From IMG/VR virus record IMGVR_UViG_3300050034_000334: a stretch of DNA of 64,000 nucleotides; one strand, written 5' to 3'. The notes beneath the pieces are model-generated. The model ran no database searches, was not told where the DNA came from, and saw nothing but the letters and a program-made list of their open reading frames with translations. How positions within the stretch are numbered: position 1 is the stretch's first letter; each line of letters opens with the position of its first letter. Of the stretch, positions 1 to 64,000 are shown in pieces. The translations under genes were made by a program, and so were the position numbers. Source of the stretch: a virus. Taxonomy: Duplodnaviria > Caudoviricetes.

Positions 1-395
1 ATGACAGAATTGTTCAAGAGATTCTGAAATGCACCGGAGGCCATGACCACTCCAAGCGGCTGATGGGGAAGGGATTCCAGACTGTCCCAGCTTAGATCAT
101 GATTCCCTGGAATGCCCCAAAGTCCAAGAGGAAAGGTCTTCAGAATCTGAATGGTGTGACGAATCAGATTCATGGTGTTGCCTTGAGCTTTGGGCTTCTT
201 GCTGTGGAAAAGATCTCCACCGTGCAGGCCCACGGCCCGGTACTTCACACACATGCTTACCCAGTAACTTACCTTGCCCAAGATCGTGTCGGAATAGTCG
301 TCCGCTCGACGGCCTGGAGGCACCGCGCAGACATGAGTGTCCGTTCCGTAGATGAAATTGATAGCATGGTGATCAATTTGGACTTTCTGGTACAT
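1..395 (-). CDS. SbcD/Mre11-like metallophosphoesterase nuclease subunit (N-terminal part, runs off window start)
   Basis: Not in ORF track. Manual translation from ATG at 395: MYQKVQIDHHAINFIYGTDTH...GLHGGDLLH...LWGIPGNHDLSW, i.e. the DxH, GD and GNHD calcineurin-like motifs; near SbcC-like and RecA genes. Confidence 0.85.
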   Translation of the reverse strand, partial: MYQKVQIDHHAINFIYGTDTHVCAVPPGRRADDYSDTILGKVSYWVSMCVKYRAVGLHGGDLFHSKKPKAQGNTMNLIRHTIQILKTFPLGLWGIPGNHDLSWDSLESLPHQPLGVVMASGAFQNLLNNSV

Positions 396-399
396 ATAC

Positions 400-1047
400 A
401 TGGTCCTATCTGGTGTGTACCGTATCGTTAACACAAGGAATGAAAACACCTATGTTGGAAGTTCCTACAATGTGCAAGCTCGCATGCAAGTTCATCGCTA
501 CGAACTCAAGAAAGGAACTCATCCTAATCCTCACTTACAGAGATCCTGGAACAAGTATGGAGAATCTGCCTTTGTCTTTTCCATGATTGAAGAGGTACCA
601 GTTCCTCATCTCTTGGAACGTGAAAACTACTGGATTCAATACTACCATTCCTTCGAGAGAGAACACGGATTCAACATCCTTCGCTATGCTCACAGTTGTC
701 TTGGATATAGATGGACAGAGGACCAAAGAAGACATCTCAGTGAGAAAAGAAGAGGACATGTTTGTTCCGAGATCACCAGAAAACGAATAGCCAATTCTCA
801 CATTGGGAAGCATAGAGAAGTCAAGCCTGTAGAATTGCGACAACGCTGGTCTGAAATTAAGAAAGGAAAGACCAAAAGCGAAAGTTGGAAAGCTAAGATT
901 GGAGAATCTCAACAAGGAGTAAAGAATCATCGTTTTGGTAAACGATGGATGAGTCGTTATGACCATCATCCGATATCAGTTAGCCCGGATGAAATCGACA
1001 ATTTGATACTCCAAGGTTGGCAGCTCGGAAGAAAGAAATTCAGTTGA
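400..1047 (+). CDS. GIY-YIG homing endonuclease with NUMOD3-like tail
   Basis: SGVYRIVN...YVGSS...R...H...E catalytic module; H-x-x-E/S-x-x-R/K-IS repeats; antisense to surrounding operon. Confidence 0.9.
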   Translation: MVLSGVYRIVNTRNENTYVGSSYNVQARMQVHRYELKKGTHPNPHLQRSWNKYGESAFVFSMIEEVPVPHLLERENYWIQYYHSFEREHGFNILRYAHSCLGYRWTEDQRRHLSEKRRGHVCSEITRKRIANSHIGKHREVKPVELRQRWSEIKKGKTKSESWKAKIGESQQGVKNHRFGKRWMSRYDHHPISVSPDEIDNLILQGWQLGRKKFS

Positions 1048-1222
1048 TACTCAGCTTGTTGATGACTGCCTCTGCCATAGCTTTGGCAAAGGCAAGAGCT
1101 TCTTCCTCGTTGTCAAACTTCTTGGTGGTCTTCAACTGCCTGGATCCATGTTCACCTGGCACCAGCGTTACCTCAACCTCTTCCCCATTGACAACAACCT
1201 TCATCCTCGTGTCCTTCCTCAA
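1040..1222 (-). CDS. hypothetical protein
   Basis: 60 aa ORF in operon orientation, stop overlaps the endonuclease stop. Confidence 0.6.
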   Translation of the reverse strand: MRKDTRMKVVVNGEEVEVTLVPGEHGSRQLKTTKKFDNEEEALAFAKAMAEAVINKLSIN

Positions 1223-1262
1223 CCTTTGTGGTCCCTCGTCGGTTCCAAGTTGAGGTGGTCAG

Positions 1263-1559
1263 TTAGACCTGTTGAGGCTTGATGTAGGGATTAGGCTCCT
1301 CGTCAGCGAACCGAAAGTAGAAACCATGGACAGGAGAGTTGGACTTGTGAGGAATCGAAGTTGATCTTTCGATCTGACGTCCATACGGATCCTGCTTGGT
1401 GTCATCTCCCGATACGAAGACAACATTGATGCAAGTGGGACTCCAAACAGCAGTCACAAGAGCATCATGAGGAGTGCCGACCGGGTCATGATAGATTACT
1501 GCATGACCAAGCTGAGGGTTAGGGTTGCTGGTTTCCATAGTGTTTGTGTCTCCTGCCAC
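1263..1559 (-). CDS. hypothetical protein
   Basis: ORF in operon orientation; ATG at 1539 with AGGAG upstream is the likelier start. Confidence 0.7.
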   Translation of the reverse strand: MAGDTNTMETSNPNPQLGHAVIYHDPVGTPHDALVTAVWSPTCINVVFVSGDDTKQDPYGRQIERSTSIPHKSNSPVHGFYFRFADEEPNPYIKPQQV

Positions 1560-1601
1560 GAAAGTGTACTGCTACACTGGTACGTGGCCTACAGTGTAAT
1601 G

Positions 1602-1904
1602 TCAATCAAGAGATATTCTTCTGAAATGGCGGCGGATGTTGGCATATTCAGGAACCATACCAAGAGTAATGATAATTTCAGCGGCAGCTGCTTCAATGAT
1701 GGCAGCCTCCCCGAATTCAACCATTTGTCTCTCAGCTCCAACAATTCCAATTTCATGAAGAGCATGAATCATTTTGCTAGCTGTGCGAATGCGAGCCATA
1801 ACCCAGGACTCTTGATCACGGTTAGCAATAGGACGTTGACACATCATCTGTTCCCCTGATGAGGGTGGTTGTGGATCAGATGATTGCTTAGATTTCGATT
1901 TCAT
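1602..1904 (-). CDS. hypothetical protein
   Basis: 100 aa ORF in operon orientation. Confidence 0.6.
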   Translation of the reverse strand: MKSKSKQSSDPQPPSSGEQMMCQRPIANRDQESWVMARIRTASKMIHALHEIGIVGAERQMVEFGEAAIIEAAAAEIIITLGMVPEYANIRRHFRRISLD

Positions 1905-1942
1905 AGTTGTTACCTCGCAAATCTTGATACAGTCAAGACATT

Positions 1943-2698
1943 ATGACTTCCGGATTCACTTACATGGAAATCATTCATGGTATTTATCAGATACTCAATC
2001 TCAGAAACGGGAAGAGCTATATTGGCCAAAGTTACGGAAAACAGGGGATCTTGGGAAGATGGGAGGGACATCGTAGTGATTTACGTCGTGGAAGTACAAC
2101 CAACACCAAGTTTCTAAATGCATGGAGAAAATATGGAGAAGATAGTTTTGATTTCAGAATTGTCATGGTTATTCCTAACAAGATAGAAATTCTGGATGAA
2201 GCTGAAACATATTTCATCAAACTGTTTGATTCCATTGACAACGGATACAATCTTCGAGAAGGAGGTAATTCAGCTAGACATAGTCCCTCTAGTACAGAGA
2301 AACTCAAGCAGTCCCTTCATACTTACTATTCAAACCAAGGCAATAGGAACAAGGCTTCCATAGCTCAAAGGAAACGGTTTGCTGAACAAGGAGTTTCTAA
2401 GGAGACTCGTATCAAACAATCAAAAAGTCAAACCGGAAGAATTCATCCAGACGAAGTGAGAAAGAAGATACAAGTGGCTTCCTTAACATCTCAGAGAATA
2501 CGGTTTGACACTCAAGGAGTAAGTGAAGAAACTCGTAAGAAGATGTCTATTCTAAGAAGAGGAGTGAAACCTTCAGAAACTGTTCGTCAATCCAGAGCCG
2601 AAGGAGTTAGAAAATTTCATGCCACCCAAGGATTCAGCGAAGAAACCAGGCAGAGAATGTCTGCTGCCCAAAAGAAAAGGTTTGCTAAGACACCTTGA
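1943..2698 (+). CDS. GIY-YIG homing endonuclease with NUMOD3-like repeats
   Basis: HGIYQILN...YIGQS...RW..H...E...GYN motif; repeated SEETRxKMS; antisense to operon. Confidence 0.9.
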   Translation: MTSGFTYMEIIHGIYQILNLRNGKSYIGQSYGKQGILGRWEGHRSDLRRGSTTNTKFLNAWRKYGEDSFDFRIVMVIPNKIEILDEAETYFIKLFDSIDNGYNLREGGNSARHSPSSTEKLKQSLHTYYSNQGNRNKASIAQRKRFAEQGVSKETRIKQSKSQTGRIHPDEVRKKIQVASLTSQRIRFDTQGVSEETRKKMSILRRGVKPSETVRQSRAEGVRKFHATQGFSEETRQRMSAAQKKRFAKTP

Positions 2699-3284
2699 TA
2701 AGTATAATCTTTCCACTTAGAGTCAGAGAGGAAAGGATGGGCCGGTCATATTCTGGTTGATCTCTCTCTTCTTTATAGATCACCGTCTTCACATTATTGA
2801 TAATAATGGACTTAAAGCAATCCAAACACGGAACGGCTGTATTAAAGAGTACCAACCCCTCCTGTCTAGGAAGTATGGAGTTGACAGGATGTTCCAGACT
2901 CAACTGGGTCAAAGCAGACACTTCAGCATGAACAGTGAGCCGGCAAGTGACCGCTGGGATGCAACCAATCTTCCGGCAGTCACCCTTCAGACCCTCCGGT
3001 TTCACGTTGGCTCCCCAGCTGAGAATTGCCAGGTTCCGGTCAGTCACAACACAACCCATCTTTCGACGTTCACATTCAGCCGTCTCGGCAACTTCATCGA
3101 TGCGATCGAAGATACCTGCGACTGACTGCTCGTCAAATTGTGGGATATTTGGGCTGATCTCATGAGGTTCAGCATCAATCCAGTCAAAGGACCGGGCATA
3201 GTAGGCTATGCGATGTCCTGGATCAAGTTCTAGCCTCACCTTGTACGAGTTGAACGGAACATACAATCTTTGAGTGAATTTCAT
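2685..3284 (-). CDS. deoxycytidylate (dCMP) deaminase
   Basis: VHAE and PCLDC zinc motifs, MGCVV..N.AILSWGAN segment. Confidence 0.85.
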   Translation of the reverse strand: MKFTQRLYVPFNSYKVRLELDPGHRIAYYARSFDWIDAEPHEISPNIPQFDEQSVAGIFDRIDEVAETAECERRKMGCVVTDRNLAILSWGANVKPEGLKGDCRKIGCIPAVTCRLTVHAEVSALTQLSLEHPVNSILPRQEGLVLFNTAVPCLDCFKSIIINNVKTVIYKEERDQPEYDRPILSSLTLSGKIILIKVS

Positions 3285-3565
3285 ACTCCCTCATACTCTC
3301 TTAGGAGAGCTTCTCCTTTGGAGATTTCCTCGGTGATTTCGACCAGCTTGGCAGCCAGCGACTGTTCGAGCTCAGTGGCCTTGGCCTGCATCTCGTCGGC
3401 ACTCATGTCTTCGGGATCGGCCACGCCGTATTCGCGCAACTTGTTCAGAGCTTCGGAGAGTTTCTGCTCTTCGATTCCGGCCTCGCGAATCAGTTGATCC
3501 TTCTTGCCAAGTAGGACCTTCTGTCGGTTTTGGACATCGCGCAGGAGAGTTTGGGTATCGGGCAT
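3281..3565 (-). CDS. hypothetical coiled-coil protein
   Basis: ATG at 3565 immediately after the upstream TAG; heptad-rich helical sequence. Confidence 0.7.
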   Translation of the reverse strand: MPDTQTLLRDVQNRQKVLLGKKDQLIREAGIEEQKLSEALNKLREYGVADPEDMSADEMQAKATELEQSLAAKLVEITEEISKGEALLREYEGV

Positions 3566-3566
3566 T

Positions 3567-4772
3567 CTAGACCTCGTGGATACAGAAACTGGCACCACAC
3601 TTGGGGCAGGTGACTGAATCCTTCAACCTGCGCTCTTCCTCAATGGTTTTCCTGAGTTCAGCTTCTTCCTCTTCGTTTTCTTCAAGGACATTGATTGCTG
3701 ACTGCAGGCGCTGCTGACAACTACCCACTGAGGACATAAGTGAAGCGGCTTGTCTTAGATACCCAACCAAGGCTCTGATGTCCTTGATTTCTTCCAACCC
3801 GTTATCAGTGTTGGAAATGACGCTATCTACAGCATCGGAGATATGCTCTCCAGAGGCTTTCTTGCTTCTAAGTAGGACTGCTGTACTGTCTAACTGGGCA
3901 ATCATGCGATACAAGGCGAGTAACTCGCTCCACATATCCCTGACTGTCGATAACCGGGTAATTGCCTGACCAAGCAGCGTGTCGCGCTTCTTGATGATAG
4001 CACTCTTTTCCAGCCAAGTTATCAAGGACTGTAAGTTGGCGACCTCGTCCAATGGCGGAGCAGTTATGTTGGAGATTAGTTGGCGAAGTGAATTGAACTT
4101 ATCCAAACTTACAGCGGATTCTTGATACAAGAAGTTCAAGGTCTCAAATCCCTTGGCTTCGCTCTCTAGCAGAACCAGACCTTCCATGATCGGAGTGACA
4201 TTGGTCTGAATCTCGGTCAGCTTGTGCTTACGAGTCTCCGCCTCATTGATCTCAGTAGCAATGGACTTCGCCTCTGAGCCTTTCTGTTGAATCCTGGTGT
4301 TAGTCTCGCGCTTCCCCATCTCGAGCTTCTCAGTCGACGAGAAGGCCCCAAGGATGGCGTTCATTTGAGTTGGCCCAACATCCTGAAGCATGAACTTCGA
4401 ATCGTGCTGATTCGAAAAGATGGGGTCGAGCTTTGTGTCACCGATTTCGATGATCCCCATGTTCAGAGCTTTGACTTCATCGGGGATCTCGAGTGCTCCA
4501 CGCTTGAGGAGCTTGCCATCGATGAGGTACTTGTTGCTGTCGCCGACGGATCGTTTGATAGTGATTTTGTGACCCCCAATTTCGAGGGTCACTTCGGTAT
4601 CTTCTTCTCCCACCCGGATCTGATCTGCTTCGATCTCATTCCGAATTAGACCTTGCAGAGCACGAACAGCAGCACTCTTGCCGGTGTCACTGTCGCCAAC
4701 CAGGACGGTCAGTTTTCCCAGGGCCAGTGAAAACTCTTCCCATGGTTGGAAGTTCTTGGCAGACAGTTTCAT
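3567..4772 (-). CDS. SbcC/Rad50-like ATPase, N-terminal half (Walker A, coiled coil, C-terminal CPKC Zn hook)
   Basis: MKLSAKNFQ start, VGDSDTGKS Walker A, long coiled coil, CPKCG at the end; no signature motif or Walker B. Confidence 0.8.
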   Translation of the reverse strand: MKLSAKNFQPWEEFSLALGKLTVLVGDSDTGKSAAVRALQGLIRNEIEADQIRVGEEDTEVTLEIGGHKITIKRSVGDSNKYLIDGKLLKRGALEIPDEVKALNMGIIEIGDTKLDPIFSNQHDSKFMLQDVGPTQMNAILGAFSSTEKLEMGKRETNTRIQQKGSEAKSIATEINEAETRKHKLTEIQTNVTPIMEGLVLLESEAKGFETLNFLYQESAVSLDKFNSLRQLISNITAPPLDEVANLQSLITWLEKSAIIKKRDTLLGQAITRLSTVRDMWSELLALYRMIAQLDSTAVLLRSKKASGEHISDAVDSVISNTDNGLEEIKDIRALVGYLRQAASLMSSVGSCQQRLQSAINVLEENEEEEAELRKTIEEERRLKDSVTCPKCGASFCIHEV

Positions 4773-6052
4773 CAGAAGGTCTCTACATCCCCATCCTTGA
4801 CATCTTCAACTTCAAACTTCTTGTTGACGAAGACCTCGTCATCATCGAAGGCTGCTTCCTCACCCTTGACATAGGTAGCCAGGGCAGAATCAACCTCACA
4901 CTCGAACTCGGTGGAGTCGACTGTGTTCACCAAGAGCTTGCGAAGTTCACCCAGAATCTCCGGATTCTGATTGATGACCAGATCCTGGATCGCCGCGTCC
5001 TTGGATGCATACTTGATGATGGCCTCGTCAGGGTTCTTGCCGACGAAGTAGGTGCGACCGATGTAGTCGATGAACTTGTAGCGACGTCCCAGCTGGCGAA
5101 CAGAGATGTTCTCGTCCACTCCAAGACCAGTTCTGAGCCAGAGAGTTCCCTCGCGGAAACCTCCACCGGTCACCTTGTTCTTCAATGAGCGAGCACGAAT
5201 CTGAGTGACAGCAAAGGGTCCCTTATTGTCACCTGGCTCGATGATGAACGGATCGTCAGCGAATCCACCGGCTCGGAATGCCTTCACGGTCTTCAGTTCC
5301 AGCATGTAGGACGTGTTGTAGCGATTCGCCATTCCGCCGGGAAGAGTGTAGGGGAGGTTGGTGAATGATGGGTACTTCTGTGCCCACTTGGCGTCGTTTC
5401 CGTCCTCGATGCGTGCTCTCTGCTGGTTGATCATGATGAAGATGCAATCATGCTCAGCAGCGTGAGGCAGAAGAACGTCGTAGAAGTCTTGAATGGCCTT
5501 GGCGTGTTTACCCACGGTTGCCTTGAATGCGGCACCCGACTGAATGTCCTTTTCGTCGACCTTGGACTTCATGCGAGGAATGGAGTCAAACACGAAGAAG
5601 CGGCAGCCGGCATTCATCAGGTCGATGACATCCTTGGCACTCTGCTCGATGCTGTCAGGCTTCTTGATGAAGACCATGCTCTCGTCAATGCCCATGACCC
5701 TGGCATACTTGCTGTTGGTGGTGCGCTCGAAGTCGAACGCTGCAGCAGGCTCGCCGGTCTGACGTTGGTAGTTGGCAATGATCCCCAGAGTGAGAGTCGA
5801 CTTGCCGGCTCCTTCATTACCGTGGATGTGAATTACACGACCACCATGACAAACCCCTCTCCAGCCCAAGACCTGGTCCATAGTCAGGAAGCCGAACGGA
5901 ACGAAGGTCTCGTCGACGTTCTCTTCAAGGACACGCCAGTCTCCCTTGGACTGGGCCTTATACTTGAGGAACTGTTCACGACGATCCTGAATGGTGAAGA
6001 CGCGGGTGTTGATGCTGCTTCCTGCAGATTTCTTGACGGTTGGCGCGGCCAT
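4772..6052 (-). CDS. recA: RecA/UvsX-like recombinase
   Basis: GNEGAGKST Walker A, FVFDSI Walker B, IMINQQR, PGG motif, acidic tail. Confidence 0.92.
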   Translation of the reverse strand: MAAPTVKKSAGSSINTRVFTIQDRREQFLKYKAQSKGDWRVLEENVDETFVPFGFLTMDQVLGWRGVCHGGRVIHIHGNEGAGKSTLTLGIIANYQRQTGEPAAAFDFERTTNSKYARVMGIDESMVFIKKPDSIEQSAKDVIDLMNAGCRFFVFDSIPRMKSKVDEKDIQSGAAFKATVGKHAKAIQDFYDVLLPHAAEHDCIFIMINQQRARIEDGNDAKWAQKYPSFTNLPYTLPGGMANRYNTSYMLELKTVKAFRAGGFADDPFIIEPGDNKGPFAVTQIRARSLKNKVTGGGFREGTLWLRTGLGVDENISVRQLGRRYKFIDYIGRTYFVGKNPDEAIIKYASKDAAIQDLVINQNPEILGELRKLLVNTVDSTEFECEVDSALATYVKGEEAAFDDDEVFVNKKFEVEDVKDGDVETF

Positions 6053-6064
6053 AATCTCCTCGGT

Positions 6065-6586
6065 TTACTGGTTTGTCAGAGCATAGTGTGCAAGCAGAAG
6101 CGCATCAGCCCTTCCTAGATGCCCGATAGTTCTGCCACGATACTCATGGCATAGTTCACTGGCACTGTCCGGATAAAGTTGGACTGCTCTCTGTACAGCA
6201 GCTTCTTTCTCCTTGGGCATATCCTTCATGATCTTGACCTTCCAAGTGGCCGGATGCACGAGAGAATACGGAATGTGATAAGCCGAAAGCATGCCTCTCC
6301 ACAGGCCAAATCCCATGCCAAAGTTGAACATGGAAGTGACACCCTGACCAGGCATCGCCGACACCTTCTCTAATACGCAGGTGGCCTCATCTGCGGAGTC
6401 TGCAAAGGCTTTCAATGCCCTTGCCATGTCGATTTCGTTGTACTCGGATTTGTTCTTGGTTCCGCTCTTCACCTGGAACATGGCAGGGTCATAGAATTCC
6501 ACGGAGGTTACAGCACTGTCCACCACCGTGATGCAAGCTATGGCTCCAGTTTGCCCGGGATCAATTCCTAGATAGACCTTCTTCAT
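6065..6586 (-). CDS. ruvC: RuvC-like Holliday junction resolvase
   Basis: LGIDPG, LEKV..MPGQGVTSMFNFG, ADALLLA motifs. Confidence 0.9.
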   Translation of the reverse strand: MKKVYLGIDPGQTGAIACITVVDSAVTSVEFYDPAMFQVKSGTKNKSEYNEIDMARALKAFADSADEATCVLEKVSAMPGQGVTSMFNFGMGFGLWRGMLSAYHIPYSLVHPATWKVKIMKDMPKEKEAAVQRAVQLYPDSASELCHEYRGRTIGHLGRADALLLAHYALTNQ

Positions 6587-7326
6587 TGCTGCTCCCTGTT
6601 CGGTGTGAATGGCTTGACCAGAGGAAACGGCTGGGCAGTGAATCCCAACTTGAGTGCCTCCTGCTGCTCTTCTTCCAGTTCACACTCCTTGATGTCCTTG
6701 AGCCACTTCTTGCCTTCGCTCTTCCAGTAGAATCCGCCGGTCTTGGCCAGTTCCCGGTTTTCGTAGGACACAATGGCCTCGATCGTCAGCATCGGAGAGC
6801 GAGCCATTCTCATGACCTCATCCAACGGATAACGATCAAGGATCACGAGCATCGTCATGACATCGAACAGAGCTCTGTGTGGGAACGGATTGAGGAATCC
6901 ATGTTCGGCTGCCATGTAGGTCAGCTTCTTGGCCGCCTTGCGAGGCATCTTGAGATCGGTCATGGTATCGATCCAGACCTTGTCTTCGATCTCAAGGTCG
7001 TGCTTCTTGCACCACTTGTTGAGGAAGAACTTGTCAAATCTGTTGCCGTTATGTGCACAAACTGCCTCTGCCTGATTGTACCAGCGAAGGAGTTGCTTCA
7101 GTCCATTTTCAGATGTGTATCCCTGCTGTTCACACAGTTGTGGCGTGATGCCTGTGATGTTCTGACAGGCCTCGTCCCAGACAGGGTTGATAGGATTGAC
7201 CAGATACCCTATGGATTTGAGAGGAGCATGTAGTTCAGTACTCCAAAGAACTGCGCCAACTTCAGTGATGGAGTGAAGTTCAGGCTCCATTCCTGAGGTT
7301 TCGAAATCTAATCCGAGAATGATCAA
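6583..7326 (-). CDS. DEDDh 3'-5' exonuclease (DnaQ-like)
   Basis: LDFETSG, AHNGNRFD, HRALFD motifs. Confidence 0.9.
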   Translation of the reverse strand: MIILGLDFETSGMEPELHSITEVGAVLWSTELHAPLKSIGYLVNPINPVWDEACQNITGITPQLCEQQGYTSENGLKQLLRWYNQAEAVCAHNGNRFDKFFLNKWCKKHDLEIEDKVWIDTMTDLKMPRKAAKKLTYMAAEHGFLNPFPHRALFDVMTMLVILDRYPLDEVMRMARSPMLTIEAIVSYENRELAKTGGFYWKSEGKKWLKDIKECELEEEQQEALKLGFTAQPFPLVKPFTPNREQQ

Positions 7327-7344
7327 TCACTTGCCTCAGTGAAT

Positions 7345-7373
7345 CAAAGAGAATAGGAGGGGTTGCCCCCTCC
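7345..7373 (-). terminator. intrinsic terminator after SSB
   Basis: GGAGGGG-GCAA-CCCCTCC stem followed by TATTCTCTTT on minus strand. Confidence 0.65.
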
Positions 7374-7388
7374 CTTTTCTCCTCTTGG

Positions 7389-8261
7389 TTAGAGCTCTTC
7401 CACGTCATCCAGGGACTGGTCTTCGGCACCGGCCACCAGAGACTGAAGAACGATCTTCATCTCTGCCAGTGATACCTTCTTGCCCAGCTTGGAATTCAAC
7501 TTCTTGCGGTCCATGAACTTGGCACAAGCCTCCTTGACTTCGGCGACGAGTGCTTCGTTCTGGCGCCAGCGAGCGTTGTCGGTGGCCATGACGAACTTGT
7601 ATCCGATACCGCTGTCCTTGTGGGTCATCACGATATCGAGGTCAGTCACAACCTTACCTTCGGGAGCCAGTTCGCTGATGTCGCGGTAGTTGGTCTGTCC
7701 CAGCTGAACGTATTCAATTGCCCATTCAATGGGAGGAACTCTACCGTGTTCATCCTTGCGATACTTGCCATCCTTGGAAGGAGCATTGGTGTAGTGAAGT
7801 ACCAGAGCAGCAATCGTCAACTGACCGTCTTCTGCCAACTTCTTGCAGCAGAGGCCAGGTTCATCTTCAGTCGCCAGGCAACGGAACGTGCCCTTCTTGT
7901 CGATGAAATGAGTGAGTGCTCTCAGAGGCTTGAGCCAGGGGATGATGGCGAAGCGGACAGCCTTGCCCTTCTCAGGACGGAGGCGATCCAGGCCACCAGA
8001 ACGGGACATGGTCTTTTCATCTCCCCATTCCAGTTCATCAGCGATGCTGTCATCAGTCGCGGCGGCGGCGGACTTCTTGCCCTTGATTACAGGCTCGTCG
8101 TCATCACCTTCGTCTGCTCCTGAGGCAGCAGTCGTCTTCTTCTCAGGCTCTGCGGTCTTCTTGGTTTCAGGCTCTTCAGCCTTCTTGACTTCCGGTTCAG
8201 TCGTCTTCTTTGCGGTTACAGCAGCGTCGAGTTCGTCGTCAATTTCAGTGAATTTTGCCAC
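7389..8261 (-). CDS. single-stranded DNA-binding protein (gp32-like), putative
   Basis: RFAI..W...HF...FRC...LCC core, acidic C-terminal tail (DQSLDDVEEL), position in recombination cluster. Confidence 0.7.
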   Translation of the reverse strand: MAKFTEIDDELDAAVTAKKTTEPEVKKAEEPETKKTAEPEKKTTAASGADEGDDDEPVIKGKKSAAAATDDSIADELEWGDEKTMSRSGGLDRLRPEKGKAVRFAIIPWLKPLRALTHFIDKKGTFRCLATEDEPGLCCKKLAEDGQLTIAALVLHYTNAPSKDGKYRKDEHGRVPPIEWAIEYVQLGQTNYRDISELAPEGKVVTDLDIVMTHKDSGIGYKFVMATDNARWRQNEALVAEVKEACAKFMDRKKLNSKLGKKVSLAEMKIVLQSLVAGAEDQSLDDVEEL

Positions 8262-8343
8262 GTTGTTATCTCCAGTGTTAGTTTGGATTGCGTCGTAGAC
8301 GCTGGGTATTTAATACTGTTACTAGGCTCTAGCCGGCAGATAA

Positions 8344-8673
8344 CTACTTGACTACTTCCAGCTTACGCAGGTCACCCAGCGTGGTGAACTTCACCTTGCG
8401 CTTGGTGCTGGTCTGAGTAAGTTCACCGTTGCGGAATGGGTTCTTGCGGAGCTTGCCCAAGTTGTGCTTCACGATCAGCTTTCCGAGACTCGGAACGCGA
8501 AGGGTGTAGCCATCTTGGTCAATATGTGAACTCACGATCTGGTAGACGCTGTCGAAGACTGCCTTGGTAATCTTCTCAGCTTCCTTCTTCTCGGTAAGTC
8601 CCAGCGCAGTTTGCACGGCAGCGACGATCTGCTCCGGCCCTTCCATCGGAAGTTTTGCCATTGGTTGAATCAC
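8344..8673 (-). CDS. HU/IHF-family histone-like DNA-binding protein
   Basis: KKEAEKITKAVF helix, LGKL.V, RKNPF..GE, KVKF pattern. Confidence 0.8.
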   Translation of the reverse strand: MIQPMAKLPMEGPEQIVAAVQTALGLTEKKEAEKITKAVFDSVYQIVSSHIDQDGYTLRVPSLGKLIVKHNLGKLRKNPFRNGELTQTSTKRKVKFTTLGDLRKLEVVK

Positions 8674-8739
8674 CTTTCTCTGTCAGAGAGTAATCCCTGA
8701 AGATTGATGATTCTGAATACTGGGAAATGGTGGATTTTG

Positions 8740-9507
8740 CTAGTTCCATATCTTAGAAATTTGAAGGGCACACACGAAAGCACTGGATTTTCGAACACGC
8801 CATTTTGATAAACATCTAATCGATTGGTCCACTCTCCCCAGGTCAAGCGATATCTGGCGTAATCTATTGAATCTCGTTTGACTGATGCCGAACTTACGAG
8901 CAGCCGGGAAATCGTTCTCATGGGCAAAGACGTAGCCAACCAAGTCACGATACAATACATTCAATCGATAGGATGGTTCTACTTCCGCTGGAATCCAGTG
9001 ATTACTTTCCCAGGGTGCTGGCCATAGGGGAGCACTCTTCAGAGGTACATCACCAGTTAGCTGCCACACAGCCTCCCACAGTGCTCCGCGTATGTCTACA
9101 ATTTCCGATTCACGGCATACCTCACGACTAACTGCTTCTAACTTCTCTTTTACTGGCTTTTCTTCACCAAGGATCTCAGATGCCACCCTCACGAGAGCAT
9201 TCATTCCTGCTGATCCACTCTCTAAGGGTTGAATGGACCAGATGCCAGTTTTCTTCTTGACATCAGGACTCAGATCAATGCAGTTCGAAGATGTGACTCG
9301 CAGGAGGAGATTCTCATCCTTCCCCAGTAAGTCATCATCCTTGACAGTTTCTCTATCCTGGCACACCAAATCCAAGAGTTGTTCAGCGAACCGGATCTGC
9401 GCTCTGTCGAACCCAACCAAGATGTTGTTCTTGGACCTCGACTTCTTGCTGATCAGGAGAGGAACCTGAGGGAACTCAGTGGCGGTGTTGTTCTTTACTT
9501 TGACCAT
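8740..9507 (-). CDS. hypothetical protein, possibly clamp-loader delta (HolA)-like
   Basis: Size, position and weak resemblance (NILVGFD; KFGISQTRFNRL); no intact Walker A. Confidence 0.35.
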   Translation of the reverse strand: MVKVKNNTATEFPQVPLLISKKSRSKNNILVGFDRAQIRFAEQLLDLVCQDRETVKDDDLLGKDENLLLRVTSSNCIDLSPDVKKKTGIWSIQPLESGSAGMNALVRVASEILGEEKPVKEKLEAVSREVCRESEIVDIRGALWEAVWQLTGDVPLKSAPLWPAPWESNHWIPAEVEPSYRLNVLYRDLVGYVFAHENDFPAARKFGISQTRFNRLRQISLDLGRVDQSIRCLSKWRVRKSSAFVCALQISKIWN

Positions 9508-10421
9508 GGATGCAAATACTCAGGAGCATGAGTACGGACCTCTGCGATCCGCTTGTCTTCGATCTCAACTTCTTCAGTCGCGATGCGAGCCTTGATTGCC
9601 AGCACCTTGTTGATAATCCAGCTTCCAACAGTGGCTTCCTCTCGATAGTCAGCCATTCCCAAGATGTCCAGGAACCCATCCTTCCGGATGATCTCCATCT
9701 GCTTGAAACCCTTGGCGTTGGCATACACTCCGACCGCGAACCCGCCATACTTGCGGACCTGTTCGAAGGCATAGACGTCGCTGACTCCATCACCAACATA
9801 GATCATGTTCTTGTATGGAATGAGGTACTGCTCCGGAGGCAAAGGGACACAGGCGTCGTAGAAGAATTCAGCACAGCCCTTGGCGATCTCTTCGAGCACT
9901 CTGACCTTGTCAGAGGGGAGCAAGGTCTTGGCTACAGAAACGATGTGACCCTGTGGAACTCGCTGAGGCTTGCCGTCGAGACCTGTCTCCCAAACGTAGT
10001 CAAGGAACTCCGCTCCTTGGATGTTCTTGTCCTGCACGATAGGCTTGATGGACGGGTGCTCAAGGAGCATGGCCCGGATGCCAGAGGTCACAATGTGGAC
10101 TTCGGCGCCAAGTTCATCGAGTTTCTTGATGATCGTGTCAAGGCCAGGGAAGGTGGGTATCTTGCAGCCAATCTCTGTCAAACGAGGATTGTCGAGATCC
10201 TTCATCGTCCCATTACAGGCACATTCCACAAGATAGTTGAGATACTCATGCTCGACGAAGACGCGGGTGTTCAGGTACTTGGTGTCTTCGTGAGCGCGGC
10301 GGTGTACTTCTTCCCAGAAGGTTCGTTCGGGGATGCCATAATGAGTAAAGATGGGACCCTCCATGTACATTGGAGAACATGTATGGTCCCAATCTAAGAC
10401 GACGGCAATTCTCTGTTTCAT
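9495..10421 (-). CDS. HAD-superfamily hydrolase/phosphatase
   Basis: VLDWDHT motif I, IVTSG motif II, K, YVGDGVSD motif IV. Confidence 0.85.
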   Translation of the reverse strand: MKQRIAVVLDWDHTCSPMYMEGPIFTHYGIPERTFWEEVHRRAHEDTKYLNTRVFVEHEYLNYLVECACNGTMKDLDNPRLTEIGCKIPTFPGLDTIIKKLDELGAEVHIVTSGIRAMLLEHPSIKPIVQDKNIQGAEFLDYVWETGLDGKPQRVPQGHIVSVAKTLLPSDKVRVLEEIAKGCAEFFYDACVPLPPEQYLIPYKNMIYVGDGVSDVYAFEQVRKYGGFAVGVYANAKGFKQMEIIRKDGFLDILGMADYREEATVGSWIINKVLAIKARIATEEVEIEDKRIAEVRTHAPEYLHPWSK

Positions 10422-10441
10422 TCGTCTCTATTACTGGGTGA

Positions 10442-11467
10442 TTAGTAATCCTTGTCTAACTCCTCAGAAGAAACCTTCTTCAAGTGAACCGTTGCTTTGA
10501 TAGCCTTCTGAGTCTCCTCCCAGTACTTGTCCACTGAATGAGGGTCAAGTCCGTTGGCCTCGGCATACTTCTCCCAGAACTCCTCAGTTCTCGTCGCCTT
10601 GAAAGCATCGATAGCTTCCTGCTGTCCGGAAGTGTACTTTGGCTCCGGAGCTAGGATATCGTTCCAGCGATCGATGGTAAGAAGGAAATCAGGTGAATTC
10701 TTGCCACATCGTCCAGCAAGGCAGTAACCTGTGATGACTGGCCAATCCTGATGAGGATCGTATGGCCCTTCAAGATGCCACATCACGTCAAAGCGAGGAA
10801 TCATACTCTCCCCGGAAGTATTTGAATCAGGAACAGCATACCTGGTATCTCCAAGATTCCAACCAGACCAAGACTGAGGAGGATTGTTTTCCAGTGAAGA
10901 ATTGGGACAATTATCAATGAAGTCGCTGCCGATAACGACAGGTTTGTCGGATTTCAACTGAGTGACGACGTACTTCAATACATAGATGTTTAGTGAGCCT
11001 TCAACATACCGCTGATACAACCAGCCAGTCTTACGCTCGTACCAGTGATCCCAGTAGTCGTTCTGCATAGTGTGAGACAAAAACTTATCGCCTTGTCCAC
11101 AGAAAGAAAGAGCCTGATGAGGCCATTCAATCTTCTCCTCAGTCTTTCCGTAGATCTTCACATTCACTAAAACAGTCCCAATGGAGGTATCTCCGTTTGA
11201 AGACTGAGATCCATCTATTATATAGATGAGAGGTACATTTCCTAGAGGAGTTCCGGCACTATGCCGAGAATCAACGATATGATCCATCATGTAACTTACG
11301 TGTTGGGCATGTTCCTTTTCTGGATTGGCCAACCACACCATACCCCAGATAGTGAAAATAACCACGCCCATTGCCAGCAAACTGAAGACCTTCAGCACAT
11401 AGAAAGCTAGTTTGAATGGTGCCAGTAAGAACGCTGCTGCTTCTCCAAGCCAACTAAACTGTCCCAT
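10442..11467 (-). CDS. hypothetical membrane-anchored protein
   Basis: GGAGG RBS then ATG 11467; long N-terminal hydrophobic segment, aromatic-rich soluble domain. Confidence 0.75.
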   Translation of the reverse strand: MGQFSWLGEAAAFLLAPFKLAFYVLKVFSLLAMGVVIFTIWGMVWLANPEKEHAQHVSYMMDHIVDSRHSAGTPLGNVPLIYIIDGSQSSNGDTSIGTVLVNVKIYGKTEEKIEWPHQALSFCGQGDKFLSHTMQNDYWDHWYERKTGWLYQRYVEGSLNIYVLKYVVTQLKSDKPVVIGSDFIDNCPNSSLENNPPQSWSGWNLGDTRYAVPDSNTSGESMIPRFDVMWHLEGPYDPHQDWPVITGYCLAGRCGKNSPDFLLTIDRWNDILAPEPKYTSGQQEAIDAFKATRTEEFWEKYAEANGLDPHSVDKYWEETQKAIKATVHLKKVSSEELDKDY

Positions 11468-11512
11468 GATGTATCCCTCCAAGAGTATCTACCACTCTGG
11501 AAGGCGGATCGG

Positions 11513-12238
11513 TTACACAAGAGCCAGTTTCGGCCTCTCCTTTTGAAATGCACGATGTGAGTCTGACAGAATTTCAATAAACTTCTGAATGTCGACCATG
11601 TGCCAGTACACGCGAGCACCACAGGGAGTCGTCTTGAATTCGAAACCTTCGTTTTCGAACAAGCCAAAGGCACATCCGACTGCAAGGAAAGTGTCCACCA
11701 TCTGACCCATCATCTTTCTGACAATATCCTCGGTCTCTGCCCTGTTGACTTTCCTGCCTTGCTTGTCAGCCGTCACTGTGAACTTGATCTTGGCGAGTAC
11801 CTGATCCAAAGCACCTCGATTGGTGTCCTCCTTCTCAAGATGATTCAACATGACCATGAGGATCTTCCGGAGAAGAGGCTTCAGTCTTTTCTGCTGGTTG
11901 TATACTTGCTCGAGCACTATATCCTGCACAAGCACGGCCACTCCGAATGTTCCACCCCATTTGCCATCCTCACTTACCTGGGAAACGGCCTGATTGAACT
12001 CGGTCAGAGTAGGCATCAATGACCACTTTTCTAGAAGTTCCTTCTCCTGTCTGATGTATTCGAAAAGGCGATTCTCGTTTGGTTTGTTGAGATCAAGGTT
12101 GCTGCTGTCAATGGAGGCAAATTCCTTCTTGGCCTTAGCAGCGATCATCTTCTGAGTGTGCAGAACTCGAGAAAGGTCATCCAAACTCCGGATGACCACC
12201 AGAACTTTCGGCGGCGGAACCAATTCCTTCTTCTTCAT
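11513..12238 (-). CDS. hypothetical protein
   Basis: 241 aa helical ORF in operon orientation. Confidence 0.8.
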   Translation of the reverse strand: MKKKELVPPPKVLVVIRSLDDLSRVLHTQKMIAAKAKKEFASIDSSNLDLNKPNENRLFEYIRQEKELLEKWSLMPTLTEFNQAVSQVSEDGKWGGTFGVAVLVQDIVLEQVYNQQKRLKPLLRKILMVMLNHLEKEDTNRGALDQVLAKIKFTVTADKQGRKVNRAETEDIVRKMMGQMVDTFLAVGCAFGLFENEGFEFKTTPCGARVYWHMVDIQKFIEILSDSHRAFQKERPKLALV

Positions 12239-12542
12239 GGTCTCTTTTCCTAGGTGGAACCCTCAGCATACGACAAACCAAATTCACCATCGGTCGGATC
12301 TGTTCACATACATCGGCAGGAAGATTTCCCACCTTGACGCAGAAGTAGAATCCGTTGTAAACGTCGACTGTCCAAGTCACTTCGCGAGTCGAACCTGTGA
12401 TTCTGTAGTTTGGTGCACCGGCATCCGAAAACCTCCACTCTCCCCTGAGAGGTTCGTCAAGAGGGATGGCCACTTGGAGAATTCGCCAAATGGTTGTCAG
12501 TTCGGAGCCGGTTGGCCAAATGATGTTCTTGACTCTTCTCAT
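12177..12542 (-). CDS. hypothetical protein
   Basis: ATGA overlap with the helicase stop. Confidence 0.6.
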   Translation of the reverse strand: MRRVKNIIWPTGSELTTIWRILQVAIPLDEPLRGEWRFSDAGAPNYRITGSTREVTWTVDVYNGFYFCVKVGNLPADVCEQIRPMVNLVCRMLRVPPRKRDHEEEGIGSAAESSGGHPEFG

Positions 12543-14062
12543 AACAGATAAGGGTCGATCACTTCATTGAGAGTCTTGTCCAGCATGTCAGTGGACATTA
12601 CAACTCCACCATTCACAAGACCGGAATCTGAAGAAACCCCAATCATGAATGGAGGGACGTTGCTCCGCCGCCGATTCTTGCAGGTGCCCAGCTTGATCTT
12701 CTGTTGGGCTTCTAAGTCTGAATCCGAAAACGTAAACATACAACCATCAAGCGACTTGTCGAATTCGGAATACTCGTAGACTCCCTCCATCTCCCATTTT
12801 CCTTCGTGCTTTTGAGCATCAGTGTATCCATCTCTATTGCCCTGAACTGGAGTCAGCAGACAGATCTTGCGCTTGTTTCCGAAGTTGAGGCACCACGATT
12901 TGGCATTCTTGATGAGACCGTTCATGACCTGGCGGTCTTGGCCCTTGGAGTACGAAGTATCGAGGAGAGTGAAGTAGTCGATGAGCAGTAGATCCACCGG
13001 TGCAATCTGTTGCTGAAGCTCCACCTGAGCCTGAACTCCTTCCAGGGTACACTCGGAAGGTTGGCGAACGATGATATCCCCAGGAAGATTGTCAAGATCA
13101 GGTGCGACCACATTGAAGAGAAAGTCTTCCTGATCCGGAGTGAGATTGCCATCCTCAAGGTCATTGATGGAGATCTTGATATTGAAGTCCTTGAACTTCT
13201 CGTGATGACTGTGAATCACCGCATAGATGTTGTTTTCTTCCTCACAAGATTGCTCCAAAGGGATGTGCATCACCTGGAATCCCTGGTTCGCGACGTTGTA
13301 GGCAATGGTGCGGCACAGGGAAGATTTACGCTGACCAGCGTATCCTAGAACTCCCCAGAAGTTGCCACGCTTGAATCCTCCAATGATCTGGTCAATCGCC
13401 GCAATACCCGTCTTCATGGTTAGAGAACCTTTCAAGTTCTCCCTCTTGGCCAGGTTGTAGTTGTCACGAAGTTCGCTGGAAATTGCCTTGATGCTTCCGC
13501 CCACACTCTTCTGCTGAGAGGTCAGAATACCATTCTGAATCTGACCCAGCAGGTATACGAGGGCATCCTTGTTTCCAGCCAGCTTCTTCTTGGTCTTGGG
13601 ATCCTCAACTGCACCATTGGCAATCTTCTTGGTGGCCTCTATAACCGCATTGAGTTTCCAGTTCTCAAACTCGTCAGTCTTGTCACGCAGGACTTGATAG
13701 AGATCCTGAGCATCGAATCTCCTCAGTTCAGAGGCGGACTTCAGATCCTGGTAATTGGACAGAGCTTCTTGCAAACCCTCGCTCTTGTCCTGCTTGAGGA
13801 CGATGTCCTCAATCATCTTGTAGGAGGGAGCTTCCCGGTGGGCTGTCCAGAAATTCCAGATCAGTTGCATCAGGGGAAGTTCGTAATCGGGCATACAAAT
13901 GGCCCGAATCTGAACCATGTTGTCGGATACCCAGCGAAGGTTCGCTTTCACGCGCTCGGATTCCTCTGGGGAGGAGTCCTTACGCAGTAGAGAGTGGAAT
14001 AAATTCCAAAAATTGACCGTATCTGCCATAGAAGGCGAGCACCTTTGGCTCGCCTTCTCCAA
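12539..14062 (-). CDS. dnaB: DnaB-like replicative helicase
   Basis: KTGIAAIDQIIGG, GYAGQRKS (variant Walker A), LEQS, LIDYF Walker B, Q.NR, KNRR motifs. Confidence 0.85.
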   Translation of the reverse strand: MEKASQRCSPSMADTVNFWNLFHSLLRKDSSPEESERVKANLRWVSDNMVQIRAICMPDYELPLMQLIWNFWTAHREAPSYKMIEDIVLKQDKSEGLQEALSNYQDLKSASELRRFDAQDLYQVLRDKTDEFENWKLNAVIEATKKIANGAVEDPKTKKKLAGNKDALVYLLGQIQNGILTSQQKSVGGSIKAISSELRDNYNLAKRENLKGSLTMKTGIAAIDQIIGGFKRGNFWGVLGYAGQRKSSLCRTIAYNVANQGFQVMHIPLEQSCEEENNIYAVIHSHHEKFKDFNIKISINDLEDGNLTPDQEDFLFNVVAPDLDNLPGDIIVRQPSECTLEGVQAQVELQQQIAPVDLLLIDYFTLLDTSYSKGQDRQVMNGLIKNAKSWCLNFGNKRKICLLTPVQGNRDGYTDAQKHEGKWEMEGVYEYSEFDKSLDGCMFTFSDSDLEAQQKIKLGTCKNRRRSNVPPFMIGVSSDSGLVNGGVVMSTDMLDKTLNEVIDPYLL

Positions 14063-14082
14063 TACTTGGCAGGTGAGTTTTG

Positions 14083-14523
14083 CTAGTAGTAACGGTCACC
14101 TTCATGGCGAAGGCTGTCGGACTTGGTGCCGAACATTCCCATCTTGTCCAGTGCTTTGTAGATATTGCTCCTGCTTTTTTCGTAGGCAGCAAGGATGTCA
14201 CCACCCACTGCCTTGCGGACGGTGGGAACGACCCTTCCAAGACGGTCCCAGGCTACATCAGGCCCATTGGTGGTCAGAACTTCGTACACAATCTTCTTCT
14301 CCAGCTGGAGCCGGGGATTCCTCTGTCTCTGCAGGTCACTGTAGGAGCCGTAATCTCCTGGATCCGATGACTTGGCTAGACCGATGCTCCTGGGATACCT
14401 CTGTGCGATTTCCTCGAGAGACTCGACAGCGGCCTTCCTCTTCAACAGAGGATGCTTCGCGCTAGATTCCTTTTCGCCAGAATAGAAATCTTCGTCCTCG
14501 ATACTTCGTAGGAGGCAGACCAT
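14083..14523 (-). CDS. hypothetical protein (KxA-motif), possibly frameshifted continuation of upstream ORF
   Basis: Open frame containing HPLLKRKAA; ATG 14523 overlaps upstream gene by 62 nt. Confidence 0.6.
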   Translation of the reverse strand: MVCLLRSIEDEDFYSGEKESSAKHPLLKRKAAVESLEEIAQRYPRSIGLAKSSDPGDYGSYSDLQRQRNPRLQLEKKIVYEVLTTNGPDVAWDRLGRVVPTVRKAVGGDILAAYEKSRSNIYKALDKMGMFGTKSDSLRHEGDRYY

Positions 14524-15412
14524 CTTCTTCTCTTTTGCGCTCTTGATCGAAGAACTCCTGCAGGGGAACTTTTCTGATCTCAGGCTTGCCCTTCTCAGAA
14601 AACTCAGGTGGAACTGCACCCTTGGGACTTTCCCCAATAGCCTCCGTCTCCTTGCGATCGAACTCGCGATCCATGTCCTCGCGCCAGCCGGCAATCAAAA
14701 CGAACTTCTTGGAGGAGGATTTCCTCATCTTGTTCATTGAGCGGAGATACTCAATCAGCTGCTTCTCTTCCTCTTTTGTTGTGTTTTCTGGGATCATCAT
14801 CGAAGACCGGCCTTCGTGAAGAACTCGATACTTCGAAGGCTGACCCGTTTCTTCTCTCCTCCGTTCGTGTTCAAAGAACTCCTGCATAGGAACCTTACGG
14901 ATCTCTGGTTCTGGAGGAAGGTCTTTCTCCTTTTGGTCGTATTCACGTTCCATTTCGTCACGCCAGCCAGCTACCAGGACGAACTTCTTCTTGGCATAGA
15001 CGCTCTGTCGGGGAGTAGGAGTTCCTCCTCCCATGATGGCCATTATCGGAAGTGAACTCCAAATGCTGATTGATGGGCAGACAAAGGTGAAGTTGCTTGC
15101 ACCTCTAGTGGCTTTCCACGTCTTTCCATCGGAATCACGAAAATCGATCTGATCATCCATGGCCAATCCACGGAGAGCATTGACCGTCGACGGATTCATC
15201 TTGGGGATGACACTGTCATCACGCTTGGGCCTGGAAGGTCCAAAAATCCCAGCGGTCTTCTTCAACTCATCGAAGCCACGATTGCATCCATGGCAGTAAT
15301 ACTTATGTGGAGCCTCAGCTTCCGGATTCTCGATGTAGACCGGCTTGTGGCCGCATAGAGGACAAGGTTCCTCAATCAGTGAACCCTCAGGAAAGATTGG
15401 CTTCAACGGCAT
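14462..15412 (-). CDS. hypothetical protein with N-terminal CxxC...CxxC Zn ribbon and internal duplication
   Basis: CPLCG/CHGC; KKFVL.AGWR...EIRKVP.QEFF..ER.REE.G.P.KYR occurs twice; GGAG RBS before ATG 15412. Confidence 0.8.
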   Translation of the reverse strand: MPLKPIFPEGSLIEEPCPLCGHKPVYIENPEAEAPHKYYCHGCNRGFDELKKTAGIFGPSRPKRDDSVIPKMNPSTVNALRGLAMDDQIDFRDSDGKTWKATRGASNFTFVCPSISIWSSLPIMAIMGGGTPTPRQSVYAKKKFVLVAGWRDEMEREYDQKEKDLPPEPEIRKVPMQEFFEHERRREETGQPSKYRVLHEGRSSMMIPENTTKEEEKQLIEYLRSMNKMRKSSSKKFVLIAGWREDMDREFDRKETEAIGESPKGAVPPEFSEKGKPEIRKVPLQEFFDQERKREEDGLPPTKYRGRRFLFWRKGI

Positions 15413-15423
15413 AGTGACTCCGA

Positions 15424-16059
15424 TCACATGAACATGACTCCACGAGGATGCCACACAACCTTACCGATGGTCACTCCTGGCATGTAGTCTTCTTTGATGG
15501 CTGCATTTGCAATGGCTCTGGCGTGCTTCTCGTTCTTGGCTACAACGTCGATCTCTTCACTCATGTCCTCATCATCTTCTCCCGTATCTGGATCCTTGAA
15601 GGTAGTGAAGATGGTGTAGGTGTCCATGTCATTGGGATACGGGTACTTCTTGTCGAAGTATCCGCGATAATCACCTTTGACTGCTTCTTCACTTCTTCCC
15701 AACTCGATCTGTGGAAGATTATCAGGACGGAAAGGATCTTTCTTGACCCGAAGGACGTTCTTCACCTTGGAGATGAGGTCGCGAGGACGAGTCCCATCGT
15801 CACCCATGCGAGACTTCTCATTGGTATAATCCCAGGTGCCAAGATCCAGGTTGAGGACTACCACATGTTGATCTTTGCGAAACTCTGAGATGTTGCCCTG
15901 CCACTTCTTTCCTCCACCAAAGGTTGCTCGGAAAGCTGGATCTTTGGGATCCTGCCTCTTCTCGGTGAAGCCTTGAGACAACAGCCACTTCTTGGCTTCC
16001 TCGGGAGGGATAGGAGGAAACTGAGGTGCGGCGGATTTCTGTAAGAGTTTGCTTTTCAA
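15424..16059 (-). CDS. hypothetical protein (KxA-motif)
   Basis: Starts MKSKLLQKSA; operon-oriented. Confidence 0.8.
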   Translation of the reverse strand: MKSKLLQKSAAPQFPPIPPEEAKKWLLSQGFTEKRQDPKDPAFRATFGGGKKWQGNISEFRKDQHVVVLNLDLGTWDYTNEKSRMGDDGTRPRDLISKVKNVLRVKKDPFRPDNLPQIELGRSEEAVKGDYRGYFDKKYPYPNDMDTYTIFTTFKDPDTGEDDEDMSEEIDVVAKNEKHARAIANAAIKEDYMPGVTIGKVVWHPRGVMFM

Positions 16060-16097
16060 AGGTTTTCCCTCTACATTCTGAGTTCGTAATTCACTTC

Positions 16098-17837
16098 TTA
16101 TCTAGGAATCAATGCGTTGACCCACCAGCGAGGCAACATGCGACCCGACCGGCGGAGGAGGTTCTCGAAATCAGCATCGAGCAGCCATCCGTGAGCCTTA
16201 TCTTCCCGGGAACGAACCACACGACCGAACTCCTGAACGATCGCCAGCAGGGTCATGTAGTCATACCAGTCCTTGTCGCGCTTCATGCGCGCTTCGACAT
16301 AGGGATCGATGTAGAGGAAGGGAACCTTGATGACGATACAGAAGCGACCCAGATCTTCATTCAGATCCAGACCCTCAGTCATGGACGGAGAGATCAGCAC
16401 CGTGTCATCTTCACGCTCAGCATGCTCAAGGACAGCGGCCTCGCGGCTGCCAGTATCGCTCGTATGAGTCACGACCCGGTATCCGTGGCGAGTGGAGCGC
16501 AGATGGATGATCACCTGTTTGGCAAATTCGTAACTGTTGGTGTGGATGATTCCCTTCTTGCCGGAGTACTTGTCTAGTAGCTTCTCCACGAAGAGTACCA
16601 TCTTGGGCATGGTGAGTTCCCGCATCCGCATGCCAGTTTCCTTGTCAACTCGAGCCGCCATGCTACCAATCTTCTGGAAATACACCGGACGATTCTCGAC
16701 AGGAAAGTCACTGTCGATTCGAACACAGATTGCGTCAGCTGGGTTGATGCCCAGGTTGCGCATGAAGAAGTTGAAATCGAGGATGGTCGCGCTCATGATG
16801 ACCACCATCTCTGCCTTGTCGAACAGAATCTCATCGGCGAACATCGTGGCAGTCAGAGGCTTGATGAGCAATTCTTCCTTGGTTCCACTCCTCTTGTTCT
16901 CTTCGGTTGTGAAACAAAGCCAGTTCAGCATGTCGTCGGAAGCCATGAACCGATTCAGCCGGCAAATGAACTTGTCCCAGCTATCGAGCTTCTTGATCAG
17001 CTTCATCAGGTCTTCACGATTCTTGCCACCTTCGAGATAGGAGATGTCTGAATCGATGCGAGCCATCTCAATCTGATTGGTGAGATCAGTCATGTGCTGT
17101 TGAGCAGTGGGAATGAAAGTTTCCGACAACCACTTCTTGCACTTGAGATTCTCACCAGGCTTGAAGGTCGGGATGCGACCCAGGCCCAACTCTTCAGTCT
17201 TGTAACGAGAGATGACCGTGTCAGCGAAACCTAGAACCTGAGACTCGGTGTTATGACCTTCGTCAAGGATCAGCATCTTGCGATTCTTGAGCTGACCAGC
17301 ATACTGGGTTTCGTTCAGATAGAAAGCGAAATTCGTTACACCAATGGGGTTGTCGATGAAACGCTTCTTGGCGATCTTGTAGGGGCAGTCCATGCAGCAG
17401 GATCGATTGTCACCCTCTTTGCTGGCGTTGTTGATGATCGCCGCAGAGTCACAATCAGTATCGTGTGTTGTGCACCAGTAATTCGCTTTGCCTTTGAGTT
17501 CCAGCAGACCATTGATCTCGAAATCCTTCATGTACTGAGCGGTCAAGGTCTTTTGTGGAGAAAGGATGTAGGCACCTGGCTGAGTCAGCGGGTGATCGAC
17601 TTGGAGAGTCTTAGCCCAGGACGCGGCGGCCATTGCAATGCCAGATTTACCAGAGCCGGTCGGAGCCTCGATGATGACGAACTTCTTGTGTTCAGCATAG
17701 GCACGAGTGATTTCATCGAGTGCCACATCCTGAGCAGGTCGAATCCCTGGAAACGGAAAGTGATCCCTGATGACTGGCGAATTGAGCCAGGCAAGGTTCT
17801 TCACTGTAGGATTCAGTTGCACCAGGTCAGTTGCCAT
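16098..17837 (-). CDS. DinG/YoaA/XPD-family SF2 helicase with Fe-S cysteines
   Basis: EAPTGSGKS, cysteine cluster C..C..CC..CPY, ILDEGH, MSAT, EGLD, Q.FGR..R. Confidence 0.9.
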   Translation of the reverse strand: MATDLVQLNPTVKNLAWLNSPVIRDHFPFPGIRPAQDVALDEITRAYAEHKKFVIIEAPTGSGKSGIAMAAASWAKTLQVDHPLTQPGAYILSPQKTLTAQYMKDFEINGLLELKGKANYWCTTHDTDCDSAAIINNASKEGDNRSCCMDCPYKIAKKRFIDNPIGVTNFAFYLNETQYAGQLKNRKMLILDEGHNTESQVLGFADTVISRYKTEELGLGRIPTFKPGENLKCKKWLSETFIPTAQQHMTDLTNQIEMARIDSDISYLEGGKNREDLMKLIKKLDSWDKFICRLNRFMASDDMLNWLCFTTEENKRSGTKEELLIKPLTATMFADEILFDKAEMVVIMSATILDFNFFMRNLGINPADAICVRIDSDFPVENRPVYFQKIGSMAARVDKETGMRMRELTMPKMVLFVEKLLDKYSGKKGIIHTNSYEFAKQVIIHLRSTRHGYRVVTHTSDTGSREAAVLEHAEREDDTVLISPSMTEGLDLNEDLGRFCIVIKVPFLYIDPYVEARMKRDKDWYDYMTLLAIVQEFGRVVRSREDKAHGWLLDADFENLLRRSGRMLPRWWVNALIPR

Positions 17838-17882
17838 CTTCCCTCCACGTTCATTCTACTGTACGAGAACTCGGATCGGTTA

Positions 17883-18518
17883 TCAGATTACTCGAAAACA
17901 GTCACTCGTACAGGAGAAATCCGAGATCAGATGTTTTTCAATCATCTTGCTATCTGACTCTGCAAACGAGAGGGTTAGATCATCAGCAAGTTTGTTGAGT
18001 TGGAATCGAAAGGCCACCAGGTTCTCAGGACTGGATGCCATAATCTTGATACGCTGGATGTAGTTGTTAGAGACAGTCTCTGGGAGAGTTGTAAGACCGA
18101 TTAGTTCTTGCACCTCAGTCAATCTCGGGAGCGGAAAGTCCACATGATTTATCAGACAGGTGAGCTTGGCCCAAGAGCGAACCCTGTACGAGAGATCCTC
18201 CCATCTGGGAGCATCCCGCATAGCAAGATGGTACCTGATGTCTTCCTCCATCTGGTGAATATGGAGGTAGTCCAGGCAATTCTCTAGAGACTTGGCATCC
18301 AAGCTCAGAAATCTAGCTCTCCGGCGTCGCTTCTCTTCCCGGACCTTCTGTAGAGAACAGACCGTAGAGTCTGCAATCCCCAAGGCACAGTTCACCAGTT
18401 GATCGTACTGAACCAGAGCTAGACTTTTCTCGTCGAATTTCTTGCCTTGTTCGAGCAGTGAATCGCGAACCTCGTAGAAGTTCTGAACTCCAAGGCTTTC
18501 AACGGTCACATTGGACAT
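17883..18518 (-). CDS. hypothetical protein
   Basis: 211 aa ORF in operon orientation. Confidence 0.75.
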   Translation of the reverse strand: MSNVTVESLGVQNFYEVRDSLLEQGKKFDEKSLALVQYDQLVNCALGIADSTVCSLQKVREEKRRRRARFLSLDAKSLENCLDYLHIHQMEEDIRYHLAMRDAPRWEDLSYRVRSWAKLTCLINHVDFPLPRLTEVQELIGLTTLPETVSNNYIQRIKIMASSPENLVAFRFQLNKLADDLTLSFAESDSKMIEKHLISDFSCTSDCFRVI

Positions 18519-18540
18519 GGTATCTATTACTTTTCATCAC

Positions 18541-18903
18541 TCAGAAGAGATTGCGGGTTGGCAATCTATTTGGTCGATTTTTAAGCTCAGGGAACTCCGC
18601 CAAAGCCTCGCCATCCACTGCGATGTTGGCCGGATTCGGAGAGTCTTCAACCTTCTCGCGCTGCTTGTTAGTGTCGCGCTGATTGGTCTGATTCTCCTCT
18701 TGAACAATTCCCGTCGTGTCGTACCCATATGCCTTCTTGAGCAATTTTGAACGGAATCTGAAACCGGCTGTGACGACAGTGAAAGTCTCTCCAGGTTTCG
18801 ACTGTTTGGAAGCAGACACTTGGGCATTGCTGTCGCTTGTCGATATGAACTCCCAAGTTCCAGCAAATTCACCATCCAAGTAATATGTGGCGATGTATTT
18901 CAT
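18541..18903 (-). CDS. hypothetical protein (KxA-motif)
   Basis: GAGG RBS; contains SKLLKKA. Confidence 0.7.
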   Translation of the reverse strand: MKYIATYYLDGEFAGTWEFISTSDSNAQVSASKQSKPGETFTVVTAGFRFRSKLLKKAYGYDTTGIVQEENQTNQRDTNKQREKVEDSPNPANIAVDGEALAEFPELKNRPNRLPTRNLF

Positions 18904-18939
18904 GTCTGTCCTCTAAGAAGAGTACTGTAGTCTCTGTAT

Positions 18940-19125
18940 ATGGCCGAAATCATCATACTCGACGACATGGCTCGATACAATGCACACCTTGCCAAGTGTG
19001 ATCAGTGTTGGTATGCTAGATTTTGCTGGGATATGTGTGATAAGGGAAGGGAATTACAGGAGAAATCGTTTGCGATAAGAGTTTTGGCGACCCTGATGGG
19101 ATTTGAACCCACGTTCCCGGCTTGA
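18940..19125 (+). CDS. small Cys-rich hypothetical protein, 3' end antisense to tRNA-Glu
   Basis: 61 aa ORF with H..C..C..C..C; last 13 codons overlap tRNA antisense. Confidence 0.35.
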   Translation: MAEIIILDDMARYNAHLAKCDQCWYARFCWDMCDKGRELQEKSFAIRVLATLMGFEPTFPA

Positions 19126-19161
19126 GAGGCCAGTCTCCTAGGCCATCTAGAGGACAGGGTC
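19085..19161 (-). tRNA. tRNA-Glu(CTC)
   Basis: Cloverleaf GACCCTG/CAGGGTC, loop CT-CTC-AA, TTCAAAT T-loop, encoded CCA. Confidence 0.95.
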
Positions 19162-19174
19162 GTATGTGGAAAGT

Positions 19175-19251
19175 TGGTAGCGTGTATGGGATTTGAACCC
19201 ATGATTCCCTGCGTGAAAGGCAGATGTCCTTGACCACTAGACGAACACGCC
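19175..19251 (-). tRNA. tRNA-Glu(TTC)
   Basis: GGCGTGT/ACACGCT, loop CT-TTC-AC, encoded CCA. Confidence 0.95.
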
Positions 19252-19338
19252 ACAGTCAAATTCTATCCCGGATGATTGAGTCGTCCAGCGGTGTTTTCCT
19301 GGCATGGATAACGCTGAACAGTTCGACCCGGGAATTTC

Positions 19339-19414
19339 TGGTGGAGATAACTGGAGTCGAACCAGTGGCCTCCGCAGTGCGAGTGCGGCGCTCTCCCAAC
19401 TGAGCTATACCCCC
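19339..19414 (-). tRNA. tRNA-Ala(CGC)
   Basis: G3:U70, A73, loop CT-CGC-AC, encoded CCA. Confidence 0.95.
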
Positions 19415-19434
19415 GAAAAACTGCTACAAAACTT

Positions 19435-19510
19435 TGGTGGAGACAGAGGGGTTCGAACCCCCGACCTCTTGCTTGCAAAGCAGGCGCTCTCCCAACTGAG
19501 CTATGCCCCC
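19435..19510 (-). tRNA. tRNA-Ala(TGC)
   Basis: G3:U70, loop TT-TGC-AA, one C-A mismatch in anticodon stem, encoded CCA. Confidence 0.93.
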
Positions 19511-19616
19511 ACGATGTCAGACAACAGCGCCTGACGGATAAATTCATCAGCATGAGAGGCGTCGAGTCGAGCCAAGCTCTGATCTCGTCCCTCTGGTTCA
19601 TACTGCCTTGAAGTCT

Positions 19617-19692
19617 TGGTGGAGATGACAGGGTTCGAACCTGCGACCTCAACGCTGCCAGCGTCGCGCTCTCCCAACTGAGCTACACCCCC
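19617..19692 (-). tRNA. tRNA-Ala(GGC)
   Basis: G3:U70, loop CT-GGC-AG, encoded CCA. Confidence 0.95.
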
Positions 19693-19889
19693 ACTATCAC
19701 GAAGATACCACTGTGCCGCAAGCCTCTTGTGTACGCTATTCAAATCGGCATCCAAATGTTCCTTCATGGTTCTCTCCATACTCAATCTTGGAGCGGGTTT
19801 CCAGGTTTCCCTGTTTCATGAACTGGCTCCATCCTGCAGGAACAGATAACCAGACATGCTTCCTTGCGGAAGCCCGCATATCAAAAAGT

Positions 19890-19966
19890 TGGCGGGGCCG
19901 ACGAGACTTGAACTCGCGACTTCTTGCGTGACAGGCAAGCACTCTGACCAGCTGAGCTACGACCCC
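19890..19966 (-). tRNA. tRNA-Asp(GTC)
   Basis: GGGGTCG/CGGCCCC, G73, loop CT-GTC-AC, encoded CCA. Confidence 0.95.
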
Positions 19967-20760
19967 GCATTGTGCTTGTCATATATCTGAAACAGATCAG
20001 AGATAGCCAAGCCAGAAAACTTTTCAGCAAATGCAAATACTTCGGATAGATCACTTTCAAAAAGGAAAGTCACATTTGGATGAGCCTTTTGTTTTGCCTC
20101 AGTTTGAGCAGAAGGCCATCCCTTGATTTCTATGAGTTTCCCATCCACTTCAAAGTCAGGAAAGAATTTCTTAAAAGATCCTTGGAATTCGTACTTCAAC
20201 CCCAGCCTATTTCTCTGGATTGATTTCCCATTTTCTAGACACCAAATCAAGAAAGCACATTCCCAAGTTGATTGAACTAGAAATCCTCTGAATCTTCCTT
20301 GTTTTCCTCTTCCTCCCTTTTCTCGAAAACCACCTATCCTATTTGAGTTGTGAATACCCAACATCCGAATCATTCGTACACAATCATCCGAGCAAGTTAT
20401 CCTCCCCTTTAAGGAAGGTTTCCCACAATATTTGCAAGGAACAGGAACTCGATTTCTGTCCCTTTCCTGCCGCTCTTTGCTTCGTATCTCTAGGATTCTC
20501 TTGTGACTTTCAGGACTCCAAGGATTCCTTGAAGCAAAACTACGAGCACAGGATATCTTGCAAAACCGTTCTTTCTCTCCCTCCTTAATCTCTTTTTGGA
20601 AGGTAGTGTTACAATTCTCGCAAACAAACTGGCAAGTGATCCGATTATTACAACAAGGTTTCTTAATTCTAGGTCGCAGAGAACAGTTCCGGATATGCGC
20701 TCCCCAAACTTGACCCCTTTCGTTCCCCCTCATCAATCTGCACCACTGGCACTGACTCAT
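19957..20760 (-). CDS. putative homing endonuclease, PD-(D/E)xK type with N-terminal Cys-rich zinc fingers
   Basis: STWE...PDF...IEIKGW nuclease motif; several CxxC pairs; AT-rich; sits between tRNA-Gly and tRNA-Asp. Confidence 0.75.
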   Translation of the reverse strand: MSQCQWCRLMRGNERGQVWGAHIRNCSLRPRIKKPCCNNRITCQFVCENCNTTFQKEIKEGEKERFCKISCARSFASRNPWSPESHKRILEIRSKERQERDRNRVPVPCKYCGKPSLKGRITCSDDCVRMIRMLGIHNSNRIGGFREKGGRGKQGRFRGFLVQSTWECAFLIWCLENGKSIQRNRLGLKYEFQGSFKKFFPDFEVDGKLIEIKGWPSAQTEAKQKAHPNVTFLFESDLSEVFAFAEKFSGLAISDLFQIYDKHNAGS

Positions 20761-20762
20761 GA

Positions 20763-20796
20763 TTCCGACCTCCTATAATCAAATAGGAAGTCGGAA
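20763..20796 (-). promoter_or_regulatory. 14-bp hairpin sequestering the endonuclease Shine-Dalgarno
   Basis: TTCCGACTTCCTAT-ttgatt-ATAGGAGGTCGGAA-tc-ATG; AGGAGG lies in the 3' arm. Confidence 0.8.
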
Positions 20797-20803
20797 TTCA
20801 AAG

Positions 20804-20875
20804 AGCGGGTAGTCAGATTTGAACTGACGCATGATAGAGTGGAAGTCTATTGCCTTACCACTTGGCGATACCCGC
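20804..20875 (-). tRNA. tRNA-Gly(TCC), no encoded CCA
   Basis: GCGGGTA/TACCCGC, U73, loop CT-TCC-AC. Confidence 0.92.
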
Positions 20876-20892
20876 AACTTGTACAACAAAAT

Positions 20893-20967
20893 TGGAGCGG
20901 CGGATGGGATTTGAACCCACGACCTCTTGCTTGGCAAGCAAATGTTCTACCACTGAACTACCACCGC
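20893..20967 (-). tRNA. tRNA-Gly(GCC)
   Basis: GCGGTGG/CCGCCGC, U73, loop TT-GCC-AA, encoded CCA. Confidence 0.95.
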
Positions 20968-20972
20968 TCATC

Positions 20973-21083
20973 TGACGTGAATGAGTTTCGATTCATGTCT
21001 GGAATGCGCCCCCATAAACCCACCGCGATTGCCCCAATGGGCTTATGGTGGAGCAGATAACCCAAACACATCGACTCACGTCA
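20973..21083 (-). ncRNA. long imperfect hairpin between permuted tRNA-like RNA and tRNA-Gly
   Basis: TGACGTGA/TCACGTCA outer helix; inner 14-bp CCATAAGCCCATTG/CGGTGGGTTTATGG. Confidence 0.55.
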
Positions 21084-21088
21084 TAAAT

Positions 21089-21232
21089 CTCTGCACGAAC
21101 GAAAAGTGAACTTCGTTTTTTAAGGCGTCCTAACCCCTAGACGACAGCCCCATGATTTGGCGGGGCCACCAGGATTCGAACCTGGGTATCCTCCTTGACA
21201 GGGAGAACAAAATTCTGACGGCTCGTGCAAAA
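21089..21232 (-). ncRNA. circularly permuted tRNA-Asp(GTC)-like RNA (Y RNA YrlA-like, two-piece or permuted tRNA; class unresolved)
   Basis: Order on minus strand: anticodon arm (21206-21190), ATAC, T-arm, TGGCCCC-G-CCA (to 21158), linker AATCAT, GGGGCTG (from 21151), D-arm; leader and trailer pair in two further helices. Confidence 0.8.
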
Positions 21233-21236
21233 CCTT

Positions 21237-21314
21237 TGGTGCGCCGTCAGGGATTCGAACCCCGGACCTACTGCTTGTAAGGCAGCCGCTCTAACCGGAC
21301 TGAGCTAACAGCGC
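21237..21314 (-). tRNA. tRNA-Val(TAC)
   Basis: GCGCTGT/ACGGCGC, loop CT-TAC-AA, encoded CCA. Confidence 0.95.
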
Positions 21315-21327
21315 ACATCTTAGTACC

Positions 21328-21358
21328 AAAACGAAAAGGACAGCCGCTTGGGCTGTCC
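21328..21358 (-). terminator. intrinsic terminator-like hairpin just upstream of tRNA-Val
   Basis: GGACAGCC-caagc-GGCTGTCC then TTTTCGTTTT. Confidence 0.7.
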
Positions 21359-21870
21359 TTGGTTGAATCTCGCTGAAGTTTAGCTGATTCGCACCAAGGA
21401 CAGATGCCCGGTATCCACGCCCTCCGCTGCTTCAGCGGCGACGACCGTTGCAACTGCTCCGACGAATTCAACCATGCTCTTCATGACAATCTCCATAATA
21501 CTACGGATTTGCTCTCCGTAAACTACTATTTTTGCCACCAGGCAAAAGATTTCGCGTGTAGGAGGATGATAGCCCAGACACTGGTGACCAGATGTGACTA
21601 TCACCACTACACGCATCTCAAACTTTGCGACGGAGTTTAGCACCCTCTAAAGTGTCGCTCACTCCATCGTTCAGGAAGGTTTCGCACTTTCGCGTACACC
21701 TACAACCCTGTCATCTAGGACATCGCTGTTATGCTAGTTCATCGAAGCTCAATTTGTCGGCGACCCGCTCTGGTCGTCCTGCGCTTCTGTTCGATCTTCC
21801 GACATGTTTCCATGCCTACCGTCTTCGAATTTCAGACCGCTCTGGTCGTCCTGCGCTATCGCCTGATTAC
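21359..21870 (-). ncRNA. candidate large structured non-coding RNA
   Basis: About 510 nt with no convincing long ORF; many helices, H-type pseudoknot pattern, 21-nt direct repeat, ends at a terminator. Confidence 0.45.
21765..21857. repeat. 21-bp direct repeat, 2 copies, 51 bp apart
   Basis: ccgctctggtcgtcctgcgct at 21765-21785 and 21837-21857. Confidence 0.95.
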
Positions 21871-21872
21871 CT

Positions 21873-22256
21873 CTACGGAGCAACTTGGGAAAACGGGTAA
21901 TCCTTGTCATCTTTGATGATTTTCACTTCAATGAGAGAGTCTTTAAGCTGATCGTAAACCTCAGGCGAGATATTGACACAACCCTCAGTCACGTTCCTTC
22001 TCTGTAAAGGATCAGCGGAATCCAATCGTTCCTCACGATGCTGAGAAGGAATTAGAAGCCACGTTCGATGGATAGCATACACTCTGTCTGGTAGCTCATC
22101 AAACACAAGAATGTCTCCGCCGTAGCCAGGAGCCTTAGTGCTTTTATGAACCACGGAGAAATCACCAGTCGGAGTTAATCTGCCGACCAAGGCCGGGTAG
22201 CAGTGGCCTTGGAAACAGATCAACGCCGAGTTGAGAAGAATAAAAGCGACGATCAT
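21873..22256 (-). CDS. L,D-transpeptidase (YkuD-like) catalytic domain protein
   Basis: LVG..TPTG.F, YAIHRTW ... TEGCVN His/Cys motif; hydrophobic N-terminus. Confidence 0.8.
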   Translation of the reverse strand: MIVAFILLNSALICFQGHCYPALVGRLTPTGDFSVVHKSTKAPGYGGDILVFDELPDRVYAIHRTWLLIPSQHREERLDSADPLQRRNVTEGCVNISPEVYDQLKDSLIEVKIIKDDKDYPFSQVAP

Positions 22257-23251
22257 TACTGGCTAATCTTCTTGGTTTCTTGTGGAAACACGGTGTAAGC
22301 AGGAACAGGAACAGGAGTTGGAGACGTAGCTGTCGCCGGCACTGGTGATGCTGGAGGCATCGCAACTGTGGGAGTTGTCACAACCTGAGGAGGAATAATG
22401 GATTGTGGCTGTTGTGTAACTGGCGCTGCTGGAGATGATGCGACGACTGGATTCGTCATCTCGGCCACCTGAGCATCGGAGATTTGGACAGCCATAACGA
22501 TCAGACCTTCTTTGTAAACAGGTCCTGCTGTCGCATGGTTGAGACCAGTTCCGGCACTGTATGCCTGAGATCCCGTAGCAGCGGAGCCGGTCAAAGCTGC
22601 ACCGACCGCGCCCATGCCAACTCCCCATCCCGTGGTTGTGGTGCTTGTCGTTGTCACCTTCTTAACCAAGAAGATACCGTTCGCATGCATGTGCAGCGTC
22701 TCGATCACCGCCTTGGCAATCACGTCGATAGTGTTGGATTTCTTTCCACCTTGAAGGAAGATGTACCCAACGCGAGAAAACTTGGAGTCATCGAAAACCA
22801 GGATCGGTTTTCCATTTTCCTCAACGATTCTCCCATCCTTACCGATGAGTGCCTTCGTCGGCAGAGACTTGAGAATTTTGCAGGTGCTGAACTGATAACT
22901 GCCGTCAGCCATCCTGTTGACTCGTGCCGACACCCCTCCGTTGTACATCTGCTTGGCCTCGCCGAGAGTGATTTCTTCGGGCAAAGAGACCAGGTTATCC
23001 ATGATATTGGCGCCTGTGCTCCACGGCCCCAGATACACTTCCACTGGCGCTTGATAGGGTGCTACTGGTGATGCAAACCACCGACCCGTACTCGGATCAG
23101 AAGCTGCATAGTTTTGGTTGACCACCGACGATGACCCTGCTGTTGCTCCCGATGTTGCTCCGGATGTCGTCATAGTCTGTGCGAATGTCGTAGCCACCGC
23201 GAATGCCATTAATGCGATTGTGGTAGCAGCAAGTAACCTCTTCACGTTCAT
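22256..23251 (-). CDS. secreted/envelope protein with signal peptide
   Basis: Sec signal ending TFA|Q; Thr/Gly-rich alternating segment; Pro/Thr-rich tail; AAGGAGA RBS. Confidence 0.8.
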   Translation of the reverse strand: MNVKRLLAATTIALMAFAVATTFAQTMTTSGATSGATAGSSSVVNQNYAASDPSTGRWFASPVAPYQAPVEVYLGPWSTGANIMDNLVSLPEEITLGEAKQMYNGGVSARVNRMADGSYQFSTCKILKSLPTKALIGKDGRIVEENGKPILVFDDSKFSRVGYIFLQGGKKSNTIDVIAKAVIETLHMHANGIFLVKKVTTTSTTTTGWGVGMGAVGAALTGSAATGSQAYSAGTGLNHATAGPVYKEGLIVMAVQISDAQVAEMTNPVVASSPAAPVTQQPQSIIPPQVVTTPTVAMPPASPVPATATSPTPVPVPAYTVFPQETKKISQ

Positions 23252-23267
23252 AAATCTCCTTTATGTA

Positions 23268-23289
23268 GGTGGGAGGTTATCCTCCCACC
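23268..23289. promoter_or_regulatory. 9-bp intergenic hairpin between the two secreted-protein genes
   Basis: GGTGGGAGG-ttat-CCTCCCACC; no U-tract on coding strand. Confidence 0.55.
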
Positions 23290-23319
23290 CATCATTGTTG
23301 AGGTCAAAACGCAGTAGAA

Positions 23320-23961
23320 CTACGGCTTGAAAGTGGGAGTAATGGACGATGTCGACACTGTGGAAGCAACGCTGGTAACAGAGTAGCCTCCGTTCACCCC
23401 AGCGATGAGCGTATTGCCCTTGCCAGTGGTGGAACCGGAACCAGTAACCACATTTCCAACGGTCGGAGAAGGGCCATTGCCGGCGTACAAGAATGCACCA
23501 GAGGTAGCGGTGCTGCCCTGTGCTCCGTTGCTGATGTCACCATTCGAAACTCCGGCCACGGTCTGCATGGAACCGCTGCCACTGACAGCCGCAGTGTATC
23601 CGTTATTGGCATACACAGCTACGCCAGCGGTGTTCTGGGTGTTTCCAAATGTGGTCGCGCTATGGTCGGTGAGAGATCCATTGACCGTCGAACTGCCGGT
23701 GACCCGTGCTGTTCCGTTCGCGCCGTCGTTGTACTGCCATGAACTGGTGGGAACTGCAACATTCGTGCCGGTGAACGAAGCCGCACTGATCTGACCGCCA
23801 CCTGCACCATAATAACCAGCCGAATTGGTCTGGTTAACGACAGCGTTGTTGATCTGGGTCGTACTTCCGGATACGACGACGGGATTCTGAGCAATTGCCA
23901 TCGTTCCGGCGGCAATGAGCGCAGCAATGGTCAACGTGCTAAATGCAAACATCTTTTTCAT
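23320..23961 (-). CDS. secreted Gly/Ser/Thr/Asn-rich beta-structured protein
   Basis: Sec signal ending AIA|Q; almost no charged residues in mature part; AGGAGAG RBS. Confidence 0.8.
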   Translation of the reverse strand: MKKMFAFSTLTIAALIAAGTMAIAQNPVVVSGSTTQINNAVVNQTNSAGYYGAGGGQISAASFTGTNVAVPTSSWQYNDGANGTARVTGSSTVNGSLTDHSATTFGNTQNTAGVAVYANNGYTAAVSGSGSMQTVAGVSNGDISNGAQGSTATSGAFLYAGNGPSPTVGNVVTGSGSTTGKGNTLIAGVNGGYSVTSVASTVSTSSITPTFKP

Positions 23962-24280
23962 AAACTCTCCTAAAGCGAGACGCTGGTTGTGAGATTACCT
24001 CGATGGGCAATCTAGTGAACTACTTCGCGATTCCGCGATAGGATCTTACGGCATCGCACTACGGAACTTCTACGAGTATCAATTTCAAAACGGGTACATC
24101 CTGCAGAATGTTTTTCATAATTTTCATCATGTAGGATTATCTCTTCCAACGCTTTCGTTGGCGACCGCTCAGGTCTTCCCGCGCATCAGGTTTAGTCCTT
24201 GTGAGATTGCACCCTGATCGCACTTGGTAGACCGGCGCTGGTCGCCCAACGAGACTCTACGCAATAAGTTATGGAAACGG

Positions 24281-24532
24281 TTACAGAGCAGTATCCTTCG
24301 GAGGCTGAGGCTGCTCTTTGGGAGGCAAGCTAGCAGTCTTGAAGACCGGAGGAGGCAAGTTGGCAGTGAAGCTCTTGAAGTCTGCAATCAGCAAATTCAA
24401 GAACTTGTAGATGAAGACGTACCAACCGCTCGATGCCGTAGTTGGAACTGGCAGAGACTGAATCAAAGCTGAGGCAACCTGATTTACCACGTAGAAAATC
24501 AGAAGCCATTGGACAGGAATTGTTGTCGACAT
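24281..24532 (-). CDS. small membrane protein (holin-like candidate)
   Basis: Two hydrophobic segments, Pro-rich charged C-terminus. Confidence 0.55.
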   Translation of the reverse strand: MSTTIPVQWLLIFYVVNQVASALIQSLPVPTTASSGWYVFIYKFLNLLIADFKSFTANLPPPVFKTASLPPKEQPQPPKDTAL

Positions 24533-24634
24533 AAGAACCCCCACTGGAGAGGGGTTGGAAATCAAAAAGAGGGTGTAAGAATCCTCCTCCACAGAGAATC
24601 CCTACACCCTAACCCGCAAAATACTTCAAGTTTC

Positions 24635-25564
24635 TTAGACCCGCTTCTCACCATGAGGCAGTTGCTTCAACGTCCACTTGGCGATCAGTTCGTCCATCAT
24701 CTCAATACTGGATTCGACCTGTCTCTGCTCGTAAGTGCACCTGGAAATTGCGCTGGTCCGGATGTGTTCGTACCGGGTTGTGCCACGAGCGTATTTGCGA
24801 AATTCGTTGTTGCCATTCACGCGAACGATTTCGGTCTGTTCGTCAGCAACCTGATTGTGAAGGTCCAGGATGCTCTGAATGAGCTCATCGCGCTTCCTGT
24901 TCAGAGTGATCTTGTAGGCTTCGCATCCTTCTGTACCCAGTTCGTACGGCAGGAATCCAACGCCAGGGCAGCTACCAACGCGGCAACCGTAGTAGTGGCC
25001 GGTGCCACCGGAGATCTCGAAACCGTGGTGAACCATCTTGCGGCTGGCGTTTGTCTTGTAAAGACCACCGCATACCGGGCAGGTGCCGGTGTTCGTGAGA
25101 TCGATCACGGTCGGATTGATTGCCGGCTTGCGACCCTTTTCGATGAAGGACTTGGTGGACTTCACCAGTTCGGCGAGCATCGCGGCTTCGGTCAGTGTGG
25201 CGATGTACTCAGCCAGTTCCGGAGCATTCTTGACAACCTTCATCCGTTTCAGGAATCCAGGTGTATTTGAGAAAGCCGCGATTCCCAGGTTGTGGCGGGG
25301 ATCGGTATCTGACCAGGTGCAGAAGAGCTCGCTGCCACCGCAGGGATAGTAGAAATCGCGGAGAGGGTCAGAAAGAACCTCTTCAACCTTGTCCCAGACG
25401 TTGGAGATGGTGGACTTGGCGTTCTCGTAATCAACATTCCAGATGTGCTTGTCAGCCAGCCCTGCCTCAAAGATCGCCTTTGCTTCAGCAAACTTCTGCA
25501 CGCTGAGATAGGTGGGAACCTTGCTGTTGAGGAGGATGTCCGTAATTTTTGGGGTGCTGATCAT
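24635..25564 (-). CDS. hypothetical protein with Zn-binding motif
   Basis: GTCPVCG...HHGF...SCPG. Confidence 0.8.
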   Translation of the reverse strand: MISTPKITDILLNSKVPTYLSVQKFAEAKAIFEAGLADKHIWNVDYENAKSTISNVWDKVEEVLSDPLRDFYYPCGGSELFCTWSDTDPRHNLGIAAFSNTPGFLKRMKVVKNAPELAEYIATLTEAAMLAELVKSTKSFIEKGRKPAINPTVIDLTNTGTCPVCGGLYKTNASRKMVHHGFEISGGTGHYYGCRVGSCPGVGFLPYELGTEGCEAYKITLNRKRDELIQSILDLHNQVADEQTEIVRVNGNNEFRKYARGTTRYEHIRTSAISRCTYEQRQVESSIEMMDELIAKWTLKQLPHGEKRV

Positions 25565-25596
25565 ACCTCTCTCTACGGATATGAAAGGCGGATCGG

Positions 25597-25992
25597 TTAG
25601 TGAGACGTGGCTCTTTTACTGTGCTGATGACGATTGGCAAAGAACAGTCCCAAAGCCTGGATCAACAAGCCCAAACCAGTAAAGTAGTTTCCAATTGTAG
25701 CTTGGTCCAGATGCTGAGTAATTTTTCCCGGAATAGGATCTGGAACCTCTTTCTTGACCTCTGGAGGAGCAACAGACTTCTCCTCCTCAAAGGGAGCAAG
25801 AGACTTGTTGTGTGACTTGAAAACTGGATGGGGTGCTTGGGCTGCAGGGGCAACGATCTTCGCCTTCGCCTTCTGCTCTTCCTGCTTCAAAGCAGTGACA
25901 GCCTTGTGCTCCACGACTGACTTGTAGATACCGAATCCGCAGATTCCAAAAGCCAAGACCGTGCAGGCAATTGCAAGAGTGAGTTTAGACAT
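25597..25992 (-). CDS. hypothetical membrane protein
   Basis: N- and C-terminal hydrophobic helices; AGGAG RBS. Confidence 0.75.
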   Translation of the reverse strand: MSKLTLAIACTVLAFGICGFGIYKSVVEHKAVTALKQEEQKAKAKIVAPAAQAPHPVFKSHNKSLAPFEEEKSVAPPEVKKEVPDPIPGKITQHLDQATIGNYFTGLGLLIQALGLFFANRHQHSKRATSH

Positions 25993-26016
25993 CGTATCTC
26001 TCCTTGTACTAGAGAT

Positions 26017-26307
26017 TCAAAGTCTGGGTTGGTGGTGAAGATACTGCTTGACCTTCTCACTCTTCTCCAACACTCGTCTATCCACGTCATCATGAGAGAT
26101 GTCTTCAGCCTGATACAACAGTGTCACATCCCCGATTTCTCGAACTAGCTGCTCTCGATTCGTACCTCGCACCTGACCTGTTGGATCCCAGCTTTCATAG
26201 CCATGGCGAATGATCTTTCCGATTACTTGCTGAGCCTCTCCCATCTCTTCAGACAGGAGAGCTAGACGTTCAAGTTCAGCCGGTTCGAGTTCGTTGGAAA
26301 ATTCCAT
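26017..26307 (-). CDS. MazG-like nucleotide pyrophosphohydrolase
   Basis: EEMGE...K..RHG...EIGDV; GAGG RBS before ATG 26307. Confidence 0.75.
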   Translation of the reverse strand: MEFSNELEPAELERLALLSEEMGEAQQVIGKIIRHGYESWDPTGQVRGTNREQLVREIGDVTLLYQAEDISHDDVDRRVLEKSEKVKQYLHHQPRL

Positions 26308-26315
26308 AGTGACCT

Positions 26316-29300
26316 CTAACTGCATCCAGTTGTTTGTCCACAATCGTTGCACTTTTCACAGGTTCCGGATCTCACCATGTGCATAGATCCGCAAGCACCA
26401 CAGGAGTTCCCAGTGAAACCACTGCGCTTGGCTTCACTGGCCTCTGATACGGTTGGCAAACGTGTTTCTTTGTCTACTAACAGCCCCAATGATTTCACCT
26501 TTTCCTTGTCCTCAGGTTTGATGTGGGCAAGGTCATAGCGATCCAGATAGGTGATTGCCAACTCACGGAAGACATAATCCATCAGAGAAGTGGCATTCTT
26601 GACATAGCTGGAACCCTGAACAAATCCAGAAGGTTCAAACTTGGTGAAAGTGAACGCATCCACAAACTCCTCGAGCGGAACGCCGTACTGCAATCCCAGA
26701 CTGATGGCGATAGCAAAGCAGTTGAGGAGAGAACGCAAGGTTGCTCCCTCGCGACTGACATCGATGAAGACCTCTCCCAACCTGCCATCCTCGTACTCCC
26801 CGGTGTGCAGATAGAGGGAATGATCGCCAATTTTGGCCTTCTGTACAAATCCATGGCGACGGTATGGTAGACGCTTGCGAAATCCTCGAGCTAATGCTTC
26901 TGCCAAGACAGCAGCTTTTGTGTCGTTGTTGGCACCGCTGGTGAGCACTTCAACTTCCTTCTCATCCAGGCCCTCCAGCAGCTGCATGTTTGTGGCTAGA
27001 GCCTGTGACATCTTGGATCCGTCACGATACAGAGCCACTGCTTTGATGCCAAGTTCCCACGCCAACAGATGAATGTCATTGAAGTCTTGTTGAGTAGAGT
27101 TGGCCGGGAGATTTACAGTCTTGCTGATAGCTCCTGAAATGAAGGGTTGAACAGCTGCCATCATCTCCACATGAGCACGTGGAGAGATGAAACGAGTACC
27201 ATTTTCACCACACTTGTTGGCACAATCGAACACGGCCAAGTGAGCATTCTTCAAGGCCGGTGCCCCTTCGATGGTCTTCTCGTTCTCGATGTGCTTGAGG
27301 ATCTCAACCACTTGTTCGTCCGTGTACCCCAAGTTCTTCAAGGCCGGAGGGACAGACTGATTGACTATCTTGAAGTATCCTCCACCGGCCAACTTCTTGA
27401 ACTTCACCAGAGCATAGTCAGGTTCCGCTCCCGTCGTGTCGCAATCCATCACCAACCCGATGGTCCCTGTCGGAGCCAAGCAGGTGCTCTGGGCATTCCT
27501 CAACCCGAATTCCTCAACCTGAGACACTACCTTGTCCCAGATGTCACGAGCCTGAGTGACCAGCTTTCTTGGTCCACGATAGAGAAGTTTCAGACCCACA
27601 GGAGTAGTTGAAAGCCCATCGTATCCAAGCTCTCCATTGTAAGCAGCCGAACGATGGTTCCGCATCACTTTCAAGACAACCTCTCGATTTTCATCATAGC
27701 CAGGAAACACTCCCAACTTCTGAGCCAAATCTGAGGATGTCAGGTACGATTCACCTGTCATGATGGCAGTGATGGCCGCAGCCCAGTTTCGGCCGGTCTC
27801 ACTGTCATAAGGAAAGCCCAGCTGCATGAGCATGGCGCCAAGGTTCGCGTATCCCAAGCCCAGGGTGCGGAACTTGTATGACAACTCAGCAATCGAGGGT
27901 CCTGGGAACTGAGCCATCGTTACAGAAATCTCTAGAGCGATGGTTGTCAAACGGCAGCAATGGCGGAAGGCCTCGACGTTGAACTCTCCGTCTTCCAGGA
28001 ACTTCACGAGATTTGAGGAAGCCAGATTGCAGGCAGTGTCATCCAGGAACATGTACTCGCTGTTGTGTATAAACACACCAGAAAAGTTGTCGTGACCATT
28101 CACACAAGACGGTTTTGACGAAGTGAAAACAGCAAAGTTGTGGGTATTGTCTACCGTACCATCGTAGACGTCTTCATTACCACAGAACTCTACCGAAACA
28201 ACCGTATGGTTGAAGTTGACCACGGCCTCTTGTAGTAACTCATCAGTGGGGTACCAACGAACAATAGTGTCTTTTGTGGGAAATTTCTTCACTCCAAGTT
28301 GCTTTGCTACATCTCGTAGTTCTTCCCAATTTTCTAGAGAAAAAGAAACTCCATTATCTTGAAAAGTTCGAGCAACCTCAGCAATCATACCCTCGATTAA
28401 ACGCTTCGAGTGACGTTCTCCAAACATTTGTTTACCAAGTGGAGATCTCTGACATTCAGTACCACAGCAAATCTGATCCTCCAAAATGGTGATGAAATTA
28501 CCACGGCATATAGGGCAGCAACGCTCAAATCGTTCAGCAGTTACTGTACGACCAATATGCCTACCCTCTGATCGCATTTTTGTTTGTGTTTCTCTTATAG
28601 ATCTACTCAACTGTTCGTGTTGTTGGTGGTCTTCCCATCTAGAAACTGCAGAATTACTCATATTCTGTTTGGAAACTTCACTGTGCTGTTTTCCAAACAT
28701 AGGGTTAAGTTCACCAGTGATTGATTTTGAAATGTTGGCACGCCATTCATCATTCATTAAACGACGGGCTGGATTATTGTCACCAAGCATTGATTCCCGA
28801 TGCAAAGCTGCATGATCCTTCGCAGACAATAGCTTGAAATTTTGTGGGTTATCATTCAGAGCATCAAAATCAGAGTGATGAATGTGATAACCTTCCGGTG
28901 CTTGACCAAAAAAGAAATCGTTAATTAAACGATACTGCTGAGCCCAACGAGTACCTCCCCACACATTTCTACGACGCGTGGCTCCTTTTCCATTTTGGAT
29001 TATGGAAGAGTGAAAAGGCATAAGAGAATCACCAGGTTGTAGGTCTATAACCTTTCGGTATGAACCATCCCGCAGCATCATAAGTTCGTCGTCAGTAACA
29101 CGTAGGCTACTTCCATCGTCAAACGTAACGCAGAAAATGGGAGCATTAGTTCTTTTAACTCCAATATTCCACATCAATTCTATTGAAGTCTTTTGCGTCC
29201 TGTGATTCCTGGTAAACACAGGCACTTCTGTTCCTACCAAATCTCTAATAGGAACCGCTGTACGACCATCTGCTACAGCCACCAAAGTCTCCCCAGTAAC

Positions 29301-30710
29301 ACAGCACGGATTGCTGGCATTGATTCTTCCGGAATTCAGACAAGTGTGCCAGTCATTGATGGTCGTGTCGAACTGGATCCCAGGATCTGCACAAAGGAAA
29401 GAAGCCCGGTTGATCTGATCAAACAACTTCTTGGCCTTAAGAGTCTTGGCCACTTCCCCGGTGGTGCGGAAGGTCAGATTCCAGTCCCTGTCCTTTTTGA
29501 CGGCATGCATGAATTCATCTGTGACACGAATTGTGTTGTTGGCATTCATGCCTGAGACTGTCTGGTATGCCTCTCCCTCCCAGTTCAGATCGTACAGAGG
29601 AAGATCGTCAGTGAAGTCAGATTCAGACAAACGAGTCAGACACTGCCCTAGAAATGCTCCAGGCACTCCCATTTTTCTGGCATGGCTGATGACTTTGGCA
29701 AGCTCCTTGTTCTCTTTCGGATTTGCCTTCAAAGCCAAATCTTTGGAAGTGAAGGTGTTGTAAGCCTCCAGCATCTCTCCCCAGATGGTGCGAAGGAGTT
29801 GACTGCCAGCAGCCATTGCAACAACCTTGCGCTCTTCATTCACCTTCCAGTTGATGAAGGCCTCTACATCGGGATGGTCCACATTGAGAACAACCATCTT
29901 GGCTGCTCTGCGGGTGGTTCCTCCAGACTTCACTCCTCCGGCTCCGACGTCTCCCACCTTCAACCAAGACATGAGACCTGAGCTCTTTCCGCCGCCGCTC
30001 AAAGGTTCTCCATATCCACGCAGGGCAGAGAAGTTGGATCCTGTTCCGGAGCCATACTTGAACAAGCGAGCCTCGCGATGGAACAGGTCGAAGATTCCTC
30101 CAGGATTGACGAGGTCGTCTTTCACTCCCTGAATGAAGCAGGCATGAGGCTGAGGACGCTTGTACGCAGAATCGCTCACGGTCAACTCTTTGGTGCCGTC
30201 GTCGACATAGTAGTGACCCTGTGGATCTCCCTCAATTCCGTATGCCCAGTACAAGCCGGTATTGAACCACTGAGGGGAATTGGGAGCAACGTACTGCATC
30301 ACCACCATGTAGAGCATCTCGTCGTAGTAGGCTTGGGCGTCTTTCTCTGAAGAGAAGTATCCGTATTCCTCTCCCCACCCAGTCCAGCAACCTACGATTC
30401 TATGAGCAGTCTGTCTCACATCAGTTTCGTAAGTGATCCCATCCGGATGGTCCAGCTTGGAGGCCCACTCGGTGGAGTACTTGCTGTTGTAAAGGGAGTT
30501 GGGGTGGTTGTGATTCACTCCTTGCCGGCGGAAATACTTCTGGGCAAGGATATCCAAGGCAGTCTGAGACCAGGATTCTGGCACGATGACATTGTCGTTC
30601 TCAAAAACCACAGAATTGTCTGGTCTAACGATGTTGGAGCATCTCCGTATGAAGCTGATGCCCTCTAAAGGCGACTGTCCGGCCTTGGTGAAAATTCGCT
30701 TTACCTTCAT
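26316..30710 (-). CDS. nrdJ: class II (adenosylcobalamin-dependent) ribonucleotide reductase, intein-containing
   Basis: PNSP.WFN, ACFI, TRRAAKM, NPC|SEY, ACNLAS, GLGYANLG, IAPTGT-like LAPTGT, ISKTVN, C-terminal TSCPD-like domain and Zn ribbon. Confidence 0.95.
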   Translation of the reverse strand: MKVKRIFTKAGQSPLEGISFIRRCSNIVRPDNSVVFENDNVIVPESWSQTALDILAQKYFRRQGVNHNHPNSLYNSKYSTEWASKLDHPDGITYETDVRQTAHRIVGCWTGWGEEYGYFSSEKDAQAYYDEMLYMVVMQYVAPNSPQWFNTGLYWAYGIEGDPQGHYYVDDGTKELTVSDSAYKRPQPHACFIQGVKDDLVNPGGIFDLFHREARLFKYGSGTGSNFSALRGYGEPLSGGGKSSGLMSWLKVGDVGAGGVKSGGTTRRAAKMVVLNVDHPDVEAFINWKVNEERKVVAMAAGSQLLRTIWGEMLEAYNTFTSKDLALKANPKENKELAKVISHARKMGVPGAFLGQCLTRLSESDFTDDLPLYDLNWEGEAYQTVSGMNANNTIRVTDEFMHAVKKDRDWNLTFRTTGEVAKTLKAKKLFDQINRASFLCADPGIQFDTTINDWHTCLNSGRINASNPCCVTGETLVAVADGRTAVPIRDLVGTEVPVFTRNHRTQKTSIELMWNIGVKRTNAPIFCVTFDDGSSLRVTDDELMMLRDGSYRKVIDLQPGDSLMPFHSSIIQNGKGATRRRNVWGGTRWAQQYRLINDFFFGQAPEGYHIHHSDFDALNDNPQNFKLLSAKDHAALHRESMLGDNNPARRLMNDEWRANISKSITGELNPMFGKQHSEVSKQNMSNSAVSRWEDHQQHEQLSRSIRETQTKMRSEGRHIGRTVTAERFERCCPICRGNFITILEDQICCGTECQRSPLGKQMFGERHSKRLIEGMIAEVARTFQDNGVSFSLENWEELRDVAKQLGVKKFPTKDTIVRWYPTDELLQEAVVNFNHTVVSVEFCGNEDVYDGTVDNTHNFAVFTSSKPSCVNGHDNFSGVFIHNSEYMFLDDTACNLASSNLVKFLEDGEFNVEAFRHCCRLTTIALEISVTMAQFPGPSIAELSYKFRTLGLGYANLGAMLMQLGFPYDSETGRNWAAAITAIMTGESYLTSSDLAQKLGVFPGYDENREVVLKVMRNHRSAAYNGELGYDGLSTTPVGLKLLYRGPRKLVTQARDIWDKVVSQVEEFGLRNAQSTCLAPTGTIGLVMDCDTTGAEPDYALVKFKKLAGGGYFKIVNQSVPPALKNLGYTDEQVVEILKHIENEKTIEGAPALKNAHLAVFDCANKCGENGTRFISPRAHVEMMAAVQPFISGAISKTVNLPANSTQQDFNDIHLLAWELGIKAVALYRDGSKMSQALATNMQLLEGLDEKEVEVLTSGANNDTKAAVLAEALARGFRKRLPYRRHGFVQKAKIGDHSLYLHTGEYEDGRLGEVFIDVSREGATLRSLLNCFAIAISLGLQYGVPLEEFVDAFTFTKFEPSGFVQGSSYVKNATSLMDYVFRELAITYLDRYDLAHIKPEDKEKVKSLGLLVDKETRLPTVSEASEAKRSGFTGNSCGACGSMHMVRSGTCEKCNDCGQTTGCS
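28062..29303 (-). mobile_element. intein (414 aa) with HNH endonuclease and NUMOD3-like segment
   Basis: Begins CVTGETLV, ends VYDGTV..THNF...FIHN|S; HIHH.D....ND...N...H HNH motif; AT-richer than exteins. Confidence 0.92.
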
Positions 30711-30895
30711 GCTATTGTGTCCTTGGGTATGGGGGATTTCGAGGGTCAGAAATCGTACGTGATGATTCAATACTCAGCCTATGAAAGATTGGTTACAAGT
30801 TACCGATTACCAAGGTGGTTACTCACTCGGGTGCGTATTTCTTCATGCGGCGAAAGCATCGCCAAACGCTGGTCTCACTGGTAGGATGGATAAGT

Positions 30896-32074
30896 ATGTC
30901 AACTCCACGAAAGCAGTACATTGCTATCAAGAACTGGGATAGGTACCAGTGTGACAGCAAAGGACAAGTCAGAAATACTCCCAGCCCTTGGATTAAGGAT
31001 TGGTGTAATAAGGAAGACGACTATGAATACACACAATTGAATAGTTCTAGAAGGTACACATACGATGCTCTACGGAGATTGCGCGGAAGGTATGGGAAAA
31101 ATCCAACTCACGATCTTGAGTACCTTCGCAATCAGTTGTCACTGAAGAAGGGAGATCGTGAAAATCTAGGTCCAACCATCAAGAAACTATGGGAACTCCG
31201 ACTTGTGGTAATTGTGTTTTCTGAAATCGGAGATGACTTGCTTGCTGATGATATCGTGCCGGAAGAAGATATCGATTTTGAACAGAAGAGCCCATCGTTA
31301 GCCCACGGTGCGCCCATCGTTAGCCCATCGTTAGCCCACGGTGCGCCCATCGTTAGCCCATCGTTAGCCCACGGTGCGCCCACAACCCTCGATGTAACTT
31401 CCATAGAACTGCTACCCATTTCCGAGAAGAGAGAAGAGAAAGAAGAAGAAGAAGAGGAAGAGGAAGAGGAAGAGTCTCCACCTCCTCCAGATGATGATTT
31501 GATACCTGGTGAAAGCAGGGAGAACCCTGCACCCCTCTTGTCGTCTTCGTCGAGTTCTTCTCCGGTTGCGTTTGGCGTCGGGCCTTGTCCTCCGGACTTC
31601 GATTTTGGCGCGTACAAGATCCCTATGGATTCCCGCAATTTGCCTCATCCTAGTTTCTGGAATCCTCTTCCGGCTGATTGGAAAGACGGATACCGCGTTT
31701 GGAAGAAGGGGAAGGATGACGAAGCCGAGAAAGCCAGATTCAAGTCAAGGCCTCCAGCTAAGGCTGAAGGCAAGAAAACTTCCGAGTATCAAGCAACTCA
31801 GGGAGTTTTTGATCCTGCTACATACGCCAAGAAGATCGGCAAGTACTCTGCGGAGTTTGTTCACGACCTCTGCAAATGGGAGTGGGATCTTAACGAGGAC
31901 CATGATCACTACTGGTGCTGGATTGTAACTGAAGAGGATCTCATCAAGCAGTTTGACAAGATCATCAAGCACAAGCAGGAGCAAGAGAAGAAGTCTCAAT
32001 ACCAGAAGAAGGATCCCAAGAAGAAATTCCACCAAACTCTGAAAGGAAACATCAATGACTATAACATCCACTGA
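30896..32074 (+). CDS. putative replication initiator (replisome organiser-type)
   Basis: IKNWDRYQ N-terminal motif, internal tandem repeats and acidic linker, directly upstream of DnaC-like loader. Confidence 0.6.
   Translation: MSTPRKQYIAIKNWDRYQCDSKGQVRNTPSPWIKDWCNKEDDYEYTQLNSSRRYTYDALRRLRGRYGKNPTHDLEYLRNQLSLKKGDRENLGPTIKKLWELRLVVIVFSEIGDDLLADDIVPEEDIDFEQKSPSLAHGAPIVSPSLAHGAPIVSPSLAHGAPTTLDVTSIELLPISEKREEKEEEEEEEEEEESPPPPDDDLIPGESRENPAPLLSSSSSSSPVAFGVGPCPPDFDFGAYKIPMDSRNLPHPSFWNPLPADWKDGYRVWKKGKDDEAEKARFKSRPPAKAEGKKTSEYQATQGVFDPATYAKKIGKYSAEFVHDLCKWEWDLNEDHDHYWCWIVTEEDLIKQFDKIIKHKQEQEKKSQYQKKDPKKKFHQTLKGNINDYNIH
31289..31382. repeat. 33-bp tandem repeat x2.8 built from 11-bp subunits (iteron-like)
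   Basis: agcccatcgtt-agcccacggtg-cgcccatcgtt repeated. Confidence 0.95.
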
Positions 32075-32711
32075 GCAACTCGAGCTTAGAAAAGTCGAGA
32101 AACGTCGCATAGTGACGGATATTCTGACGAAGATTCCTGAACGACATCGGGGTGTATCGTTCAATTCCATCATACCCAAACATCCGAAGATCAAGGTCTC
32201 TGATGAACGGTGGTCAGAAGTTGTCAAATTGGTCAATGACTGGACCAGTGGTCCCACAATTGACAAGGGAGTGATCCTATTTGGGCCTCCAGCAACAGGT
32301 AAGACTACTCTACTGGCTGCTATCTTCCTGAGAATTGCTGTCAAACAGGCTTTGTTCAGAGTCGATCACACGGGTCACGGATACAGTCCGTACTGGGTTG
32401 ATATCGGCCATTGGTCTGAACAGATGGCAAATTGGAGTAATCCTCCTGCTCTCAATCTTGACTACATGAACACTCTATCGCTCCCGGTTCATCTCTTTCT
32501 TGATGAGTTCGACAAGGTAACCGACAATCCTCCTCGTAGACAAGAGTGCCTGAACACTTTTGTCCGGATTGCCTATGCCAAGACTTGTCCCATGTTTATT
32601 GCCACCAACCTGACGGTCGCAGAATATCTAGGCATGGATCTGTATGTAGGTCGCAGAATCACCGAAGATGGCGACAATCTGATGATTGACTTGTACAACA
32701 CAGGACTGTGA
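32055..32711 (+). CDS. DnaC/IstB-like AAA+ ATPase (helicase loader)
   Basis: GPPATGKTT Walker A, FLDEF Walker B, IATN sensor, GRRI arginine finger. Confidence 0.85.
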   Translation: MTITSTEQLELRKVEKRRIVTDILTKIPERHRGVSFNSIIPKHPKIKVSDERWSEVVKLVNDWTSGPTIDKGVILFGPPATGKTTLLAAIFLRIAVKQALFRVDHTGHGYSPYWVDIGHWSEQMANWSNPPALNLDYMNTLSLPVHLFLDEFDKVTDNPPRRQECLNTFVRIAYAKTCPMFIATNLTVAEYLGMDLYVGRRITEDGDNLMIDLYNTGL

Positions 32712-32750
32712 TAGTGAGTCCGAATTGACGGATATCTCCCCACGAGGTAT

Positions 32751-33197
32751 ATGAACACAGTTGAAGTCAAGCTGCTCAAGTACAAATTCACATTCCGGCA
32801 ACTTGCTTGGCGAGAGGAGCATGCCATCAAGTTCGAAGGCAAGGATGCTCGAAGAGTACTCCTGTCTTCGGCACTCCACGAGATCTCTGGTCTAGCAGTG
32901 ACTTCCTACGAAGAAGCCTATCGAGTCATCGAGGCTCTCCCAGTTCCTATCCTGAATCGCGTCTTCGTGATGTACAAGGGTGGACTCCCCAATAACCGGG
33001 AATTCACCACGCTGAATCTCTACCAGGCTCCCTCGCCGCGCTCCTATCAAGAGCAACAGGCCCGGGAGGAGGCTGCCAAAACTCTCAAAGTGGAGTCCAA
33101 GTTAGACGAGGTCGAGGCTAACATCCTCAAAGAAGCTCGTGATGGCAAGGGAGGATTCAAGGGTGCTGTCAAGCTAGAGGAGAAGACCCTTGCCTAA
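32751..33197 (+). CDS. hypothetical protein (possible tail assembly chaperone)
   Basis: GAGG RBS; position upstream of tape measure. Confidence 0.7.
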   Translation: MNTVEVKLLKYKFTFRQLAWREEHAIKFEGKDARRVLLSSALHEISGLAVTSYEEAYRVIEALPVPILNRVFVMYKGGLPNNREFTTLNLYQAPSPRSYQEQQAREEAAKTLKVESKLDEVEANILKEARDGKGGFKGAVKLEEKTLA

Positions 33198-34260
33198 TAA
33201 GAGAATCACTTCTGGCGTCGAAGCGATGAAGCTCCTGAATGCAGGAGTCTTCCAGCAGGTTCCTCTTGAAATCGTGGACAAGGTCAAGACTCAGGTGAGT
33301 CGAGCTTGCGAGGAGATTCTAGAATGTGGCGCTCGAATTCGTCCTCTTCGAGTGAACGACAAGCAGATTGGATGGGTTCGTGGAGTTCATCTAAGTGAGA
33401 GGCGAATTCTACATCGCTGGCTCTCTGATCCATTGGAATTTCTCACGGAAGTCCTACTGCTTGGAACCTCATTCACACGAGCTCAGATCGAGGAGATGAC
33501 GTCCATTGAGATTCGTTCGTTAGCTCGCTTGCTCGCCAGGATGCAAGAGTACGAACTCTCAGTCTATCCCTACATGAGTGCCTACTCTACCACTCTCTCC
33601 AGCGAGAAACTGTGGCATTCTAGAGGCACAACACTGTCCTCCTACTCGGATAAGATGATTCAACTTCCCAATGGAGGCGTCATGAAGATCCTGGCTCCTC
33701 CTGATCATGCCAACATTTGGGCAACCCTTTGCACCTATCGGGAGGAGAACAAGGTCAAGATCGAAAGCAATCTCAATGCTTTGATGATCACTCGAGCTTT
33801 TGTGGGTAGCAGAGCTACAACTCATCTTTCGGAAGAGCTCAGACGGGCGTCTCAGAGCCTTCGTCCAGACTTACAAGAGCCTTGGCAGAAGATTGTGAAG
33901 CCGGTGCGTGAGTACAAAGAGGATGGCTGGGCTCACGGCGGTGGCGATTCCATTGAAGAACTCATGAAAGAGATGCATGGCATCGACAGCTTTGACAAAC
34001 ACGAACAACTCATGGCGGCCTTCGAGAAACAGCAACGTGAAGCGGCAGAGAAGGAGAAGGATCGCATCGAGGATTTGGTGCGTAAGTATCACAAGGACGA
34101 GCCGGTTTGGGAAGACTCAATGCCAGTCATCTTGTCTGATGCTGAGGTTCGGCACCAGGAGCAGGAACTCAAGAAGAATCGCAAGGTCCTCAACCCGATC
34201 GTGCCCTATGAATCTCAAACTCCTCAGGAGAGGATCCGCCGGTTCGATCAGAATCGTTAA
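33190..34260 (+). CDS. hypothetical protein (possible tail assembly chaperone)
   Basis: 356 aa helical ORF overlapping previous stop. Confidence 0.75.
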   Translation: MPNKRITSGVEAMKLLNAGVFQQVPLEIVDKVKTQVSRACEEILECGARIRPLRVNDKQIGWVRGVHLSERRILHRWLSDPLEFLTEVLLLGTSFTRAQIEEMTSIEIRSLARLLARMQEYELSVYPYMSAYSTTLSSEKLWHSRGTTLSSYSDKMIQLPNGGVMKILAPPDHANIWATLCTYREENKVKIESNLNALMITRAFVGSRATTHLSEELRRASQSLRPDLQEPWQKIVKPVREYKEDGWAHGGGDSIEELMKEMHGIDSFDKHEQLMAAFEKQQREAAEKEKDRIEDLVRKYHKDEPVWEDSMPVILSDAEVRHQEQELKKNRKVLNPIVPYESQTPQERIRRFDQNR

Positions 34261-34309
34261 CGAATTCCGATTTATCAACTCTGACATGGTTTAGTGAGGG
34301 ATGTCCTTC

Positions 34310-34966
34310 ATGCTTATTTACAAAATCACAAATCGAGTGAACGGTAAGGTCTACATCGGAAAGTGGCAAGGTAGACGTGTGGAAGACCGTTGGAAGGTTC
34401 ACTTGGCTTGTGCAGCAGAAGGCAGCCGATTTCATTTTCATAGAGCTATCCGAAAGTTTGGTCCTGATGCTTTTCAAGTGGAAGTTTTGAGAGAAACTGA
34501 TGATGGGATAGAACTTTGTCTACTTGAGAAAGAGTTAATAGCTTTCTTTCAGAGCAGTAATCCAGAATTCGGATACAACATGACTCTAGGAGGAGATGGA
34601 ATCCCTGGATTTTCTCACACGGAAGAAACTAAGCGGAAGATTGGGAATGCTAATAGAGGAAAGGTAATATCAGATGTTGGGAGAGATCGGATGTCAGCAT
34701 CTCATATGGGAATACCTCTCACTTCTAAGTGTAGACAAAATATGAGTTTGACTCAAAAGAGGATTGGTAACAAACCACCTCCAGGATCTCACGTCGTTCC
34801 TCACAGTGAGGAGTCTAAAAATCTCATAAGTGAAAAAACCAAGCAAGGAATGGCTTTTGTGGACAAACAAAAACTGCGCGAAAGTAGTATTCGTGCAAGT
34901 CACAAAAGATGGCACACTAAACGAGGGATTGCTAACCCCAAATGTTCTTTGTGTTTGGAGAATTGA
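34310..34966 (+). CDS. GIY-YIG homing endonuclease with NUMOD3
   Basis: LIYKITN..NGKVYIG, RW..H, GYNMTLGG, HTEETKRKIG. Confidence 0.92.
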   Translation: MLIYKITNRVNGKVYIGKWQGRRVEDRWKVHLACAAEGSRFHFHRAIRKFGPDAFQVEVLRETDDGIELCLLEKELIAFFQSSNPEFGYNMTLGGDGIPGFSHTEETKRKIGNANRGKVISDVGRDRMSASHMGIPLTSKCRQNMSLTQKRIGNKPPPGSHVVPHSEESKNLISEKTKQGMAFVDKQKLRESSIRASHKRWHTKRGIANPKCSLCLEN

Positions 34967-34967
34967 A

Positions 34968-35609
34968 ATGGAAGTTGAAACTGTGATGGTTGAAGAGTCT
35001 TCGCCTAAGTCCATTGACGAGATAGTTGCTAGTTTGAAAGGCTTCGGAATCACAGATTTTGAAGAGATCCTCACTGTCAAGGTCGGTCCCAAAGAACTCC
35101 GTCTCAGGATCGCCAATCTTCCAACTGAAGAAGAGATGAACTCGCTTTTCGCAGTGGAGGAGTACAAGGGATACGCCTGGGTTCAGCACATCAAGTGCGA
35201 GATCTTGTCTCGGTCCATCTCTTGGATCAATGGCATCGACATTCGCAATCTGACTTCCACACAGCGGATGGTTGTGGATCCCACGGATAAGGAAGGAGTT
35301 CAGAAGGACATCCAAGTTGTCCTCCGGAACCTCTTGATGGGTTGGGGTCAGGAATTGGTGGGTGTTCTGTGGAAAGTGCTCATGGTCCATGCTCAGCGCA
35401 TTACCGACCGGCTGTATGAGCAATTCCCCGACAGCGCCATCATGACGGAATACGAGAAGAGATTCATGGAGCATGCACAGGAAGAAATCGAGCAGGCGAC
35501 CGCCGACAATATCCGGCAGCAGATTTCTGAAATGTACGATCCTGAAGTAGATGTGCCCAAGGATTCGGAGCCTGAACCTCAAACTCCTCCTAAGACAAAG
35601 GAAAAGTAG
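34968..35609 (+). CDS. hypothetical protein, probable tail assembly chaperone
   Basis: GGAG RBS, ATG 34968; immediately precedes tape measure. Confidence 0.7.
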   Translation: MEVETVMVEESSPKSIDEIVASLKGFGITDFEEILTVKVGPKELRLRIANLPTEEEMNSLFAVEEYKGYAWVQHIKCEILSRSISWINGIDIRNLTSTQRMVVDPTDKEGVQKDIQVVLRNLLMGWGQELVGVLWKVLMVHAQRITDRLYEQFPDSAIMTEYEKRFMEHAQEEIEQATADNIRQQISEMYDPEVDVPKDSEPEPQTPPKTKEK

Positions 35610-35612
35610 ACT

Positions 35613-38600
35613 ATGGCATCTCCTCCAGTTGGCGGCGGCAATATTGGTGATCCTGGTCCAGCAACAGCTGCGTCTGCTAGTGCTTCTGGAACTGGAGATC
35701 CTCGTGGCTCAATAAACACAGGAGCTCCGGATCTATCCAGCATTCTGAAGGGGATGAACAACATCACAGATGCCCAGATCTTGATGGTTGAGTTGTCTGG
35801 GAAAATGAAAGTGGCTTTGGAAGAGATCCCAAAGACTTTGAGAGAGGTTGTTGACCAGTATAAGAAGGTCCAGACTGGATTGAAGGACGGTGTTGATGAC
35901 ATCGAGGAGACCGTAGATCACTACGATGTCTTGGTGAAGAAAACCAAGGAATTCAACAAGAATCTCAACGACACCAATCGCGGTGGACACAAGAGGCTTC
36001 AAGATCTAAAGCAGCTGATAACAGCCCACGAAACGCTCGTTAGAAGTGGGAAGATGCATGGCAGAGAACTCGAGAATGTCACTCGTCAGCTTGCTCATCT
36101 GAAGAAAGGGTTTCAAGATGCCAGCGCTGGAGCCATAGATCTGACAAATCCAAGTCATCTGAAGCCATTTCAGGTTGGTTTGGACAACATGCTCCGCACC
36201 ATAAAGACCATTGGAATACAGTATAAAAGCATCAACAGCACTGGCCTGAATGCCAGAAGAGACAACATGCGCGCTGCCTTTTCTCAGGCTGGCTTCTACA
36301 TGAAGCCCGGTTACAGAGACCGCGCTGTAAGAATGGGACAACTTGCTGCCAATTTGAAGGCCAATACAGCCCATCACACAGCCTTGAGCAAGGAGGCTTT
36401 TGAAGAAAAGATGGGAAAGGTACGAGGATTCGGTGGATTCATCAACAGAAAACCAGGCGGAGAGGTCGACTGGAAAGCATTTTCCAAGAAGGGAAGGACT
36501 CCTGAATTTTGGGAAAAACTAGACACCAAAGCGACAGCCAGGCAGATGGGAGGAGGAGGAATTGAATCCTATGCTCTGGGAAGACTGGCCAATGCTAAGG
36601 CTGGAAAGGGAACCTTGGGATTTGGAACCAAAGCTATCCTGGGAATGATGGAGAAGGGAGAAGGATCCGCACTTCGAGGAGTCGGTGCTTGGGGAATGGG
36701 TCTAGCAGAAAAGGGGATGGGAATGGGAGCCGGAGCGATGGCTATTCCCGGTGTTGGAGAAGGTCTTGCTCTTCTTAGCCTAGTGAGAGCAGCCTTCGAC
36801 AAGCAAATTGAGATCAATCAGGGAATTGAGAAGAACCTTGGTACTGCCGGAATATTTGCCCCCGGCGCCAAATCTCCTGGAGTGTTTCAAAATTTGTCAA
36901 GAGTGCAAGCCAATCTGATGCCTGCAACTGGTGGAGGATTTTACAACACTATGGGCATCACTTACAAAAAGAACATGGAAGTCGCTCAAGCGATGGCTGC
37001 CAGTGGTATGGGATTATCAGAGCTTCAGCAGGGTGAAGGTATGTATGCGGGCAAGTATGCTCAGCCTGGTTCGGATACTAAACAGTGGGGGCCAGGAACT
37101 TACGGAGCTATTCAGCACACAGCTTACACCACCGCTCGTCTTGCTGGTTACGATACAGCGGCTGGTACTGCTCAGGCTGTGAAGTTGATACAGACCTATG
37201 GTCAGTCTTTGACTGCTACCAATGACTTTTTCCTCACATTGAACAAAGACGCCAAAGCTGCTGGCATGACCACAATCAAGTATGTGAGCATCATCGATGA
37301 TGTGACCAGTGGCCTTGGCCGTATGAACAAATCGTTCACGGAGTCCGTGAACATCATTCGCACTTTGGGCAGAACGGGCGGAACAACGGCACAGGATATC
37401 AAGGACTACTTTGAAGCAATAACGGGCGGTGGAGCGAAGAAGGAGCTCCCGGTATCTTCATTCCTATTTGGTACAGCAACTCAAGGAGAAAAGGCAGATT
37501 ATAGAGAGATCACTCAAAACAGACAAAACGAACTGGCTGGTGGTATAGCTCAGTCCATTCAAGACGCTCACCTAACTGGAACAATGGGAGGGTACACCAA
37601 AGAGAAGTTAGCTGGTATGTCAGCAGAAGACCTTCGTGCATTGTTACCCGAACTGGCGAGAGCCGGTGGTGATGAAGGAGCCAAGACTGGAATTGGTGGC
37701 CAGATTAGAGAGGCTATCACTAACAAGTACCGATCCGATGCTGCTAGAGAGTTCGCTGCTGGAAAAATAAATGCTGTTCAAATGGCCTCCGTAAACAACA
37801 TGCTGGGTTCGGACATAGGCACACAAGTGTGGCAACAGAATCAAGCACTGGAAAAGACTTTGAAGCCATTTGGTGGCAATATCAAAAAGGCAATCCAAAG
37901 TCCGTTATCTGGTGGATTGTTTGAAGCCTTTGGAGGAGGTAAGAGCGAGAACTTTGAAGCAATGATAGAAGCCCGTCAGATAGCAGCGGGTGGCGTGGTG
38001 GATAAGCTCCGGAACAAGACCACTACTCCAGCAGAGAAGGCGGAACTTATTGCGAGGTATGCGAATGTGGTACCTGGTGGTGCTAAGGCAATGTCAAGGA
38101 TGGCCGAAACTCAACCAGGTAAACTAGAGGATCTTCTCACAAAAAGTGCCGAAATTGGTACTGAGGTTCTGAAATCTCAGCAGCAGTCCATAACCCTACA
38201 GGAGAAAATAGACGCAGACAACGCGGCGCGAGATTTGAATGTAGCAACCAAGAGTTCAGCAGACATCTTCGCTGATGCTTTCGAGCACTTGTTCATGCTG
38301 ATTGTGAAGCCGGTGAATGACATTCTGGACGCCTTGCCCTGGCATGGCGCAAAAGCTGGTGAAGGCGAGAGAACAGCATACGATGCTGCCTATCATAATG
38401 TGTCAAAGGATATGCAAAACTTGCAGAATGCCATCGATGACACGACTGGAAAATACACTCCTCAACAGAAAGAAACTTTCCATCAAATGATATCTAGCAT
38501 CAGAACTGAGCTAGCAGCTAATGCCACCGGAAGACAAACAAGAGAGGCAACAGCCCAGCTTAACCAAGCTGAGAACATGGGAAGTAACTATCAATCTGCA

Positions 38601-39224
38601 AATACTCCTTCTCACTTTGGCTATGTGTATGGAGAAGGAGTTGACAACGTATACGGAAAAGGCGATCTTGATCCTCTGCATAACAAGAAAGGACAGGACA
38701 AAAAGTACAGTGAGATGGCTGATGCTTATCTCAACAATGTAGTCAAGGGTGGCATCAACCCGCAAACTGGAAAGCCCTATGCAGGAAAGTTAGAAGAAGA
38801 CGAATCCGAAATGTTGCCAGTCATGAATCTCTCTAGCGGACTAGCAATGGGCACCGACAAACATGCTGGTCAGATAGCAATTCCTACTGAAGATTTGGTG
38901 ACAAAAGAGGGAGAGTCAAAGCTGGCTCTGTATCTTGACAGAGCAGCTGGAAAGAAGGGAGGACTTTTTGGTGCTGATGCTTGGGGTGGTGATCAAGGCA
39001 AGTATAACTATGGAACTGATGCAAGCGGCAAATCAGTTGTCTATGTAACTCTCATCAACAACAACGCTGCAAACTGGAATCAGTTCCTTGGTAGTCACCC
39101 TGCTCTAGTGACTGGAAAGAGCGAGGTTGTTTCCGCTCCAAAGCCAGCTGTTCCTGCAGTTCCAGGCAAAGATCCAAAGAGCACCTCTTGGCATGCAGGT
39201 CCTAACGGTGTGTGGAGTCAATAG
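35613..39224 (+). CDS. tape measure protein
   Basis: 1203 aa, Ala/Gly-rich helical, Gly-rich hydrophobic patch, upstream of baseplate genes. Confidence 0.8.
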   Translation: MASPPVGGGNIGDPGPATAASASASGTGDPRGSINTGAPDLSSILKGMNNITDAQILMVELSGKMKVALEEIPKTLREVVDQYKKVQTGLKDGVDDIEETVDHYDVLVKKTKEFNKNLNDTNRGGHKRLQDLKQLITAHETLVRSGKMHGRELENVTRQLAHLKKGFQDASAGAIDLTNPSHLKPFQVGLDNMLRTIKTIGIQYKSINSTGLNARRDNMRAAFSQAGFYMKPGYRDRAVRMGQLAANLKANTAHHTALSKEAFEEKMGKVRGFGGFINRKPGGEVDWKAFSKKGRTPEFWEKLDTKATARQMGGGGIESYALGRLANAKAGKGTLGFGTKAILGMMEKGEGSALRGVGAWGMGLAEKGMGMGAGAMAIPGVGEGLALLSLVRAAFDKQIEINQGIEKNLGTAGIFAPGAKSPGVFQNLSRVQANLMPATGGGFYNTMGITYKKNMEVAQAMAASGMGLSELQQGEGMYAGKYAQPGSDTKQWGPGTYGAIQHTAYTTARLAGYDTAAGTAQAVKLIQTYGQSLTATNDFFLTLNKDAKAAGMTTIKYVSIIDDVTSGLGRMNKSFTESVNIIRTLGRTGGTTAQDIKDYFEAITGGGAKKELPVSSFLFGTATQGEKADYREITQNRQNELAGGIAQSIQDAHLTGTMGGYTKEKLAGMSAEDLRALLPELARAGGDEGAKTGIGGQIREAITNKYRSDAAREFAAGKINAVQMASVNNMLGSDIGTQVWQQNQALEKTLKPFGGNIKKAIQSPLSGGLFEAFGGGKSENFEAMIEARQIAAGGVVDKLRNKTTTPAEKAELIARYANVVPGGAKAMSRMAETQPGKLEDLLTKSAEIGTEVLKSQQQSITLQEKIDADNAARDLNVATKSSADIFADAFEHLFMLIVKPVNDILDALPWHGAKAGEGERTAYDAAYHNVSKDMQNLQNAIDDTTGKYTPQQKETFHQMISSIRTELAANATGRQTREATAQLNQAENMGSNYQSANTPSHFGYVYGEGVDNVYGKGDLDPLHNKKGQDKKYSEMADAYLNNVVKGGINPQTGKPYAGKLEEDESEMLPVMNLSSGLAMGTDKHAGQIAIPTEDLVTKEGESKLALYLDRAAGKKGGLFGADAWGGDQGKYNYGTDASGKSVVYVTLINNNAANWNQFLGSHPALVTGKSEVVSAPKPAVPAVPGKDPKSTSWHAGPNGVWSQ

Positions 39225-39232
39225 GAGTTTGA

Positions 39233-40708
39233 ATGAGCACCAATCCAACGCAGGCACAAATCGCAGCAGAGGCGGCAGCCCTGAGTGCTCAGTATGGAAT
39301 TCCTGCAAGTGTGATCATGTCTGTGATTCAGAGTGAATCCAGTTACAAGCAGTTTGATTCATCTGGAAATCCTCTTCTCAATGTCCCAGTTGCACCAGCA
39401 ACCTCGACTTCTGGCGCTGTGGGACTGATGCAGGTAATGCAAAACAGTGTTTCTCCTCCACTGACATACGATCAAGTTTCCAATGACTGGCAAGCCAACA
39501 TGCAGGCTGGTGCTTCCATTCTCAGCAAGGATATTCAAAATGCCAATCCAGGCCAGACACCAGGTCAGGATGGATGGAGCGCAGCACAAACAGCAGCAGG
39601 TCTTCCGGCTTATGGAGGATTTGTCAAGAACGATCCTTCAGCCTATGTCAACAAGATCATGACCAACGCTGGGATGTCTGGGTATCCACAAGTGGGACCG
39701 CCCTCCTCTTCGGCTAATGGTCCTCTCCTTCCAGGAGTTTCAGGCGCGGCGGTTGAAGCTCTTCCGGTTACTGGGCAACCCATCACTGACACTGCTGATC
39801 TCTACCCTCCATATGTCATAACAGAGGGACTGGATGCAAATCCTTGGTGGCTGATGAAGGGATATACAGAAAATCCCTGGCTCAAGCAAGTTCCAGCCCC
39901 GGTCACCTTTGAGGTCATGCTCCCCAACCAAAAGATGCTTTCAAACACCAAGGCTGGAAACACCTCTGGTACAATCTCGATTCAACTAAATGCTTCGGTC
40001 GCCAGCTTTGAAGTTCAGGCCGGTCACGTTGTTAACAAAGGTCTGTCCCGCACAGGAATGCATATCACGATGTGGGGACAGGAAGCTGACTTGATCTCGG
40101 GAGAAGCTAACACCGGCGCATTCATGAATGCTCTGGGCATCACGAGTTTTCTTAGCGTTTCAAACATCAGTTCTCAACTTCAGCGTCAGATCATCAGTGC
40201 TTTCTCAAATTCCAGTAAACAAGAGAGCAACGTAGATTTCAGCATGACCAGCAACGACCTGAGAATTGCTGCCAGAGATGCCTTCATGGAGCTTCTAGCA
40301 CTGTTCAAGGCCAATGGAGTTGTGTGGTTCAGAAATTCCACTACTGGTTCTGGTACTGGAGCAACCAATCCGGTTGGAGTGGACGCCTTTTCTCCTCAAA
40401 CTGGATTGTCAAACTACCAGATGAACGCTCGTACCAATGATGTCATGGCTCGAGGCCAAGTCATCATGAAGTTCCGCAATTCAATGTACTTGGGATACTT
40501 CAAGTCGCTGGAATACGAAATGGAAGCAGAACGTCCGTTCTACTGGAAGTTCAGATTCGTGTTCCAGGTTGAGAAGACTCTGACTTTGAACTATATCCCG
40601 ATGTACACCACAGCAAACCTTCAACCTGTATCCACTCCTGTCACAACAACAATTTCCTATGTTCCTTTGCAGACTCTCTCGCTTCCAGGATCGGTGAGCA
40701 AATCATGA
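39233..40708 (+). CDS. virion protein with N-terminal lytic transglycosylase (SLT) domain
   Basis: IQSES...GAVGLMQ...N..AGA.IL SLT motifs; C-terminal tube-like baseplate domain. Confidence 0.85.
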   Translation: MSTNPTQAQIAAEAAALSAQYGIPASVIMSVIQSESSYKQFDSSGNPLLNVPVAPATSTSGAVGLMQVMQNSVSPPLTYDQVSNDWQANMQAGASILSKDIQNANPGQTPGQDGWSAAQTAAGLPAYGGFVKNDPSAYVNKIMTNAGMSGYPQVGPPSSSANGPLLPGVSGAAVEALPVTGQPITDTADLYPPYVITEGLDANPWWLMKGYTENPWLKQVPAPVTFEVMLPNQKMLSNTKAGNTSGTISIQLNASVASFEVQAGHVVNKGLSRTGMHITMWGQEADLISGEANTGAFMNALGITSFLSVSNISSQLQRQIISAFSNSSKQESNVDFSMTSNDLRIAARDAFMELLALFKANGVVWFRNSTTGSGTGATNPVGVDAFSPQTGLSNYQMNARTNDVMARGQVIMKFRNSMYLGYFKSLEYEMEAERPFYWKFRFVFQVEKTLTLNYIPMYTTANLQPVSTPVTTTISYVPLQTLSLPGSVSKS

Positions 40709-41874
40709 CACTCTCAGCAGCCCTTTCTCTACCAATCCGTTCCGAGAGACAGATCGTTCCTGCATATAATGCTCAGGTGATCAATCCTGCTCAGGGGAAT
40801 CCTGTTGCGTCAACTCCAAGCGATTACCAAATCATCGCTGCCCTAAAACCGTACACGGACTACATCGTGTTCAGAATTCCTCATCGTGGAGTCACTTCAA
40901 GTGGCAGTCCGGACCCCACCAATCCAGCCTACTTCCGATTCTTGATCAATCCTCACACAGTGAGGGTTTCTCACCAGACTCAAGACACTCAGTTGATGAC
41001 TCGCGATGGTTGGAAGTTCGGAGTTTGGGGAGAGGGATTTGTAGAGGTGAGCTTCTCAGGTAAGACTGCTGGGCAGTACTTCACATTGGGAACCACTGAC
41101 ATGTTCAAGGAGTTCACTGAATCTTACCAGAATTTGCTGGAACTTCAGTCTCTCTTTGACAACAACGGATACTGGTTCGAAGGAGAGACTCCGGCAGTCG
41201 GAGGAACATCGACAGGACAGGCGATTCCCACGGCTCTTACCAAGCGCAGAATCAAGATGCACGAGGATGTGGAGATCTTCTGTGGAGAAACCATCTGGTC
41301 TGGAATGTTTGACAAACTGAATGTTTCTCAGAATGTAGACAGCCCTTTCTTGGCTGACTTCAACATCTCGTTCACGGCTTGGAAGGAAAGGTATCGCTTA
41401 GATTCGCCATATAGAAACGCAGGAGCATGCAACATCCAGCGCGGTCATTCCTACAGTGCCTTTGCCTCTGTAGCGAATCCTTCTGGGCAAAACACGACGC
41501 TGGCAGATGCTGATGTGGATTCCGGCGCTGCTACTTCTCTGTTGACGAACTTTTATTCTAATGGAAAACTAGCTGTTTCTGGCATGTCAAGCACGCCAAA
41601 GGCAGCTCAGGTATCAAATTCTCCTGCTTTGGTTGTAGCAGCGCAGCAGCAAACTGCTCCAGTAGTGACTCCCAGTCTGACCGCCGCATCTACTGATTGT
41701 AGCGATCTGTTGAATCCAGATCCCACTTTTTGGAATGGAGGAGGAGGTGGAGGAAGTTTGGGGCCGGCAGTGTCGTATTCTGGTGTCACTCCAGTTGTTT
41801 CATCCGCGTTTTCGTATCTACCAATCGTTTCAACTGCATTTCCTATCCAGGAAGGAGGGATAAATGTCAAGTAA
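40705..41874 (+). CDS. baseplate/tail tube-initiator-like protein
   Basis: FLINP..V.V, WG...V.VSFSG pattern; position. Confidence 0.6.
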   Translation: MTLSAALSLPIRSERQIVPAYNAQVINPAQGNPVASTPSDYQIIAALKPYTDYIVFRIPHRGVTSSGSPDPTNPAYFRFLINPHTVRVSHQTQDTQLMTRDGWKFGVWGEGFVEVSFSGKTAGQYFTLGTTDMFKEFTESYQNLLELQSLFDNNGYWFEGETPAVGGTSTGQAIPTALTKRRIKMHEDVEIFCGETIWSGMFDKLNVSQNVDSPFLADFNISFTAWKERYRLDSPYRNAGACNIQRGHSYSAFASVANPSGQNTTLADADVDSGAATSLLTNFYSNGKLAVSGMSSTPKAAQVSNSPALVVAAQQQTAPVVTPSLTAASTDCSDLLNPDPTFWNGGGGGGSLGPAVSYSGVTPVVSSAFSYLPIVSTAFPIQEGGINVK

Positions 41875-44530
41875 TCCTGTTCTTCCACATCCAGTTGAGA
41901 CCGTTGAAGTGAGTGCTACCGGACCAGGGACGATCCGCAACATAATCCAGACTGTCCAAGAGCGTGAAATAGTCAAGACCGCTCCAGATCTGGTGGTGAT
42001 GATTGACGGAGCTTCCTATCTTGAGAACGGATATGTTCATCCTCAGGATGGAAGTACGGCTCCCTATGCTCTTGTACATTTCAACGATCACGTCGTTGGG
42101 TTCAGTGCAGGATATGACACTGATCAGCTAGTGCCTCAGTGTTCAATCAATCTCAGTGTACCAAATGCTCAGAAGTACCTCTACCAGACTATCGGAGGCA
42201 ACAATCTTCTGAAGACCATGGACGAGCTCGTTGTGTTTGCCAAAGGGTACTGGCTTTCTCCCAATGGCAACTCACTCTATCACAGAGTCTTCAAAGGATT
42301 GATCAAGTCGGTTTCCCACACTGACAACGGCAAGACTCTCGACATCACGATTCAGGGAATTGGAATTTTGTACTTCTTGCAACTGATGCACATAGAGTTG
42401 GCTGCCCCGGTGCAGTCTACCGTTGCTTCAGGTGCTGAAGTGATGAACACAAAATATGCTAACCTGAGTCCTTACGAGATGATTGGAGCCACCTTCCGGG
42501 ATATCGATCTTCAGCAAGGATTTCAATCTCCCACTGCAAACTATAACTTTTCTCAGAGTACCAATGCGAATGGTCAGACAGGAGTCACCAACCCTGATGT
42601 GTCTCCTTGGGCAGATGCCATCAACGCTGGATACATATCGAAATGGCAAGCGATACTCACTAATCTTGATCGAGATGTCCATGTGTTCGGACTTCAACCA
42701 CCCAACCCGAAGTCTCCAACCTTGATTCGTATTCCTCCGAGCACTGAACTCACAGAGCAGGCACTGGGTCACACAATGTTTTCAACAGTGGCGGAGAAAA
42801 CTCAAGTTGACAACAACATCTACTTGGACAAAATTCGTGAGCATCTTCCAGAGATGGCAATAGGACACATTGAGATGTCCAATGGAAGAATCACGTCACG
42901 ACTAGACAGACTCCGTTATCTCATCAACATGATCGGTTTTGAGGGATACCAGGACGTCAATGGAGCCGTGATCATCAAGCCTCCTATGTACAACCTGGAT
43001 TGTACTCAACTCTACCTTCCTAACGAGGCTAAGATCGCTCCTCCAGCGGGATCTTCGACGTTCATTTCCAGTCTGACCAACTCTAACAATCCGTTCGTGA
43101 TCTACCTCTCAGAGATCACCAACGAATCTGAAATTGAAGATGAGGCTGGAGTGGTTGCAACTCGCATGATAGTCCAGGGGAGTCTTGAACCTTCTCAGGC
43201 TTTTGTCGATATTGCGGGCGGTATCAAGCCTGCAGGTGAGTTTGTTGACCTGGCAAAACTGTCGAGATTTGGACTTCGTGAGCAACCTCCCCGGCTCTGT
43301 GGATGGGCTCATTACGATGATACGACACTGCTCTTCGCAATCGCTTGCTGGGAACTTCAGAAGGCCAACAAGGCATGGAGGAACTACACTTGCACTATTC
43401 CTCTTCGTCCTGAATTGAAACTGGGATTCCCTGTATTTTTGCCTCACAAGGACATGTATGGCTACGTGAAGAGCATTCAGCACAGCTATCAATACGGAGG
43501 AACTGCCACCACCACAATCACTTTGGATGCGATCAGGAAGAGACCGATGTATCCAGCTTCAACTGTACAGAATTCACAGAACGGAGATGGAGCGACCGGA
43601 CCCACAACATACTACTCAGCACAGCCAAACCTGGTTCACAAGATGACGACCATCGCGGCAAATTCGAATCAGGCCCCGGCTCAGCAGTTGGTAGATGCAG
43701 CCAGTAAAGTGAGTCAGGATCACGAAGTATTTCTTTCCGGAAATCCATCGTCAATCAATACAGCGGCTCTAGACAACAATCATGTCGTGAATCTTTCTGA
43801 TGATCAAGCCAGATTGCAAGCCTACAAAGCGACTCAACTCAGGAATTGGATGGGGTTGCCTTATGACACTCCTGGCAAGAACTATCGTGTTCAGATGGAC
43901 AACTCGTTCGATAAGAAAATGCCTGCAGATGGAGCATACATCACTCTCCTAACAGGGGTGATAGGCACGCCGTCCACTGCTGCAAATTCTGGTGGAACAG
44001 CAGGTGGAACTCCCTCTATAATCCCGTACACAGACAGCACTGGATACGAAGTCATTGCTCCGTTTCCTTGGGGAAGATACACGGGTCTGTGCACTGCTCT
44101 GTATGAGTGTTGCCAGGGATTCAATGTATCGCCGGAACCTGCTTCAGACGGAACTGGTACTCTAAACGCAGTTCAGTCCTTCTTGTTCTCAGGAATTGGA
44201 ACTCCTCCCAACTCGAGCGCAGGAGATAACATGCAATCCGCTGTCTCCACACTAGCTGCATTGGTGAATGATGACTCCATTTTTGAACTCACTTACACCG
44301 ATGCCACCACGGCGGCTGATCAATCCACAAAACAGCAACAGAGTCTAGTATCAGACCTGGAGACATCCATTAATGCCAAGGCTCAACTGATGGTCAGTGG
44401 ATTACCCACCAATTCCAACTTGGTCAAGGTTCTGTCACAAATTGGGAATTCAACTACACAGGTTACTGGATCCTCGATATCTGCTGATTTGAAACAACTG
44501 AACGCGGGATTCAAGAGCTTCACCTCATAG
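41864..44530 (+). CDS. baseplate hub-like protein
   Basis: VFKGLIKSV, IIKPP.YN, IPLRPELKLGFPV, YVKSIQHSY patterns of gp27/gpD-type hubs. Confidence 0.7.
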   Translation: MSSNPVLPHPVETVEVSATGPGTIRNIIQTVQEREIVKTAPDLVVMIDGASYLENGYVHPQDGSTAPYALVHFNDHVVGFSAGYDTDQLVPQCSINLSVPNAQKYLYQTIGGNNLLKTMDELVVFAKGYWLSPNGNSLYHRVFKGLIKSVSHTDNGKTLDITIQGIGILYFLQLMHIELAAPVQSTVASGAEVMNTKYANLSPYEMIGATFRDIDLQQGFQSPTANYNFSQSTNANGQTGVTNPDVSPWADAINAGYISKWQAILTNLDRDVHVFGLQPPNPKSPTLIRIPPSTELTEQALGHTMFSTVAEKTQVDNNIYLDKIREHLPEMAIGHIEMSNGRITSRLDRLRYLINMIGFEGYQDVNGAVIIKPPMYNLDCTQLYLPNEAKIAPPAGSSTFISSLTNSNNPFVIYLSEITNESEIEDEAGVVATRMIVQGSLEPSQAFVDIAGGIKPAGEFVDLAKLSRFGLREQPPRLCGWAHYDDTTLLFAIACWELQKANKAWRNYTCTIPLRPELKLGFPVFLPHKDMYGYVKSIQHSYQYGGTATTTITLDAIRKRPMYPASTVQNSQNGDGATGPTTYYSAQPNLVHKMTTIAANSNQAPAQQLVDAASKVSQDHEVFLSGNPSSINTAALDNNHVVNLSDDQARLQAYKATQLRNWMGLPYDTPGKNYRVQMDNSFDKKMPADGAYITLLTGVIGTPSTAANSGGTAGGTPSIIPYTDSTGYEVIAPFPWGRYTGLCTALYECCQGFNVSPEPASDGTGTLNAVQSFLFSGIGTPPNSSAGDNMQSAVSTLAALVNDDSIFELTYTDATTAADQSTKQQQSLVSDLETSINAKAQLMVSGLPTNSNLVKVLSQIGNSTTQVTGSSISADLKQLNAGFKSFTS

Positions 44531-44537
44531 GAGATCG

Positions 44538-46835
44538 ATGCCTGAATTCTTCACAACCTATCCTGTCGGTTCACTTGAGACAACTCAGGCGCAGGACGAA
44601 TTTCAGCTATTTACAGCAAGAGTCATGTCAGTTGACCACGAGAGGATCACGTGTTCTCTCAAGGATGAACGCAACGGAGCAGTCTACCAGGAAGTGAACA
44701 TCTTTCCGGCGAACTCATCCTCGACGACATCAACAGACGTGAATCTCCCTGAAATTGGAACCAAGTGCATGTGTGCAAACATCACATACACCAAGGGAGT
44801 GGTCAGAATTGCTATCATCGCCTATGTGGTTTCTGACACCCTGCAGGGAGTGAATGCTGTTGCTACGAGAGGTCCTCAAGAGGTCCCTGGATACTCCACC
44901 AGGACTCGTTCTCTCTATCGCAAAGCCTATCCTGGCCAGAAGACGGTCAACACGAGTGGCGGATATACCGAGAAAACTGATGGAGGCTGGGACAAAACCA
45001 CTGCAGATCTGAGCAGGGACAAGTTAGACCCACACAGTCGAACTTGGTCACAATCGACGTCAGCCCTTGTGAGATACACTGACAGTGGCCTTCACGTGGC
45101 TGGTCCGGTGAGTCGCCCAGGCGCGGCAACGGTGTCTCCTCGCATTCTCCCAGATGGATCGTCGGAGAACATCGTCTATCTCCAACCAAACAGCAAACTC
45201 GCCAGCCGATACACGAGTGGATCTCAGGATATCACTCCCTTGGTGGAAGCTCGTGAGATGGTTCAGGAGTTCGCTCTAGACTATCCGGTTCCCATCGAGG
45301 TTCTCAACACGAGCCTCATGGACCAGATTCTGGGGACTACTGCCAATCTCTGGGAAAGAACCAAGATTGTTCAGAAGGGCAATGTATCCAATGATGACCA
45401 GGCAATCGCAATCAGTCAGACATGGGATCATCCAACTGATGTGAATGCTAAACCTGTCGGCCCAACTACGAGTGATGGTCCAACTCCTCGTCGTCGTGGA
45501 TACATTATGGAGAGGGTGGCAGGTACACTGGTTGGTTACAACCAGTTCGACAAAGCCAACTATGGACAGGTTCTCAAACCATATCTCTTCAAGGATAGAT
45601 TCTCGAATGATGTAGCCTCCGGATACAACGTGGTTGCAGCCAGCAACGATCACTCCGAGACCCGGCTCGCGGCCTCAGCCCTTGCTGTTCGCTTTCCTCA
45701 TGAGTACAACACTACTCGTTGGGATGTAACCAAAGAAGGATCGATGAGTTTCGAGATCGGATCTACCATCCCCAAGGAGAATATCCTCTACGACGGTGGA
45801 TCCTACGAGAATCCTCTTGGTGCAGGTCGTTCAGTCGAAGGTCACCTAGTTGGAAGTTTGAAGATGGTCGTGGGGAAGAACCGTGATCAGGAAGACTCCA
45901 TCGATCTGACAGCCCTGGGCCAGACAGTCTTTCGGTTTGGTGCTGATGACACTTCACTTCCCAATGTTCGTCGGACAGTCTTCACTCAGAATCGCGGTCA
46001 GAACGACGCTTCTCTTGCTCGTACACTTCAGTACTGGACTCATCCGAAGACAGGACTTGGAGACGCTGGGAGTCTGACCAACAAGACTGCGATGGAGAAT
46101 GTCTCGCTTCGGGCGGCCATGGATGGCGGCACCATCATCAGATTTGGAGCCAGAAATCCTGGAGTTTTGCGCAAGCATTTGATGAACGGATACAGTGATG
46201 GTCCTGGAATTCACGAAGTGGCTCCTGGGGATCCATCACGCCAGGATAGCAAGACGAGCGGTCGTCCTACCTATGGATCCGGAGACACAAAGTACTCCTT
46301 CCATGATCTAACTCAGGCCGGTGCTCCCATCGTCAAGATGCTCCCCTACAACTGGAGTGGTTCTCCTATTTCCACGAGCATGGATCGTCATGGCCTTTCA
46401 ATCGACTTTCACACCGTTCGTGATGTTCTATTGAGAATAGGAGCCAACCCCGACACCAATCAATCTCTGCTGATGGATCTTGCTGGAGGACTGGCAGGCT
46501 GGTTTGGCAAGGATAATCAAGGTCGTTCAGTGACAGCCACCTTGGATGGTGGGGCTGAATTGGTAATCGGACCTAACAATCAGCAGAAGGGTCTCCGGAT
46601 GGAGATAACTGGTGACGTGGATTGGACGATAAAGGGGAACTTCCACATGCTGGTGACTGGCGATACAGTATGGGAATCCACTACACATCGCCATAATGTC
46701 AAGACTGATTATATCATCGCTGCCCAGAACATTACGGAGAAGGCTATGGTGAGGCATACTACTGAATCTGTGGATGTTATCCACAACCAGGGTCTTTATC
46801 AGAGTGATGAAAACTCTCTGAATCTGATTCCATGA
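44538..46835 (+). CDS. baseplate central spike (gp5/VgrG-like)
   Basis: N-terminal OB-like ARV..VD...LPEIG; C-terminal beta-helix repeats (ITGDVDWTIKGNFHMLVTGD). Confidence 0.7.
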   Translation: MPEFFTTYPVGSLETTQAQDEFQLFTARVMSVDHERITCSLKDERNGAVYQEVNIFPANSSSTTSTDVNLPEIGTKCMCANITYTKGVVRIAIIAYVVSDTLQGVNAVATRGPQEVPGYSTRTRSLYRKAYPGQKTVNTSGGYTEKTDGGWDKTTADLSRDKLDPHSRTWSQSTSALVRYTDSGLHVAGPVSRPGAATVSPRILPDGSSENIVYLQPNSKLASRYTSGSQDITPLVEAREMVQEFALDYPVPIEVLNTSLMDQILGTTANLWERTKIVQKGNVSNDDQAIAISQTWDHPTDVNAKPVGPTTSDGPTPRRRGYIMERVAGTLVGYNQFDKANYGQVLKPYLFKDRFSNDVASGYNVVAASNDHSETRLAASALAVRFPHEYNTTRWDVTKEGSMSFEIGSTIPKENILYDGGSYENPLGAGRSVEGHLVGSLKMVVGKNRDQEDSIDLTALGQTVFRFGADDTSLPNVRRTVFTQNRGQNDASLARTLQYWTHPKTGLGDAGSLTNKTAMENVSLRAAMDGGTIIRFGARNPGVLRKHLMNGYSDGPGIHEVAPGDPSRQDSKTSGRPTYGSGDTKYSFHDLTQAGAPIVKMLPYNWSGSPISTSMDRHGLSIDFHTVRDVLLRIGANPDTNQSLLMDLAGGLAGWFGKDNQGRSVTATLDGGAELVIGPNNQQKGLRMEITGDVDWTIKGNFHMLVTGDTVWESTTHRHNVKTDYIIAAQNITEKAMVRHTTESVDVIHNQGLYQSDENSLNLIP

Positions 46836-46876
46836 AGAAGTTTCAGGGCAAGCAATTTACCTAGAGGTACTTTAAT

Positions 46877-49800
46877 ATGGGAAGCATCACAAATCCGATT
46901 GTTCAAGCCATCACCACTGCGACAGGGAGACTCTCCAGCCTCGTCAACGCAGGTGCGGCTCTTATCAATTCAGGGCCAGCCGGTAGCATCAATGCAGCAG
47001 GCAATCCTGGTCAAGAGAACTGGTACATCCAAGCCAAGGGAGGAATCAACCGGCTCAATGTTCTCAACAGTCACAAAGTCAACGAATACTACACCAAATC
47101 CTTGGAACAAGGTCGCCTCCTGGAAAACAGCATTGGGGATTCCATGGTTTGGATTCAGGAGAAGAAGAAACAGCTTGATGCCAGGATACTTCATCTGATG
47201 CACATGACCACTCTCGGAACGGATGGTCAACTCCCTACTGCTGCTCGGAAACCAAAGTATATCGTCGACTGTATCAAGTTCATGAAGGAAGTTCAGAAAG
47301 TGATGGGAGAAATATCTGGTCTCGTCACTGCTCTAGAGAAGGATCTCACTACTTTGGTGATGATTGAGAAGAACGTCTTGGGAATGATCCAGGCTTGCCT
47401 CAATATGTTGTCGTCTCTGCTGGCAAACATCTGTAACTGGGGTCTTCCTAAACTCCCTTCGATTCCCTTCATCGTCGGAGACACAATGTGGCGCTTCAAT
47501 GGATTTGGAACTGCTTTGAACCAGTTGATGGCCAAACCTAACCTCTCCTTCAACTTCTCGTTCTCTCAGTGCAATATTACTCCTGCAAATTTGAACATTT
47601 TCAGCAACATTCCGACCAGCATTGCCACGGCCATTCCAAGCTCAGCTATTGGAGCCACTCCGGTCTATATTCCTCCTCTAGACGGTTTGGTTCTCCTGCC
47701 CACAGTTCCAGCCTCTGATCCGGTTTTGTCAACTGTCACGGATACTCCCATATTCAACTCAACATTCGATCCGTTCAATCAGATGCTGGGGAGCGTACCA
47801 GATCCTGTCACTATTGTCAGCAATTACTTGATGCCACCAGATGTTTATCAGAAAAACATCGTGAGTATTGCCCCGGCTCTCAGATCCTTGGTTCTTCCAG
47901 TGGGAGTTGCTCCCACATTGGCAGACATGAACGCTTTGAAGATGGCTCTTAGGCTCAATGTCAATCTGGATTCTTTGGTAGACAGTAACTTTGATCCCTA
48001 CCTGACATCAGCATGGCTCTATGAGCTCAATCTCAATCGACAGGTGATGACTCAAGGACGCGGTGGTCAGTGGATTGCCAACTACCAGGCTATCTACGAT
48101 CAGTATATCCAGCCTTCAGTTGACATTCTGACAAGCACGCCAATTCCTTGGAACAATTTGAACGCACTTGGAATCAACGATCTTCCCACGATTCCTTTGA
48201 TTCCAATTTTGAAGGCTGATTCAACTCGTAACCTAGCTTGGAAATTGTCGTATGTCGAGGCAGCCATCCTTGGCTATCCCAGGACTACCACGTTTGAACA
48301 GGGTCAGGATTCCACATACGTGTCTTCGTTCACCGGCTCAGACCTCGATTACAAGTCAACTCCAGTCGATATGACAGTGGTTTCTACCTACACTCTTGGT
48401 GTTGGGACAGCGGACTATCCAGTCGTAATCTCATATCCGACCAGCATGAACAACGCGCTGATGGATGTGGTGTCGACAGCTGCTACTAGCATCGCAAACA
48501 GTCCGTCATGGCAGTCTTCACATCCCCAGTTCCGATACATCTATAACCAGTTCGCCCAGGCGGCACTGGTAGACAGGTATTCTCAGTTCTGGAGGGAATT
48601 CCGTTCAAACTTGTCTATGTTCTTAACTCAGAATATCGGTCTTATTCAGGAGGTCGTGAGTTATCCGGCGGCTCTCGATTCAGCCATTGATCCTTTGGGA
48701 TCCAACACGATTTACAACACGATGGAAGCCGACTTTCTGTCGAAGAATCAGAACTGGGTGCCAGGTTCCATTCTACTTCCGATTCCAAACGAATTATTTC
48801 TTCCTCAACTTGACAACACTCCTCCTAGTGACACACCTGGATGGAGTGGTGGACTCTTTGATGCTGCAACGTTCTTGGCACGTCCGGATATTCAATCGCA
48901 ATCGATTCCTGTTCAAATGGCAATGCTCCGCACCAACCAGAGCTATGCAAGTCTGATGACCTTCCAGAACAATTTCCAGTCGGCGATTTCAGCAGCAGTG
49001 ACAGCAGCAACCGCTATGATCAGCACTGTTCAGAATTCCGGAGCTCACGTTCTGACAACAATCGACGAACTGGTTCCTACTTCAGCAGGACTGGGAGGAG
49101 TTCCAGTTATTTTTCAGACAGTGGATTACGACAACGGTGGCTTCCTTGAAAATCCAGACACAATAGTCATCAATCAGGGCGGAAGTTATCTCGTCAGCGG
49201 AGATCTGGATTGGGGATCAACCTCTGCTTTGGCCAATCTTGGCTATATGCTCATGCTCAATGGGTCTACAGTCTTGGGCACTGAGACGTTATCGACTGAT
49301 TCAACCGATCCTCAAACTGAAGTCTTTTCCTTGACCTACAACTTCAACACTGGAGATACTATTCAACTGCTTGCATTTTCAAGTGAAGATGTAGAACTTC
49401 AATCAGGAACAGACTTAACGATTACGGTCAATACCAGTCCAGATACAACTAACTCCTTGCCAGTTTCGGTTCCTCCCACGGGTACCATGATGCTCACAGC
49501 CGAAGTCAACCTTGTGGCAGGACAAGCGGTTTCGGTAGACTCAAGTGGTAAAGTTACACCAGTACTTCCCACTCTTGTGGCATTACCTCAAGTTGCCGGA
49601 GAATTTTGTATTCCTTATGTAGACGGTATTGCTCTAGAGTCAGCCACAGCAGGTTCCACAGCTACAGTTGCGAATGCGTATGGTACTACATTTACAGTTT
49701 CTGGAGCATCCTTTACTGTGGGGGGAATCATCTATGTGGCTCACGATGGATCTATGACTCAAGACTATGCAGGAGAAGTTTTAACTAACTGTGATTGGAC

Positions 49801-49906
49801 TGTTGTACTTGGGAAAGCTCTCACTTCAGACACTTTGCTGTTTCAGCCACATCTACCCTATTCACGGTGGGATGCTGGAACATATTCAAATCCAGTATCG
49901 GAATAG
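46877..49906 (+). CDS. large multidomain virion protein (C1q/TNF-like and decoration-like C-terminal domains)
   Basis: VIFQTVDYDNG..IVI.QGG.YLVSG pattern; AGQAV...DGIAL.SA.AG C-terminal pattern. Confidence 0.6.
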   Translation: MGSITNPIVQAITTATGRLSSLVNAGAALINSGPAGSINAAGNPGQENWYIQAKGGINRLNVLNSHKVNEYYTKSLEQGRLLENSIGDSMVWIQEKKKQLDARILHLMHMTTLGTDGQLPTAARKPKYIVDCIKFMKEVQKVMGEISGLVTALEKDLTTLVMIEKNVLGMIQACLNMLSSLLANICNWGLPKLPSIPFIVGDTMWRFNGFGTALNQLMAKPNLSFNFSFSQCNITPANLNIFSNIPTSIATAIPSSAIGATPVYIPPLDGLVLLPTVPASDPVLSTVTDTPIFNSTFDPFNQMLGSVPDPVTIVSNYLMPPDVYQKNIVSIAPALRSLVLPVGVAPTLADMNALKMALRLNVNLDSLVDSNFDPYLTSAWLYELNLNRQVMTQGRGGQWIANYQAIYDQYIQPSVDILTSTPIPWNNLNALGINDLPTIPLIPILKADSTRNLAWKLSYVEAAILGYPRTTTFEQGQDSTYVSSFTGSDLDYKSTPVDMTVVSTYTLGVGTADYPVVISYPTSMNNALMDVVSTAATSIANSPSWQSSHPQFRYIYNQFAQAALVDRYSQFWREFRSNLSMFLTQNIGLIQEVVSYPAALDSAIDPLGSNTIYNTMEADFLSKNQNWVPGSILLPIPNELFLPQLDNTPPSDTPGWSGGLFDAATFLARPDIQSQSIPVQMAMLRTNQSYASLMTFQNNFQSAISAAVTAATAMISTVQNSGAHVLTTIDELVPTSAGLGGVPVIFQTVDYDNGGFLENPDTIVINQGGSYLVSGDLDWGSTSALANLGYMLMLNGSTVLGTETLSTDSTDPQTEVFSLTYNFNTGDTIQLLAFSSEDVELQSGTDLTITVNTSPDTTNSLPVSVPPTGTMMLTAEVNLVAGQAVSVDSSGKVTPVLPTLVALPQVAGEFCIPYVDGIALESATAGSTATVANAYGTTFTVSGASFTVGGIIYVAHDGSMTQDYAGEVLTNCDWTVVLGKALTSDTLLFQPHLPYSRWDAGTYSNPVSE

Positions 49907-49912
49907 GAAGAT

Positions 49913-50317
49913 ATGAGATACGAATTCCAATGTGTTGAATGCAGCACGATTCAAGAAGTTGTCTGTCCGATGTCCAAGGCCAACTTTGACGATCGCGTGT
50001 GTCCGAAATGCGGAGGGGTTGCCAAACACAAACTTGGAGCACCAGCTGTGCTGACTGCCAATATGACACATCAGACTATTGATGTCGCAGTTGGTAGAGA
50101 TGCCAATGCCAGGTGGGACGATATTCATAGAAGACAAGAACTTCGAGAGAAGGTCCGTACGGAATCCAAGACCCAGGGTGTCTCTCTTACTGGACGAAAC
50201 GAGTTCCAACCCCTGTCTGACTTAAAAAAGACGATCCGTACTGATACCAACAAGCAACTACAGACTAAAGGATACGAGAGCCTCTCTGAAGGGGATGCTC
50301 GTCTCATAAAGCGATAG
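49913..50317 (+). CDS. FmdB-family zinc-ribbon protein
   Basis: M.YEFQC..C ... CPKCGG. Confidence 0.8.
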   Translation: MRYEFQCVECSTIQEVVCPMSKANFDDRVCPKCGGVAKHKLGAPAVLTANMTHQTIDVAVGRDANARWDDIHRRQELREKVRTESKTQGVSLTGRNEFQPLSDLKKTIRTDTNKQLQTKGYESLSEGDARLIKR

Positions 50318-50424
50318 TGAACTTCTCTTTTTGATTGTTGAGAAAGGATATCAAAACCAAAAAGAGAATTCCTTTGTTCTTTATAGAGACGCTAAGCAAC
50401 CCGAGTCTTCAGGGAGAAATCAAA

Positions 50425-53400
50425 ATGGCTCTTTTCGACCAGTACACAAAGCCCGGTGTTTATACAGACGTGAAGATTGTGAATGCGGGCACTCCGCTTT
50501 TCGGCACGGCTCGTGTCCCGGTGCTCATCGGAGAAGGTGTTCAGTCCTTCACGTACTCCGATGTCGAAATTCCTCGCGGGTCTGTGGCGGGTGGCAATGA
50601 GTCGGTGGTTGGCGAGGACATTTCATCTCAAGCCAATGGAATCACCACTGTATTCCAGCTTTCCTACTACCCGGTTGTGACTGGCGACGGAACCGACACA
50701 GTTTCCACCAATCCTGCTGATATCACGGTCTCGGCCAACGGAATCCAGTGTGCAGTTGCTGCTTTGAACGGCGCTCTTGGCCAGTTCACCTGCTACGAGA
50801 TCCCTGCCGGCTCAGATGTGGTGGTCAACTATTCCTTCGATCGCACCGATACACTGATCACCAACGAGAATCTGACCAACCAGATTCCCACCTTCGCTTC
50901 CCTGACTCTCCAGACTCTCGCCCTGTCTCTTTCGGTTCCTGGGGCGACAGGCAATGAAGTGACTTTGGCCTTCACCCTGGCTTCTTCAATGAATGGAGTT
51001 GCTGACGTTGCAGCGGTCACGGTCAATGGCAATGCAGTGAGTGTGGAACTTCGGAACAACGACATTGGCAACACCATTCGCACCGTGGGCAAAGTGGCTT
51101 CTCTGCTCAACAATGTTCTGACTCTGTCGGCAGGGTATATCCTGGTCGCTTCTGCTTCTACCACACCGGCAACTGCTGTCTCAGCCACTCCTTTTGTTGG
51201 TGGAACTGGTCAGAGCACCAACACGACTTTCTCCGTATCTCACCTTCCCATCACCGACGGATCGAACGCTGGAGCCGCAACCACTACTCCTTCCGATGTG
51301 ACGGTTTTGGTGAACGGCACAGCAGCTTCAGTCACGGCAGTCAATGGAGCAGCAGGACAGTTCACTCTGGCAACAGGCGTCACCACTGGCCAGACTCTGG
51401 AAGTCTCCTACTACACCAACACCTACCAGAGAACCTTCGACGTCATTCCTTCTCCGAATGTCAGTTCGATCATTGAAGTGGGCCTTGGTCCCGACAGATC
51501 TGACTATATTCAGGGAATTGACTACGTCCTCAGTGGCAACACCATCTCCTGGGGAGCAGCGGTCACCACAGAACAGGGAGCAGTGATCGGCACAACCGCT
51601 CCTTTCAACGGTCTCTACATCATCACGACCTTGAAGGACGATCATGCGTATCTTCGTAAGGTAACTGGTGGAATCAGCAACAGCGTCAACCTGAGCTTCA
51701 CTCTGGCTGACGTGCCGGTTGATGGATCTGGTCTGGGCAATCCGACCAATGACCCTTCTCTGATCAAGGTGTACGTGGGAACGGATCCGATCGCGGCTTT
51801 CACTTCAGGAGTTGTGACGGTTTCGAGCCTTCGTGGAGATTCGGCGACGGTGGTTCTCAAGAATCCTCCGGCAATCGGATCTTTCGTGTATGCTTCTTAC
51901 TATCGCTCTGTGCTGAACGATCACACCCTTTCACTGACGGCCACGAATCCGGCTGCTAGTGGATACATCATCACTGACGAAAACGGCATCGTTGTTCCGA
52001 CAGCCCAGATCACTACGATCATGACTGGCGGCGGTATAACCCCGGCTTCTGAAAGCACCACGATGGTCTGGCCTTACAGCTTCTCCGATCTCAAGGCAGC
52101 GATCGAAGGACCGAACGAAGTTGTGACTCTCACCTTCCAGAATGACAGCCTGTACCAGAACACGGTTCCTGGAACTCAGGCTGGCGCCACTATCCAGCAC
52201 CTGGTCCTGCAGGCCACAACAATTGGCGTCAATGTTACCACCAATGTCTCTTTCGTGGCAGGAGCACCAGTGGCGGACAGTCTTGCCGTGACTGTAACTG
52301 GAGAAGCGATTTCGGTGAACATCACCACTTCTATCTCCGGTGTTCGCACCATGGGAGACATTCTCACCATTTTCGACACCTATCCAGTTTCCACTACTCT
52401 GGCTGGTGTCGTTCTTGCTACTCTTTCCAGCACGTACACCGCAACCCCGGCAACGGCAGCTGGTCCGATCAGTTTCAGTGGAGGCACCGCCACCACTGGA
52501 ACCAATCCATACGCGGATCGCTTCATCGTGACTTCTACTCTATCCAGTGGTTCTGCTGGCACTGGCTACGTGGGACAGACCTATGTCGATGCCAGAACAG
52601 GACTGAAGTTCACTCTGGTTCCGATGTTTCCATCCACTGCTGCTCTCAGCTATGGATACACTTCTGCTCCATCTGGATACATCTGGGAGCCTGCTGACAC
52701 AATTGCCATCACGGTGTCTAACGCAACAACTCGCCATGCTTCACAGATTCCCACCATCGACGTTCCGGGAGTCTGGACTGAAGTCGAGCAGTTCTTCAAT
52801 GTGGGCACCGGCAACACGGCCATCATCACGACCTTCAATGGATCTGGCAATGGACCTTCGGTGGGTGAGTACTACTACATCACCTACACGGTCGCAAAGC
52901 AGGCCAGCGACTACGCTCTGAAGTTGTACACCAGCGCGGCGGATGCCTATGCGGCATACGGACAGCCTTCTGCTATCAACCGTCTGTCCTTGGGCATCTA
53001 TCTCGCAACTCTCAATGGTGCTCAGACCTTTGGTTGCATCCAGGTCCCACAGCAGCTTAACTCGAACCAGGCCGCCGATTCCGAGTACATCGCGGCTTTG
53101 CAGACTTTGACCACAACTCTACCAGGAAGCGATTCCAAGGTCAACGTGATCGTGCCTCTCAGCACTTCGCTGACGGTACAGCAGGCACTTTCTCGCCAGC
53201 TGATCACCCAGGCTCAGATTCGCAATCGTGGAGAGGCAATCGGATTCGTGGGCTTCAATCAGTTCACCACTCCGACTCTGGCTCGCCAGTATGCTCGGTC
53301 TCTCGCCAATTCCCGCGTTGTCGCGGTGGCTCCATTCTACGCAGCCGTGCAGCTTCCCACGCAGGATGCCAACGGAGTCTTCGAAGTCATCGGTGTGACG

Positions 53401-53919
53401 GGCGAATTCATTGCGGCGGCTCTTGCCGGCCTGAACCTCAACACGGCAAACGACGTTGCAACCTCGCTCACCAACCAGAACCTGGTAGGATTCACTCAGC
53501 TTCTGCAACGCTACGACGATCCCACCAAGGATCTCATGGCAGGAAGCGGAATCACGGTCTTGGAAGAGAACAACGGAGCACTGTATGTTCGCGACTACCT
53601 GACCACTGATCCTTCGAACCCGATCACCAGCGAGCCGACTTCCACCACTATCGTCGACTACACTCGCCAGCAGTTCCGCCTTGGCCTCAAGCAGTTCATC
53701 GCTCGCAAGTTCACGGCTCAACTCCTGAACGACATCACGATCGTCTCCAACTCGATCTTGACGTCACTGGTTGGCAACGAAATTCTATCGGCTTTCGCAA
53801 ATCTGTCGGTGGTTGCAAGTCCGACCGATCCAACCGTCGCTCTGGTCACTGTGGCCATCAAGCCTATCTTCGCTCTGAAGTACATCCAGGTCACCTTCTC
53901 GGTGGCTACACAGCTGTAA
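50425..53919 (+). CDS. contractile tail sheath protein (enlarged)
   Basis: Y.KPGVY start after GGAG RBS; conserved C-terminal sheath domain (AAALAG, L...G...L, I...PIF.LKYI.V). Confidence 0.9.
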   Translation: MALFDQYTKPGVYTDVKIVNAGTPLFGTARVPVLIGEGVQSFTYSDVEIPRGSVAGGNESVVGEDISSQANGITTVFQLSYYPVVTGDGTDTVSTNPADITVSANGIQCAVAALNGALGQFTCYEIPAGSDVVVNYSFDRTDTLITNENLTNQIPTFASLTLQTLALSLSVPGATGNEVTLAFTLASSMNGVADVAAVTVNGNAVSVELRNNDIGNTIRTVGKVASLLNNVLTLSAGYILVASASTTPATAVSATPFVGGTGQSTNTTFSVSHLPITDGSNAGAATTTPSDVTVLVNGTAASVTAVNGAAGQFTLATGVTTGQTLEVSYYTNTYQRTFDVIPSPNVSSIIEVGLGPDRSDYIQGIDYVLSGNTISWGAAVTTEQGAVIGTTAPFNGLYIITTLKDDHAYLRKVTGGISNSVNLSFTLADVPVDGSGLGNPTNDPSLIKVYVGTDPIAAFTSGVVTVSSLRGDSATVVLKNPPAIGSFVYASYYRSVLNDHTLSLTATNPAASGYIITDENGIVVPTAQITTIMTGGGITPASESTTMVWPYSFSDLKAAIEGPNEVVTLTFQNDSLYQNTVPGTQAGATIQHLVLQATTIGVNVTTNVSFVAGAPVADSLAVTVTGEAISVNITTSISGVRTMGDILTIFDTYPVSTTLAGVVLATLSSTYTATPATAAGPISFSGGTATTGTNPYADRFIVTSTLSSGSAGTGYVGQTYVDARTGLKFTLVPMFPSTAALSYGYTSAPSGYIWEPADTIAITVSNATTRHASQIPTIDVPGVWTEVEQFFNVGTGNTAIITTFNGSGNGPSVGEYYYITYTVAKQASDYALKLYTSAADAYAAYGQPSAINRLSLGIYLATLNGAQTFGCIQVPQQLNSNQAADSEYIAALQTLTTTLPGSDSKVNVIVPLSTSLTVQQALSRQLITQAQIRNRGEAIGFVGFNQFTTPTLARQYARSLANSRVVAVAPFYAAVQLPTQDANGVFEVIGVTGEFIAAALAGLNLNTANDVATSLTNQNLVGFTQLLQRYDDPTKDLMAGSGITVLEENNGALYVRDYLTTDPSNPITSEPTSTTIVDYTRQQFRLGLKQFIARKFTAQLLNDITIVSNSILTSLVGNEILSAFANLSVVASPTDPTVALVTVAIKPIFALKYIQVTFSVATQL

Positions 53920-53924
53920 CCCAC

Positions 53925-53950
53925 GGGGAGGAGCGATCCTCCCCACATTT
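53925..53950 (+). terminator. intrinsic terminator after sheath
   Basis: GGGGAGGA-gcga-TCCTCCCC then ACATTTT. Confidence 0.65.
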
Positions 53951-53969
53951 TCTCGTCTGGTGAAGACAA

Positions 53970-54812
53970 ATGAAATCAAAGATGATCGCGCGTCGCAAGC
54001 AAGCAGCACCTCCGGTAACTCCTGCGGCCCCGGCTCCTCCAAAGCCTGTGGCTGCTCCACCTCCGGTTCCTGGTGTTGGTGCACCTCCAGTTCCTACGGC
54101 TCCTCAGGAATACCAATCCACTGATGAAGCTCTCAAGGCTGTCAGCACTGACGTCCTGGCTTCAATGGTGAAGGCTCTCGTGGGTGGCAAGGAATTTGCG
54201 AACGACAAGGCGGCTCAGTTCTTGATCGAAACCATGACGGCTGAACTCAAGACTCGTCCGGTCCAGGTCGAGGATGGCGAACCTCGTCTCGCCTCCAACA
54301 AGAAGAAGGCCGGTTGGATTTCCGTCAACGACAAGACCATGGATCTCGAAGAAGGTGGCGATCGAGTTCCGGAAATTGCTGAAGCTCACGGAAAGCTGGA
54401 AGATCACACTGGCATCGTGAAGACCAGGGTGGTTCTCCCCGAGAAGCTCGCTGCTGCTGAAATTTCTACGGCTTCTGCAGTAAAGAAGGCTGAAGGATAC
54501 GTTGCCAGTCTGAAGAACACATACCTCGAATCCAAGGTTCTGAGCACTGTCAATGGAACTCGTCCAGTTCGCGAAGCGGTCGAGTCCATCTATGCTGCCT
54601 CTCTTCGGATGGCCGATGCGACAAAGACACTTGCCAAACAGCAAGAGCAGGAAGAAGAGGAATCCGAAAAGGCCAGGAAGGCTCTTGAAACCAAGAAGTC
54701 AAGTTCGAAGTACAAGCTGGGCGGTTTGATGGTCGCGGCGGCTGAAGACGAGATCAAAGAAGACATTTGCAAGACTTGCAGAAAGCCTCAGTCTGCTTGT
54801 ACCTGCGAGTAG
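53970..54812 (+). CDS. hypothetical virion-associated protein (KxA motifs)
   Basis: RRKQAA, KKKAG, Pro-rich N-terminus; between sheath and tube. Confidence 0.75.
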   Translation: MKSKMIARRKQAAPPVTPAAPAPPKPVAAPPPVPGVGAPPVPTAPQEYQSTDEALKAVSTDVLASMVKALVGGKEFANDKAAQFLIETMTAELKTRPVQVEDGEPRLASNKKKAGWISVNDKTMDLEEGGDRVPEIAEAHGKLEDHTGIVKTRVVLPEKLAAAEISTASAVKKAEGYVASLKNTYLESKVLSTVNGTRPVREAVESIYAASLRMADATKTLAKQQEQEEEESEKARKALETKKSSSKYKLGGLMVAAAEDEIKEDICKTCRKPQSACTCE

Positions 54813-54871
54813 TTTCTTCAAGTTTTCTTACTACCGGGCACCAGAGTTAGAAGCACACAGGAGATTGAATC

Positions 54872-55555
54872 ATGGCAACGGGCGCATATCTTTACCAAGA
54901 GGGGGCAACTCCTCAAACAAGCACAGTCCTGAGCACCCGCTTCCGCATCTTTTCACATGCGGTGGGCAACGGCAAGTTCACGAAGTTGGGAGTGACGTCT
55001 TCTTTCAACATTCAGGAACAACGCAATGTCGAAGCGGTGCGTGGCTTGGGATTTGGCGATCAGGTTGCTGAGCTTGTGCCCGGAGTGACGGCCCCGATGT
55101 CAATCTCTGTGAATCGCACCGCTCTGTACCTGGCAAATCTTCAGCAGATGATGGGATACAAGGCTGGCGTTTCCGGCCTGGTCCGTTCACTGCGTCACCA
55201 CAAGTGGCCCTTCGATATCAAGACCGAGATCGCCTTCTCGGAACTGGTGTCCGAGCTTGGCAGTGGTGCAGGCCCCGATTCAACAGTGGCGTCCTACTTC
55301 AACAGCGAGGGCGGTCTCAACAACTATGGCAACACCGGAATCTACGCTGTGGCCACGGTTTACGAGGGATGCTGGATGGAGTCCTACACATCCAACTACC
55401 AGGTCGAGCAGGCAGCGGTAACTGAAGATTGCCAGATTGTGGTGACGGATATCTTTGATTGCAGTGGGAGCGTGTACGGTGAGTTCATCGACGGAGGACT
55501 CAATAAAAATGACCCCACCGGCAGAAGCCTCTTGTTTTCTTTAGTTGGAAGCTAA
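54872..55555 (+). CDS. tail tube protein
   Basis: E.VRGLGFGD..AELVPG, YEGCW..SY; AGGAG RBS; downstream of sheath. Confidence 0.75.
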   Translation: MATGAYLYQEGATPQTSTVLSTRFRIFSHAVGNGKFTKLGVTSSFNIQEQRNVEAVRGLGFGDQVAELVPGVTAPMSISVNRTALYLANLQQMMGYKAGVSGLVRSLRHHKWPFDIKTEIAFSELVSELGSGAGPDSTVASYFNSEGGLNNYGNTGIYAVATVYEGCWMESYTSNYQVEQAAVTEDCQIVVTDIFDCSGSVYGEFIDGGLNKNDPTGRSLLFSLVGS

Positions 55556-55640
55556 CCCAGTTTACTGACACAAGTCTGAACTTCGCAGTATTAGAGAGGT
55601 GAGCAGAACATCGTTCACCTTTTCTATTGCGAGGATTCCA

Positions 55641-56567
55641 ATGAACGTCTTCACCGTTTATAAAACCGTCAATCTGATCAATCATCGCTATTATCAAGGA
55701 GTCCACGAAACTTCTAATCCCAACGACAGCTATCTAGGTTCCGGCATCGTTCTCACAAGAGCCGTAGCCAAGTATGGTGCCAGCAACTTCTCCAAAGAAA
55801 TCTTATTCGTATACAACACAGCAGAAGAAGCCTTCTCCAAAGAGGTCGAACTTTGCGCTATTTCCAAAAATGATCCTCTTTGCTACAATCTACATCCCGG
55901 TGGCAAAGGAGGTTTCAAGTTCATACTAGATCATCACCTGATGACTCCAGTACCCAAAGAATTCCTCACAGGTCGCAAGCCCGGTTCCAAGAATCTCATT
56001 GTCCCTGTCACAATATTTCCTGAACCAGTTTGTAAGTACGGATGTGGACTAGGAGCCAGGTTTCTTCTTGGAGAGAAAGGCACTCCTTGCTGCTCTGATC
56101 ATTCTGGTAAGTGTGCCGGATATAAAGCCTCAAAGAAGTCCACCAAAGTGAAACGAATCTATAAACAAGAGTTGATCTGTTTCTACGGATGTGATAGGTC
56201 TGCCAGCTATCTTCTAGGAGTTAGTGAGAAACCTTGTTGTTCCAAATCCTTTTACGATTGTCCTGGTCACTGGAATAATAGACCGAGCATATCTCTTCCG
56301 GAAATGAGAGCAAAATCAGAGATTACTATGTTGAAGAGGTACGGAGTAGTTAATCCGTCATCGGATCCTGAACTTCTCGCTAAAAGAACAGCAACTAATG
56401 TTAGACTCTATGGAGGAGCCAGCCCCACCTGTGATTCCACCGTTAATCAAAAGCGCATTCGTACCAACAAGAAACGCTTTGGTGGCAACGCTCCAGCCTG
56501 TTCTAAGGAAATCAGGGACAAGATGAATGCTACTCGGAGGAAATCCAAACTTCTCCCCTCTTCTTAG
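55641..56567 (+). CDS. GIY-YIG homing endonuclease with two Cys-rich zinc modules
   Basis: VYKTVN....YYQGVH..Y.GSG, YNL..GG; C..GC...CCS...C.G twice; KRYGV.NP tail. Confidence 0.88.
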   Translation: MNVFTVYKTVNLINHRYYQGVHETSNPNDSYLGSGIVLTRAVAKYGASNFSKEILFVYNTAEEAFSKEVELCAISKNDPLCYNLHPGGKGGFKFILDHHLMTPVPKEFLTGRKPGSKNLIVPVTIFPEPVCKYGCGLGARFLLGEKGTPCCSDHSGKCAGYKASKKSTKVKRIYKQELICFYGCDRSASYLLGVSEKPCCSKSFYDCPGHWNNRPSISLPEMRAKSEITMLKRYGVVNPSSDPELLAKRTATNVRLYGGASPTCDSTVNQKRIRTNKKRFGGNAPACSKEIRDKMNATRRKSKLLPSS

Positions 56568-56574
56568 AGGCAAT

Positions 56575-56991
56575 ATGATGTATAGTCGTCTTCTCCAGCC
56601 TAAGACTGCAGTCTTCTACGCTTCCCCTGAAGGAGAAACTGACGATCCATTCTATGGACCTATTCCCAGAGGGGTGGGCGGTGCAGATCTTGACGGTATT
56701 CCGGACTCTCCGATAAACAACAAAACTCCTGAATATGCTGAGGAGTCTCGCGGGTACAAGAACCCTCTGGCTGAGAAGGGAACTGAGAACAAGGATGAGG
56801 ATGCCAACTTGGTGGAAGGAATTCCTCCCGGTTTGATTGTGGCAGGAGTGGATATCCACGAGTCTCCGACGAAGCTCCCGCCGCGCAATGATCTACGCAG
56901 ACACCTCGACAAAGACGCTCTAGAAGAAGATGAAGAGCCTGAGATGAGGCATCTGATCTCATGTTTAGTAGTTGCTGAGAAGGAAATCTGA
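56575..56991 (+). CDS. hypothetical acidic protein (KxA-motif)
   Basis: GAGG RBS, starts MMYSRLLQPKTA. Confidence 0.7.
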   Translation: MMYSRLLQPKTAVFYASPEGETDDPFYGPIPRGVGGADLDGIPDSPINNKTPEYAEESRGYKNPLAEKGTENKDEDANLVEGIPPGLIVAGVDIHESPTKLPPRNDLRRHLDKDALEEDEEPEMRHLISCLVVAEKEI

Positions 56992-57017
56992 CTAAGAGAC
57001 TCTCTATAGGAAGCACA

Positions 57018-58007
57018 ATGACGAAACTGCCTTTTGGACACAAAATCTCGCAGGCTAATCCAACATGGGATGAAGTGTGCCTTGAGATGATTCTGGAGAA
57101 GTACCCGGACTGCGACCAGAAAGCAGTGGAAAACTATCTGAAATTTGTAGCGGATGGAAAACAAGTAAATGGAAAATTAGAAGGTCATCATACCTTGATG
57201 AGAGCTGATTTTCCTCAGTATATAGACACACCTGTTAACATCGTTAAGCTGACAGCACGCAATCACTTTGTAGCTCACTACTTGTTAGCAAAGGCGGTTC
57301 CATCATCTTCCAGTATTCAAATCACTTTTTATCTCATGGCCAACATGAAAAGGGCTATGTATCTAAAATTGCAAGAAGTTTATAAGATGGCAGATGTATA
57401 CGAAGCCTCTAAACTTCACATACCTTCGACAAAGGGGTTCACTCCAGTTTATAACCCAGATACTAAAATGGTTGTACTCATGTCTAAAACAGATCCTGTA
57501 GTGGTTTCAGGACAGTTTAGACATCACACAACAGGAACTACTTCAGTGAGAGACAAGCAGAGGAACTGTTTTCGTGTTCCCAAAGACGACTCTAGGATAA
57601 TTTCCGGAGAATTACAACCAATCAACAAAGGAAGAAAAGTTCGTATGAATACAGTAACGGGAGAAACTGCTTCTATGATTGCTGGAGATGTCAGGCTAGA
57701 AGATCCCAACTGGGTTCATCCCTCTACAGGAAAAGTAGCTGTAGTTGATTCAGAAGGAAATACTTTTTCTGTCTCAAAAAATGATTCTCGTTTTCTTTCA
57801 GGTGAATTACGTGGTGTAATGTCAGCTGCCTCTGAGGATACTAGAAAAAGAATCGGAAATGCTCAGTTAGGTAGACATCCTTCTCTGGAATTGAGAAAAT
57901 TGTGGAGTAAGCGACGTAAAGGACGGGTTGTTTCACAGAAGACAAGAGACAAAATCAGTGCCTCTCATTTTCTTATGCATCAGAAAAGGAGAGAAAATGT
58001 CATTTAA
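57018..58007 (+). CDS. HNH homing endonuclease (Mob-like) with NUMOD3
   Basis: EGHH.L....NIVKLTARNHFVAHYLL.K; SEDTRKRIG. Confidence 0.85.
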   Translation: MTKLPFGHKISQANPTWDEVCLEMILEKYPDCDQKAVENYLKFVADGKQVNGKLEGHHTLMRADFPQYIDTPVNIVKLTARNHFVAHYLLAKAVPSSSSIQITFYLMANMKRAMYLKLQEVYKMADVYEASKLHIPSTKGFTPVYNPDTKMVVLMSKTDPVVVSGQFRHHTTGTTSVRDKQRNCFRVPKDDSRIISGELQPINKGRKVRMNTVTGETASMIAGDVRLEDPNWVHPSTGKVAVVDSEGNTFSVSKNDSRFLSGELRGVMSAASEDTRKRIGNAQLGRHPSLELRKLWSKRRKGRVVSQKTRDKISASHFLMHQKRRENVI

Positions 58008-58872
58008 GAAGCAGGCTCAGGCAGTACTAGCCAGCCCACTTGTCAGTCTTAATGATTGGCATAAGATGTATGGAAATAACGCTTTTGGAGTTAAGACTGC
58101 CTCATTGAAGAAAGTTGCGGAGTCATCTCAGTACCTTCTATCTCATTGCACAATTATGGCATCAGTAATGGTAGAGGCAGAACCTTATGACTACCTAATT
58201 AAGCCTGAGACGAGCCATTTGGCTAATAATAATCAGGACGCCTGGAGTAATGAAGTACTCAAAATGAGTCACAAATCTTTCATTGGTGCATTCAATTTTC
58301 TTGAACACTTCCAAAATTCTAAGCATGCCAAGGGACATATTCTAGACGCTGTCCTTCGTAAAGTATCGATTGCTTCTCCGGATATTTGGGTCTACTTTTG
58401 TGATATTTTGGTAGCAACAGATATGAAACATGAATCACTTGTAGGAGATATCCGTTCGGGTAAAACTAAGTATATGTCGATGGGTTGCGTCGCAGATGAA
58501 GTTACATGCTCCTTTTGTGGAACTAGAGTCACTGATGCCAACACCTATTGTCAGCATCTCAATTTTCAGAAAGGCATGTTCATGCCTGATGACGACGGTG
58601 TTCCTCGGATCATAGTGGAATTGTGCGGACGGCCTTCGCTTCCAGGTGGTGGAGTTCATTTTATCGAGGCTTCATGGGTTGAGACCCCTGCCTTTCCTGG
58701 AGCGGAACTTCGTGGGATTATATCTGACGAGAACGGGAACGATACCTGGACAGGACCTAAGACTAAGTTTACATATAGTACCACCGCTGGAATTAAGAAA
58801 GCTGCCTCTAGTCCAAGAGAAGAGTTGTCCAGAGCTTCCATTGCCGATTTTAGACGGAGGTTTGGTTCATGA
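57997..58872 (+). CDS. putative prohead protease/head maturation protein
   Basis: FLEH...KG.ILDA, SMGC...CS.CG...C.H, FIEASWV..PAF; upstream of scaffold and capsid genes. Confidence 0.65.
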   Translation: MSFKKQAQAVLASPLVSLNDWHKMYGNNAFGVKTASLKKVAESSQYLLSHCTIMASVMVEAEPYDYLIKPETSHLANNNQDAWSNEVLKMSHKSFIGAFNFLEHFQNSKHAKGHILDAVLRKVSIASPDIWVYFCDILVATDMKHESLVGDIRSGKTKYMSMGCVADEVTCSFCGTRVTDANTYCQHLNFQKGMFMPDDDGVPRIIVELCGRPSLPGGGVHFIEASWVETPAFPGAELRGIISDENGNDTWTGPKTKFTYSTTAGIKKAASSPREELSRASIADFRRRFGS

Positions 58873-58942
58873 AGATTACCTGTTGGTATAAGAAACGACT
58901 TCAAAACACCCTAGTAGTGAGTGGTTCACTGGAGACTGCGCA

Positions 58943-60976
58943 ATGCGTAAACTTTCTCAACTGAAACAGGCTCTCTTGAAGAAGGAAGCTGATCTTGACA
59001 TGCTTGACGACCAGATCATGTCTCTGCCGACTTCTTCAGTCAAGTTTGACTCCCTTGCCCAGAAGCGTGAGGACATGGAAACCGATATCCGTCAGCTTCG
59101 AGAGGGCATCGAGGTTCTCAATGCTTGGGACACTCTCAAGGGCGGCGATTGGTCAGATGAGATGAAACAGTCTCTCGGCGAAATCGATCCGTTGGTCGTG
59201 GAAATGGCGACCGGCGAGGCTGATGAAGGAATGGGCATGGATGATTTGGGTATGGGTGCTCCTCCCATGACCGACTTCGCACCTGAAGCTCCTCTGCCTC
59301 CTCCTGCACCAGCTGTTGAACCTCCTCCCCTGGAAGAGCCTGTAGCACCTCCGCCTGTTGAAGAAAACACCATGGATGAAATTCCTTCCGGTGATGAACT
59401 TGCCGGCGAAGAGCCACCGGCGGAAGAGCCACCTGTCGAGGAAGAACCTCCTGCTGAAGAGGCACCGATTACGGCATCAAGCAAGAAATCCAACTTCCCG
59501 ACTCCAAGTAAGAAAGGCACTCCGGTGCCTACCGCTCAGAAGAAAGGCAACACAACCATGGCGACTGCGACCGAAACCACGAAGTCTTCTTCTCTTAAGG
59601 ATAGAATCGCTGCTATCAAATCAAAGAGAGCAGAAGCGATCAATAAGGAAGCACAGACTAGAGTCGCTTCCGCTTGGACTGTTGCTAAGACTCTTTTGCC
59701 CACAGCCCCTGCAACCATTCAACAGAAGCTAGCAGAATCTCTTCTGGCGAATACCACCAAGGCTCTCAAGGCCATCTGCCGGCAGACAGCGAGAAATGCT
59801 GCTTTCCAGAAGACCTGCGAGGCGATCGCGTCGGTCACCAAGACCACGATGAATGACCTCATGGAGAACCCAAGCATTCTTGCCAGTGAAGAGAGTGCTG
59901 TGAAGTCTGAATTGAAGGGTGATCCCAAGAGTGCCACCACGAAGAAGGCTGACGACCGCAAGGACGCTGGCCCGGTGCCTCCTGCTTATCCCGAACCCAT
60001 CCGCAAGGAACCTGCTGAGATCGATGCCGGCAAGGCTGGCGATCGTGAAAAGGACACCGTCGACAAGACCATGAGCGACCAGAAGGTCACGCCCAAGGAA
60101 GCAGCCAAGACCAAGAAGGCCTGCTCTGCCTGTGGCAAGGATCACCTGGAAGGCGAATGCTCGATGGCGCCAACAGCGTCCAAGAAGACCAAGAAGGCCG
60201 GTCCTGAGGACATGGCTCCCCCGGCTGCAGGCCCCACGGCTCCTCCAGTTGAAGAAGGCGGCGACATGCCTCTACCTCCTCTGCCGGAAGAGGGTGAAGG
60301 CGAAGAGAAGCCTGAAGGTGAGTCCGAGGAAGTGGTTGGCGACGAAGAGAAGCTCGAAGTTGTTGAGCAGATCGACGAAGTCATCCAGGACATCGAACAG
60401 ATCAAGGATGACATCGAGGAGAATTCCGAAGAGCTCAACCTTGAAAGCATCTTCGACAACGACAAGCTCGAGGACAAGGAAGCATCTCTCGCCAACAATG
60501 GCAACGTCACTGCCGGCGAAGACGACAATGACTTCCTACCCAGTTCAGCCCAGAACATGGAAGCCAGCATGGAAGAGTCTCCCATCGGTGACATGTTCGA
60601 CCTGACTGCCTCCGATGCTGACCCGATGGCTCGTCTCTTGGGCAGCACCAAGTATGCCGAAGTGGACGCGTCTCTGTCCAAGGTCGTGAAGCCTGGGGAT
60701 ATCGCTCAGACCTTCAAGACTGATGCCGTTGGCAAGGATCCTCGTGATAACGAAACCGATCACGAAGATTCTCTGCTGACTGACATCCTCAAGAGTCTCG
60801 ACCAGGACGACTACGACACCACTCGTGACCAGACTTCGCACCAGGAAGAGCCCACCGAGGCCAACACCAAGGTCGGCACCAAGAAGTCCATCACCAAACT
60901 GAAGACTGTGGTTGCGGCGGCTCCTGCTGCGGAATCCAATCTGGCGTCTCTGCTGTTCAGCGACGACGACATGTAA
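58943..60976 (+). CDS. scaffolding-like protein
   Basis: 677 aa acidic, Pro-rich, coiled coil, many KxA sites, ends SLLFSDDDM. Confidence 0.7.
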   Translation: MRKLSQLKQALLKKEADLDMLDDQIMSLPTSSVKFDSLAQKREDMETDIRQLREGIEVLNAWDTLKGGDWSDEMKQSLGEIDPLVVEMATGEADEGMGMDDLGMGAPPMTDFAPEAPLPPPAPAVEPPPLEEPVAPPPVEENTMDEIPSGDELAGEEPPAEEPPVEEEPPAEEAPITASSKKSNFPTPSKKGTPVPTAQKKGNTTMATATETTKSSSLKDRIAAIKSKRAEAINKEAQTRVASAWTVAKTLLPTAPATIQQKLAESLLANTTKALKAICRQTARNAAFQKTCEAIASVTKTTMNDLMENPSILASEESAVKSELKGDPKSATTKKADDRKDAGPVPPAYPEPIRKEPAEIDAGKAGDREKDTVDKTMSDQKVTPKEAAKTKKACSACGKDHLEGECSMAPTASKKTKKAGPEDMAPPAAGPTAPPVEEGGDMPLPPLPEEGEGEEKPEGESEEVVGDEEKLEVVEQIDEVIQDIEQIKDDIEENSEELNLESIFDNDKLEDKEASLANNGNVTAGEDDNDFLPSSAQNMEASMEESPIGDMFDLTASDADPMARLLGSTKYAEVDASLSKVVKPGDIAQTFKTDAVGKDPRDNETDHEDSLLTDILKSLDQDDYDTTRDQTSHQEEPTEANTKVGTKKSITKLKTVVAAAPAAESNLASLLFSDDDM

Positions 60977-61004
60977 ACCCAGTAAAACCAGTTACATCAC
61001 AGGG

Positions 61005-61038
61005 TCGGCTCAGATTAACCTCTGAGCCGATTCTATTT
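61005..61038. terminator. 10-bp hairpin between convergent scaffold and endonuclease genes
   Basis: TCGGCTCAGA-ttaacc-TCTGAGCCGA then TTCTATTT. Confidence 0.75.
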
Positions 61039-61659
61039 GAAGTGAAGACAGTATCTTCTATGTCCTCCATAAACTCCCTTGGTGACTTGAATGAACTTCG
61101 CTCCACATTTAGGACAGGTGTAATCATGCAATTTAGTATTCTCAGTTAAATTCACTCTTGTAGCAACGGAAGATTGAGACTGTTTTCTGGGGATATTCCA
61201 ACTGTTAGATATTTTGTCCTTGTGATCCTTGGTTTTTGGTACTCCAGTAAGTTTATCAGATAATGCCTTGGCTGCTTTTCGATGAATTTCTTTAGTTCCT
61301 TCAGGATCGTCAATCCACTGCTGTTTCTTGAATTGACTCAGCTTTCTTTTGGTCTCTTCGTTGGCTCGACATCCGTGACCACCGAGAGTGAGATTGTACC
61401 CGATCTTGGGATCAGATGAACGAAGAAGAATGATCCAGAGAGTTTCAAATTCGTTCAACTTGTCTATACTGGAGGTTTCACAAAGAAGTTCCATAGTGAA
61501 ACTTGACTCTCCATATTTTCTCATTGCTTTGTACAAATAGGAATTATCTCCATATTTAGCATTTTTGACATGCTGATTCCATCGTTCTCTCAGTGAAAGA
61601 ACAGTTTGGCCAACATAGAATTTTCCGTTAACGAGATTGGTGATTAAGTAGACGCACAT
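61033..61659 (-). CDS. GIY-YIG homing endonuclease
   Basis: CVYLITN..NGKFYVGQT, RW..H, GYNLTLGG; antisense to head operon. Confidence 0.92.
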   Translation of the reverse strand: MCVYLITNLVNGKFYVGQTVLSLRERWNQHVKNAKYGDNSYLYKAMRKYGESSFTMELLCETSSIDKLNEFETLWIILLRSSDPKIGYNLTLGGHGCRANEETKRKLSQFKKQQWIDDPEGTKEIHRKAAKALSDKLTGVPKTKDHKDKISNSWNIPRKQSQSSVATRVNLTENTKLHDYTCPKCGAKFIQVTKGVYGGHRRYCLHFK

Positions 61660-61835
61660 GATTACTATGGCCTAAGTAGTCGATTGATACGGGCATTATC
61701 GCTAATTGCCTAAAAAACTGGATTACAACCCCCATAAGTGTAGGATGGCTGCTGGTCATCTATAGATCTTGTCTTAGCTTGACTGATCTGGATGGCTGAC
61801 AAATCAAAACCAGACTATGTAGCTGAGATTCAACC

Positions 61836-62318
61836 ATGTTGAAACTTGACTATTACGGTCAGAACGATGGAACCACGGTTCCAAACGTCACCCTCACAGG
61901 TGACCCCGGTACTGACCAGCTCACGTTGACCAATGCAGGTTACTTGGGCGGAAAGATCATGGCGGTCGTAGGCACTTACTCCGACGGCTCTGCTCTTATC
62001 GCTCCCTGCGATGGCAACACCATGTCGCCCTATGGGACACTCATCAATGGCCCCGGTGAATTTGCCGGCGCTATCGGTCCCTCTGGCTCCAAGAAGGCCC
62101 CTGTCGTCCGCTCCATGTGGAAGGGTTCGGTCGACAATCAGGCTTATGACACAACCAAGCAGTACGTGGTCGGCACTCCGCTGTACGCGGGTACTGGCGG
62201 CGCGGCTGGACTCTACACCAATGCAACACCTGGTGGAGTTGCCAAGATCGTTGGACTTGTCACAGCAGTCCCAACTCAGCAGAACTCTTTCCTGCTGGGC
62301 GTCGGATCACTGATCTAA
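61836..62318 (+). CDS. head decoration/minor capsid protein, putative
   Basis: Gly-rich beta protein directly upstream of MCP; GSKK, Y.VG..LY, VG.V..VP patterns. Confidence 0.7.
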   Translation: MLKLDYYGQNDGTTVPNVTLTGDPGTDQLTLTNAGYLGGKIMAVVGTYSDGSALIAPCDGNTMSPYGTLINGPGEFAGAIGPSGSKKAPVVRSMWKGSVDNQAYDTTKQYVVGTPLYAGTGGAAGLYTNATPGGVAKIVGLVTAVPTQQNSFLLGVGSLI

Positions 62319-62358
62319 CCCAACGCTGCTCTTAAAGAGAGAAATCGGAGAAATTCAA

Positions 62359-63492
62359 ATGGCTACTCTTTCGAGAACTCAGCAGCAGACAGCGCAGTTG
62401 GGTCAGTTGCTGAAAACCGCAGGCGGACGTCAGAAGCTCGCAGCTTCTCTCGGACCCTCCCTGAGACGCCGCCGTGACTATATGTCGATTGCCCGCAAGG
62501 CACTCATGGTGGAAACCCTTCCGGATGGCGCACTTCCCATCTACGACAAGGAATTTGACGCGACTGGTAAGTCGTTCGTCGAGGCCTTTGTGGTTGGTGA
62601 AGAAGGCGGCGACATTGTCCGGGTAACCAAGCCCATTCGTGTGACGGTTCCGACGTTCGAAATCGTTGCCAATCCCATGATCCCGATCACCCAGATCAAG
62701 GAACGTCGCTTCGACCTCGTTGCCCGTTCTCTCAATCTGGCCAAGGCAGAAGTGGGCGCGACTGAGGACGGCTATGTGTTTGGCCTGTTCGACGCCGTCG
62801 CAACCGCAGCCACAGCGGCGACCCTCGTTGCCGGCACTGGCTCGACGGACTACGTTTTCAACGAAGACCTCAACATCTTCGTGGCGACGTCCGGCATCAC
62901 CACTCCTCCCGTTGCTTGGGTCAGCGGCGGACCCTTTGCTGTTGGTGCTTACACGACGGGTTCCGATGGAAACCTCTATGTTTGCATCAAGGCAGCAACC
63001 ACACAGAACCCGGTAGTGGGCGGCGGCGGTTATGCAGCTGGCTACTGGCTGTTTGTCGGCACCGACACCTTCGCTGTCAAGGGAATTGACGTGGACTCGA
63101 TGGCTGATGCATTTGGCCAGGTTCAGCGCCATGACCTTTCGGTGGCCTATGTGTTCTTCAACCCGCGCGACTATGTCGACCTGTTGAAGTGGACCGATGC
63201 GAACATCGACCGTGAGACGCAGCGCAAGCTGTTGAAGACGGGCGTGATGGGATACCTCTGGGGCGCCACTCTGCTCCAGTCTCGTAAGATCAACTATGGT
63301 GAAGTGTACGTTCTGGCCGATGCCGAGTTCTTGGGCGTCATCCCCGAGCGTATTCCGCTCACGGTCATGTCAGCCGACCGTCCGGACCTCCGCCAGATCG
63401 GCTTCAGCATCTTCGAGAATTTGGGCTTCCTTGTTTTCAACCCGAGCGGAGTCCAGCGCATCAACGTAGTACGTGGCACCGGCAACGTTTAA
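62359..63492 (+). CDS. major capsid protein (HK97 fold) with inserted CBM5/12-like module
   Basis: RDY..I.RK...VE.LP.G..PIYD, V.VP.FEI...P.I, ED..VF.L, NP.DY.D, E.LG...FNP..V; follows decoration gene. Confidence 0.9.
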   Translation: MATLSRTQQQTAQLGQLLKTAGGRQKLAASLGPSLRRRRDYMSIARKALMVETLPDGALPIYDKEFDATGKSFVEAFVVGEEGGDIVRVTKPIRVTVPTFEIVANPMIPITQIKERRFDLVARSLNLAKAEVGATEDGYVFGLFDAVATAATAATLVAGTGSTDYVFNEDLNIFVATSGITTPPVAWVSGGPFAVGAYTTGSDGNLYVCIKAATTQNPVVGGGGYAAGYWLFVGTDTFAVKGIDVDSMADAFGQVQRHDLSVAYVFFNPRDYVDLLKWTDANIDRETQRKLLKTGVMGYLWGATLLQSRKINYGEVYVLADAEFLGVIPERIPLTVMSADRPDLRQIGFSIFENLGFLVFNPSGVQRINVVRGTGNV

Positions 63493-63507
63493 CCATCACC
63501 TAACCAT

Positions 63508-63537
63508 CTAGAGCCTCTCTTAATCGGGAGGCTCTAG
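63508..63537 (+). terminator. 12-bp hairpin after MCP
   Basis: CTAGAGCCTCTC-ttaatc-GGGAGGCTCTAG. Confidence 0.7.
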
Positions 63538-63593
63538 CTGTCTTCAGAACAATAATTTCCCCTAATTGGCAAAACCTATAGTATCATGAATTC

Positions 63594-64000
63594 ATGAACA
63601 GCGTTATCAAACAAAGCCTCACTTCCATTCCTCACGATCCTGTCTGGGTCGACACCTACCTAGAATTCATTACCAACACTCCTACTCCCACAGAATCCTT
63701 CGACAAGCACCACATCCTGATGGAGAGCATCTTCCCTGACTTCCGCAGTCTCACCAAATTCCCCTGGAACATCAAGCGGCTTTCTTATGCTGATCATCTC
63801 ATCGCTCACTATCTACTTCGCAAGGCCATTCCTTGTGGAGCAACCAACGGAGCATTCCGCCTCATGGTGGGCCTCAGATTCGGCGAGCTACGTGCCAGCG
63901 GTTACGATCTTGAACTTCTTTCCGACATCGCAGCAGAATTTGAACTCATCCGTCGCATGAACGATTTTTCCATCAAGGGTTACATCAGAATCTATCGCGA
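63594..64000 (+). CDS. HNH homing endonuclease (Mob-like), runs off window end
   Basis: Not in ORF track. Manual translation: ...FDKHHILMESIFP...WNIKRLSYADHLIAHYLLRKA; same family as 57018-58007. Confidence 0.8.
   Translation, partial: MNSVIKQSLTSIPHDPVWVDTYLEFITNTPTPTESFDKHHILMESIFPDFRSLTKFPWNIKRLSYADHLIAHYLLRKAIPCGATNGAFRLMVGLRFGELRASGYDLELLSDIAAEFELIRRMNDFSIKGYIRIYR

Follow-up and report, generated by a model that had tools for sequence, protein, structure and literature searches.

A sorted array of nine tRNA genes in a peat-soil jumbo phage lies behind a probable leader-peptide attenuator

The window, the 64,000-nucleotide stretch of DNA analysed here, belongs to a peat-soil jumbo-phage record (G000) of 187,058 bp. 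Since the record is linear and about 60% complete as estimated by CheckV, further tRNA genes must lie beyond it. tRNA genes were called with ARAGORN and Rfam RF00005 (gathering score 29 bits). We found that the whole record carries 31 tRNAs in four arrays, and that these serve at least 17 amino acids within the roughly 60% of the genome that is seen. Four extra calls made by an intron-allowing ARAGORN run on the record were regarded as false. When 20 kb of the window was compared with 50,697 phage records by megablast there was no match, and relatives were reached through proteins. The peat/permafrost origin and a kinship with an Acidobacteriota phage are no more than hints to the host.

Nine of the tRNA genes form one array at 19085-21314 on the minus strand (Table 1). 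All nine score 54-73 bits against RF00005 and have anticodons assigned by ARAGORN, which marks them as canonical elongator tRNA genes; by our reading of the sequence eight of the nine encode CCA. In the order of transcription they are Val(TAC), Gly(GCC), Gly(TCC), Asp(GTC), Ala(GGC), Ala(TGC), Ala(CGC), Glu(TTC) and Glu(CTC). ARAGORN and RF00005 therefore agree with the original prediction, which had described nine tRNAs with anticodons that all end in C36 and with isoacceptors grouped. The record's GNN decoders all lie inside this array, and the array holds no other tRNA type. Its neighbours are replication genes (helicases, ribonucleotide reductase), not virion genes.

Table 1. Positions of the features of the array and its leader in the window
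Feature	Position	Strand	Basis
Promoter-like motif AAATCC-GTAG-TATTAT, just upstream of the leader ORF	21495..21510	-	
Leader ORF, 34 codons and stop, MKSMVEFVGAVATVVAAEAAEGVDTGHLSLVRIS	21380..21484	-	ATG start
Antiterminator 5' strand (region 2) GGCAUCUGUCCUUGGU, inside the last codons of the leader ORF	21393..21408	-	
Region 3/4 terminator AAGGACAGCC-caagc-GGCUGUCCUU, then UUCGUUUU	21326..21362	-	stem 21360-21336
tRNA-Val (TAC), first gene of the unit	21237..21314	-	ARAGORN, Rfam 70.1 bits
Structured spacer, 269 nt, with permuted tRNA-Asp-like module, then long hairpin	20968..21236	-	sequence reading, fold
tRNA-Gly (GCC)	20893..20967	-	ARAGORN, Rfam 72.8 bits
tRNA-Gly (TCC), the only one of the nine without encoded CCA	20803..20875	-	ARAGORN, Rfam
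267-aa ORF inserted in the array; stop codon within tRNA-Asp	19957..20760	-	
tRNA-Asp (GTC)	19890..19966	-	ARAGORN, Rfam 67.1 bits
tRNA-Ala (GGC)	19617..19692	-	ARAGORN, Rfam
tRNA-Ala (TGC)	19435..19510	-	ARAGORN, Rfam
tRNA-Ala (CGC)	19339..19414	-	ARAGORN, Rfam
tRNA-Glu (TTC)	19175..19251	-	ARAGORN, Rfam
tRNA-Glu (CTC), last gene of the array	19085..19161	-	ARAGORN, Rfam

The grouping of the nine GNN genes is far beyond chance by post hoc odds. Drawing nine named genes from 31 has a chance of 1 in 20,160,075. Since isoacceptors sit together, the fairer null counts amino-acid families (5 of 17) and gives 1 in 6,188, and at this level too the set is as unlikely by chance as had been proposed. 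Nor is it an arbitrary slice of the tRNA complement, since sorting is seen both in the survey of the whole record and in relatives. The other three arrays of G000 hold Tyr/Leu/Ser (the class II tRNAs), Arg/Lys/Asn/His/Gln/Trp/Met and Pro/Phe, and relatives share these themes and have an Ile/Thr/Gln array in addition. The original prediction that arrays are sorted genome-wide thus holds in that they are themed and common to relatives, but the sorting is not by first codon base, and the ANN, CNN or UNN row expected in each of the other arrays is not what they contain.

The spacer between tRNA-Val and tRNA-Gly (GCC) is predicted to fold stably (dG -107 kcal/mol, z -4.9). At about 21140-21210 we read a circularly permuted tRNA-Asp-like module with a CTGTCAA loop that contains GTC. 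Its parts follow in the order anticodon arm with GTC, T arm, 3' acceptor with CCA, 6-nt linker, 5' acceptor and D arm. The permuted RNA with a GTC loop that had been noticed earlier is therefore present, but it scores only 23.5 bits as a linear tRNA in Rfam, which is below threshold, and is not a canonical tRNA gene.

The 267-aa ORF is Cys-rich at its N-terminus and occurs once in the record. In the sister strain G001 a tRNA-Val(GAC) is found at its site, with flanks that are 99.8% identical between the two strains on one side and unrelated on the other, and a contig from an RNA library joins across the insertion place without the ORF. Pfam gave no significant family for it, and PHROG a marginal match only (phrog_218 'head closure', E 6e-4). 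Its language-model neighbours are phage clusters named 'endonuclease fused to N-terminal Zn finger' (0.92-0.95), which we take as a lead only. It is probably a mobile endonuclease gene. Its presence in one strain and absence from the same site in the sister strain resembles the segB type of T4.

Upstream of tRNA-Val lies a short ORF, which we call the leader, that ends 65 nt before the tRNA gene. We found that 19 of the 22 codons in its core (codons 5-26, 21472-21407) are GNN, and that all five amino acids of the array are represented. Its GNN content is the highest of the record's 1,132 small ATG ORFs, with 19 against a mean of 6.4 and a maximum of 19. Three codons of the core, one for Phe and two for Thr, have no matching tRNA in the array, and the leader has five GUY Val codons even though the strain lacks tRNA-Val(GAC). 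G001 encodes the same leader peptide, with 96% identity at the nucleotide level. At the promoter-like motif of Table 1 a sigma-70-like TTTACG-16-TATTAT is found, and in most relatives, at least 12, the homologous leaders follow a related motif, AATAC-N3-4-GTAT(T/C)A. No clear ribosome-binding site is seen for the leader, and if TATTAT is a -10 element, its mRNA may be nearly leaderless. RNA-library contigs from four studies span the leader, the terminator and tRNA-Val and start at 21472-21477, which is weak evidence for the unit and a weak hint to the promoter; such contigs across a terminator cannot show regulation. In three of four runs the RNA libraries hardly cover the bins upstream of 21477, which we did not take as evidence. 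Part of the very high RNA-library depth over the Ala tRNAs is due to other organisms, as loose ends show.

Between the leader and tRNA-Val lies the only terminator-like site within 18800-22300, a 10-bp GC-rich stem followed by a U-run whose tail ends 12 nt before the tRNA gene. The 5' arm of this terminator, together with the preceding CC, also forms the 3' strand of a predicted antiterminator. When the full-length leader is folded the terminator forms. When the terminator 3' arm is left out, region 2 pairs with the terminator 5' arm instead (dG -42 kcal/mol, z -4.6). Across genomes the antiterminator appears in 12 of 13 minimum-energy folds. Counting only unambiguously aligned core pairs in re-cut segments of a MAFFT alignment of 13 genomes, we found six pairs of the terminator core and seven of the antiterminator core to be 100% paired, three in each with compensatory changes; these co-variation counts are uncorrected for phylogeny and only about 5-6 independent events lie beneath them. 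Alignment column 68 changes jointly with both its partners, and the region-3 columns of the antiterminator also covary with the terminator 3' arm. The inner antiterminator helix visibly covaries and was left out of the pair counts. The terminator is present in 13 of 15 genomes; G004 and G007 have leaders matched to their arrays and no obvious intrinsic terminator behind them.

The array and its leader change together in relatives. A homologous Val/Gly/Asp/Ala/Glu array is retained, next to other themed arrays, in 13 contigs of related jumbo phages (46-95% identity in the helicase). Homologous, mostly GNN arrays are found in G001, G004-G012 and G015-G018, and on the helicase tree the phages with sorted arrays form a single clade (99/98). 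At the far end, the Glu(TTC)-Glu(CTC) pair also closes the array of a 66%-identity relative (L013), which is known there by its last two genes only. In 15 of 15 genomes examined a Val tRNA comes first after the leader. Homologous ATG leader ORFs of 32-48 codons precede the first Val tRNA in 14 further genomes and end 42-165 nt before it, with the exception of G006 (474 nt). The leader thus keeps an ATG start, an open frame and a similar length in 15 genomes while its peptide sequence drifts. We found that the codons of the leaders follow the content of the arrays. At least one Cys codon is present in the leaders of 11 of 11 arrays with tRNA-Cys and none in the three lineages without it. Ala codons number 4-9 if the array that follows has Ala tRNAs and 0 if it has none (G004, G007), and there are 3-4 Ile codons where tRNA-Ile is present (G004, G007, G016) against 0-1 elsewhere. 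The helicase tree implies that there would have been several separate events of change in leader and array.

The same arrangement is seen at other arrays. A short ORF rich in the amino acids of its own array ends 57-111 nt upstream of each of the four G000 arrays. In a cross-match matrix the own array has the highest share for three of the four leaders; the leader of the Pro/Phe array has more Arg than Pro and Phe together. Composition-matched leaders also stand before other arrays of the relatives and in the outgroups G003 and Tunturi 5, whose arrays are mixed. The latter, a Tunturiibacter phage (PP885688; PMC11924767), is the nearest cultured relative, with a helicase 37.5% identical and 41-43 tRNA genes.

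We consider it likely that the nine tRNA genes are one transcription unit gated by a leader-peptide transcription attenuator. On this model, transcription from the promoter just upstream would yield an RNA that begins with a 34-codon mini-gene whose core consists almost wholly of Val, Gly, Asp, Ala and Glu codons. Were this mini-gene read fast, ribosomes would cover its last codons, the terminator would form and transcription would stop before tRNA-Val. Were charged GNN-decoding tRNAs scarce, a ribosome would stall, and the last codons would be left free to pair with the terminator 5' arm. With the antiterminator so formed, polymerase would continue into the tRNA genes, and the array would act as a self-correcting supply loop for one codon set. 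Sorting would then follow from the leaders, each tRNA going with the unit in whose leader its codons are sampled. The genes, the ORF, the terminator and the alternative pairing, with their conservation and co-variation, are seen in the sequences; we infer translation of the leader ORF, control of read-through by stalling and a signal that is a scarcity of tRNA rather than of amino acids. The original prediction did not include the leader ORF and the terminator, to which the array owes its unity.

The attenuator accounts for the coherence of the set, not for its being the G row of the code. In relatives, homologous arrays also hold tRNAs outside this row, namely Cys(GCA) in 11 genomes, Ile(GAT/TAT) in three, Phe(GAA) in two and a TTA suppressor in one, and therefore C36 is not the membership rule. 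The purity of C36 in nine of nine genes is specific to the lineage of G000. It is best explained by inheritance of a Val/Gly/Asp/Ala/Glu theme, ancestrally with Cys, from the ancestor of a clade of phages of about 300-460 kb, with the pure state arising in the G000 lineage when Cys left the unit. The lesson we draw is that the C36 pattern is a consequence of operon membership and of descent, not of an anticodon rule. A bolder reading is that the clade has about five self-regulating 'codon regulons', each leader a test strip for the codons of its tRNAs, and that the complete G row was grouped for function, as a natural unit of decoding demand or ribosome sensing, and not by historical accident. 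We regard this as unlikely. As reasons for the five-amino-acid grouping, recent paralogy, co-demand and a class of proteins rich in the five amino acids found no support.

The proposal that the mini-ORF is no sensor, only a promoter-proximal hairpin or processing signal, with the array content a frozen accident of rearrangements, is in our view unlikely. It would fit the fact that part of the GNN richness of the leader doubles as a GC-rich hairpin, as well as the two relatives that lack a clear terminator. An Asp-Cys adjacency is common to the GNN-array homologues and to the mixed array of the outgroup G013, and therefore some of the membership is plain linkage. Against it stand an ATG frame that stays open at similar length in 15 genomes while the peptide drifts, rare Cys codons exactly where tRNA-Cys lies downstream, with Ala and Ile codons behaving likewise, and matched leaders before arrays of quite different content. 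Timed supply, in which the array would be co-expressed with a class of phage genes, such as the virion genes, that most need Ala, Gly, Val, Asp and Glu, appears less likely still. These five are among the commonest amino acids (5.4-7.2% each, together 33% of codons), and a promoter for each array would allow separate timing. Against this, the supply for proteins rich in these residues that had been suggested finds only an ordinary GNN share of 33% with little spread between ORFs (median 0.33, sd 0.046 or 4.6%, range 0.21-0.43), amino acids of the same array co-vary no more than random partitions over 168 phage ORFs (p = 0.73), and the array sits among replication rather than virion genes. When ten large ORFs were annotated with PHROG, names were obtained for a tail sheath, a transglycosylase and two homing endonucleases only, which is not enough to compare virion with other genes.

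We think it very unlikely that the array arose by tandem duplication of one tRNA gene with changes at anticodon position 35, so that C36 would be a mark of descent. The anticodons would allow it, as Ala NGC, Gly NCC, Val NAC and Asp/Glu NUC differ only at position 35, and isoacceptors are adjacent; the extra isoacceptors of relatives (Val CAC, Gly CCC, a second Asp, Cys or Glu) lie within the homologous array, which fits local duplication. Yet identity between GNN tRNAs that serve different amino acids is no higher than identity between GNN and non-GNN tRNAs (0.623 against 0.630 in G000, and likewise in four other genomes), and the class II and basic arrays cannot be derived in this way. Least probable of all, and in our view highly improbable, is counter-defence, in which the array would stand in for host tRNAs lost to, or inactivated by, a nuclease or modification system directed at C36 or at G-starting codons. 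Phage tRNAs do rescue translation from anticodon nucleases, as in T4 with PrrC and T5 with PARIS. PMC13096335 reports T6 tRNA-Tyr acting against Septu. In Tunturi 5 an RtcB-type ligase and a CCA-adding enzyme adjoin the tRNAs of this distant relative. The tRNAs for at least 17 amino acids nevertheless make the supply general rather than targeted, and a system keyed to C36, as suggested in the original prediction, is at odds with the Cys, Ile, Phe and suppressor tRNAs in homologous arrays. We know of no nuclease keyed to C36, and a literature search found none.

The attenuator that we favour resembles the enterobacterial leaders trpL, hisL, leuL, thrL, ilvL and pheL in its codon-rich short ORF, its terminator before the genes and its mutually exclusive antiterminator that involves the 3' end of the ORF. 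As in the ilv and thr leaders, several amino acids would be sensed at once. Since the genes downstream are nine tRNA genes, and not genes for biosynthesis or aminoacyl-tRNA synthetases, it is not a member of the classical attenuators. Unlike the enterobacterial leaders, which precede biosynthetic enzymes, it would adjust decoding capacity and not amino-acid supply. It also differs from them in being phage-encoded, in occurring once per array, in sampling five or six amino acids, in having its stop codon in the antiterminator loop and in an mRNA that may be nearly leaderless. A full-text literature search found no published leader-peptide attenuator of tRNA genes. T-box riboswitches likewise are cis-acting leader RNAs in which a terminator/antiterminator choice reports the charging state of tRNA, but they bind uncharged tRNA directly via a specifier codon, without translation, and control genes for aminoacyl-tRNA synthetases and amino-acid metabolism. 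T-box models gave no match at the array/leader locus.

Known phage tRNA clusters (T4 with segB, T5, KVP40 and the array units of mycobacteriophages; PMC6409571) are also dense one-strand runs, interrupted by free-standing ORFs like homing endonucleases, with a content that varies by strain. However, that survey reports isotype synteny only, and its text is without sorting by codon set or control by leaders, whereas the complement of the G000 clade is split into about five themed units that are kept across the clade. The long tRNA array of cyanobacteria (the Anabaena trn operon; PMC8421152, PMC10272220) is likewise accessory, silent by default and switched on under translational stress. In contrast to the G000 array it is mixed and unsorted and is controlled by a protein repressor, TrcR, and the text of the paper has no leader, attenuator or stalling terms.

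The usual view of phage tRNA genes is that they are a fixed supplement to match codon bias, or that they serve as decoys for defences that cut tRNA. The case of G000 suggests a demand-controlled supply, in which matching tRNA genes would be transcribed only when codon reading is slow. If true, the classical attenuation switch would here be put to a new use, and the themed blocks in large phage tRNA complements would be explained. That leader composition predicts array content offers a simple annotation rule for hundreds of metagenomic jumbo phages. The paper on Tunturi 5 (PMC11924767) lists its tRNAs and describes no sorting or leaders. In this phage the GNN tRNAs are spread over two mixed arrays, unlike those of G000. 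As in G000, a class II plus Cys array and a Trp/Asp/Met/Lys/Val/Arg/Glu array each lie behind a composition-matched mini-ORF and a terminator-like hairpin, and since these matched leaders are present in a cultured phage the idea can be tested at the bench.

Nine tRNA genes lie on the minus strand at 19085-21314, with ARAGORN and Rfam in agreement, and are transcribed in the order Val(TAC), Gly(GCC), Gly(TCC), Asp(GTC), Ala(GGC), Ala(TGC), Ala(CGC), Glu(TTC), Glu(CTC). The original prediction that every tRNA of this array decodes a GNN codon, and thus carries an anticodon ending in C36, was confirmed (9/9). Reading of the sequence indicates that CCA is encoded in eight of the nine genes. Two elements interrupt the array, a structured spacer and a 267-aa ORF. 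The spacer has a very stable fold (dG -107 kcal/mol, z -4.9), and its sequence and fold read as a permuted tRNA-Asp-like cloverleaf with a long closing helix and a CUGUCAA loop, beside a second long hairpin. In Rfam the permuted module reached only 23.5 bits, scored as a linear tRNA, and the spacer had no YrlA match.

The record of this phage (G000; 187,058 bp, 49.9% GC, linear, about 60% complete by CheckV) encodes 31 tRNAs, all on a single strand and in four arrays. By our own arithmetic at the level of amino-acid families, the chance that one block holds exactly the five GNN families among 17 is 1 in 6,188, and we therefore consider the sorting real. This upholds the proposal that tRNAs are sorted genome-wide but not the rule offered for it, first codon base, since the three other arrays do not follow codon rows. 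No tRNA for Thr, Ile, Cys or Ser(UCN) was found among the 31 in the 187,058-bp record; these presumably sit in the unsequenced 40% of the genome. Apart from Met, the amino acids of array 2 (Arg, Lys, His, Asn, Gln, Trp) are exactly the six with side-chain nitrogen, a theme also seen in the related genomes G004, G009 and G012.

Features of the tRNA arrays, their leaders and neighboring or related loci (window coordinates unless another source is named)
Feature	Coordinates	Strand	Description
GNN array	19085-21314	minus	all GNN decoders of the record, no other tRNA
Array 2	G000 genome 70538-76477		Arg, Met, Trp, Gln, His, Asn, Lys, Met, Lys, Arg, Arg; outside the window
Tyr/Leu/Ser array			Tyr, Leu x5, Ser; exactly the long-arm class II tRNAs
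Pro/Phe array			Pro, Phe, Pro, Pro
Conserved motif	21495-21510	minus	AAATCC-GTAG-TATTAT; related to the partly palindromic AATAC-N3-4-GTAT(T/C)A of relatives; upstream of leader ORF
Leader ORF	21484-21380	minus	MKSMVEFVGAVATVVAAEAAEGVDTGHLSLVRIS; 65 nt before tRNA-Val
Terminator-like site and U-run	21360-21336	minus	between leader ORF and tRNA-Val; the region's only one
Structured spacer	20968-21236	minus	269 nt; between tRNA-Val and tRNA-Gly(GCC)
267-aa ORF	19957-20760	minus	between tRNA-Gly(TCC) and tRNA-Asp; Cys-rich N-terminal motifs
Helicase	16098-17837	minus	adjoins GNN array
Class II ribonucleotide reductase	26316-30770	minus	1,484 aa; intein with HNH and NUMOD3 endonuclease motifs
Homing-endonuclease ORF	55599-56567		
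Homing-endonuclease ORF	57018-58007		
Site with tRNA-Val(GAC) in sister strain G001	L009 5260-5460		in the place of the 267-aa ORF of G000
Tunturi 5 gp308	PP885688.1 (L003) 251573-251722		annotated 49-aa 'hypothetical protein'; rich in K, R, D, W, V, M, E
Tunturi 5 unannotated ORF	about 231156-231254		MKTLCLSSYCLSSSLSLSDGWDLRTGRDADMI; before Leu/Cys/Tyr/Ser array
tmRNA gene of G003	L004 6723-7099	plus	tag peptide AVNNSGRNAEIATYTVALNRVAVPVA (ARAGORN)

Upstream of tRNA-Val lies a 34-codon leader ORF in which 19 of the 22 codons from position 5 to 26 are GNN, with all five array amino acids represented. Its GNN richness tops that of 1,132 small ORFs of the record. When the RNA was folded without the 3' arm of the terminator, the last codons of the leader (21408-21393) and the terminator's 5' arm formed a long helix (dG -42 kcal/mol, z -4.6), while the full-length RNA folded into the terminator. 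In these predicted folds the leader, terminator and alternative helix, a putative antiterminator, have the layout of a classical attenuator. Each of the record's three remaining arrays is likewise preceded, 57-111 nt upstream, by a short ORF enriched in the amino acids of its own array. The predicted switch would work like the trp, his, ilv and thr leaders; unlike in those systems, the regulated genes are phage tRNA genes, and for this reason we do not class it as a classical attenuator. Full-text literature searches turned up no account of tRNA operons gated by a leader, nor of phage tRNA clusters sorted by codon set.

A DNA-level search of GenBank phages returned no close relative of G000. 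The helicase next to the array has 800 homologues, many from contigs of 300-460 kb; among isolates, Tunturiibacter phage Tunturi 5 comes nearest (37.5% helicase identity). We compared tRNA gene content in 17 IMG/VR relatives and in Tunturi 5 and found a homologous array kept in 13 contigs (helicase identity 46-95%), with a Val tRNA first and Glu mostly last. A fourteenth occurs in G002, where it is cut off after Asp; the same six downstream genes are retained. The relatives' arrays hold 10 to 17 genes, all GNN decoders except for a few intruders, namely Cys(GCA) in 11 genomes, Ile in G004, G007 and G016, Phe in G004 and G015, and a TTA suppressor in G004. Sorted relatives also keep the themes Tyr/Leu(/Ser), Pro/Met/Phe, Ile/Thr/Gln and Trp/His/Arg/Asn/Gln/Lys; mixed arrays are found in the more distant G013, G014, G003 and Tunturi 5.

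In the helicase tree the sorted genomes form a single clade (support 99/98), inside which G004, G000 and its sister strain G001 group together (99/99); all three lack Cys in their arrays. Because the Cys-less genomes group in this way, the ancestral theme is GNN plus Cys and the pure C36 state of the window is derived, so we dropped C36 as a criterion of membership. tRNA-Cys comes immediately after tRNA-Asp in the 40-gene mixed array of the outgroup G013 (L123), and it does so too in most of the sorted GNN arrays (G005, G006, G008-G012, G015 and G017). Since outgroup and sorted arrays share this adjacency, linkage to Asp may have brought Cys into the GNN unit.

Leader ORFs, picked by position or by GNN content, lie directly before the first Val tRNA in 14/14 further genomes. 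Their codons follow the tRNAs downstream: one or two Cys codons occur with each of the 11 arrays that contain tRNA-Cys and none in the three lineages without it, and four to nine Ala codons occur where Ala tRNAs lie downstream; in G004 and G007 the sole Ala tRNA is upstream of the leader or absent, and the leader has no Ala codon. Ile codons number 3-4 with tRNA-Ile and 0-1 in other genomes; Phe codons track tRNA-Phe less cleanly. Placed on the helicase tree, this pattern implies several separate co-changes of leader and array.

Both terminator and antiterminator were found in 13 of 15 genomes. Counted on a re-cut alignment, the terminator core (six pairs) and the antiterminator core (seven pairs) were each 100% paired, against 33-71% in all slid controls, and in each helix three pairs had both partners substituted. 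A single column of the shared strand varies jointly with its partner in each helix; such change with both partners is the mark of a two-state switch. Composition-matched leaders are also found ahead of other arrays in relatives, and ahead of the mixed arrays in Tunturi 5 and G003. From the end of gp308 to the Trp/Asp/Met/Lys/Val/Arg/Glu array of Tunturi 5 is 114 nt, with a terminator-like hairpin in the gap. As matched ORFs precede two of its arrays, leader-gated tRNA arrays seem to exist in this cultured phage.

Recent paralogy, by which the GNN tRNAs would have arisen through changes at position 35, was not supported: similarity among GNN tRNAs for different amino acids (0.623) is no higher than that between GNN and non-GNN tRNAs (0.630). 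Nor did we find support for the suggestion that the set serves proteins rich in Ala, Gly, Val, Asp and Glu, since GNN makes up 33% of all codons with small spread, and amino acids of the same array do not co-vary across ORFs. The idea that the set replaces tRNAs hit by a nuclease keyed to C36 is contradicted by the non-C36 intruders in the relatives' homologous arrays. The original observation stood, while its interpretations were supported in part only. Part of the membership of the GNN array looks like plain linkage, because the Asp-Cys adjacency recurs in the mixed array of G013.

That the leader ORF is no sensor is unlikely, because its Cys, Ala and Ile codons co-vary with the array. If a leader samples a set, relocating a tRNA would require matching changes in two leaders, and this need for a double change may freeze the partition of tRNAs.

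Between G000 and G001 the leader and the Asp-to-Glu stretch are 96-99.8% identical, and the DNA from Val to Gly(TCC) is unrelated (window 19974-21327, G001 contig 24025-25441). The unrelated cassette spans the leader's terminator to tRNA-Asp, and only Val and Gly tRNAs lie in the replaced piece. Cassette exchange also reshapes the GNN array. The 267-aa ORF, whose stop codon falls within tRNA-Asp, has phage Zn-finger endonucleases as language-model look-alikes and is probably a homing endonuclease driving the exchange. Five GUY codons persist in the G000 leader, whose peptide is identical to that of G001, though tRNA-Val(GAC) sits in G001. Mobile endonucleases are abundant in the G000 genome, as the ribonucleotide reductase intein and two further ORFs illustrate.

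The motif upstream of the leader has a conserved counterpart, AATAC-N3-4-GTAT(T/C)A, within the 60 nt before leaders in L102, L104, L108, L110, L114, L117, L119 and L125-L127, at a variable 6-26 nt from the ATG and often with (T/A)AGAGAC after it. The motif may act as a promoter specific to the clade, in which case the mRNAs would be nearly leaderless in some genomes. Contigs from metatranscriptome libraries of four peat/permafrost studies cover parts of the GNN array; those that span the leader, terminator and tRNA-Val start at 21472-21477, and in two of them adapter sequence lies immediately beside 21472. This is a weak hint of a transcription start near the leader, as such contigs cannot prove transcription, ends or regulation.

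No suppressor-type tRNA was found in the 187 kb of G000. Such tRNAs are present in G003, G004, G008-G010, G012 and G017 (L005, L096, L100, L109, L112, L116, L120, L129), with anticodons CTA (often in 2-3 copies) and TTA, and TCA in G004; one or more stop codons may therefore be decoded as sense in these jumbo phages. The 360-kb relative G003 also carries a tmRNA gene.

What the first reader, a model, noticed from the sequence alone, without database searches (positions are those of the whole stretch)
21089..21232. Circularly permuted tRNA-Asp-like RNA embedded in the phage tRNA array
Seen: on the minus strand, right after the CCA of tRNA-Val, a tRNA is encoded back half first: anticodon arm TCTCC-CT-GTC-AA-GGAGG, variable ATAC, T-arm CCAGG-TTCGAAT-CCTGG, acceptor 3' strand TGGCCCC-G-CCA, a 6-nt linker AATCAT, then acceptor 5' strand GGGGCTG and a D-arm GTCT-AGGGGTT-AGGAC. 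The flanks pair: GAATTTTGTT with AACGAAGTTC and TTTTGCACGAG with TTCGTGCAGAG. G73 and GUC are Asp identity elements, though position 38 is A rather than the C in the normal Asp copy. Known: bacterial Y RNAs (YrlA) and two-piece tmRNAs use a loop-closed permuted tRNA-like domain; permuted tRNAs are known from algae and archaea and need splicing endonucleases. Inference: this fits none cleanly. It keeps a full anticodon arm (unlike YrlA and tmRNA) and lacks G3:U70/A73. It may be an RNase P-matured two-piece tRNA, a tRNA-mimic decoy against anticodon nucleases or tRNA sensors, or a new Y RNA class.
Basis: partly seen in the sequence, partly recalled or inferred. Interest (0 to 1): 0.92.

Follow-up and report, generated by a model that had tools for sequence, protein, structure and literature searches.

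The report
Phage Y RNA mimicking tRNA-Asp
The "back-to-front tRNA" is real, but it is a phage-encoded Y RNA (YrlA type), the small RNA partner of the Ro60 protein. Its tRNA-like head is unusually complete, so it is an interesting variant of a known RNA class and not a new kind of RNA.

Summary
The element is not a rearranged pseudogene, a tmRNA or a stand-alone permuted tRNA gene.

I built a covariance model only from RNAs lying directly upstream of phage Ro60 (TROVE) genes in IMG/VR. It contains no sequence from this genome. It finds the element over its full length (66 bits, E 2e-11). The best full-length hit in 769 kb of control DNA scores 20 bits.

They carry the family's GNCG, YUAY-like and UUUG motifs. 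The "anticodon arm" occupies the position of the variable YrlA "V" stem-loop.

- A Leu-type paralog sits in the same genome's Leu array.
- A YrlB-like partner lies immediately 3' (20973-21083).
- A Ro60 gene lies on a metagenome contig that matches the unheld part of this genome.

Unusual features are a 7-bp acceptor stem closed by G73-CCA plus 6 nt, and a head that rejoins in silico to a perfect tRNA-Asp(GUC). M. smegmatis YrlA gives a precedent for RNase P cleavage into two CCA-ended halves.

Rfam's YrlA model misses the element. Verdict: new variant of a known kind. Other permuted modules of this genome were noted earlier in this scan.

The parts
21221..21232 (-). Lower (terminal) stem, 5' strand (UUUUGCACGAGC). 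Pairs with 21089-21100.
   Evidence: Aligned to the lower-stem positions of model R1. In the family this helix has compensatory changes at 9 of 9 pairs. The Y/R pair covaries between the two copies in this genome.
21215..21222 (-). GCCGUCAG: a relaxed form of the Ro60-contact motif GNCGAAN0-1G, at the top of the lower stem.
   Evidence: In the 30-member alignment these columns read G 23/30, C 24/30, C 28/30, G 30/30. The motif definition is from PMC4201824. The AA of the published motif is UC here.
21206..21215 (-). Middle stem, 5' strand (GAAUUUUGUU). Pairs with 21108-21117. By homology this is the anticodon-stem equivalent of YrlA.
   Evidence: Family helix 2 is 82-86% paired, with 5-7 of 8 pairs doubly changed.
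21203..21207 (-). UUCUC, in place of the family's near-invariant UUAUC (the YUAY that begins the V region).
   Evidence: U 29, U 28, A 27, U 26, C 29 of 30. This element has C where 27 members have A. YUAY is described in PMC4201824.
21190..21206 (-). Hairpin UCUCC-CUGUCAA-GGAGG. It has anticodon-arm geometry (5 bp, 7-nt loop, GUC) and sits at the position of the YrlA 'V' stem-loop.
   Evidence: The position is variable in the family: 8 of 30 members have no hairpin. Several members have 7-nt [C/A]U-NNN-AA loops with differing triplets.
21169..21189 (-). Variable loop AUAC plus T-arm CCAGG-UUCGAAU-CCUGG.
   Evidence: The family T-stem is 99-100% paired, with 4 of 5 pairs doubly changed.
21145..21168 (-). 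Loop-closed 7-bp acceptor stem: UGGCCCC, G73, CCA, linker AAUCAU, GGGGCUG. The predicted RNase P site lies between U21152 and G21151. A76 is at 21158.
   Evidence: The family acceptor helix has all 5 modelled pairs doubly changed. The strain variant C69>U (21165) keeps the pair with G4 as G.U. Cleavage is inferred from M. smegmatis YrlA.
21118..21144 (-). U8-C9, D-arm GUCU-AGGGGUUA-GGAC, G26, then the single-stranded CCUUAAAA junction.
   Evidence: The D-arm and RCYUAAA(A) junction are shared with L003/L130, L104, L106a and L126. The D region is of tRNA-Glu type.
21089..21117 (-). 3' strands of the middle stem (AACGAAGUUC) and the lower stem (GUUCGUGCAGAG), separated by ACUUUUC (family motif UUUG; UUCG here).
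   Evidence: U 21, U 26, U 24, G 24 of 30.
20973..21083 (-). Neighbouring second Y-like RNA, YrlB-like. It has the same lower stem / GUCGAUG / middle stem / GGGUUAUC module, but a long hairpin replaces the tRNA-like head.
   Evidence: R1 scores it at 25.2 bits over the full model, with the core deleted. Fold z = -5.6.
21237..21314 (-). tRNA-Val(UAC), 4 nt upstream. The same order, tRNA-Val(UAC) followed by family RNAs, occurs in the complete jumbo phage G021.

Best explanation
The element is a phage-encoded Y RNA of the YrlA type.

Its 5' and 3' ends pair into a lower stem that carries a GNCG / UUUG internal-loop motif. By homology this is the docking site for Ro60 (Rsr). A middle stem leads to a tRNA-like head built in the order V hairpin, T-arm, loop-closed acceptor stem, D-arm.

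Shown here:
- family membership;
- covariation-supported structure;
- linkage of the family to phage Ro60 genes;
- presence of the stretch in RNA libraries.

Inferred:
- The RNA is transcribed with the tRNA array. It is bound by the phage's Ro60, which is very probably encoded about 130 kb away in the part of the genome that is not held.
- As in other Ro60/Y RNA systems, it tethers Ro60 to a tRNA-binding or RNA-degrading partner such as host PNPase.
- This copy has a 7-bp acceptor stem followed by G73-CCA, a 6-nt linker and U(-1). RNase P therefore probably cuts between U21152 and G21151, and 3' trimming then leaves a two-piece RNA with a free CCA end. M. smegmatis YrlA is processed this way.
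- The head copies tRNA-Asp features: GUC, G73, G2:C71, G10, and the top four acceptor pairs of the phage's own tRNA-Asp.
For: 1. Model R1 was built from 14 RNAs adjacent to phage Ro60 genes, none from this genome. It hits window 21091-21230(-) over its full length at 66.1 bits, E 2.3e-11. Non-seed members score 57-75 bits. The control gives at most 20.1 bits full-length in 769 kb.
2. The family structure is 93% paired against about 41% in slid controls. 26 of 31 pairs (14 sequences) and 28 of 31 pairs (30 sequences) have double changes, with 0 of 500 shuffles as high.
3. All 42 hits in 25 Ro60 loci lie on the Ro60 strand, mostly within a few kb upstream.
4. The closest homolog of the head (L003/L130) lies about 1.2 kb upstream of Ro60. 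The closest homolog of the scaffold (L065/L106) lies about 1.1 kb upstream.
5. The same genome holds a Leu-type paralog with the same scaffold and an adjacent YrlB-like RNA.
6. It encodes Ro60 (TROVE 113 bits, vWA_Ro60 179 bits) flanked by family RNAs with the same ACGAGCCG...CGUUCGU core. 9 of the 13 non-RNA runs that hold at least 84% of the window stretch's words also hold 38-55% of L132's words.
7. In the complete 405 kb phage G021, family RNAs sit in a tRNA region about 167 kb from Ro60, directly after tRNA-Val(UAC).
8. RNA-library contigs from 4 studies span the element.
9. Precedents: RNase P cleavage and CCA on M. smegmatis YrlA (PMC4201824); phage Ro60 binding phage Y-like RNAs and host PNPase (PMC12135203).
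Against: - No Ro60 gene is present in the 187 kb record that holds the element. The link to L132 rests on an unchecked first-stage note plus co-occurrence.
- Rfam's YrlA model gives no hit at E <= 10.
- The published motif GNCGAAN0-1G is matched only in its GNCG core. YUAY reads UUCU.
- No binding, cleavage or RNA-end data exist. The RNA evidence is contigs only, so neither strand nor ends can be seen, and DNA carry-over is not excluded.
- Whether the hairpin or the middle stem stacks under the D stem is unresolved.
Confidence: 0.75

Rival explanations
1. Chargeable two-piece tRNA-Asp mimic. After RNase P cleavage and trimming, the two halves stay joined by the acceptor, middle and lower stems. 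AspRS aminoacylates the RNA. The charged RNA protects itself, sequesters or reports on AspRS or EF-Tu, or even decodes. This is compatible with the element also being a Y RNA.
For: - Rejoined at 26/27, the halves form a perfect 75-nt tRNA-Asp(GUC) for ARAGORN.
- G73, G2:C71, G10 and G34-U35-C36 are present. These are bacterial AspRS identity elements by my own knowledge of the literature, not tested here.
- Acceptor plus N73 is 12/15 identical to the phage's tRNA-Asp, the best of 31 tRNAs.
- CCA is encoded, and the acceptor stem is 7 bp.
- Chen et al. raise possible aminoacylation of cleaved M. smegmatis YrlA.
Against: - A normal tRNA-Asp(GUC) lies 1.2 kb away in the same array.
- Position 38 is A, not C. 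The D-arm is of Glu type.
- The same operation on the nearest relatives gives implausible tRNAs: a class-I 'Ser(GCU)' with stem mismatches and 'His(AUG)'.
- The triplet drifts across the family, and 8 of 30 members have no hairpin.
- A 21-bp side helix at 26/27 would be hard to fit on a ribosome (inference).
Confidence: 0.12
2. True circularly permuted tRNA-Asp gene. The stems are excised, positions 26 and 27 are ligated into a circle, and RNase P plus 3' trimming then release a canonical tRNA, as for the permuted tRNAs of red algae and Thermofilum.
For: - The order is permuted and the rejoined sequence is a valid tRNA.
- The YrlA structure paper raises this possibility for some YrlA RNAs.
Against: - No bulge-helix-bulge is seen at the junction. 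It is a 10-bp helix with a 9-nt single strand on one side only.
- RtcB is absent from this record and from 19 of 20 Ro60-phage records.
- The break is at 26/27, not in a loop.
- The stems carry conserved Ro60-type motifs shared with members that have no anticodon-like hairpin.
- A normal tRNA-Asp is present.
Confidence: 0.04
3. tRNA-mimic decoy. The anticodon-like hairpin and tRNA head soak up a host anticodon nuclease or tRNA-sensing defence, with or without Ro60.
For: - Many family members carry 7-nt [C/A]U-NNN-AA loops with different triplets.
- The elements sit in tRNA arrays of tRNA-rich jumbo phages.
- The paralogs resemble tRNAs of their own arrays, Asp/Glu here and Leu in the Leu array.
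Against: There is no direct evidence. The hairpin is dispensable in 8 of 30 members. No defence or counter-defence gene linkage was examined.
Confidence: 0.07
4. Rearranged tRNA pseudogene, or a two-piece tmRNA.
For: Rfam's tRNA model gives a sub-threshold 23.5-bit match when it reads the 5' flank as a poor acceptor strand. tmRNA_permuted scores 12 bits.
Against: - Full-length family membership, conserved flanks and compensatory changes argue against a pseudogene.
- There is no G3:U70, no A73 and no tag reading frame. ARAGORN with tmRNA search on finds none here.
- A separate permuted tmRNA is noted elsewhere in this genome (untested).
Confidence: 0.02

Closest known systems
YrlA (Y RNA-like A; Rfam RF02553; S. 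Typhimurium, M. smegmatis, mycobacteriophages)
   Same: - The ends pair into a stem that bears a GNCG-type Ro60 motif.
- The tRNA-like head has the T-arm 5' of the D-arm and a loop-closed acceptor stem.
- An optional V stem-loop precedes the T-arm, introduced by YUAY.
- It occurs in tandem with a YrlB-like RNA.
- It is a phage-encoded example.
- M. smegmatis YrlA has a 7-bp acceptor stem, is cut by RNase P and carries CCA.
   Different: - The Rfam model does not detect it.
- The motif is GCCGUCAG, not GNCGAA(N)G.
- CCA is fully encoded after a proper N73, whereas in M. smegmatis CA is added.
- The V hairpin has exact anticodon-arm geometry, so the head rejoins to a perfect tRNA-Asp.
- An RCYUAAA(A) single strand follows the D-arm.
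- This copy lies in a tRNA array, not within 4 kb of Ro60.
Thermus phage phiLo Yrl1/Yrl2 with phage Ro60 (PMC12135203)
   Same: Phage-encoded Y-like RNAs with a CGAA-type motif in an internal loop between stems. They are encoded upstream of a phage Ro60. They have been shown to bind it and to form a complex with host PNPase.
   Different: The passages I read describe no tRNA-like, CCA-bearing head for them. The phage lineage and habitat are different.
Circularly permuted tRNA genes (Cyanidioschyzon merolae, Thermofilum pendens)
   Same: The 3' half is encoded before the 5' half. The acceptor stem is closed by a short linker after CCA. The flanks pair.
   Different: Those use a bulge-helix-bulge, a splicing endonuclease and a ligase to make a circle. 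Here there is no such motif and no RtcB, and the flanks are a conserved Ro60-type scaffold.
Two-piece (permuted) tmRNA
   Same: Permuted tRNA-like domain with an internal CCA and RNase P processing into two paired pieces.
   Different: There is no G3:U70 or A73, no tag reading frame and no pseudoknots. tmRNA_permuted scores only 12 bits.

Membership tests
YrlA / bacterial and phage Y RNA (PMC4201824; Rfam RF02553) | GNCGAAN0-1G motif near the 5' end (proposed Ro60 contact) | tested here: inconclusive
   The element has GCCGUCAG: the GNCG core and closing G are present, but AA is replaced by UC. In 30 family members, 14 of them seed RNAs directly adjacent to Ro60, only G-C-C-G is conserved (23, 24, 28 and 30 of 30) and the next two bases vary.
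YrlA / bacterial and phage Y RNA (PMC4201824; Rfam RF02553) | 5' and 3' ends pair into a long stem below a large internal loop | tested here: met
   Lower stem 9-12 bp, middle stem 10 bp. Covariation at 9 of 9 and 5-7 of 8 pairs in the family.
YrlA / bacterial and phage Y RNA (PMC4201824; Rfam RF02553) | tRNA-like module: T-arm, loop-closed acceptor-like stem, D-arm, in that order, with tRNA core nucleotides | tested here: met
   U8, A14, G15/C48, GG in the D-loop and UUCGAAU in the T-loop are read directly from the sequence.
YrlA / bacterial and phage Y RNA (PMC4201824; Rfam RF02553) | Encoded within about 4 kb of a Ro60 ortholog, on the same strand | tested here: not met
   There is no TROVE gene in the 187 kb record. 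Homologs L003/L130 and L065/L106 do meet the criterion. Ro60 is present on L132, which probably comes from the unheld part of this genome. G021 shows family RNAs 167 kb from its Ro60.
YrlA / bacterial and phage Y RNA (PMC4201824; Rfam RF02553) | Reaches the Rfam RF02553 gathering score (69 bits) | tested here: not met
   No YrlA hit at E <= 10 on the element. The Leu paralog scores 22.6 bits (partial). Relatives score 34-41 bits.
YrlA / bacterial and phage Y RNA (PMC4201824; Rfam RF02553) | Bound by Ro60/Rsr | not testable with these tools
   Needs EMSA or co-immunoprecipitation.
Phage Ro60-adjacent Y-RNA family defined here (model R1) | Full-length match to a covariance model trained only on Ro60-adjacent RNAs | tested here: met
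   66.1 bits, model positions 1-133 of 133, E 2.3e-11. The control maximum is 20.1 bits full-length and 33.7 bits partial.
RNase P-cleaved, CCA-ended YrlA (M. smegmatis type) | Seven-base-pair acceptor stem; cleavage at the tRNA 5' end; CCA at the new 3' end | tested here: inconclusive
   The 7-bp stem, G73-CCA and U(-1) are present in the sequence. Cleavage itself cannot be tested here, because contigs show no RNA ends.
Circularly permuted tRNA gene | Bulge-helix-bulge at the paired flanks, with a splicing endonuclease and ligase available | tested here: not met
   No bulge-helix-bulge at the junction. RtcB is absent from this record and from 19 of 20 related records. An endonuclease was not searched for.
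Circularly permuted tRNA gene | The rejoined halves make a canonical tRNA | tested here: met
   ARAGORN calls tRNA-Asp(GUC), 75 nt. The relatives rejoin to implausible tRNAs.
Two-piece tmRNA | G3:U70 and A73 alanine identity, tag reading frame, match to tmRNA models | tested here: not met
   The element has G3:C70 and G73. ARAGORN finds no tmRNA here. tmRNA_permuted scores 12.1 bits against a gathering score of 47.

The most novel reading that the evidence does not exclude
After RNase P cleavage, this Y RNA becomes a two-piece, CCA-ended tRNA-Asp mimic that AspRS actually aminoacylates, or that is otherwise handled as tRNA-Asp by host or defence enzymes. That would link Ro60 RNPs directly to the aminoacylation and tRNA-surveillance machinery.

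In this reading the phage places identity-matched Y RNAs in its tRNA arrays: Asp/Glu-like here, Leu-like in the Leu array. The element would also be a living intermediate for the proposed origin of YrlA from tandem tRNA genes. It keeps the first tRNA's anticodon arm and N73-CCA, the spacer, and the second tRNA's acceptor strand and D-arm.
Probability: 0.15. Interest if true: 0.85.

Novelty: new variant of a known kind. Interest (0 to 1): 0.52.

Why it matters
Y RNAs and Ro60 are conserved from bacteria to humans. What the tRNA-like head of bacterial Y RNAs binds is still unknown, and their proposed origin from dimeric or permuted tRNAs is untested.

- **A complete tRNA mimic.** This element is, as far as I found, the most complete tRNA mimic in a YrlA-type RNA. 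It has an encoded N73-CCA, a 7-bp acceptor stem and an anticodon-arm-shaped V hairpin, and it rejoins in silico to a perfect tRNA-Asp. That gives a concrete substrate for testing RNase P cleavage, CCA-end formation and aminoacylation of a Y RNA.
- **A family Rfam misses.** The work defines a covariation-supported family of phage Ro60-linked Y RNAs that the Rfam YrlA model does not detect. Members often occur in arrays of up to about 10 copies.
- **Location.** In jumbo phages such RNAs can sit inside tRNA arrays far from the Ro60 gene.
- **Annotation.** These elements should not be called pseudo-tRNAs or missed altogether.

Tried and rejected
- **Rfam.** At gathering thresholds on the whole window and at E <= 10 on the region, only a sub-threshold tRNA match (23.5 bits) and noise. 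No YrlA, Y_RNA or tmRNA.
- **Phage database blastn.** Only the tRNA-Val part of the query matched.
- **Exact 15-mer of the 5' flank in IMG/VR.** 90 loci came back, about the number chance would give. Only L064/L075 and L065 were real.
- **Junction pattern GGTTAGGACGCCTWAAA.** It returned L003, L104 (real) and L105 (unrelated).
- **My first guess for the Ro60 motif.** I first took the conserved GYACGAG helix to be the Ro60 motif. The family alignment shows the conserved element is the GNCG just after it.
- **Ro60 in the held record.** TROVE search and tblastn with two phage Ro60 proteins found nothing.
- **Third NCCA module in IMG/VR.** 0 hits. It was found in metagenome contigs instead.
- **RtcB as a ligase for a splice-and-circularise route.** Absent from this record and from 19 of the 20 Ro60-phage records searched; the one hit is in a provirus record.
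- **DUF7873 as a conserved Ro60 neighbour.** Found only in L132 and G001.
- **MFE folding of the isolated V segment.** Ambiguous. For this element it prefers a different small hairpin, so I did not use it to argue for or against the anticodon-arm shape.
- **Pseudogene and tmRNA readings.** Rejected; see the rival explanations.
- **RNA ends.** Only contigs were available, so cleavage could not be assessed.
Full report
**1. Observation**

- a 5-bp hairpin with the 7-nt loop CUGUCAA;
- AUAC, then a canonical T-arm;
- UGGCCCC-G-CCA, then the linker AAUCAU;
- GGGGCUG (7/7 pairs with the 3' strand, two of them G.U), then UC;
- a D-arm, G26, and two enclosing helices.

RNAfold reproduces the architecture (-52.2 kcal/mol, z = -2.5).

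ARAGORN and Rfam do not call it. Rfam gives only a 23.5-bit tRNA match that misreads the 5' flank, and a 12-bit permuted-tmRNA match.

I scanned both strands of the 187 kb IMG/VR record that holds the window for "T-arm, 7-nt strand, N, linker, perfect complement, D-arm". The scan finds this element and one other, apart from ordinary tRNA-tRNA neighbours.

**2. A shared scaffold**

The second element lies in the Leu array (record 55979-56134, outside the window). It is Leu-like: class II variable arm, Leu-type D-loop, A73-CCA plus a 3-nt linker. It has no anticodon loop.

Both elements are embedded in nearly the same flanks: GUUUUGYACGAGCCGU ... UUCGUUCGURCA. The Y/R difference between the two copies preserves a base pair. 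A random rearrangement would not give this.

The flank 15-mer recovers L064/L075 and L065 from IMG/VR among chance hits. A pattern for the permuted core recovers L003. L003's D-arm and GCCUAAAA junction match this element. Its acceptor and T stems differ by compensatory changes.

**3. Link to Ro60**

Two of the four related records, the two most complete, encode TROVE-domain proteins of about 550 aa. The L003 homolog lies about 1.2 kb upstream of that gene. The L065 scaffold element lies about 1.1 kb upstream. Both are on the gene's strand. L065 also has a sub-threshold full-length YrlA hit with a true GUCGAAAG motif 0.35 kb upstream.

Using the two Ro60 proteins, I fetched 25 phage Ro60 loci. 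Most carry one or more permuted tRNA-like RNAs just upstream.

I aligned fourteen of these, none from this genome. They share:
- a lower stem;
- an invariant CG within G-N-C-G;
- a middle stem, then UUAUC;
- a variable segment;
- a T-arm, a closed acceptor stem and a D-arm;
- RCYUAAA(A), then UUUG and the lower-stem 3' strand.

The five-helix structure is 93.1% paired, against about 41% when partners are slid. 26 of 31 pairs show double changes, and 0 of 500 shuffles score as high.

**4. Membership test**

The covariance model R1, built from those fourteen, finds this element as its best hit outside the training set: window 21091-21230(-), 66.1 bits, E 2.3e-11, model positions 1-133. It also finds:
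- L003 (62 bits);
- L064 (49 bits);
- the Leu paralog (48 bits);
- weakly, the hairpin RNA immediately 3' (20973-21083, 25 bits).

That neighbour aligns to the lower stem, GUCGAUG, the middle stem and GGGUUAUC, with the tRNA-like core deleted (z = -5.6). It is a YrlB-like partner.

In the 25 Ro60 loci, all 42 hits at E <= 0.001 lie on the Ro60 strand. Non-seed members score 57-75 bits.

In 769 kb of unrelated viral loci, tRNA arrays included, the best full-length hit is 20.1 bits. The best hit of any kind is a partial 33.7-bit tandem-tRNA junction.

The 30-member alignment including this element is 93.6% paired, with 28 of 31 pairs doubly changed. That alignment is fitted to the model, but the MAFFT alignment gave the same picture.

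**5. Is there a Ro60 in this phage?**

There is none in the 187 kb held. CheckV rates that record about 60% complete. First-stage notes describe features of "the same genome" at positions beyond its end.

One note describes a 261-aa ORF followed by structured RNA and an AGGAGGC-C-CCA ... GCCUCCU module. That module is not in the record and not in IMG/VR. It is on metagenome contigs L131-L133.

It encodes:
- a 586-aa Ro60 (TROVE 113 bits, vWA_Ro60 179 bits; 50% identical to the G003 phage Ro60);
- family RNAs upstream (61 and 33 bits) and downstream (42 bits) of that gene.

The small upstream RNA has ACGA-GCCGAAG ... CGUUCGU. That is the canonical motif set in the same lower-stem core as this element.

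Nine of the 13 non-RNA runs that hold at least 84% of the window stretch's words also hold 38-55% of L132's words. This fits a strain about 2% diverged. I therefore consider it likely, but not proven, that this phage encodes Ro60 about 130 kb from the element.

Such distance is not odd. In the complete 405 kb phage G021, the strongest family RNAs (up to 103 bits) lie about 167 kb from its Ro60. They sit in a tRNA region, directly after tRNA-Val(UAC), which is the same order as in this window.

**6. What is unusual here**

*Acceptor closure.* Most members close the acceptor stem, often exactly 7 bp, with a tetraloop. This element, its paralog, L003/L130 and L106a instead have N73-CCA plus a 3-13 nt linker. 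That is about 4 of the 35 elements tabulated, against a chance expectation of 1 in 64.

*The hairpin before the T-arm.* It is the family's variable region. Eight of 30 members have none, and the others vary in stem and loop. This matches the published "V" stem-loop introduced by YUAY.

Several members have 7-nt [C/A]U-NNN-AA loops, with triplets GCU, UCU, GUU, UAU, AUU and others. The loop is therefore anticodon-like in shape, but its triplet is not conserved.

*In-silico rejoining.* In this element the geometry is exact. Rejoining the halves at 26/27 gives a perfect tRNA-Asp(GUC) for ARAGORN. The same operation on relatives gives a class-I "Ser(GCU)" with mismatches and a "His(AUG)".

*Resemblance to local tRNAs.* Acceptor plus N73 is 12/15 identical to the phage's own tRNA-Asp, the best of 31 tRNAs. 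The D region is Glu-type and is shared with relatives in other phages. The T and hairpin stems differ from those of the phage's tRNA-Asp. The element is therefore not a recent copy of that gene.

**7. Expression**

The phage recurs in peat metagenomes. Six metatranscriptome runs hold 68-79% of the words of the stretch.

RNA-library contigs from four studies span the element contiguously with tRNA-Val, two of them with no differences. A strain variant, C69>U, keeps the pair with G4.

Contigs cannot show strand or ends, and DNA carry-over was not controlled.

**8. Mechanism and comparison with known systems**

Established knowledge:
- Y RNAs dock Ro60 through a conserved stem motif and tether it to partners such as PNPase.
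- YrlA heads fold as tRNA (PDB 6cu1).
- M. smegmatis YrlA, the one with a 7-bp acceptor stem, is cut by RNase P in vivo and ends in CCA.
- YrlA is proposed to derive from dimeric tRNA transcripts.
- A phage Ro60 binds phage Y-like RNAs and host PNPase.

(Sources: PMC4201824, bioRxiv 10.1101/312249, PMC12135203.)

By homology this element works the same way. Its encoded G73-CCA, U(-1) and 7-bp stem make RNase P cleavage into a two-piece, CCA-ended RNA the most likely processing. This step is inferred, not shown.

A splice-and-circularise route to a real tRNA lacks both a bulge-helix-bulge and a ligase. Decoding is unlikely given the nearby normal tRNA-Asp.

**9. Verdict**

This is a real, conserved, probably expressed phage Y RNA of the YrlA type, which Rfam misses. 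It is a new variant of a known kind.

The residual novelty lies in three things:
- the near-perfect tRNA-Asp mimicry with an encoded CCA;
- the placement of identity-matched paralogs inside tRNA arrays;
- what it says about the tandem-tRNA origin of Y RNAs.

Noticed in passing
window 20973-21083 (minus strand): A second Y-like RNA lies directly 3' of the element. It has the lower stem GACGUGA/UCACGUC, GUCGAUG, a middle stem and GGGUUAUC, but a long hairpin in place of the tRNA-like head (R1 25 bits, fold z = -5.6). It is a YrlB-like partner, not a tmRNA coding piece.
   Followed up: yes
G000:C1:55979-56134 (+), = L009:680-835; outside the window: A Leu-type paralog sits inside the Leu tRNA array. 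It has the same scaffold, a class II variable arm, a Leu-like D-loop and A73-CCA plus a UGA linker, and no anticodon loop. R1 scores it at 48 bits; Rfam YrlA gives a partial 22.6 bits.
   Followed up: yes
window about 21380-21484 (minus strand), upstream of tRNA-Val: A small ORF, MKSMVEFVGAVATVVAAEAAEGVDTGHLSLVRIS, is rich in Val/Ala/Glu/Gly/Asp, which are the amino acids of the tRNAs downstream. It is followed by a GC hairpin and a U-run terminator just before tRNA-Val. It looks like a leader-peptide attenuator. Earlier notes describe the same design at other arrays of this genome.
   Followed up: partly
window 19957-20760 (minus strand): A 267-aa Cys-rich ORF interrupts the array between tRNA-Gly(UCC) and tRNA-Asp, and its end overlaps the tRNA-Asp start. 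It has no Pfam match. It may be a mobile or homing-type gene.
   Followed up: partly
L132:1233-2993 (Ro60), 3236-4021 (DUF7873), 387-535, 722-793 and 4198-4314 (family RNAs): This metagenome contig matches the unheld part of this genome as earlier notes describe it. It carries Ro60 flanked by three family RNAs and a DUF7873 gene. Among the Ro60 phage records, DUF7873 recurs only in G001, the record with the closest homolog of the element.
   Followed up: partly
L128:2700-5800; L108:1200-2250: Some phages carry arrays of up to about 10 tandem family RNAs upstream of Ro60. Within an array the lower stems are near-identical and the heads differ.
   Followed up: partly
L106:4823-4954 (= L065:7364-7491): A scaffold almost identical to this element's carries a differently arranged insert: a short CCUCC-GCCA-AACU-GGGGG hairpin, then a tRNA-like sequence in normal order (Rfam tRNA 33.7 bits) with a 4-nt anticodon loop. 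This suggests that scaffold and tRNA-derived inserts recombine as modules.
   Followed up: partly
L134:11214-12204 (G021:C1 about 129.2-130.2 kb): In a complete 405 kb jumbo phage, tRNA-Val(UAC) is followed by four tandem family RNAs, about 167 kb from that phage's Ro60 gene. The order is the same as in this window.
   Followed up: yes
L064:5167-5583 (minus strand): Rfam finds a permuted (alpha-type) tmRNA above threshold in a related phage contig that also carries a family RNA.
   Followed up: no

Follow-up and report, generated by a model that had tools for sequence, protein, structure and literature searches.

The stretch in question lies at 21899-21326 on the minus strand of the analysed window, which comprises 64,000 nucleotides of the minus strand of a 187-kb IMG/VR virus record (about 60 % complete). 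A YkuD-like gene is located directly upstream, and nine tRNA genes, other small RNAs and one endonuclease-like ORF follow downstream. Elsewhere in the window, an intein with HNH and NUMOD3 endonuclease parts splits the gene of a class II ribonucleotide reductase (26316-30770, minus strand). The features of the locus are listed below with window coordinates unless stated otherwise; z-scores refer to the fold in comparison to dinucleotide shuffles.

24283-24160, minus: promoter and M1 paralogue, consisting of a class A promoter (24283-24255) and a rod (24248-24160)
22256-21873, minus: YkuD-like gene, 127 aa
21899-21871, minus: class A phage promoter, -35-like TACCCGTT and -10-like CCGTAGAG, 13 nt apart
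21864-21757, minus: M1, 5'-terminal rod closed by GGCGAU/GUCGCC, MFE -38.8 kcal/mol
about 21750-21622, minus: M2, variable 128-nt insert with short TTGAG direct repeats on both flanks
21614-21554, minus: M3, imperfect hairpin of 61 nt, MFE -31.9 kcal/mol, z -4.5
21550-21494, minus: M4, two small hairpins with the motif GGCAAAAATAGT ... CCGTAGTATTATG, z -3.9
21522-21495, minus: sigma-70-like TTTACG-16-TATTAT within M4, 9/12 consensus match
21484-21380, minus: predicted leader ORF, 34 codons and stop, GGAG 6 nt upstream of the ATG
21403-21354, minus: predicted antiterminator helix, -26.4 kcal/mol, 5' arm formed by the last leader ORF codons
21360-21336, minus: predicted intrinsic terminator with T-run to 21326, 10-bp stem, 12-22 nt before tRNA-Val(tac)
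21314-21237, minus: tRNA-Val(tac), first of nine tRNAs, all reading GNN codons
genome 70171-70300 (L002:1376-1505): third rod of 130 nt, starts at a class A promoter, z -6.9

The promoter motif, the folds and the variability of the modules, the composition of the ORF and the competing helices were computed directly. For the whole 558 nt, the z-score was -5.25 in the fold of the minus strand and -3.95 in that of the plus strand. By module, the values were -4.2 for M1, -4.5 for M3, -3.9 for M4, -3.7 for the attenuator (21420-21326) and -1.5 for M2. A first-pass annotation had described the locus as a large, structured, non-coding RNA. Directly ahead of the tRNA array, the minus strand is indeed mostly untranslated, strongly structured RNA, but the region presents itself as a chain of separable modules, and a 34-codon ORF with the Shine-Dalgarno sequence GGAG is predicted within it. 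The 5' edge in that annotation coincides with the predicted transcription start at about 21864, and its hairpins were found in the sequence: the long nested hairpin at 21614-21554, the TTTTGCC/GGCAAAA and TACGGA/TCCGTA stems at 21547-21495 and the CCTTGGT/ACCAAGG helix. The terminator that it placed at the end of the region was likewise predicted, as a stem followed by a T-run.

Promoter and structured modules

The class A motif, a TAACCGTT-like box followed after 13 nt by NNGTAGAG, occurs genome-wide. At the fixed spacer of 13 nt, 26 copies were present in the 187-kb genome versus none in a reversed-sequence control, and other spacings gave noise level. Of the 26 copies, 22 share the strand of the genes. 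An ORF of 40 aa or more has its ATG exactly 6 nt past GTAGAG in 11 copies, thus the motif is likely to drive leaderless messages, with transcription starting at the seventh base after the motif. The copy at the leader overlaps the stop codon of the YkuD-like gene, and a perfect copy is present at the equivalent place in the related contig L004. The motif was not found in 27 other giant-phage records or at 44 loci of YkuD-like genes, and no sigma-70 region 2 gene was found in the 187-kb record, which is about 60 % complete. At M1, at its paralogue and at the third rod before the Arg/Met/Trp block, the predicted start is the first paired base of the rod. At two class A promoters beyond the window (genome 55275-55283 and about 51300), the transcript is predicted to begin with a bare start-stop, ATG-TAA; the leader ORF of the Tyr/Leu/Ser block lies downstream of one of the two.

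A second, proximal promoter may reside in M4, since the sigma-70-like sequence at 21522-21495 matches the consensus at 9 of 12 positions and a class A promoter occupies the position of M4 in the Tyr/Leu/Ser and Pro/Phe tRNA blocks. A transcript from this candidate would lose the Shine-Dalgarno sequence of the leader ORF. The motif GG(G/C)AAAAATAGTTT was observed upstream of three of the four tRNA-block leaders (genome 55220-55240 and 70297-70310, window 21536-21525) and may serve as an UP-like element or as the site of a regulator.

The two identical 21-nt repeats reported earlier on the minus strand were retrieved as R1 (21857-21837) and R2 (21785-21765). They lie opposite each other in the M1 rod and pair together. 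The repeat is an interrupted palindrome, and therefore the two copies pair two-fold symmetrically, with A.A mismatches. The GCATG-GAAA-CATGT hairpin of the first-pass annotation forms the tip of the rod at 21816-21801, and two L004 substitutions in the tip stem keep the pairing; the TGTCGG/CCGACA helix, also proposed there, is broken in the L004 haplotype. The repeats might instead be DNA operators for a regulator of the two class A promoters, with incidental RNA folds. As interrupted palindromes they would occupy +8 to +28 and +80 to +100 relative to the predicted start, and an R-like copy is also present past the paralogous promoter. We consider this highly improbable: the half-sites are unevenly spaced, all stem changes between the haplotypes produce or restore G.U pairs, a combination that is mismatched on the opposite strand, and the M1 fold is clearly better in sense than in antisense (z -4.2 versus -2.4).

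Other roles of the repeats were considered and dismissed. A coding repeat (AQDDQSG twice, from repeats 21 nt long, 72 nt apart and in frame) had neither a conserved start nor a conserved frame. Searches of Pfam and PHROG gave no match, the only long ORF over the repeats begins upstream of the predicted transcript start, the frames are interrupted by indels of 5, 128 and 2 nt, and an internal ATG is lost in L190 and altered in L004. A duplex between the repeat and the GNN codons of the leader ORF reached -20.3 kcal/mol, a value equalled by shuffled repeats (P 0.40). A CRISPR mini-array, type III antitoxin repeats and a retron RNA were dropped on anatomy alone: the 'spacer' folds with its flanks, the repeats are non-tandem and a reverse transcriptase is absent.

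M1 is not the only rod of this genome. The paralogue at 24248-24160 (z -3.9) shares the base helix of M1, and its 3' strand is R-like. The third rod has a perfect 23-bp base, encloses a T-arm-like GGTTCGAATCC hairpin and had no Rfam match; the leader ORF of the Arg/Met/Trp/Gln/His/Asn/Lys block follows immediately. The Tyr/Leu/Ser and Pro/Phe blocks are without an M1-like element. The combination GGCAAAAATAGT - hairpin - CCGTAGTATTATG of M4 was present elsewhere in the genome only just before the leader ORF of the Arg/Met/Trp block.

An H-type pseudoknot had been proposed for M2, near 21628-21665, but this 128-nt piece folds at chance level (z -1.5; 18 of 200 shuffles were as good), and a plain nested helix of 8 bp competes with the second stem of the pseudoknot. 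No further copy of M2 was found in the phage genome. Within M2, at 21745-21705, two tandem copies of a unit of about 19 nt (CGATGnnCTAG...ACAG) and four mini-frames of ATG plus one to four codons were observed.

Natural variants and searches for relatives

The leader was compared in six contigs of one phage lineage, the window and five relatives (L004 from IMG/VR and the metagenome contigs L187-L190), which are 96-99 % identical to the window in the shared blocks. L004 and L187-L189 lack M2 and carry a duplication of 5 nt before R1. L190 has kept M2, and R1 and the tip hairpin are gone, 72 nt in all. M2 and half of M1 are thus dispensable or recent, and natural deletion variants already indicate which parts of the leader can be spared. 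From M3 to the terminator, the six contigs agree save a few base changes and one 1-nt indel; M3 was kept in all six, and its sole change, A-U to G.U, preserves the pair. These variants contradict one large ornate RNA, as modules of 128 and 72 nt are missing from near-identical relatives. Downstream, identity between the start of the array (21314-20880, from tRNA-Val(tac) through the Gly tRNAs) and L004:9654-10900 drops to about 70-78 %, and L004 carries an extra tRNA-Val(gac) relative to the window.

The L004-type contigs and L190 also lack a segment of 2.47 kb (24283-21871, genome 151025-153437) with three envelope-type genes (213, 331 and 127 aa) between two promoter-rod units, the paralogue unit of M1 being its left edge. 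The junctions differ between the two types, and recombination between the repeated promoters seems to have added or removed the segment as a module.

Thirteen positions in M1, M3 and M4 differ between the haplotypes, five of them at predicted paired sites. All five substitutions keep the pairing on the minus strand via G.U or G-C, with a chance of about 0.001 for random substitutions and 0.045 for transitions only. Substitutions were depleted at paired sites (5/13 versus 68 % expected, P 0.03). The paired-site test comprises five transitions, on a structure derived from the window itself, and lends modest support to RNA structure in these three modules; we regard the rods M1 and M3 as real structures. 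Covariation, which the first-pass annotation had named as a check, is weak, with no compensatory double changes, because the relatives are 96-99 % identical.

Indels of 2.47 kb, 128 nt, 72 nt and 5 nt separate three haplotypes, which might suggest that the stretch beyond promoter and attenuator is a functionless recombination scar, left by the shuffling of modules between repeated promoters. The indels fit such an origin, as their ends coincide with repeated promoters, R1/R2 or short direct repeats. We nevertheless consider this reading very unlikely. The folds of M1, M3 and M4 are far superior to those of shuffles, and the few substitutions in these modules spare the pairs or keep them intact; M4, in addition, is conserved in the leaders of two otherwise unrelated tRNA blocks.

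As the earlier annotation had anticipated for an unassigned RNA, cmscan against Rfam assigned no family, neither for the whole window at gathering thresholds nor for 20700-22300 at E up to 10. Only tRNA-related matches were obtained, with no GOLLD, ROOL, T-box or Y RNA. A BLAST search of the leader against the phage collection gave no match. Scans of IMG/VR, metagenomes and genomes for relatives retrieved only the five contigs of the same phage lineage; the matches listed for an AT-rich pattern scan of IMG/VR included chance matches, and the genome scan gave one chance match in a Myxococcota MAG. Synteny with the YkuD-like gene did not reveal the leader at 44 loci or in 27 whole giant-phage records. 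The 360-kb record of a more distant giant phage (L118, G001) contains 49 tRNA genes unsorted by codon row, including the suppressor-type anticodons tta and cta, which hints at stop-codon recoding.

The function as a CsrA sponge, suggested in the first-pass annotation, did not hold. GGA was observed 11 times versus 11.4 expected and A.GGA 5 times versus 3.0 expected, and the GGA motifs are located outside hairpin loops. CAGGAxG is present in two copies only because the motif sits inside the 21-nt repeat, and both sites are in the paired part of the rod. No genes for TROVE/Ro60, CsrA or RNase III were found in the 187-kb record, about 60 % complete. A Y RNA was rejected, with no match to a Y RNA model and none to TROVE in this record.

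These observations bear on an independent, trans-acting RNA. The 5' 370 nt (M1-M4) might be released as one non-coding RNA, or cut into several rod RNAs, that bind a host or phage protein, comparable with Y-RNA-like rods or with the stable RNAs from the tRNA cluster of T4. The stretch has its own promoter with the start at the base of the rod, M1, M3 and M4 have strong fold z-scores, substitutions preserve wobble pairing, the duplex of the two identical repeats has the two-fold symmetry that a dimeric binder would require, and a further rod RNA precedes another tRNA block of the same phage. We nevertheless consider a free RNA unlikely. The structured part runs into the short ORF, with no terminator-like site or obvious 3' end between them, and pieces of 128 and 72 nt are dispensable in natural variants. 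The missing Rfam match, the lack of Ro60, CsrA and RNase III genes in the record, the GGA content at chance level and the lack of likeness among 27 other giant-phage records also argue against it.

Leader ORF and transcription stop before the tRNA genes

The predicted leader ORF ends 66 nt upstream of tRNA-Val. Val, Ala, Glu, Gly and Asp account for 20 of its 33 residues in comparison to a background of 0.33 (P 0.001), and codons 5-24 are of the GNN type for these amino acids in 18 of 20 cases. Under strict wobble rules, the tRNAs of the block itself read only 15 of the 33 leader codons (P 0.03), and the array of the window is without a tRNA-Val(GAC) for the GUU and GUC codons of the leader. 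Each of the four tRNA blocks of the genome has a short ORF ahead of it in which the amino acids of that block are enriched (18/29, 16/30, 20/33 and 5/18 residues). The own set had the highest count for each leader except B4, with 5/18 residues of its own versus 7/18 of the B2 set; yet these 5/18 are well above the B4 background of 0.085, the strongest enrichment relative to background.

The predicted antiterminator and terminator are mutually exclusive: the 3' arm of the antiterminator is the 5' arm of the terminator, and the antiterminator is more stable (-26.4 versus -17.3 kcal/mol). Its 5' arm ends 10 nt ahead of the leader stop codon. In the fold of the full ORF and switch, the early ORF pairs with this 5' arm, so the terminator can form. 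The terminator at 21360-21336 is the only terminator-like site from the promoter to the end of the array. Ribosome binding site and short ORF, codon enrichment and mutually exclusive helices, which are hallmarks of an attenuator, are predicted here. The leader ORF is identical in the six contigs; ORF and switch together are invariant, whereas M1 and M2 carry indels.

We read 21899-21326 (minus strand) with moderate confidence as a composite, modular, cis-acting 5' leader of the nine-tRNA GNN operon, attenuator included. From the sequence we infer where transcription starts, that the leader ORF is translated and how the switch operates, as follows. The class A promoter (21899-21871) would start a transcript at about 21864, the first bases of which are locked into the M1 rod; the optional insert M2, the stable hairpin M3 and the two small hairpins of M4 would follow. 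The control element would be the last 160 nt, with the ORF of 34 codons consisting mostly of the Val, Ala, Glu, Gly and Asp codons that the nine downstream tRNAs read. A ribosome stalled in the GNN run would leave the antiterminator (21403-21354) free to form, and RNA polymerase would read into the tRNA genes. A ribosome that reaches the stop codon would cover the 5' arm of the antiterminator and permit the terminator; without translation, the early ORF would pair with the same arm and the terminator would form as well. The leader ORF and the transcription stop thus probably turn on the tRNA genes in response to slow reading of their codons. This probable codon-matched attenuator ahead of tRNA genes is the most interesting part of the locus. 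For the modules in front of it, our first choice, as a guess, is that M1 and M3 are rods for protection or processing of the 5' end of the long transcript, although the exact identity of R1 and R2 (21/21, unpaired A's included) goes beyond what a mere protective rod explains.

The position of M1 and its paralogue admits a more specific role, that of processive antitermination RNAs in the style of HK022 put or of the lambda nut and rrn boxA elements. Transcripts from the distal promoter would then ignore the attenuator terminator as well as Rho over the untranslated array of 2.3 kb, and transcripts from the proximal promoter would stay under codon control. The array is long and untranslated and would need protection from Rho, the tRNA leader may have two promoters, and two paralogous structured elements, each directly past a class A promoter, head different operons. 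We regard this role as quite improbable in view of the lack of sequence likeness to put, boxA or boxB, the location of CGCTCT of the repeat on the wrong strand, the single repeat and missing tip hairpin of L190, and the Tyr/Leu/Ser and Pro/Phe blocks, which do without such an element. Clearly unlikely is also a two-input unit, in which the codon-sensing attenuator would be combined with a new family of promoter-proximal rods (M1, the rod at 24248-24160 and the rod before the Arg/Met/Trp block); these would either allow transcripts from the class A promoter to escape attenuator and Rho or be released as small RNAs that bind proteins.

Comparison with known systems

The claim of a new large ornate RNA fails. 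Like GOLLD and ROOL, the leader adjoins a phage tRNA array and comprises several hundred nucleotides. Unlike them, it had no covariance-model match even at E 10, consists of modules with dispensable parts, includes an ORF predicted to be translated, and its relatives were confined to one phage lineage in the collections searched. Sponges of the CsrB/RsmZ type carry many GGA motifs, mostly in hairpin loops. The leader resembles them as a structured RNA with a terminator at the end and two CAGGAxG sites, and differs in its chance-level GGA motifs outside of hairpin loops.

Stabilising hairpins at the 5' terminus are known from the ompA 5' UTR and from the Bacillus/SP82 5' stabilisers, and at most one unpaired base before a stable helix is the geometry that blocks 5'-end-dependent decay. 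The predicted start leaves at most one unpaired base ahead of the M1 helix. In contrast to the known stabilisers, M1 is much longer than needed and contains two identical strands of 21 nt. HK022 put, lambda nut and rrn boxA are antitermination elements of leaders. M1 would share with these the structure just past a promoter, the paralogous copies heading different operons and the position before terminators or long untranslated RNA, yet a sequence or structural match is lacking and one natural variant is without half of the element. The locus shows how a tRNA operon leader of this kind is built and rebuilt, from a promoter that otherwise appears to drive leaderless messages and structured 5' rods.

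Transcription attenuators with leader peptides control amino-acid operons, as in trpL, hisL and the ilvGMEDA and thr leaders. The phage leader resembles them in that its short ORF is full of regulatory codons and a terminator immediately precedes the first gene under control. The antiterminator has one arm in common with this terminator and is close enough to the stop codon to be reached by a ribosome positioned there, and the early ORF offers a partner for the antiterminator arm. As in the ilv and thr leaders, several amino acids would be sensed at once. Unlike in the classical attenuators, about 370 nt of structured RNA precede the leader ORF, and the regulated genes are tRNA genes and not biosynthetic or aminoacyl-tRNA synthetase genes. 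The element would therefore be attenuator-like in its working, but a new use of one, and a literature search found no published leader-peptide attenuator of a tRNA operon. Since tRNAs are regulated, what is sensed would be a decoding capacity supplied by the operon itself. Should the switch work in this way, the control of classical amino-acid operons is applied here to tRNA genes: the virus would gauge the decoding speed of the ribosomes for one row of the codon table and make its own tRNAs for that row only when they are needed.
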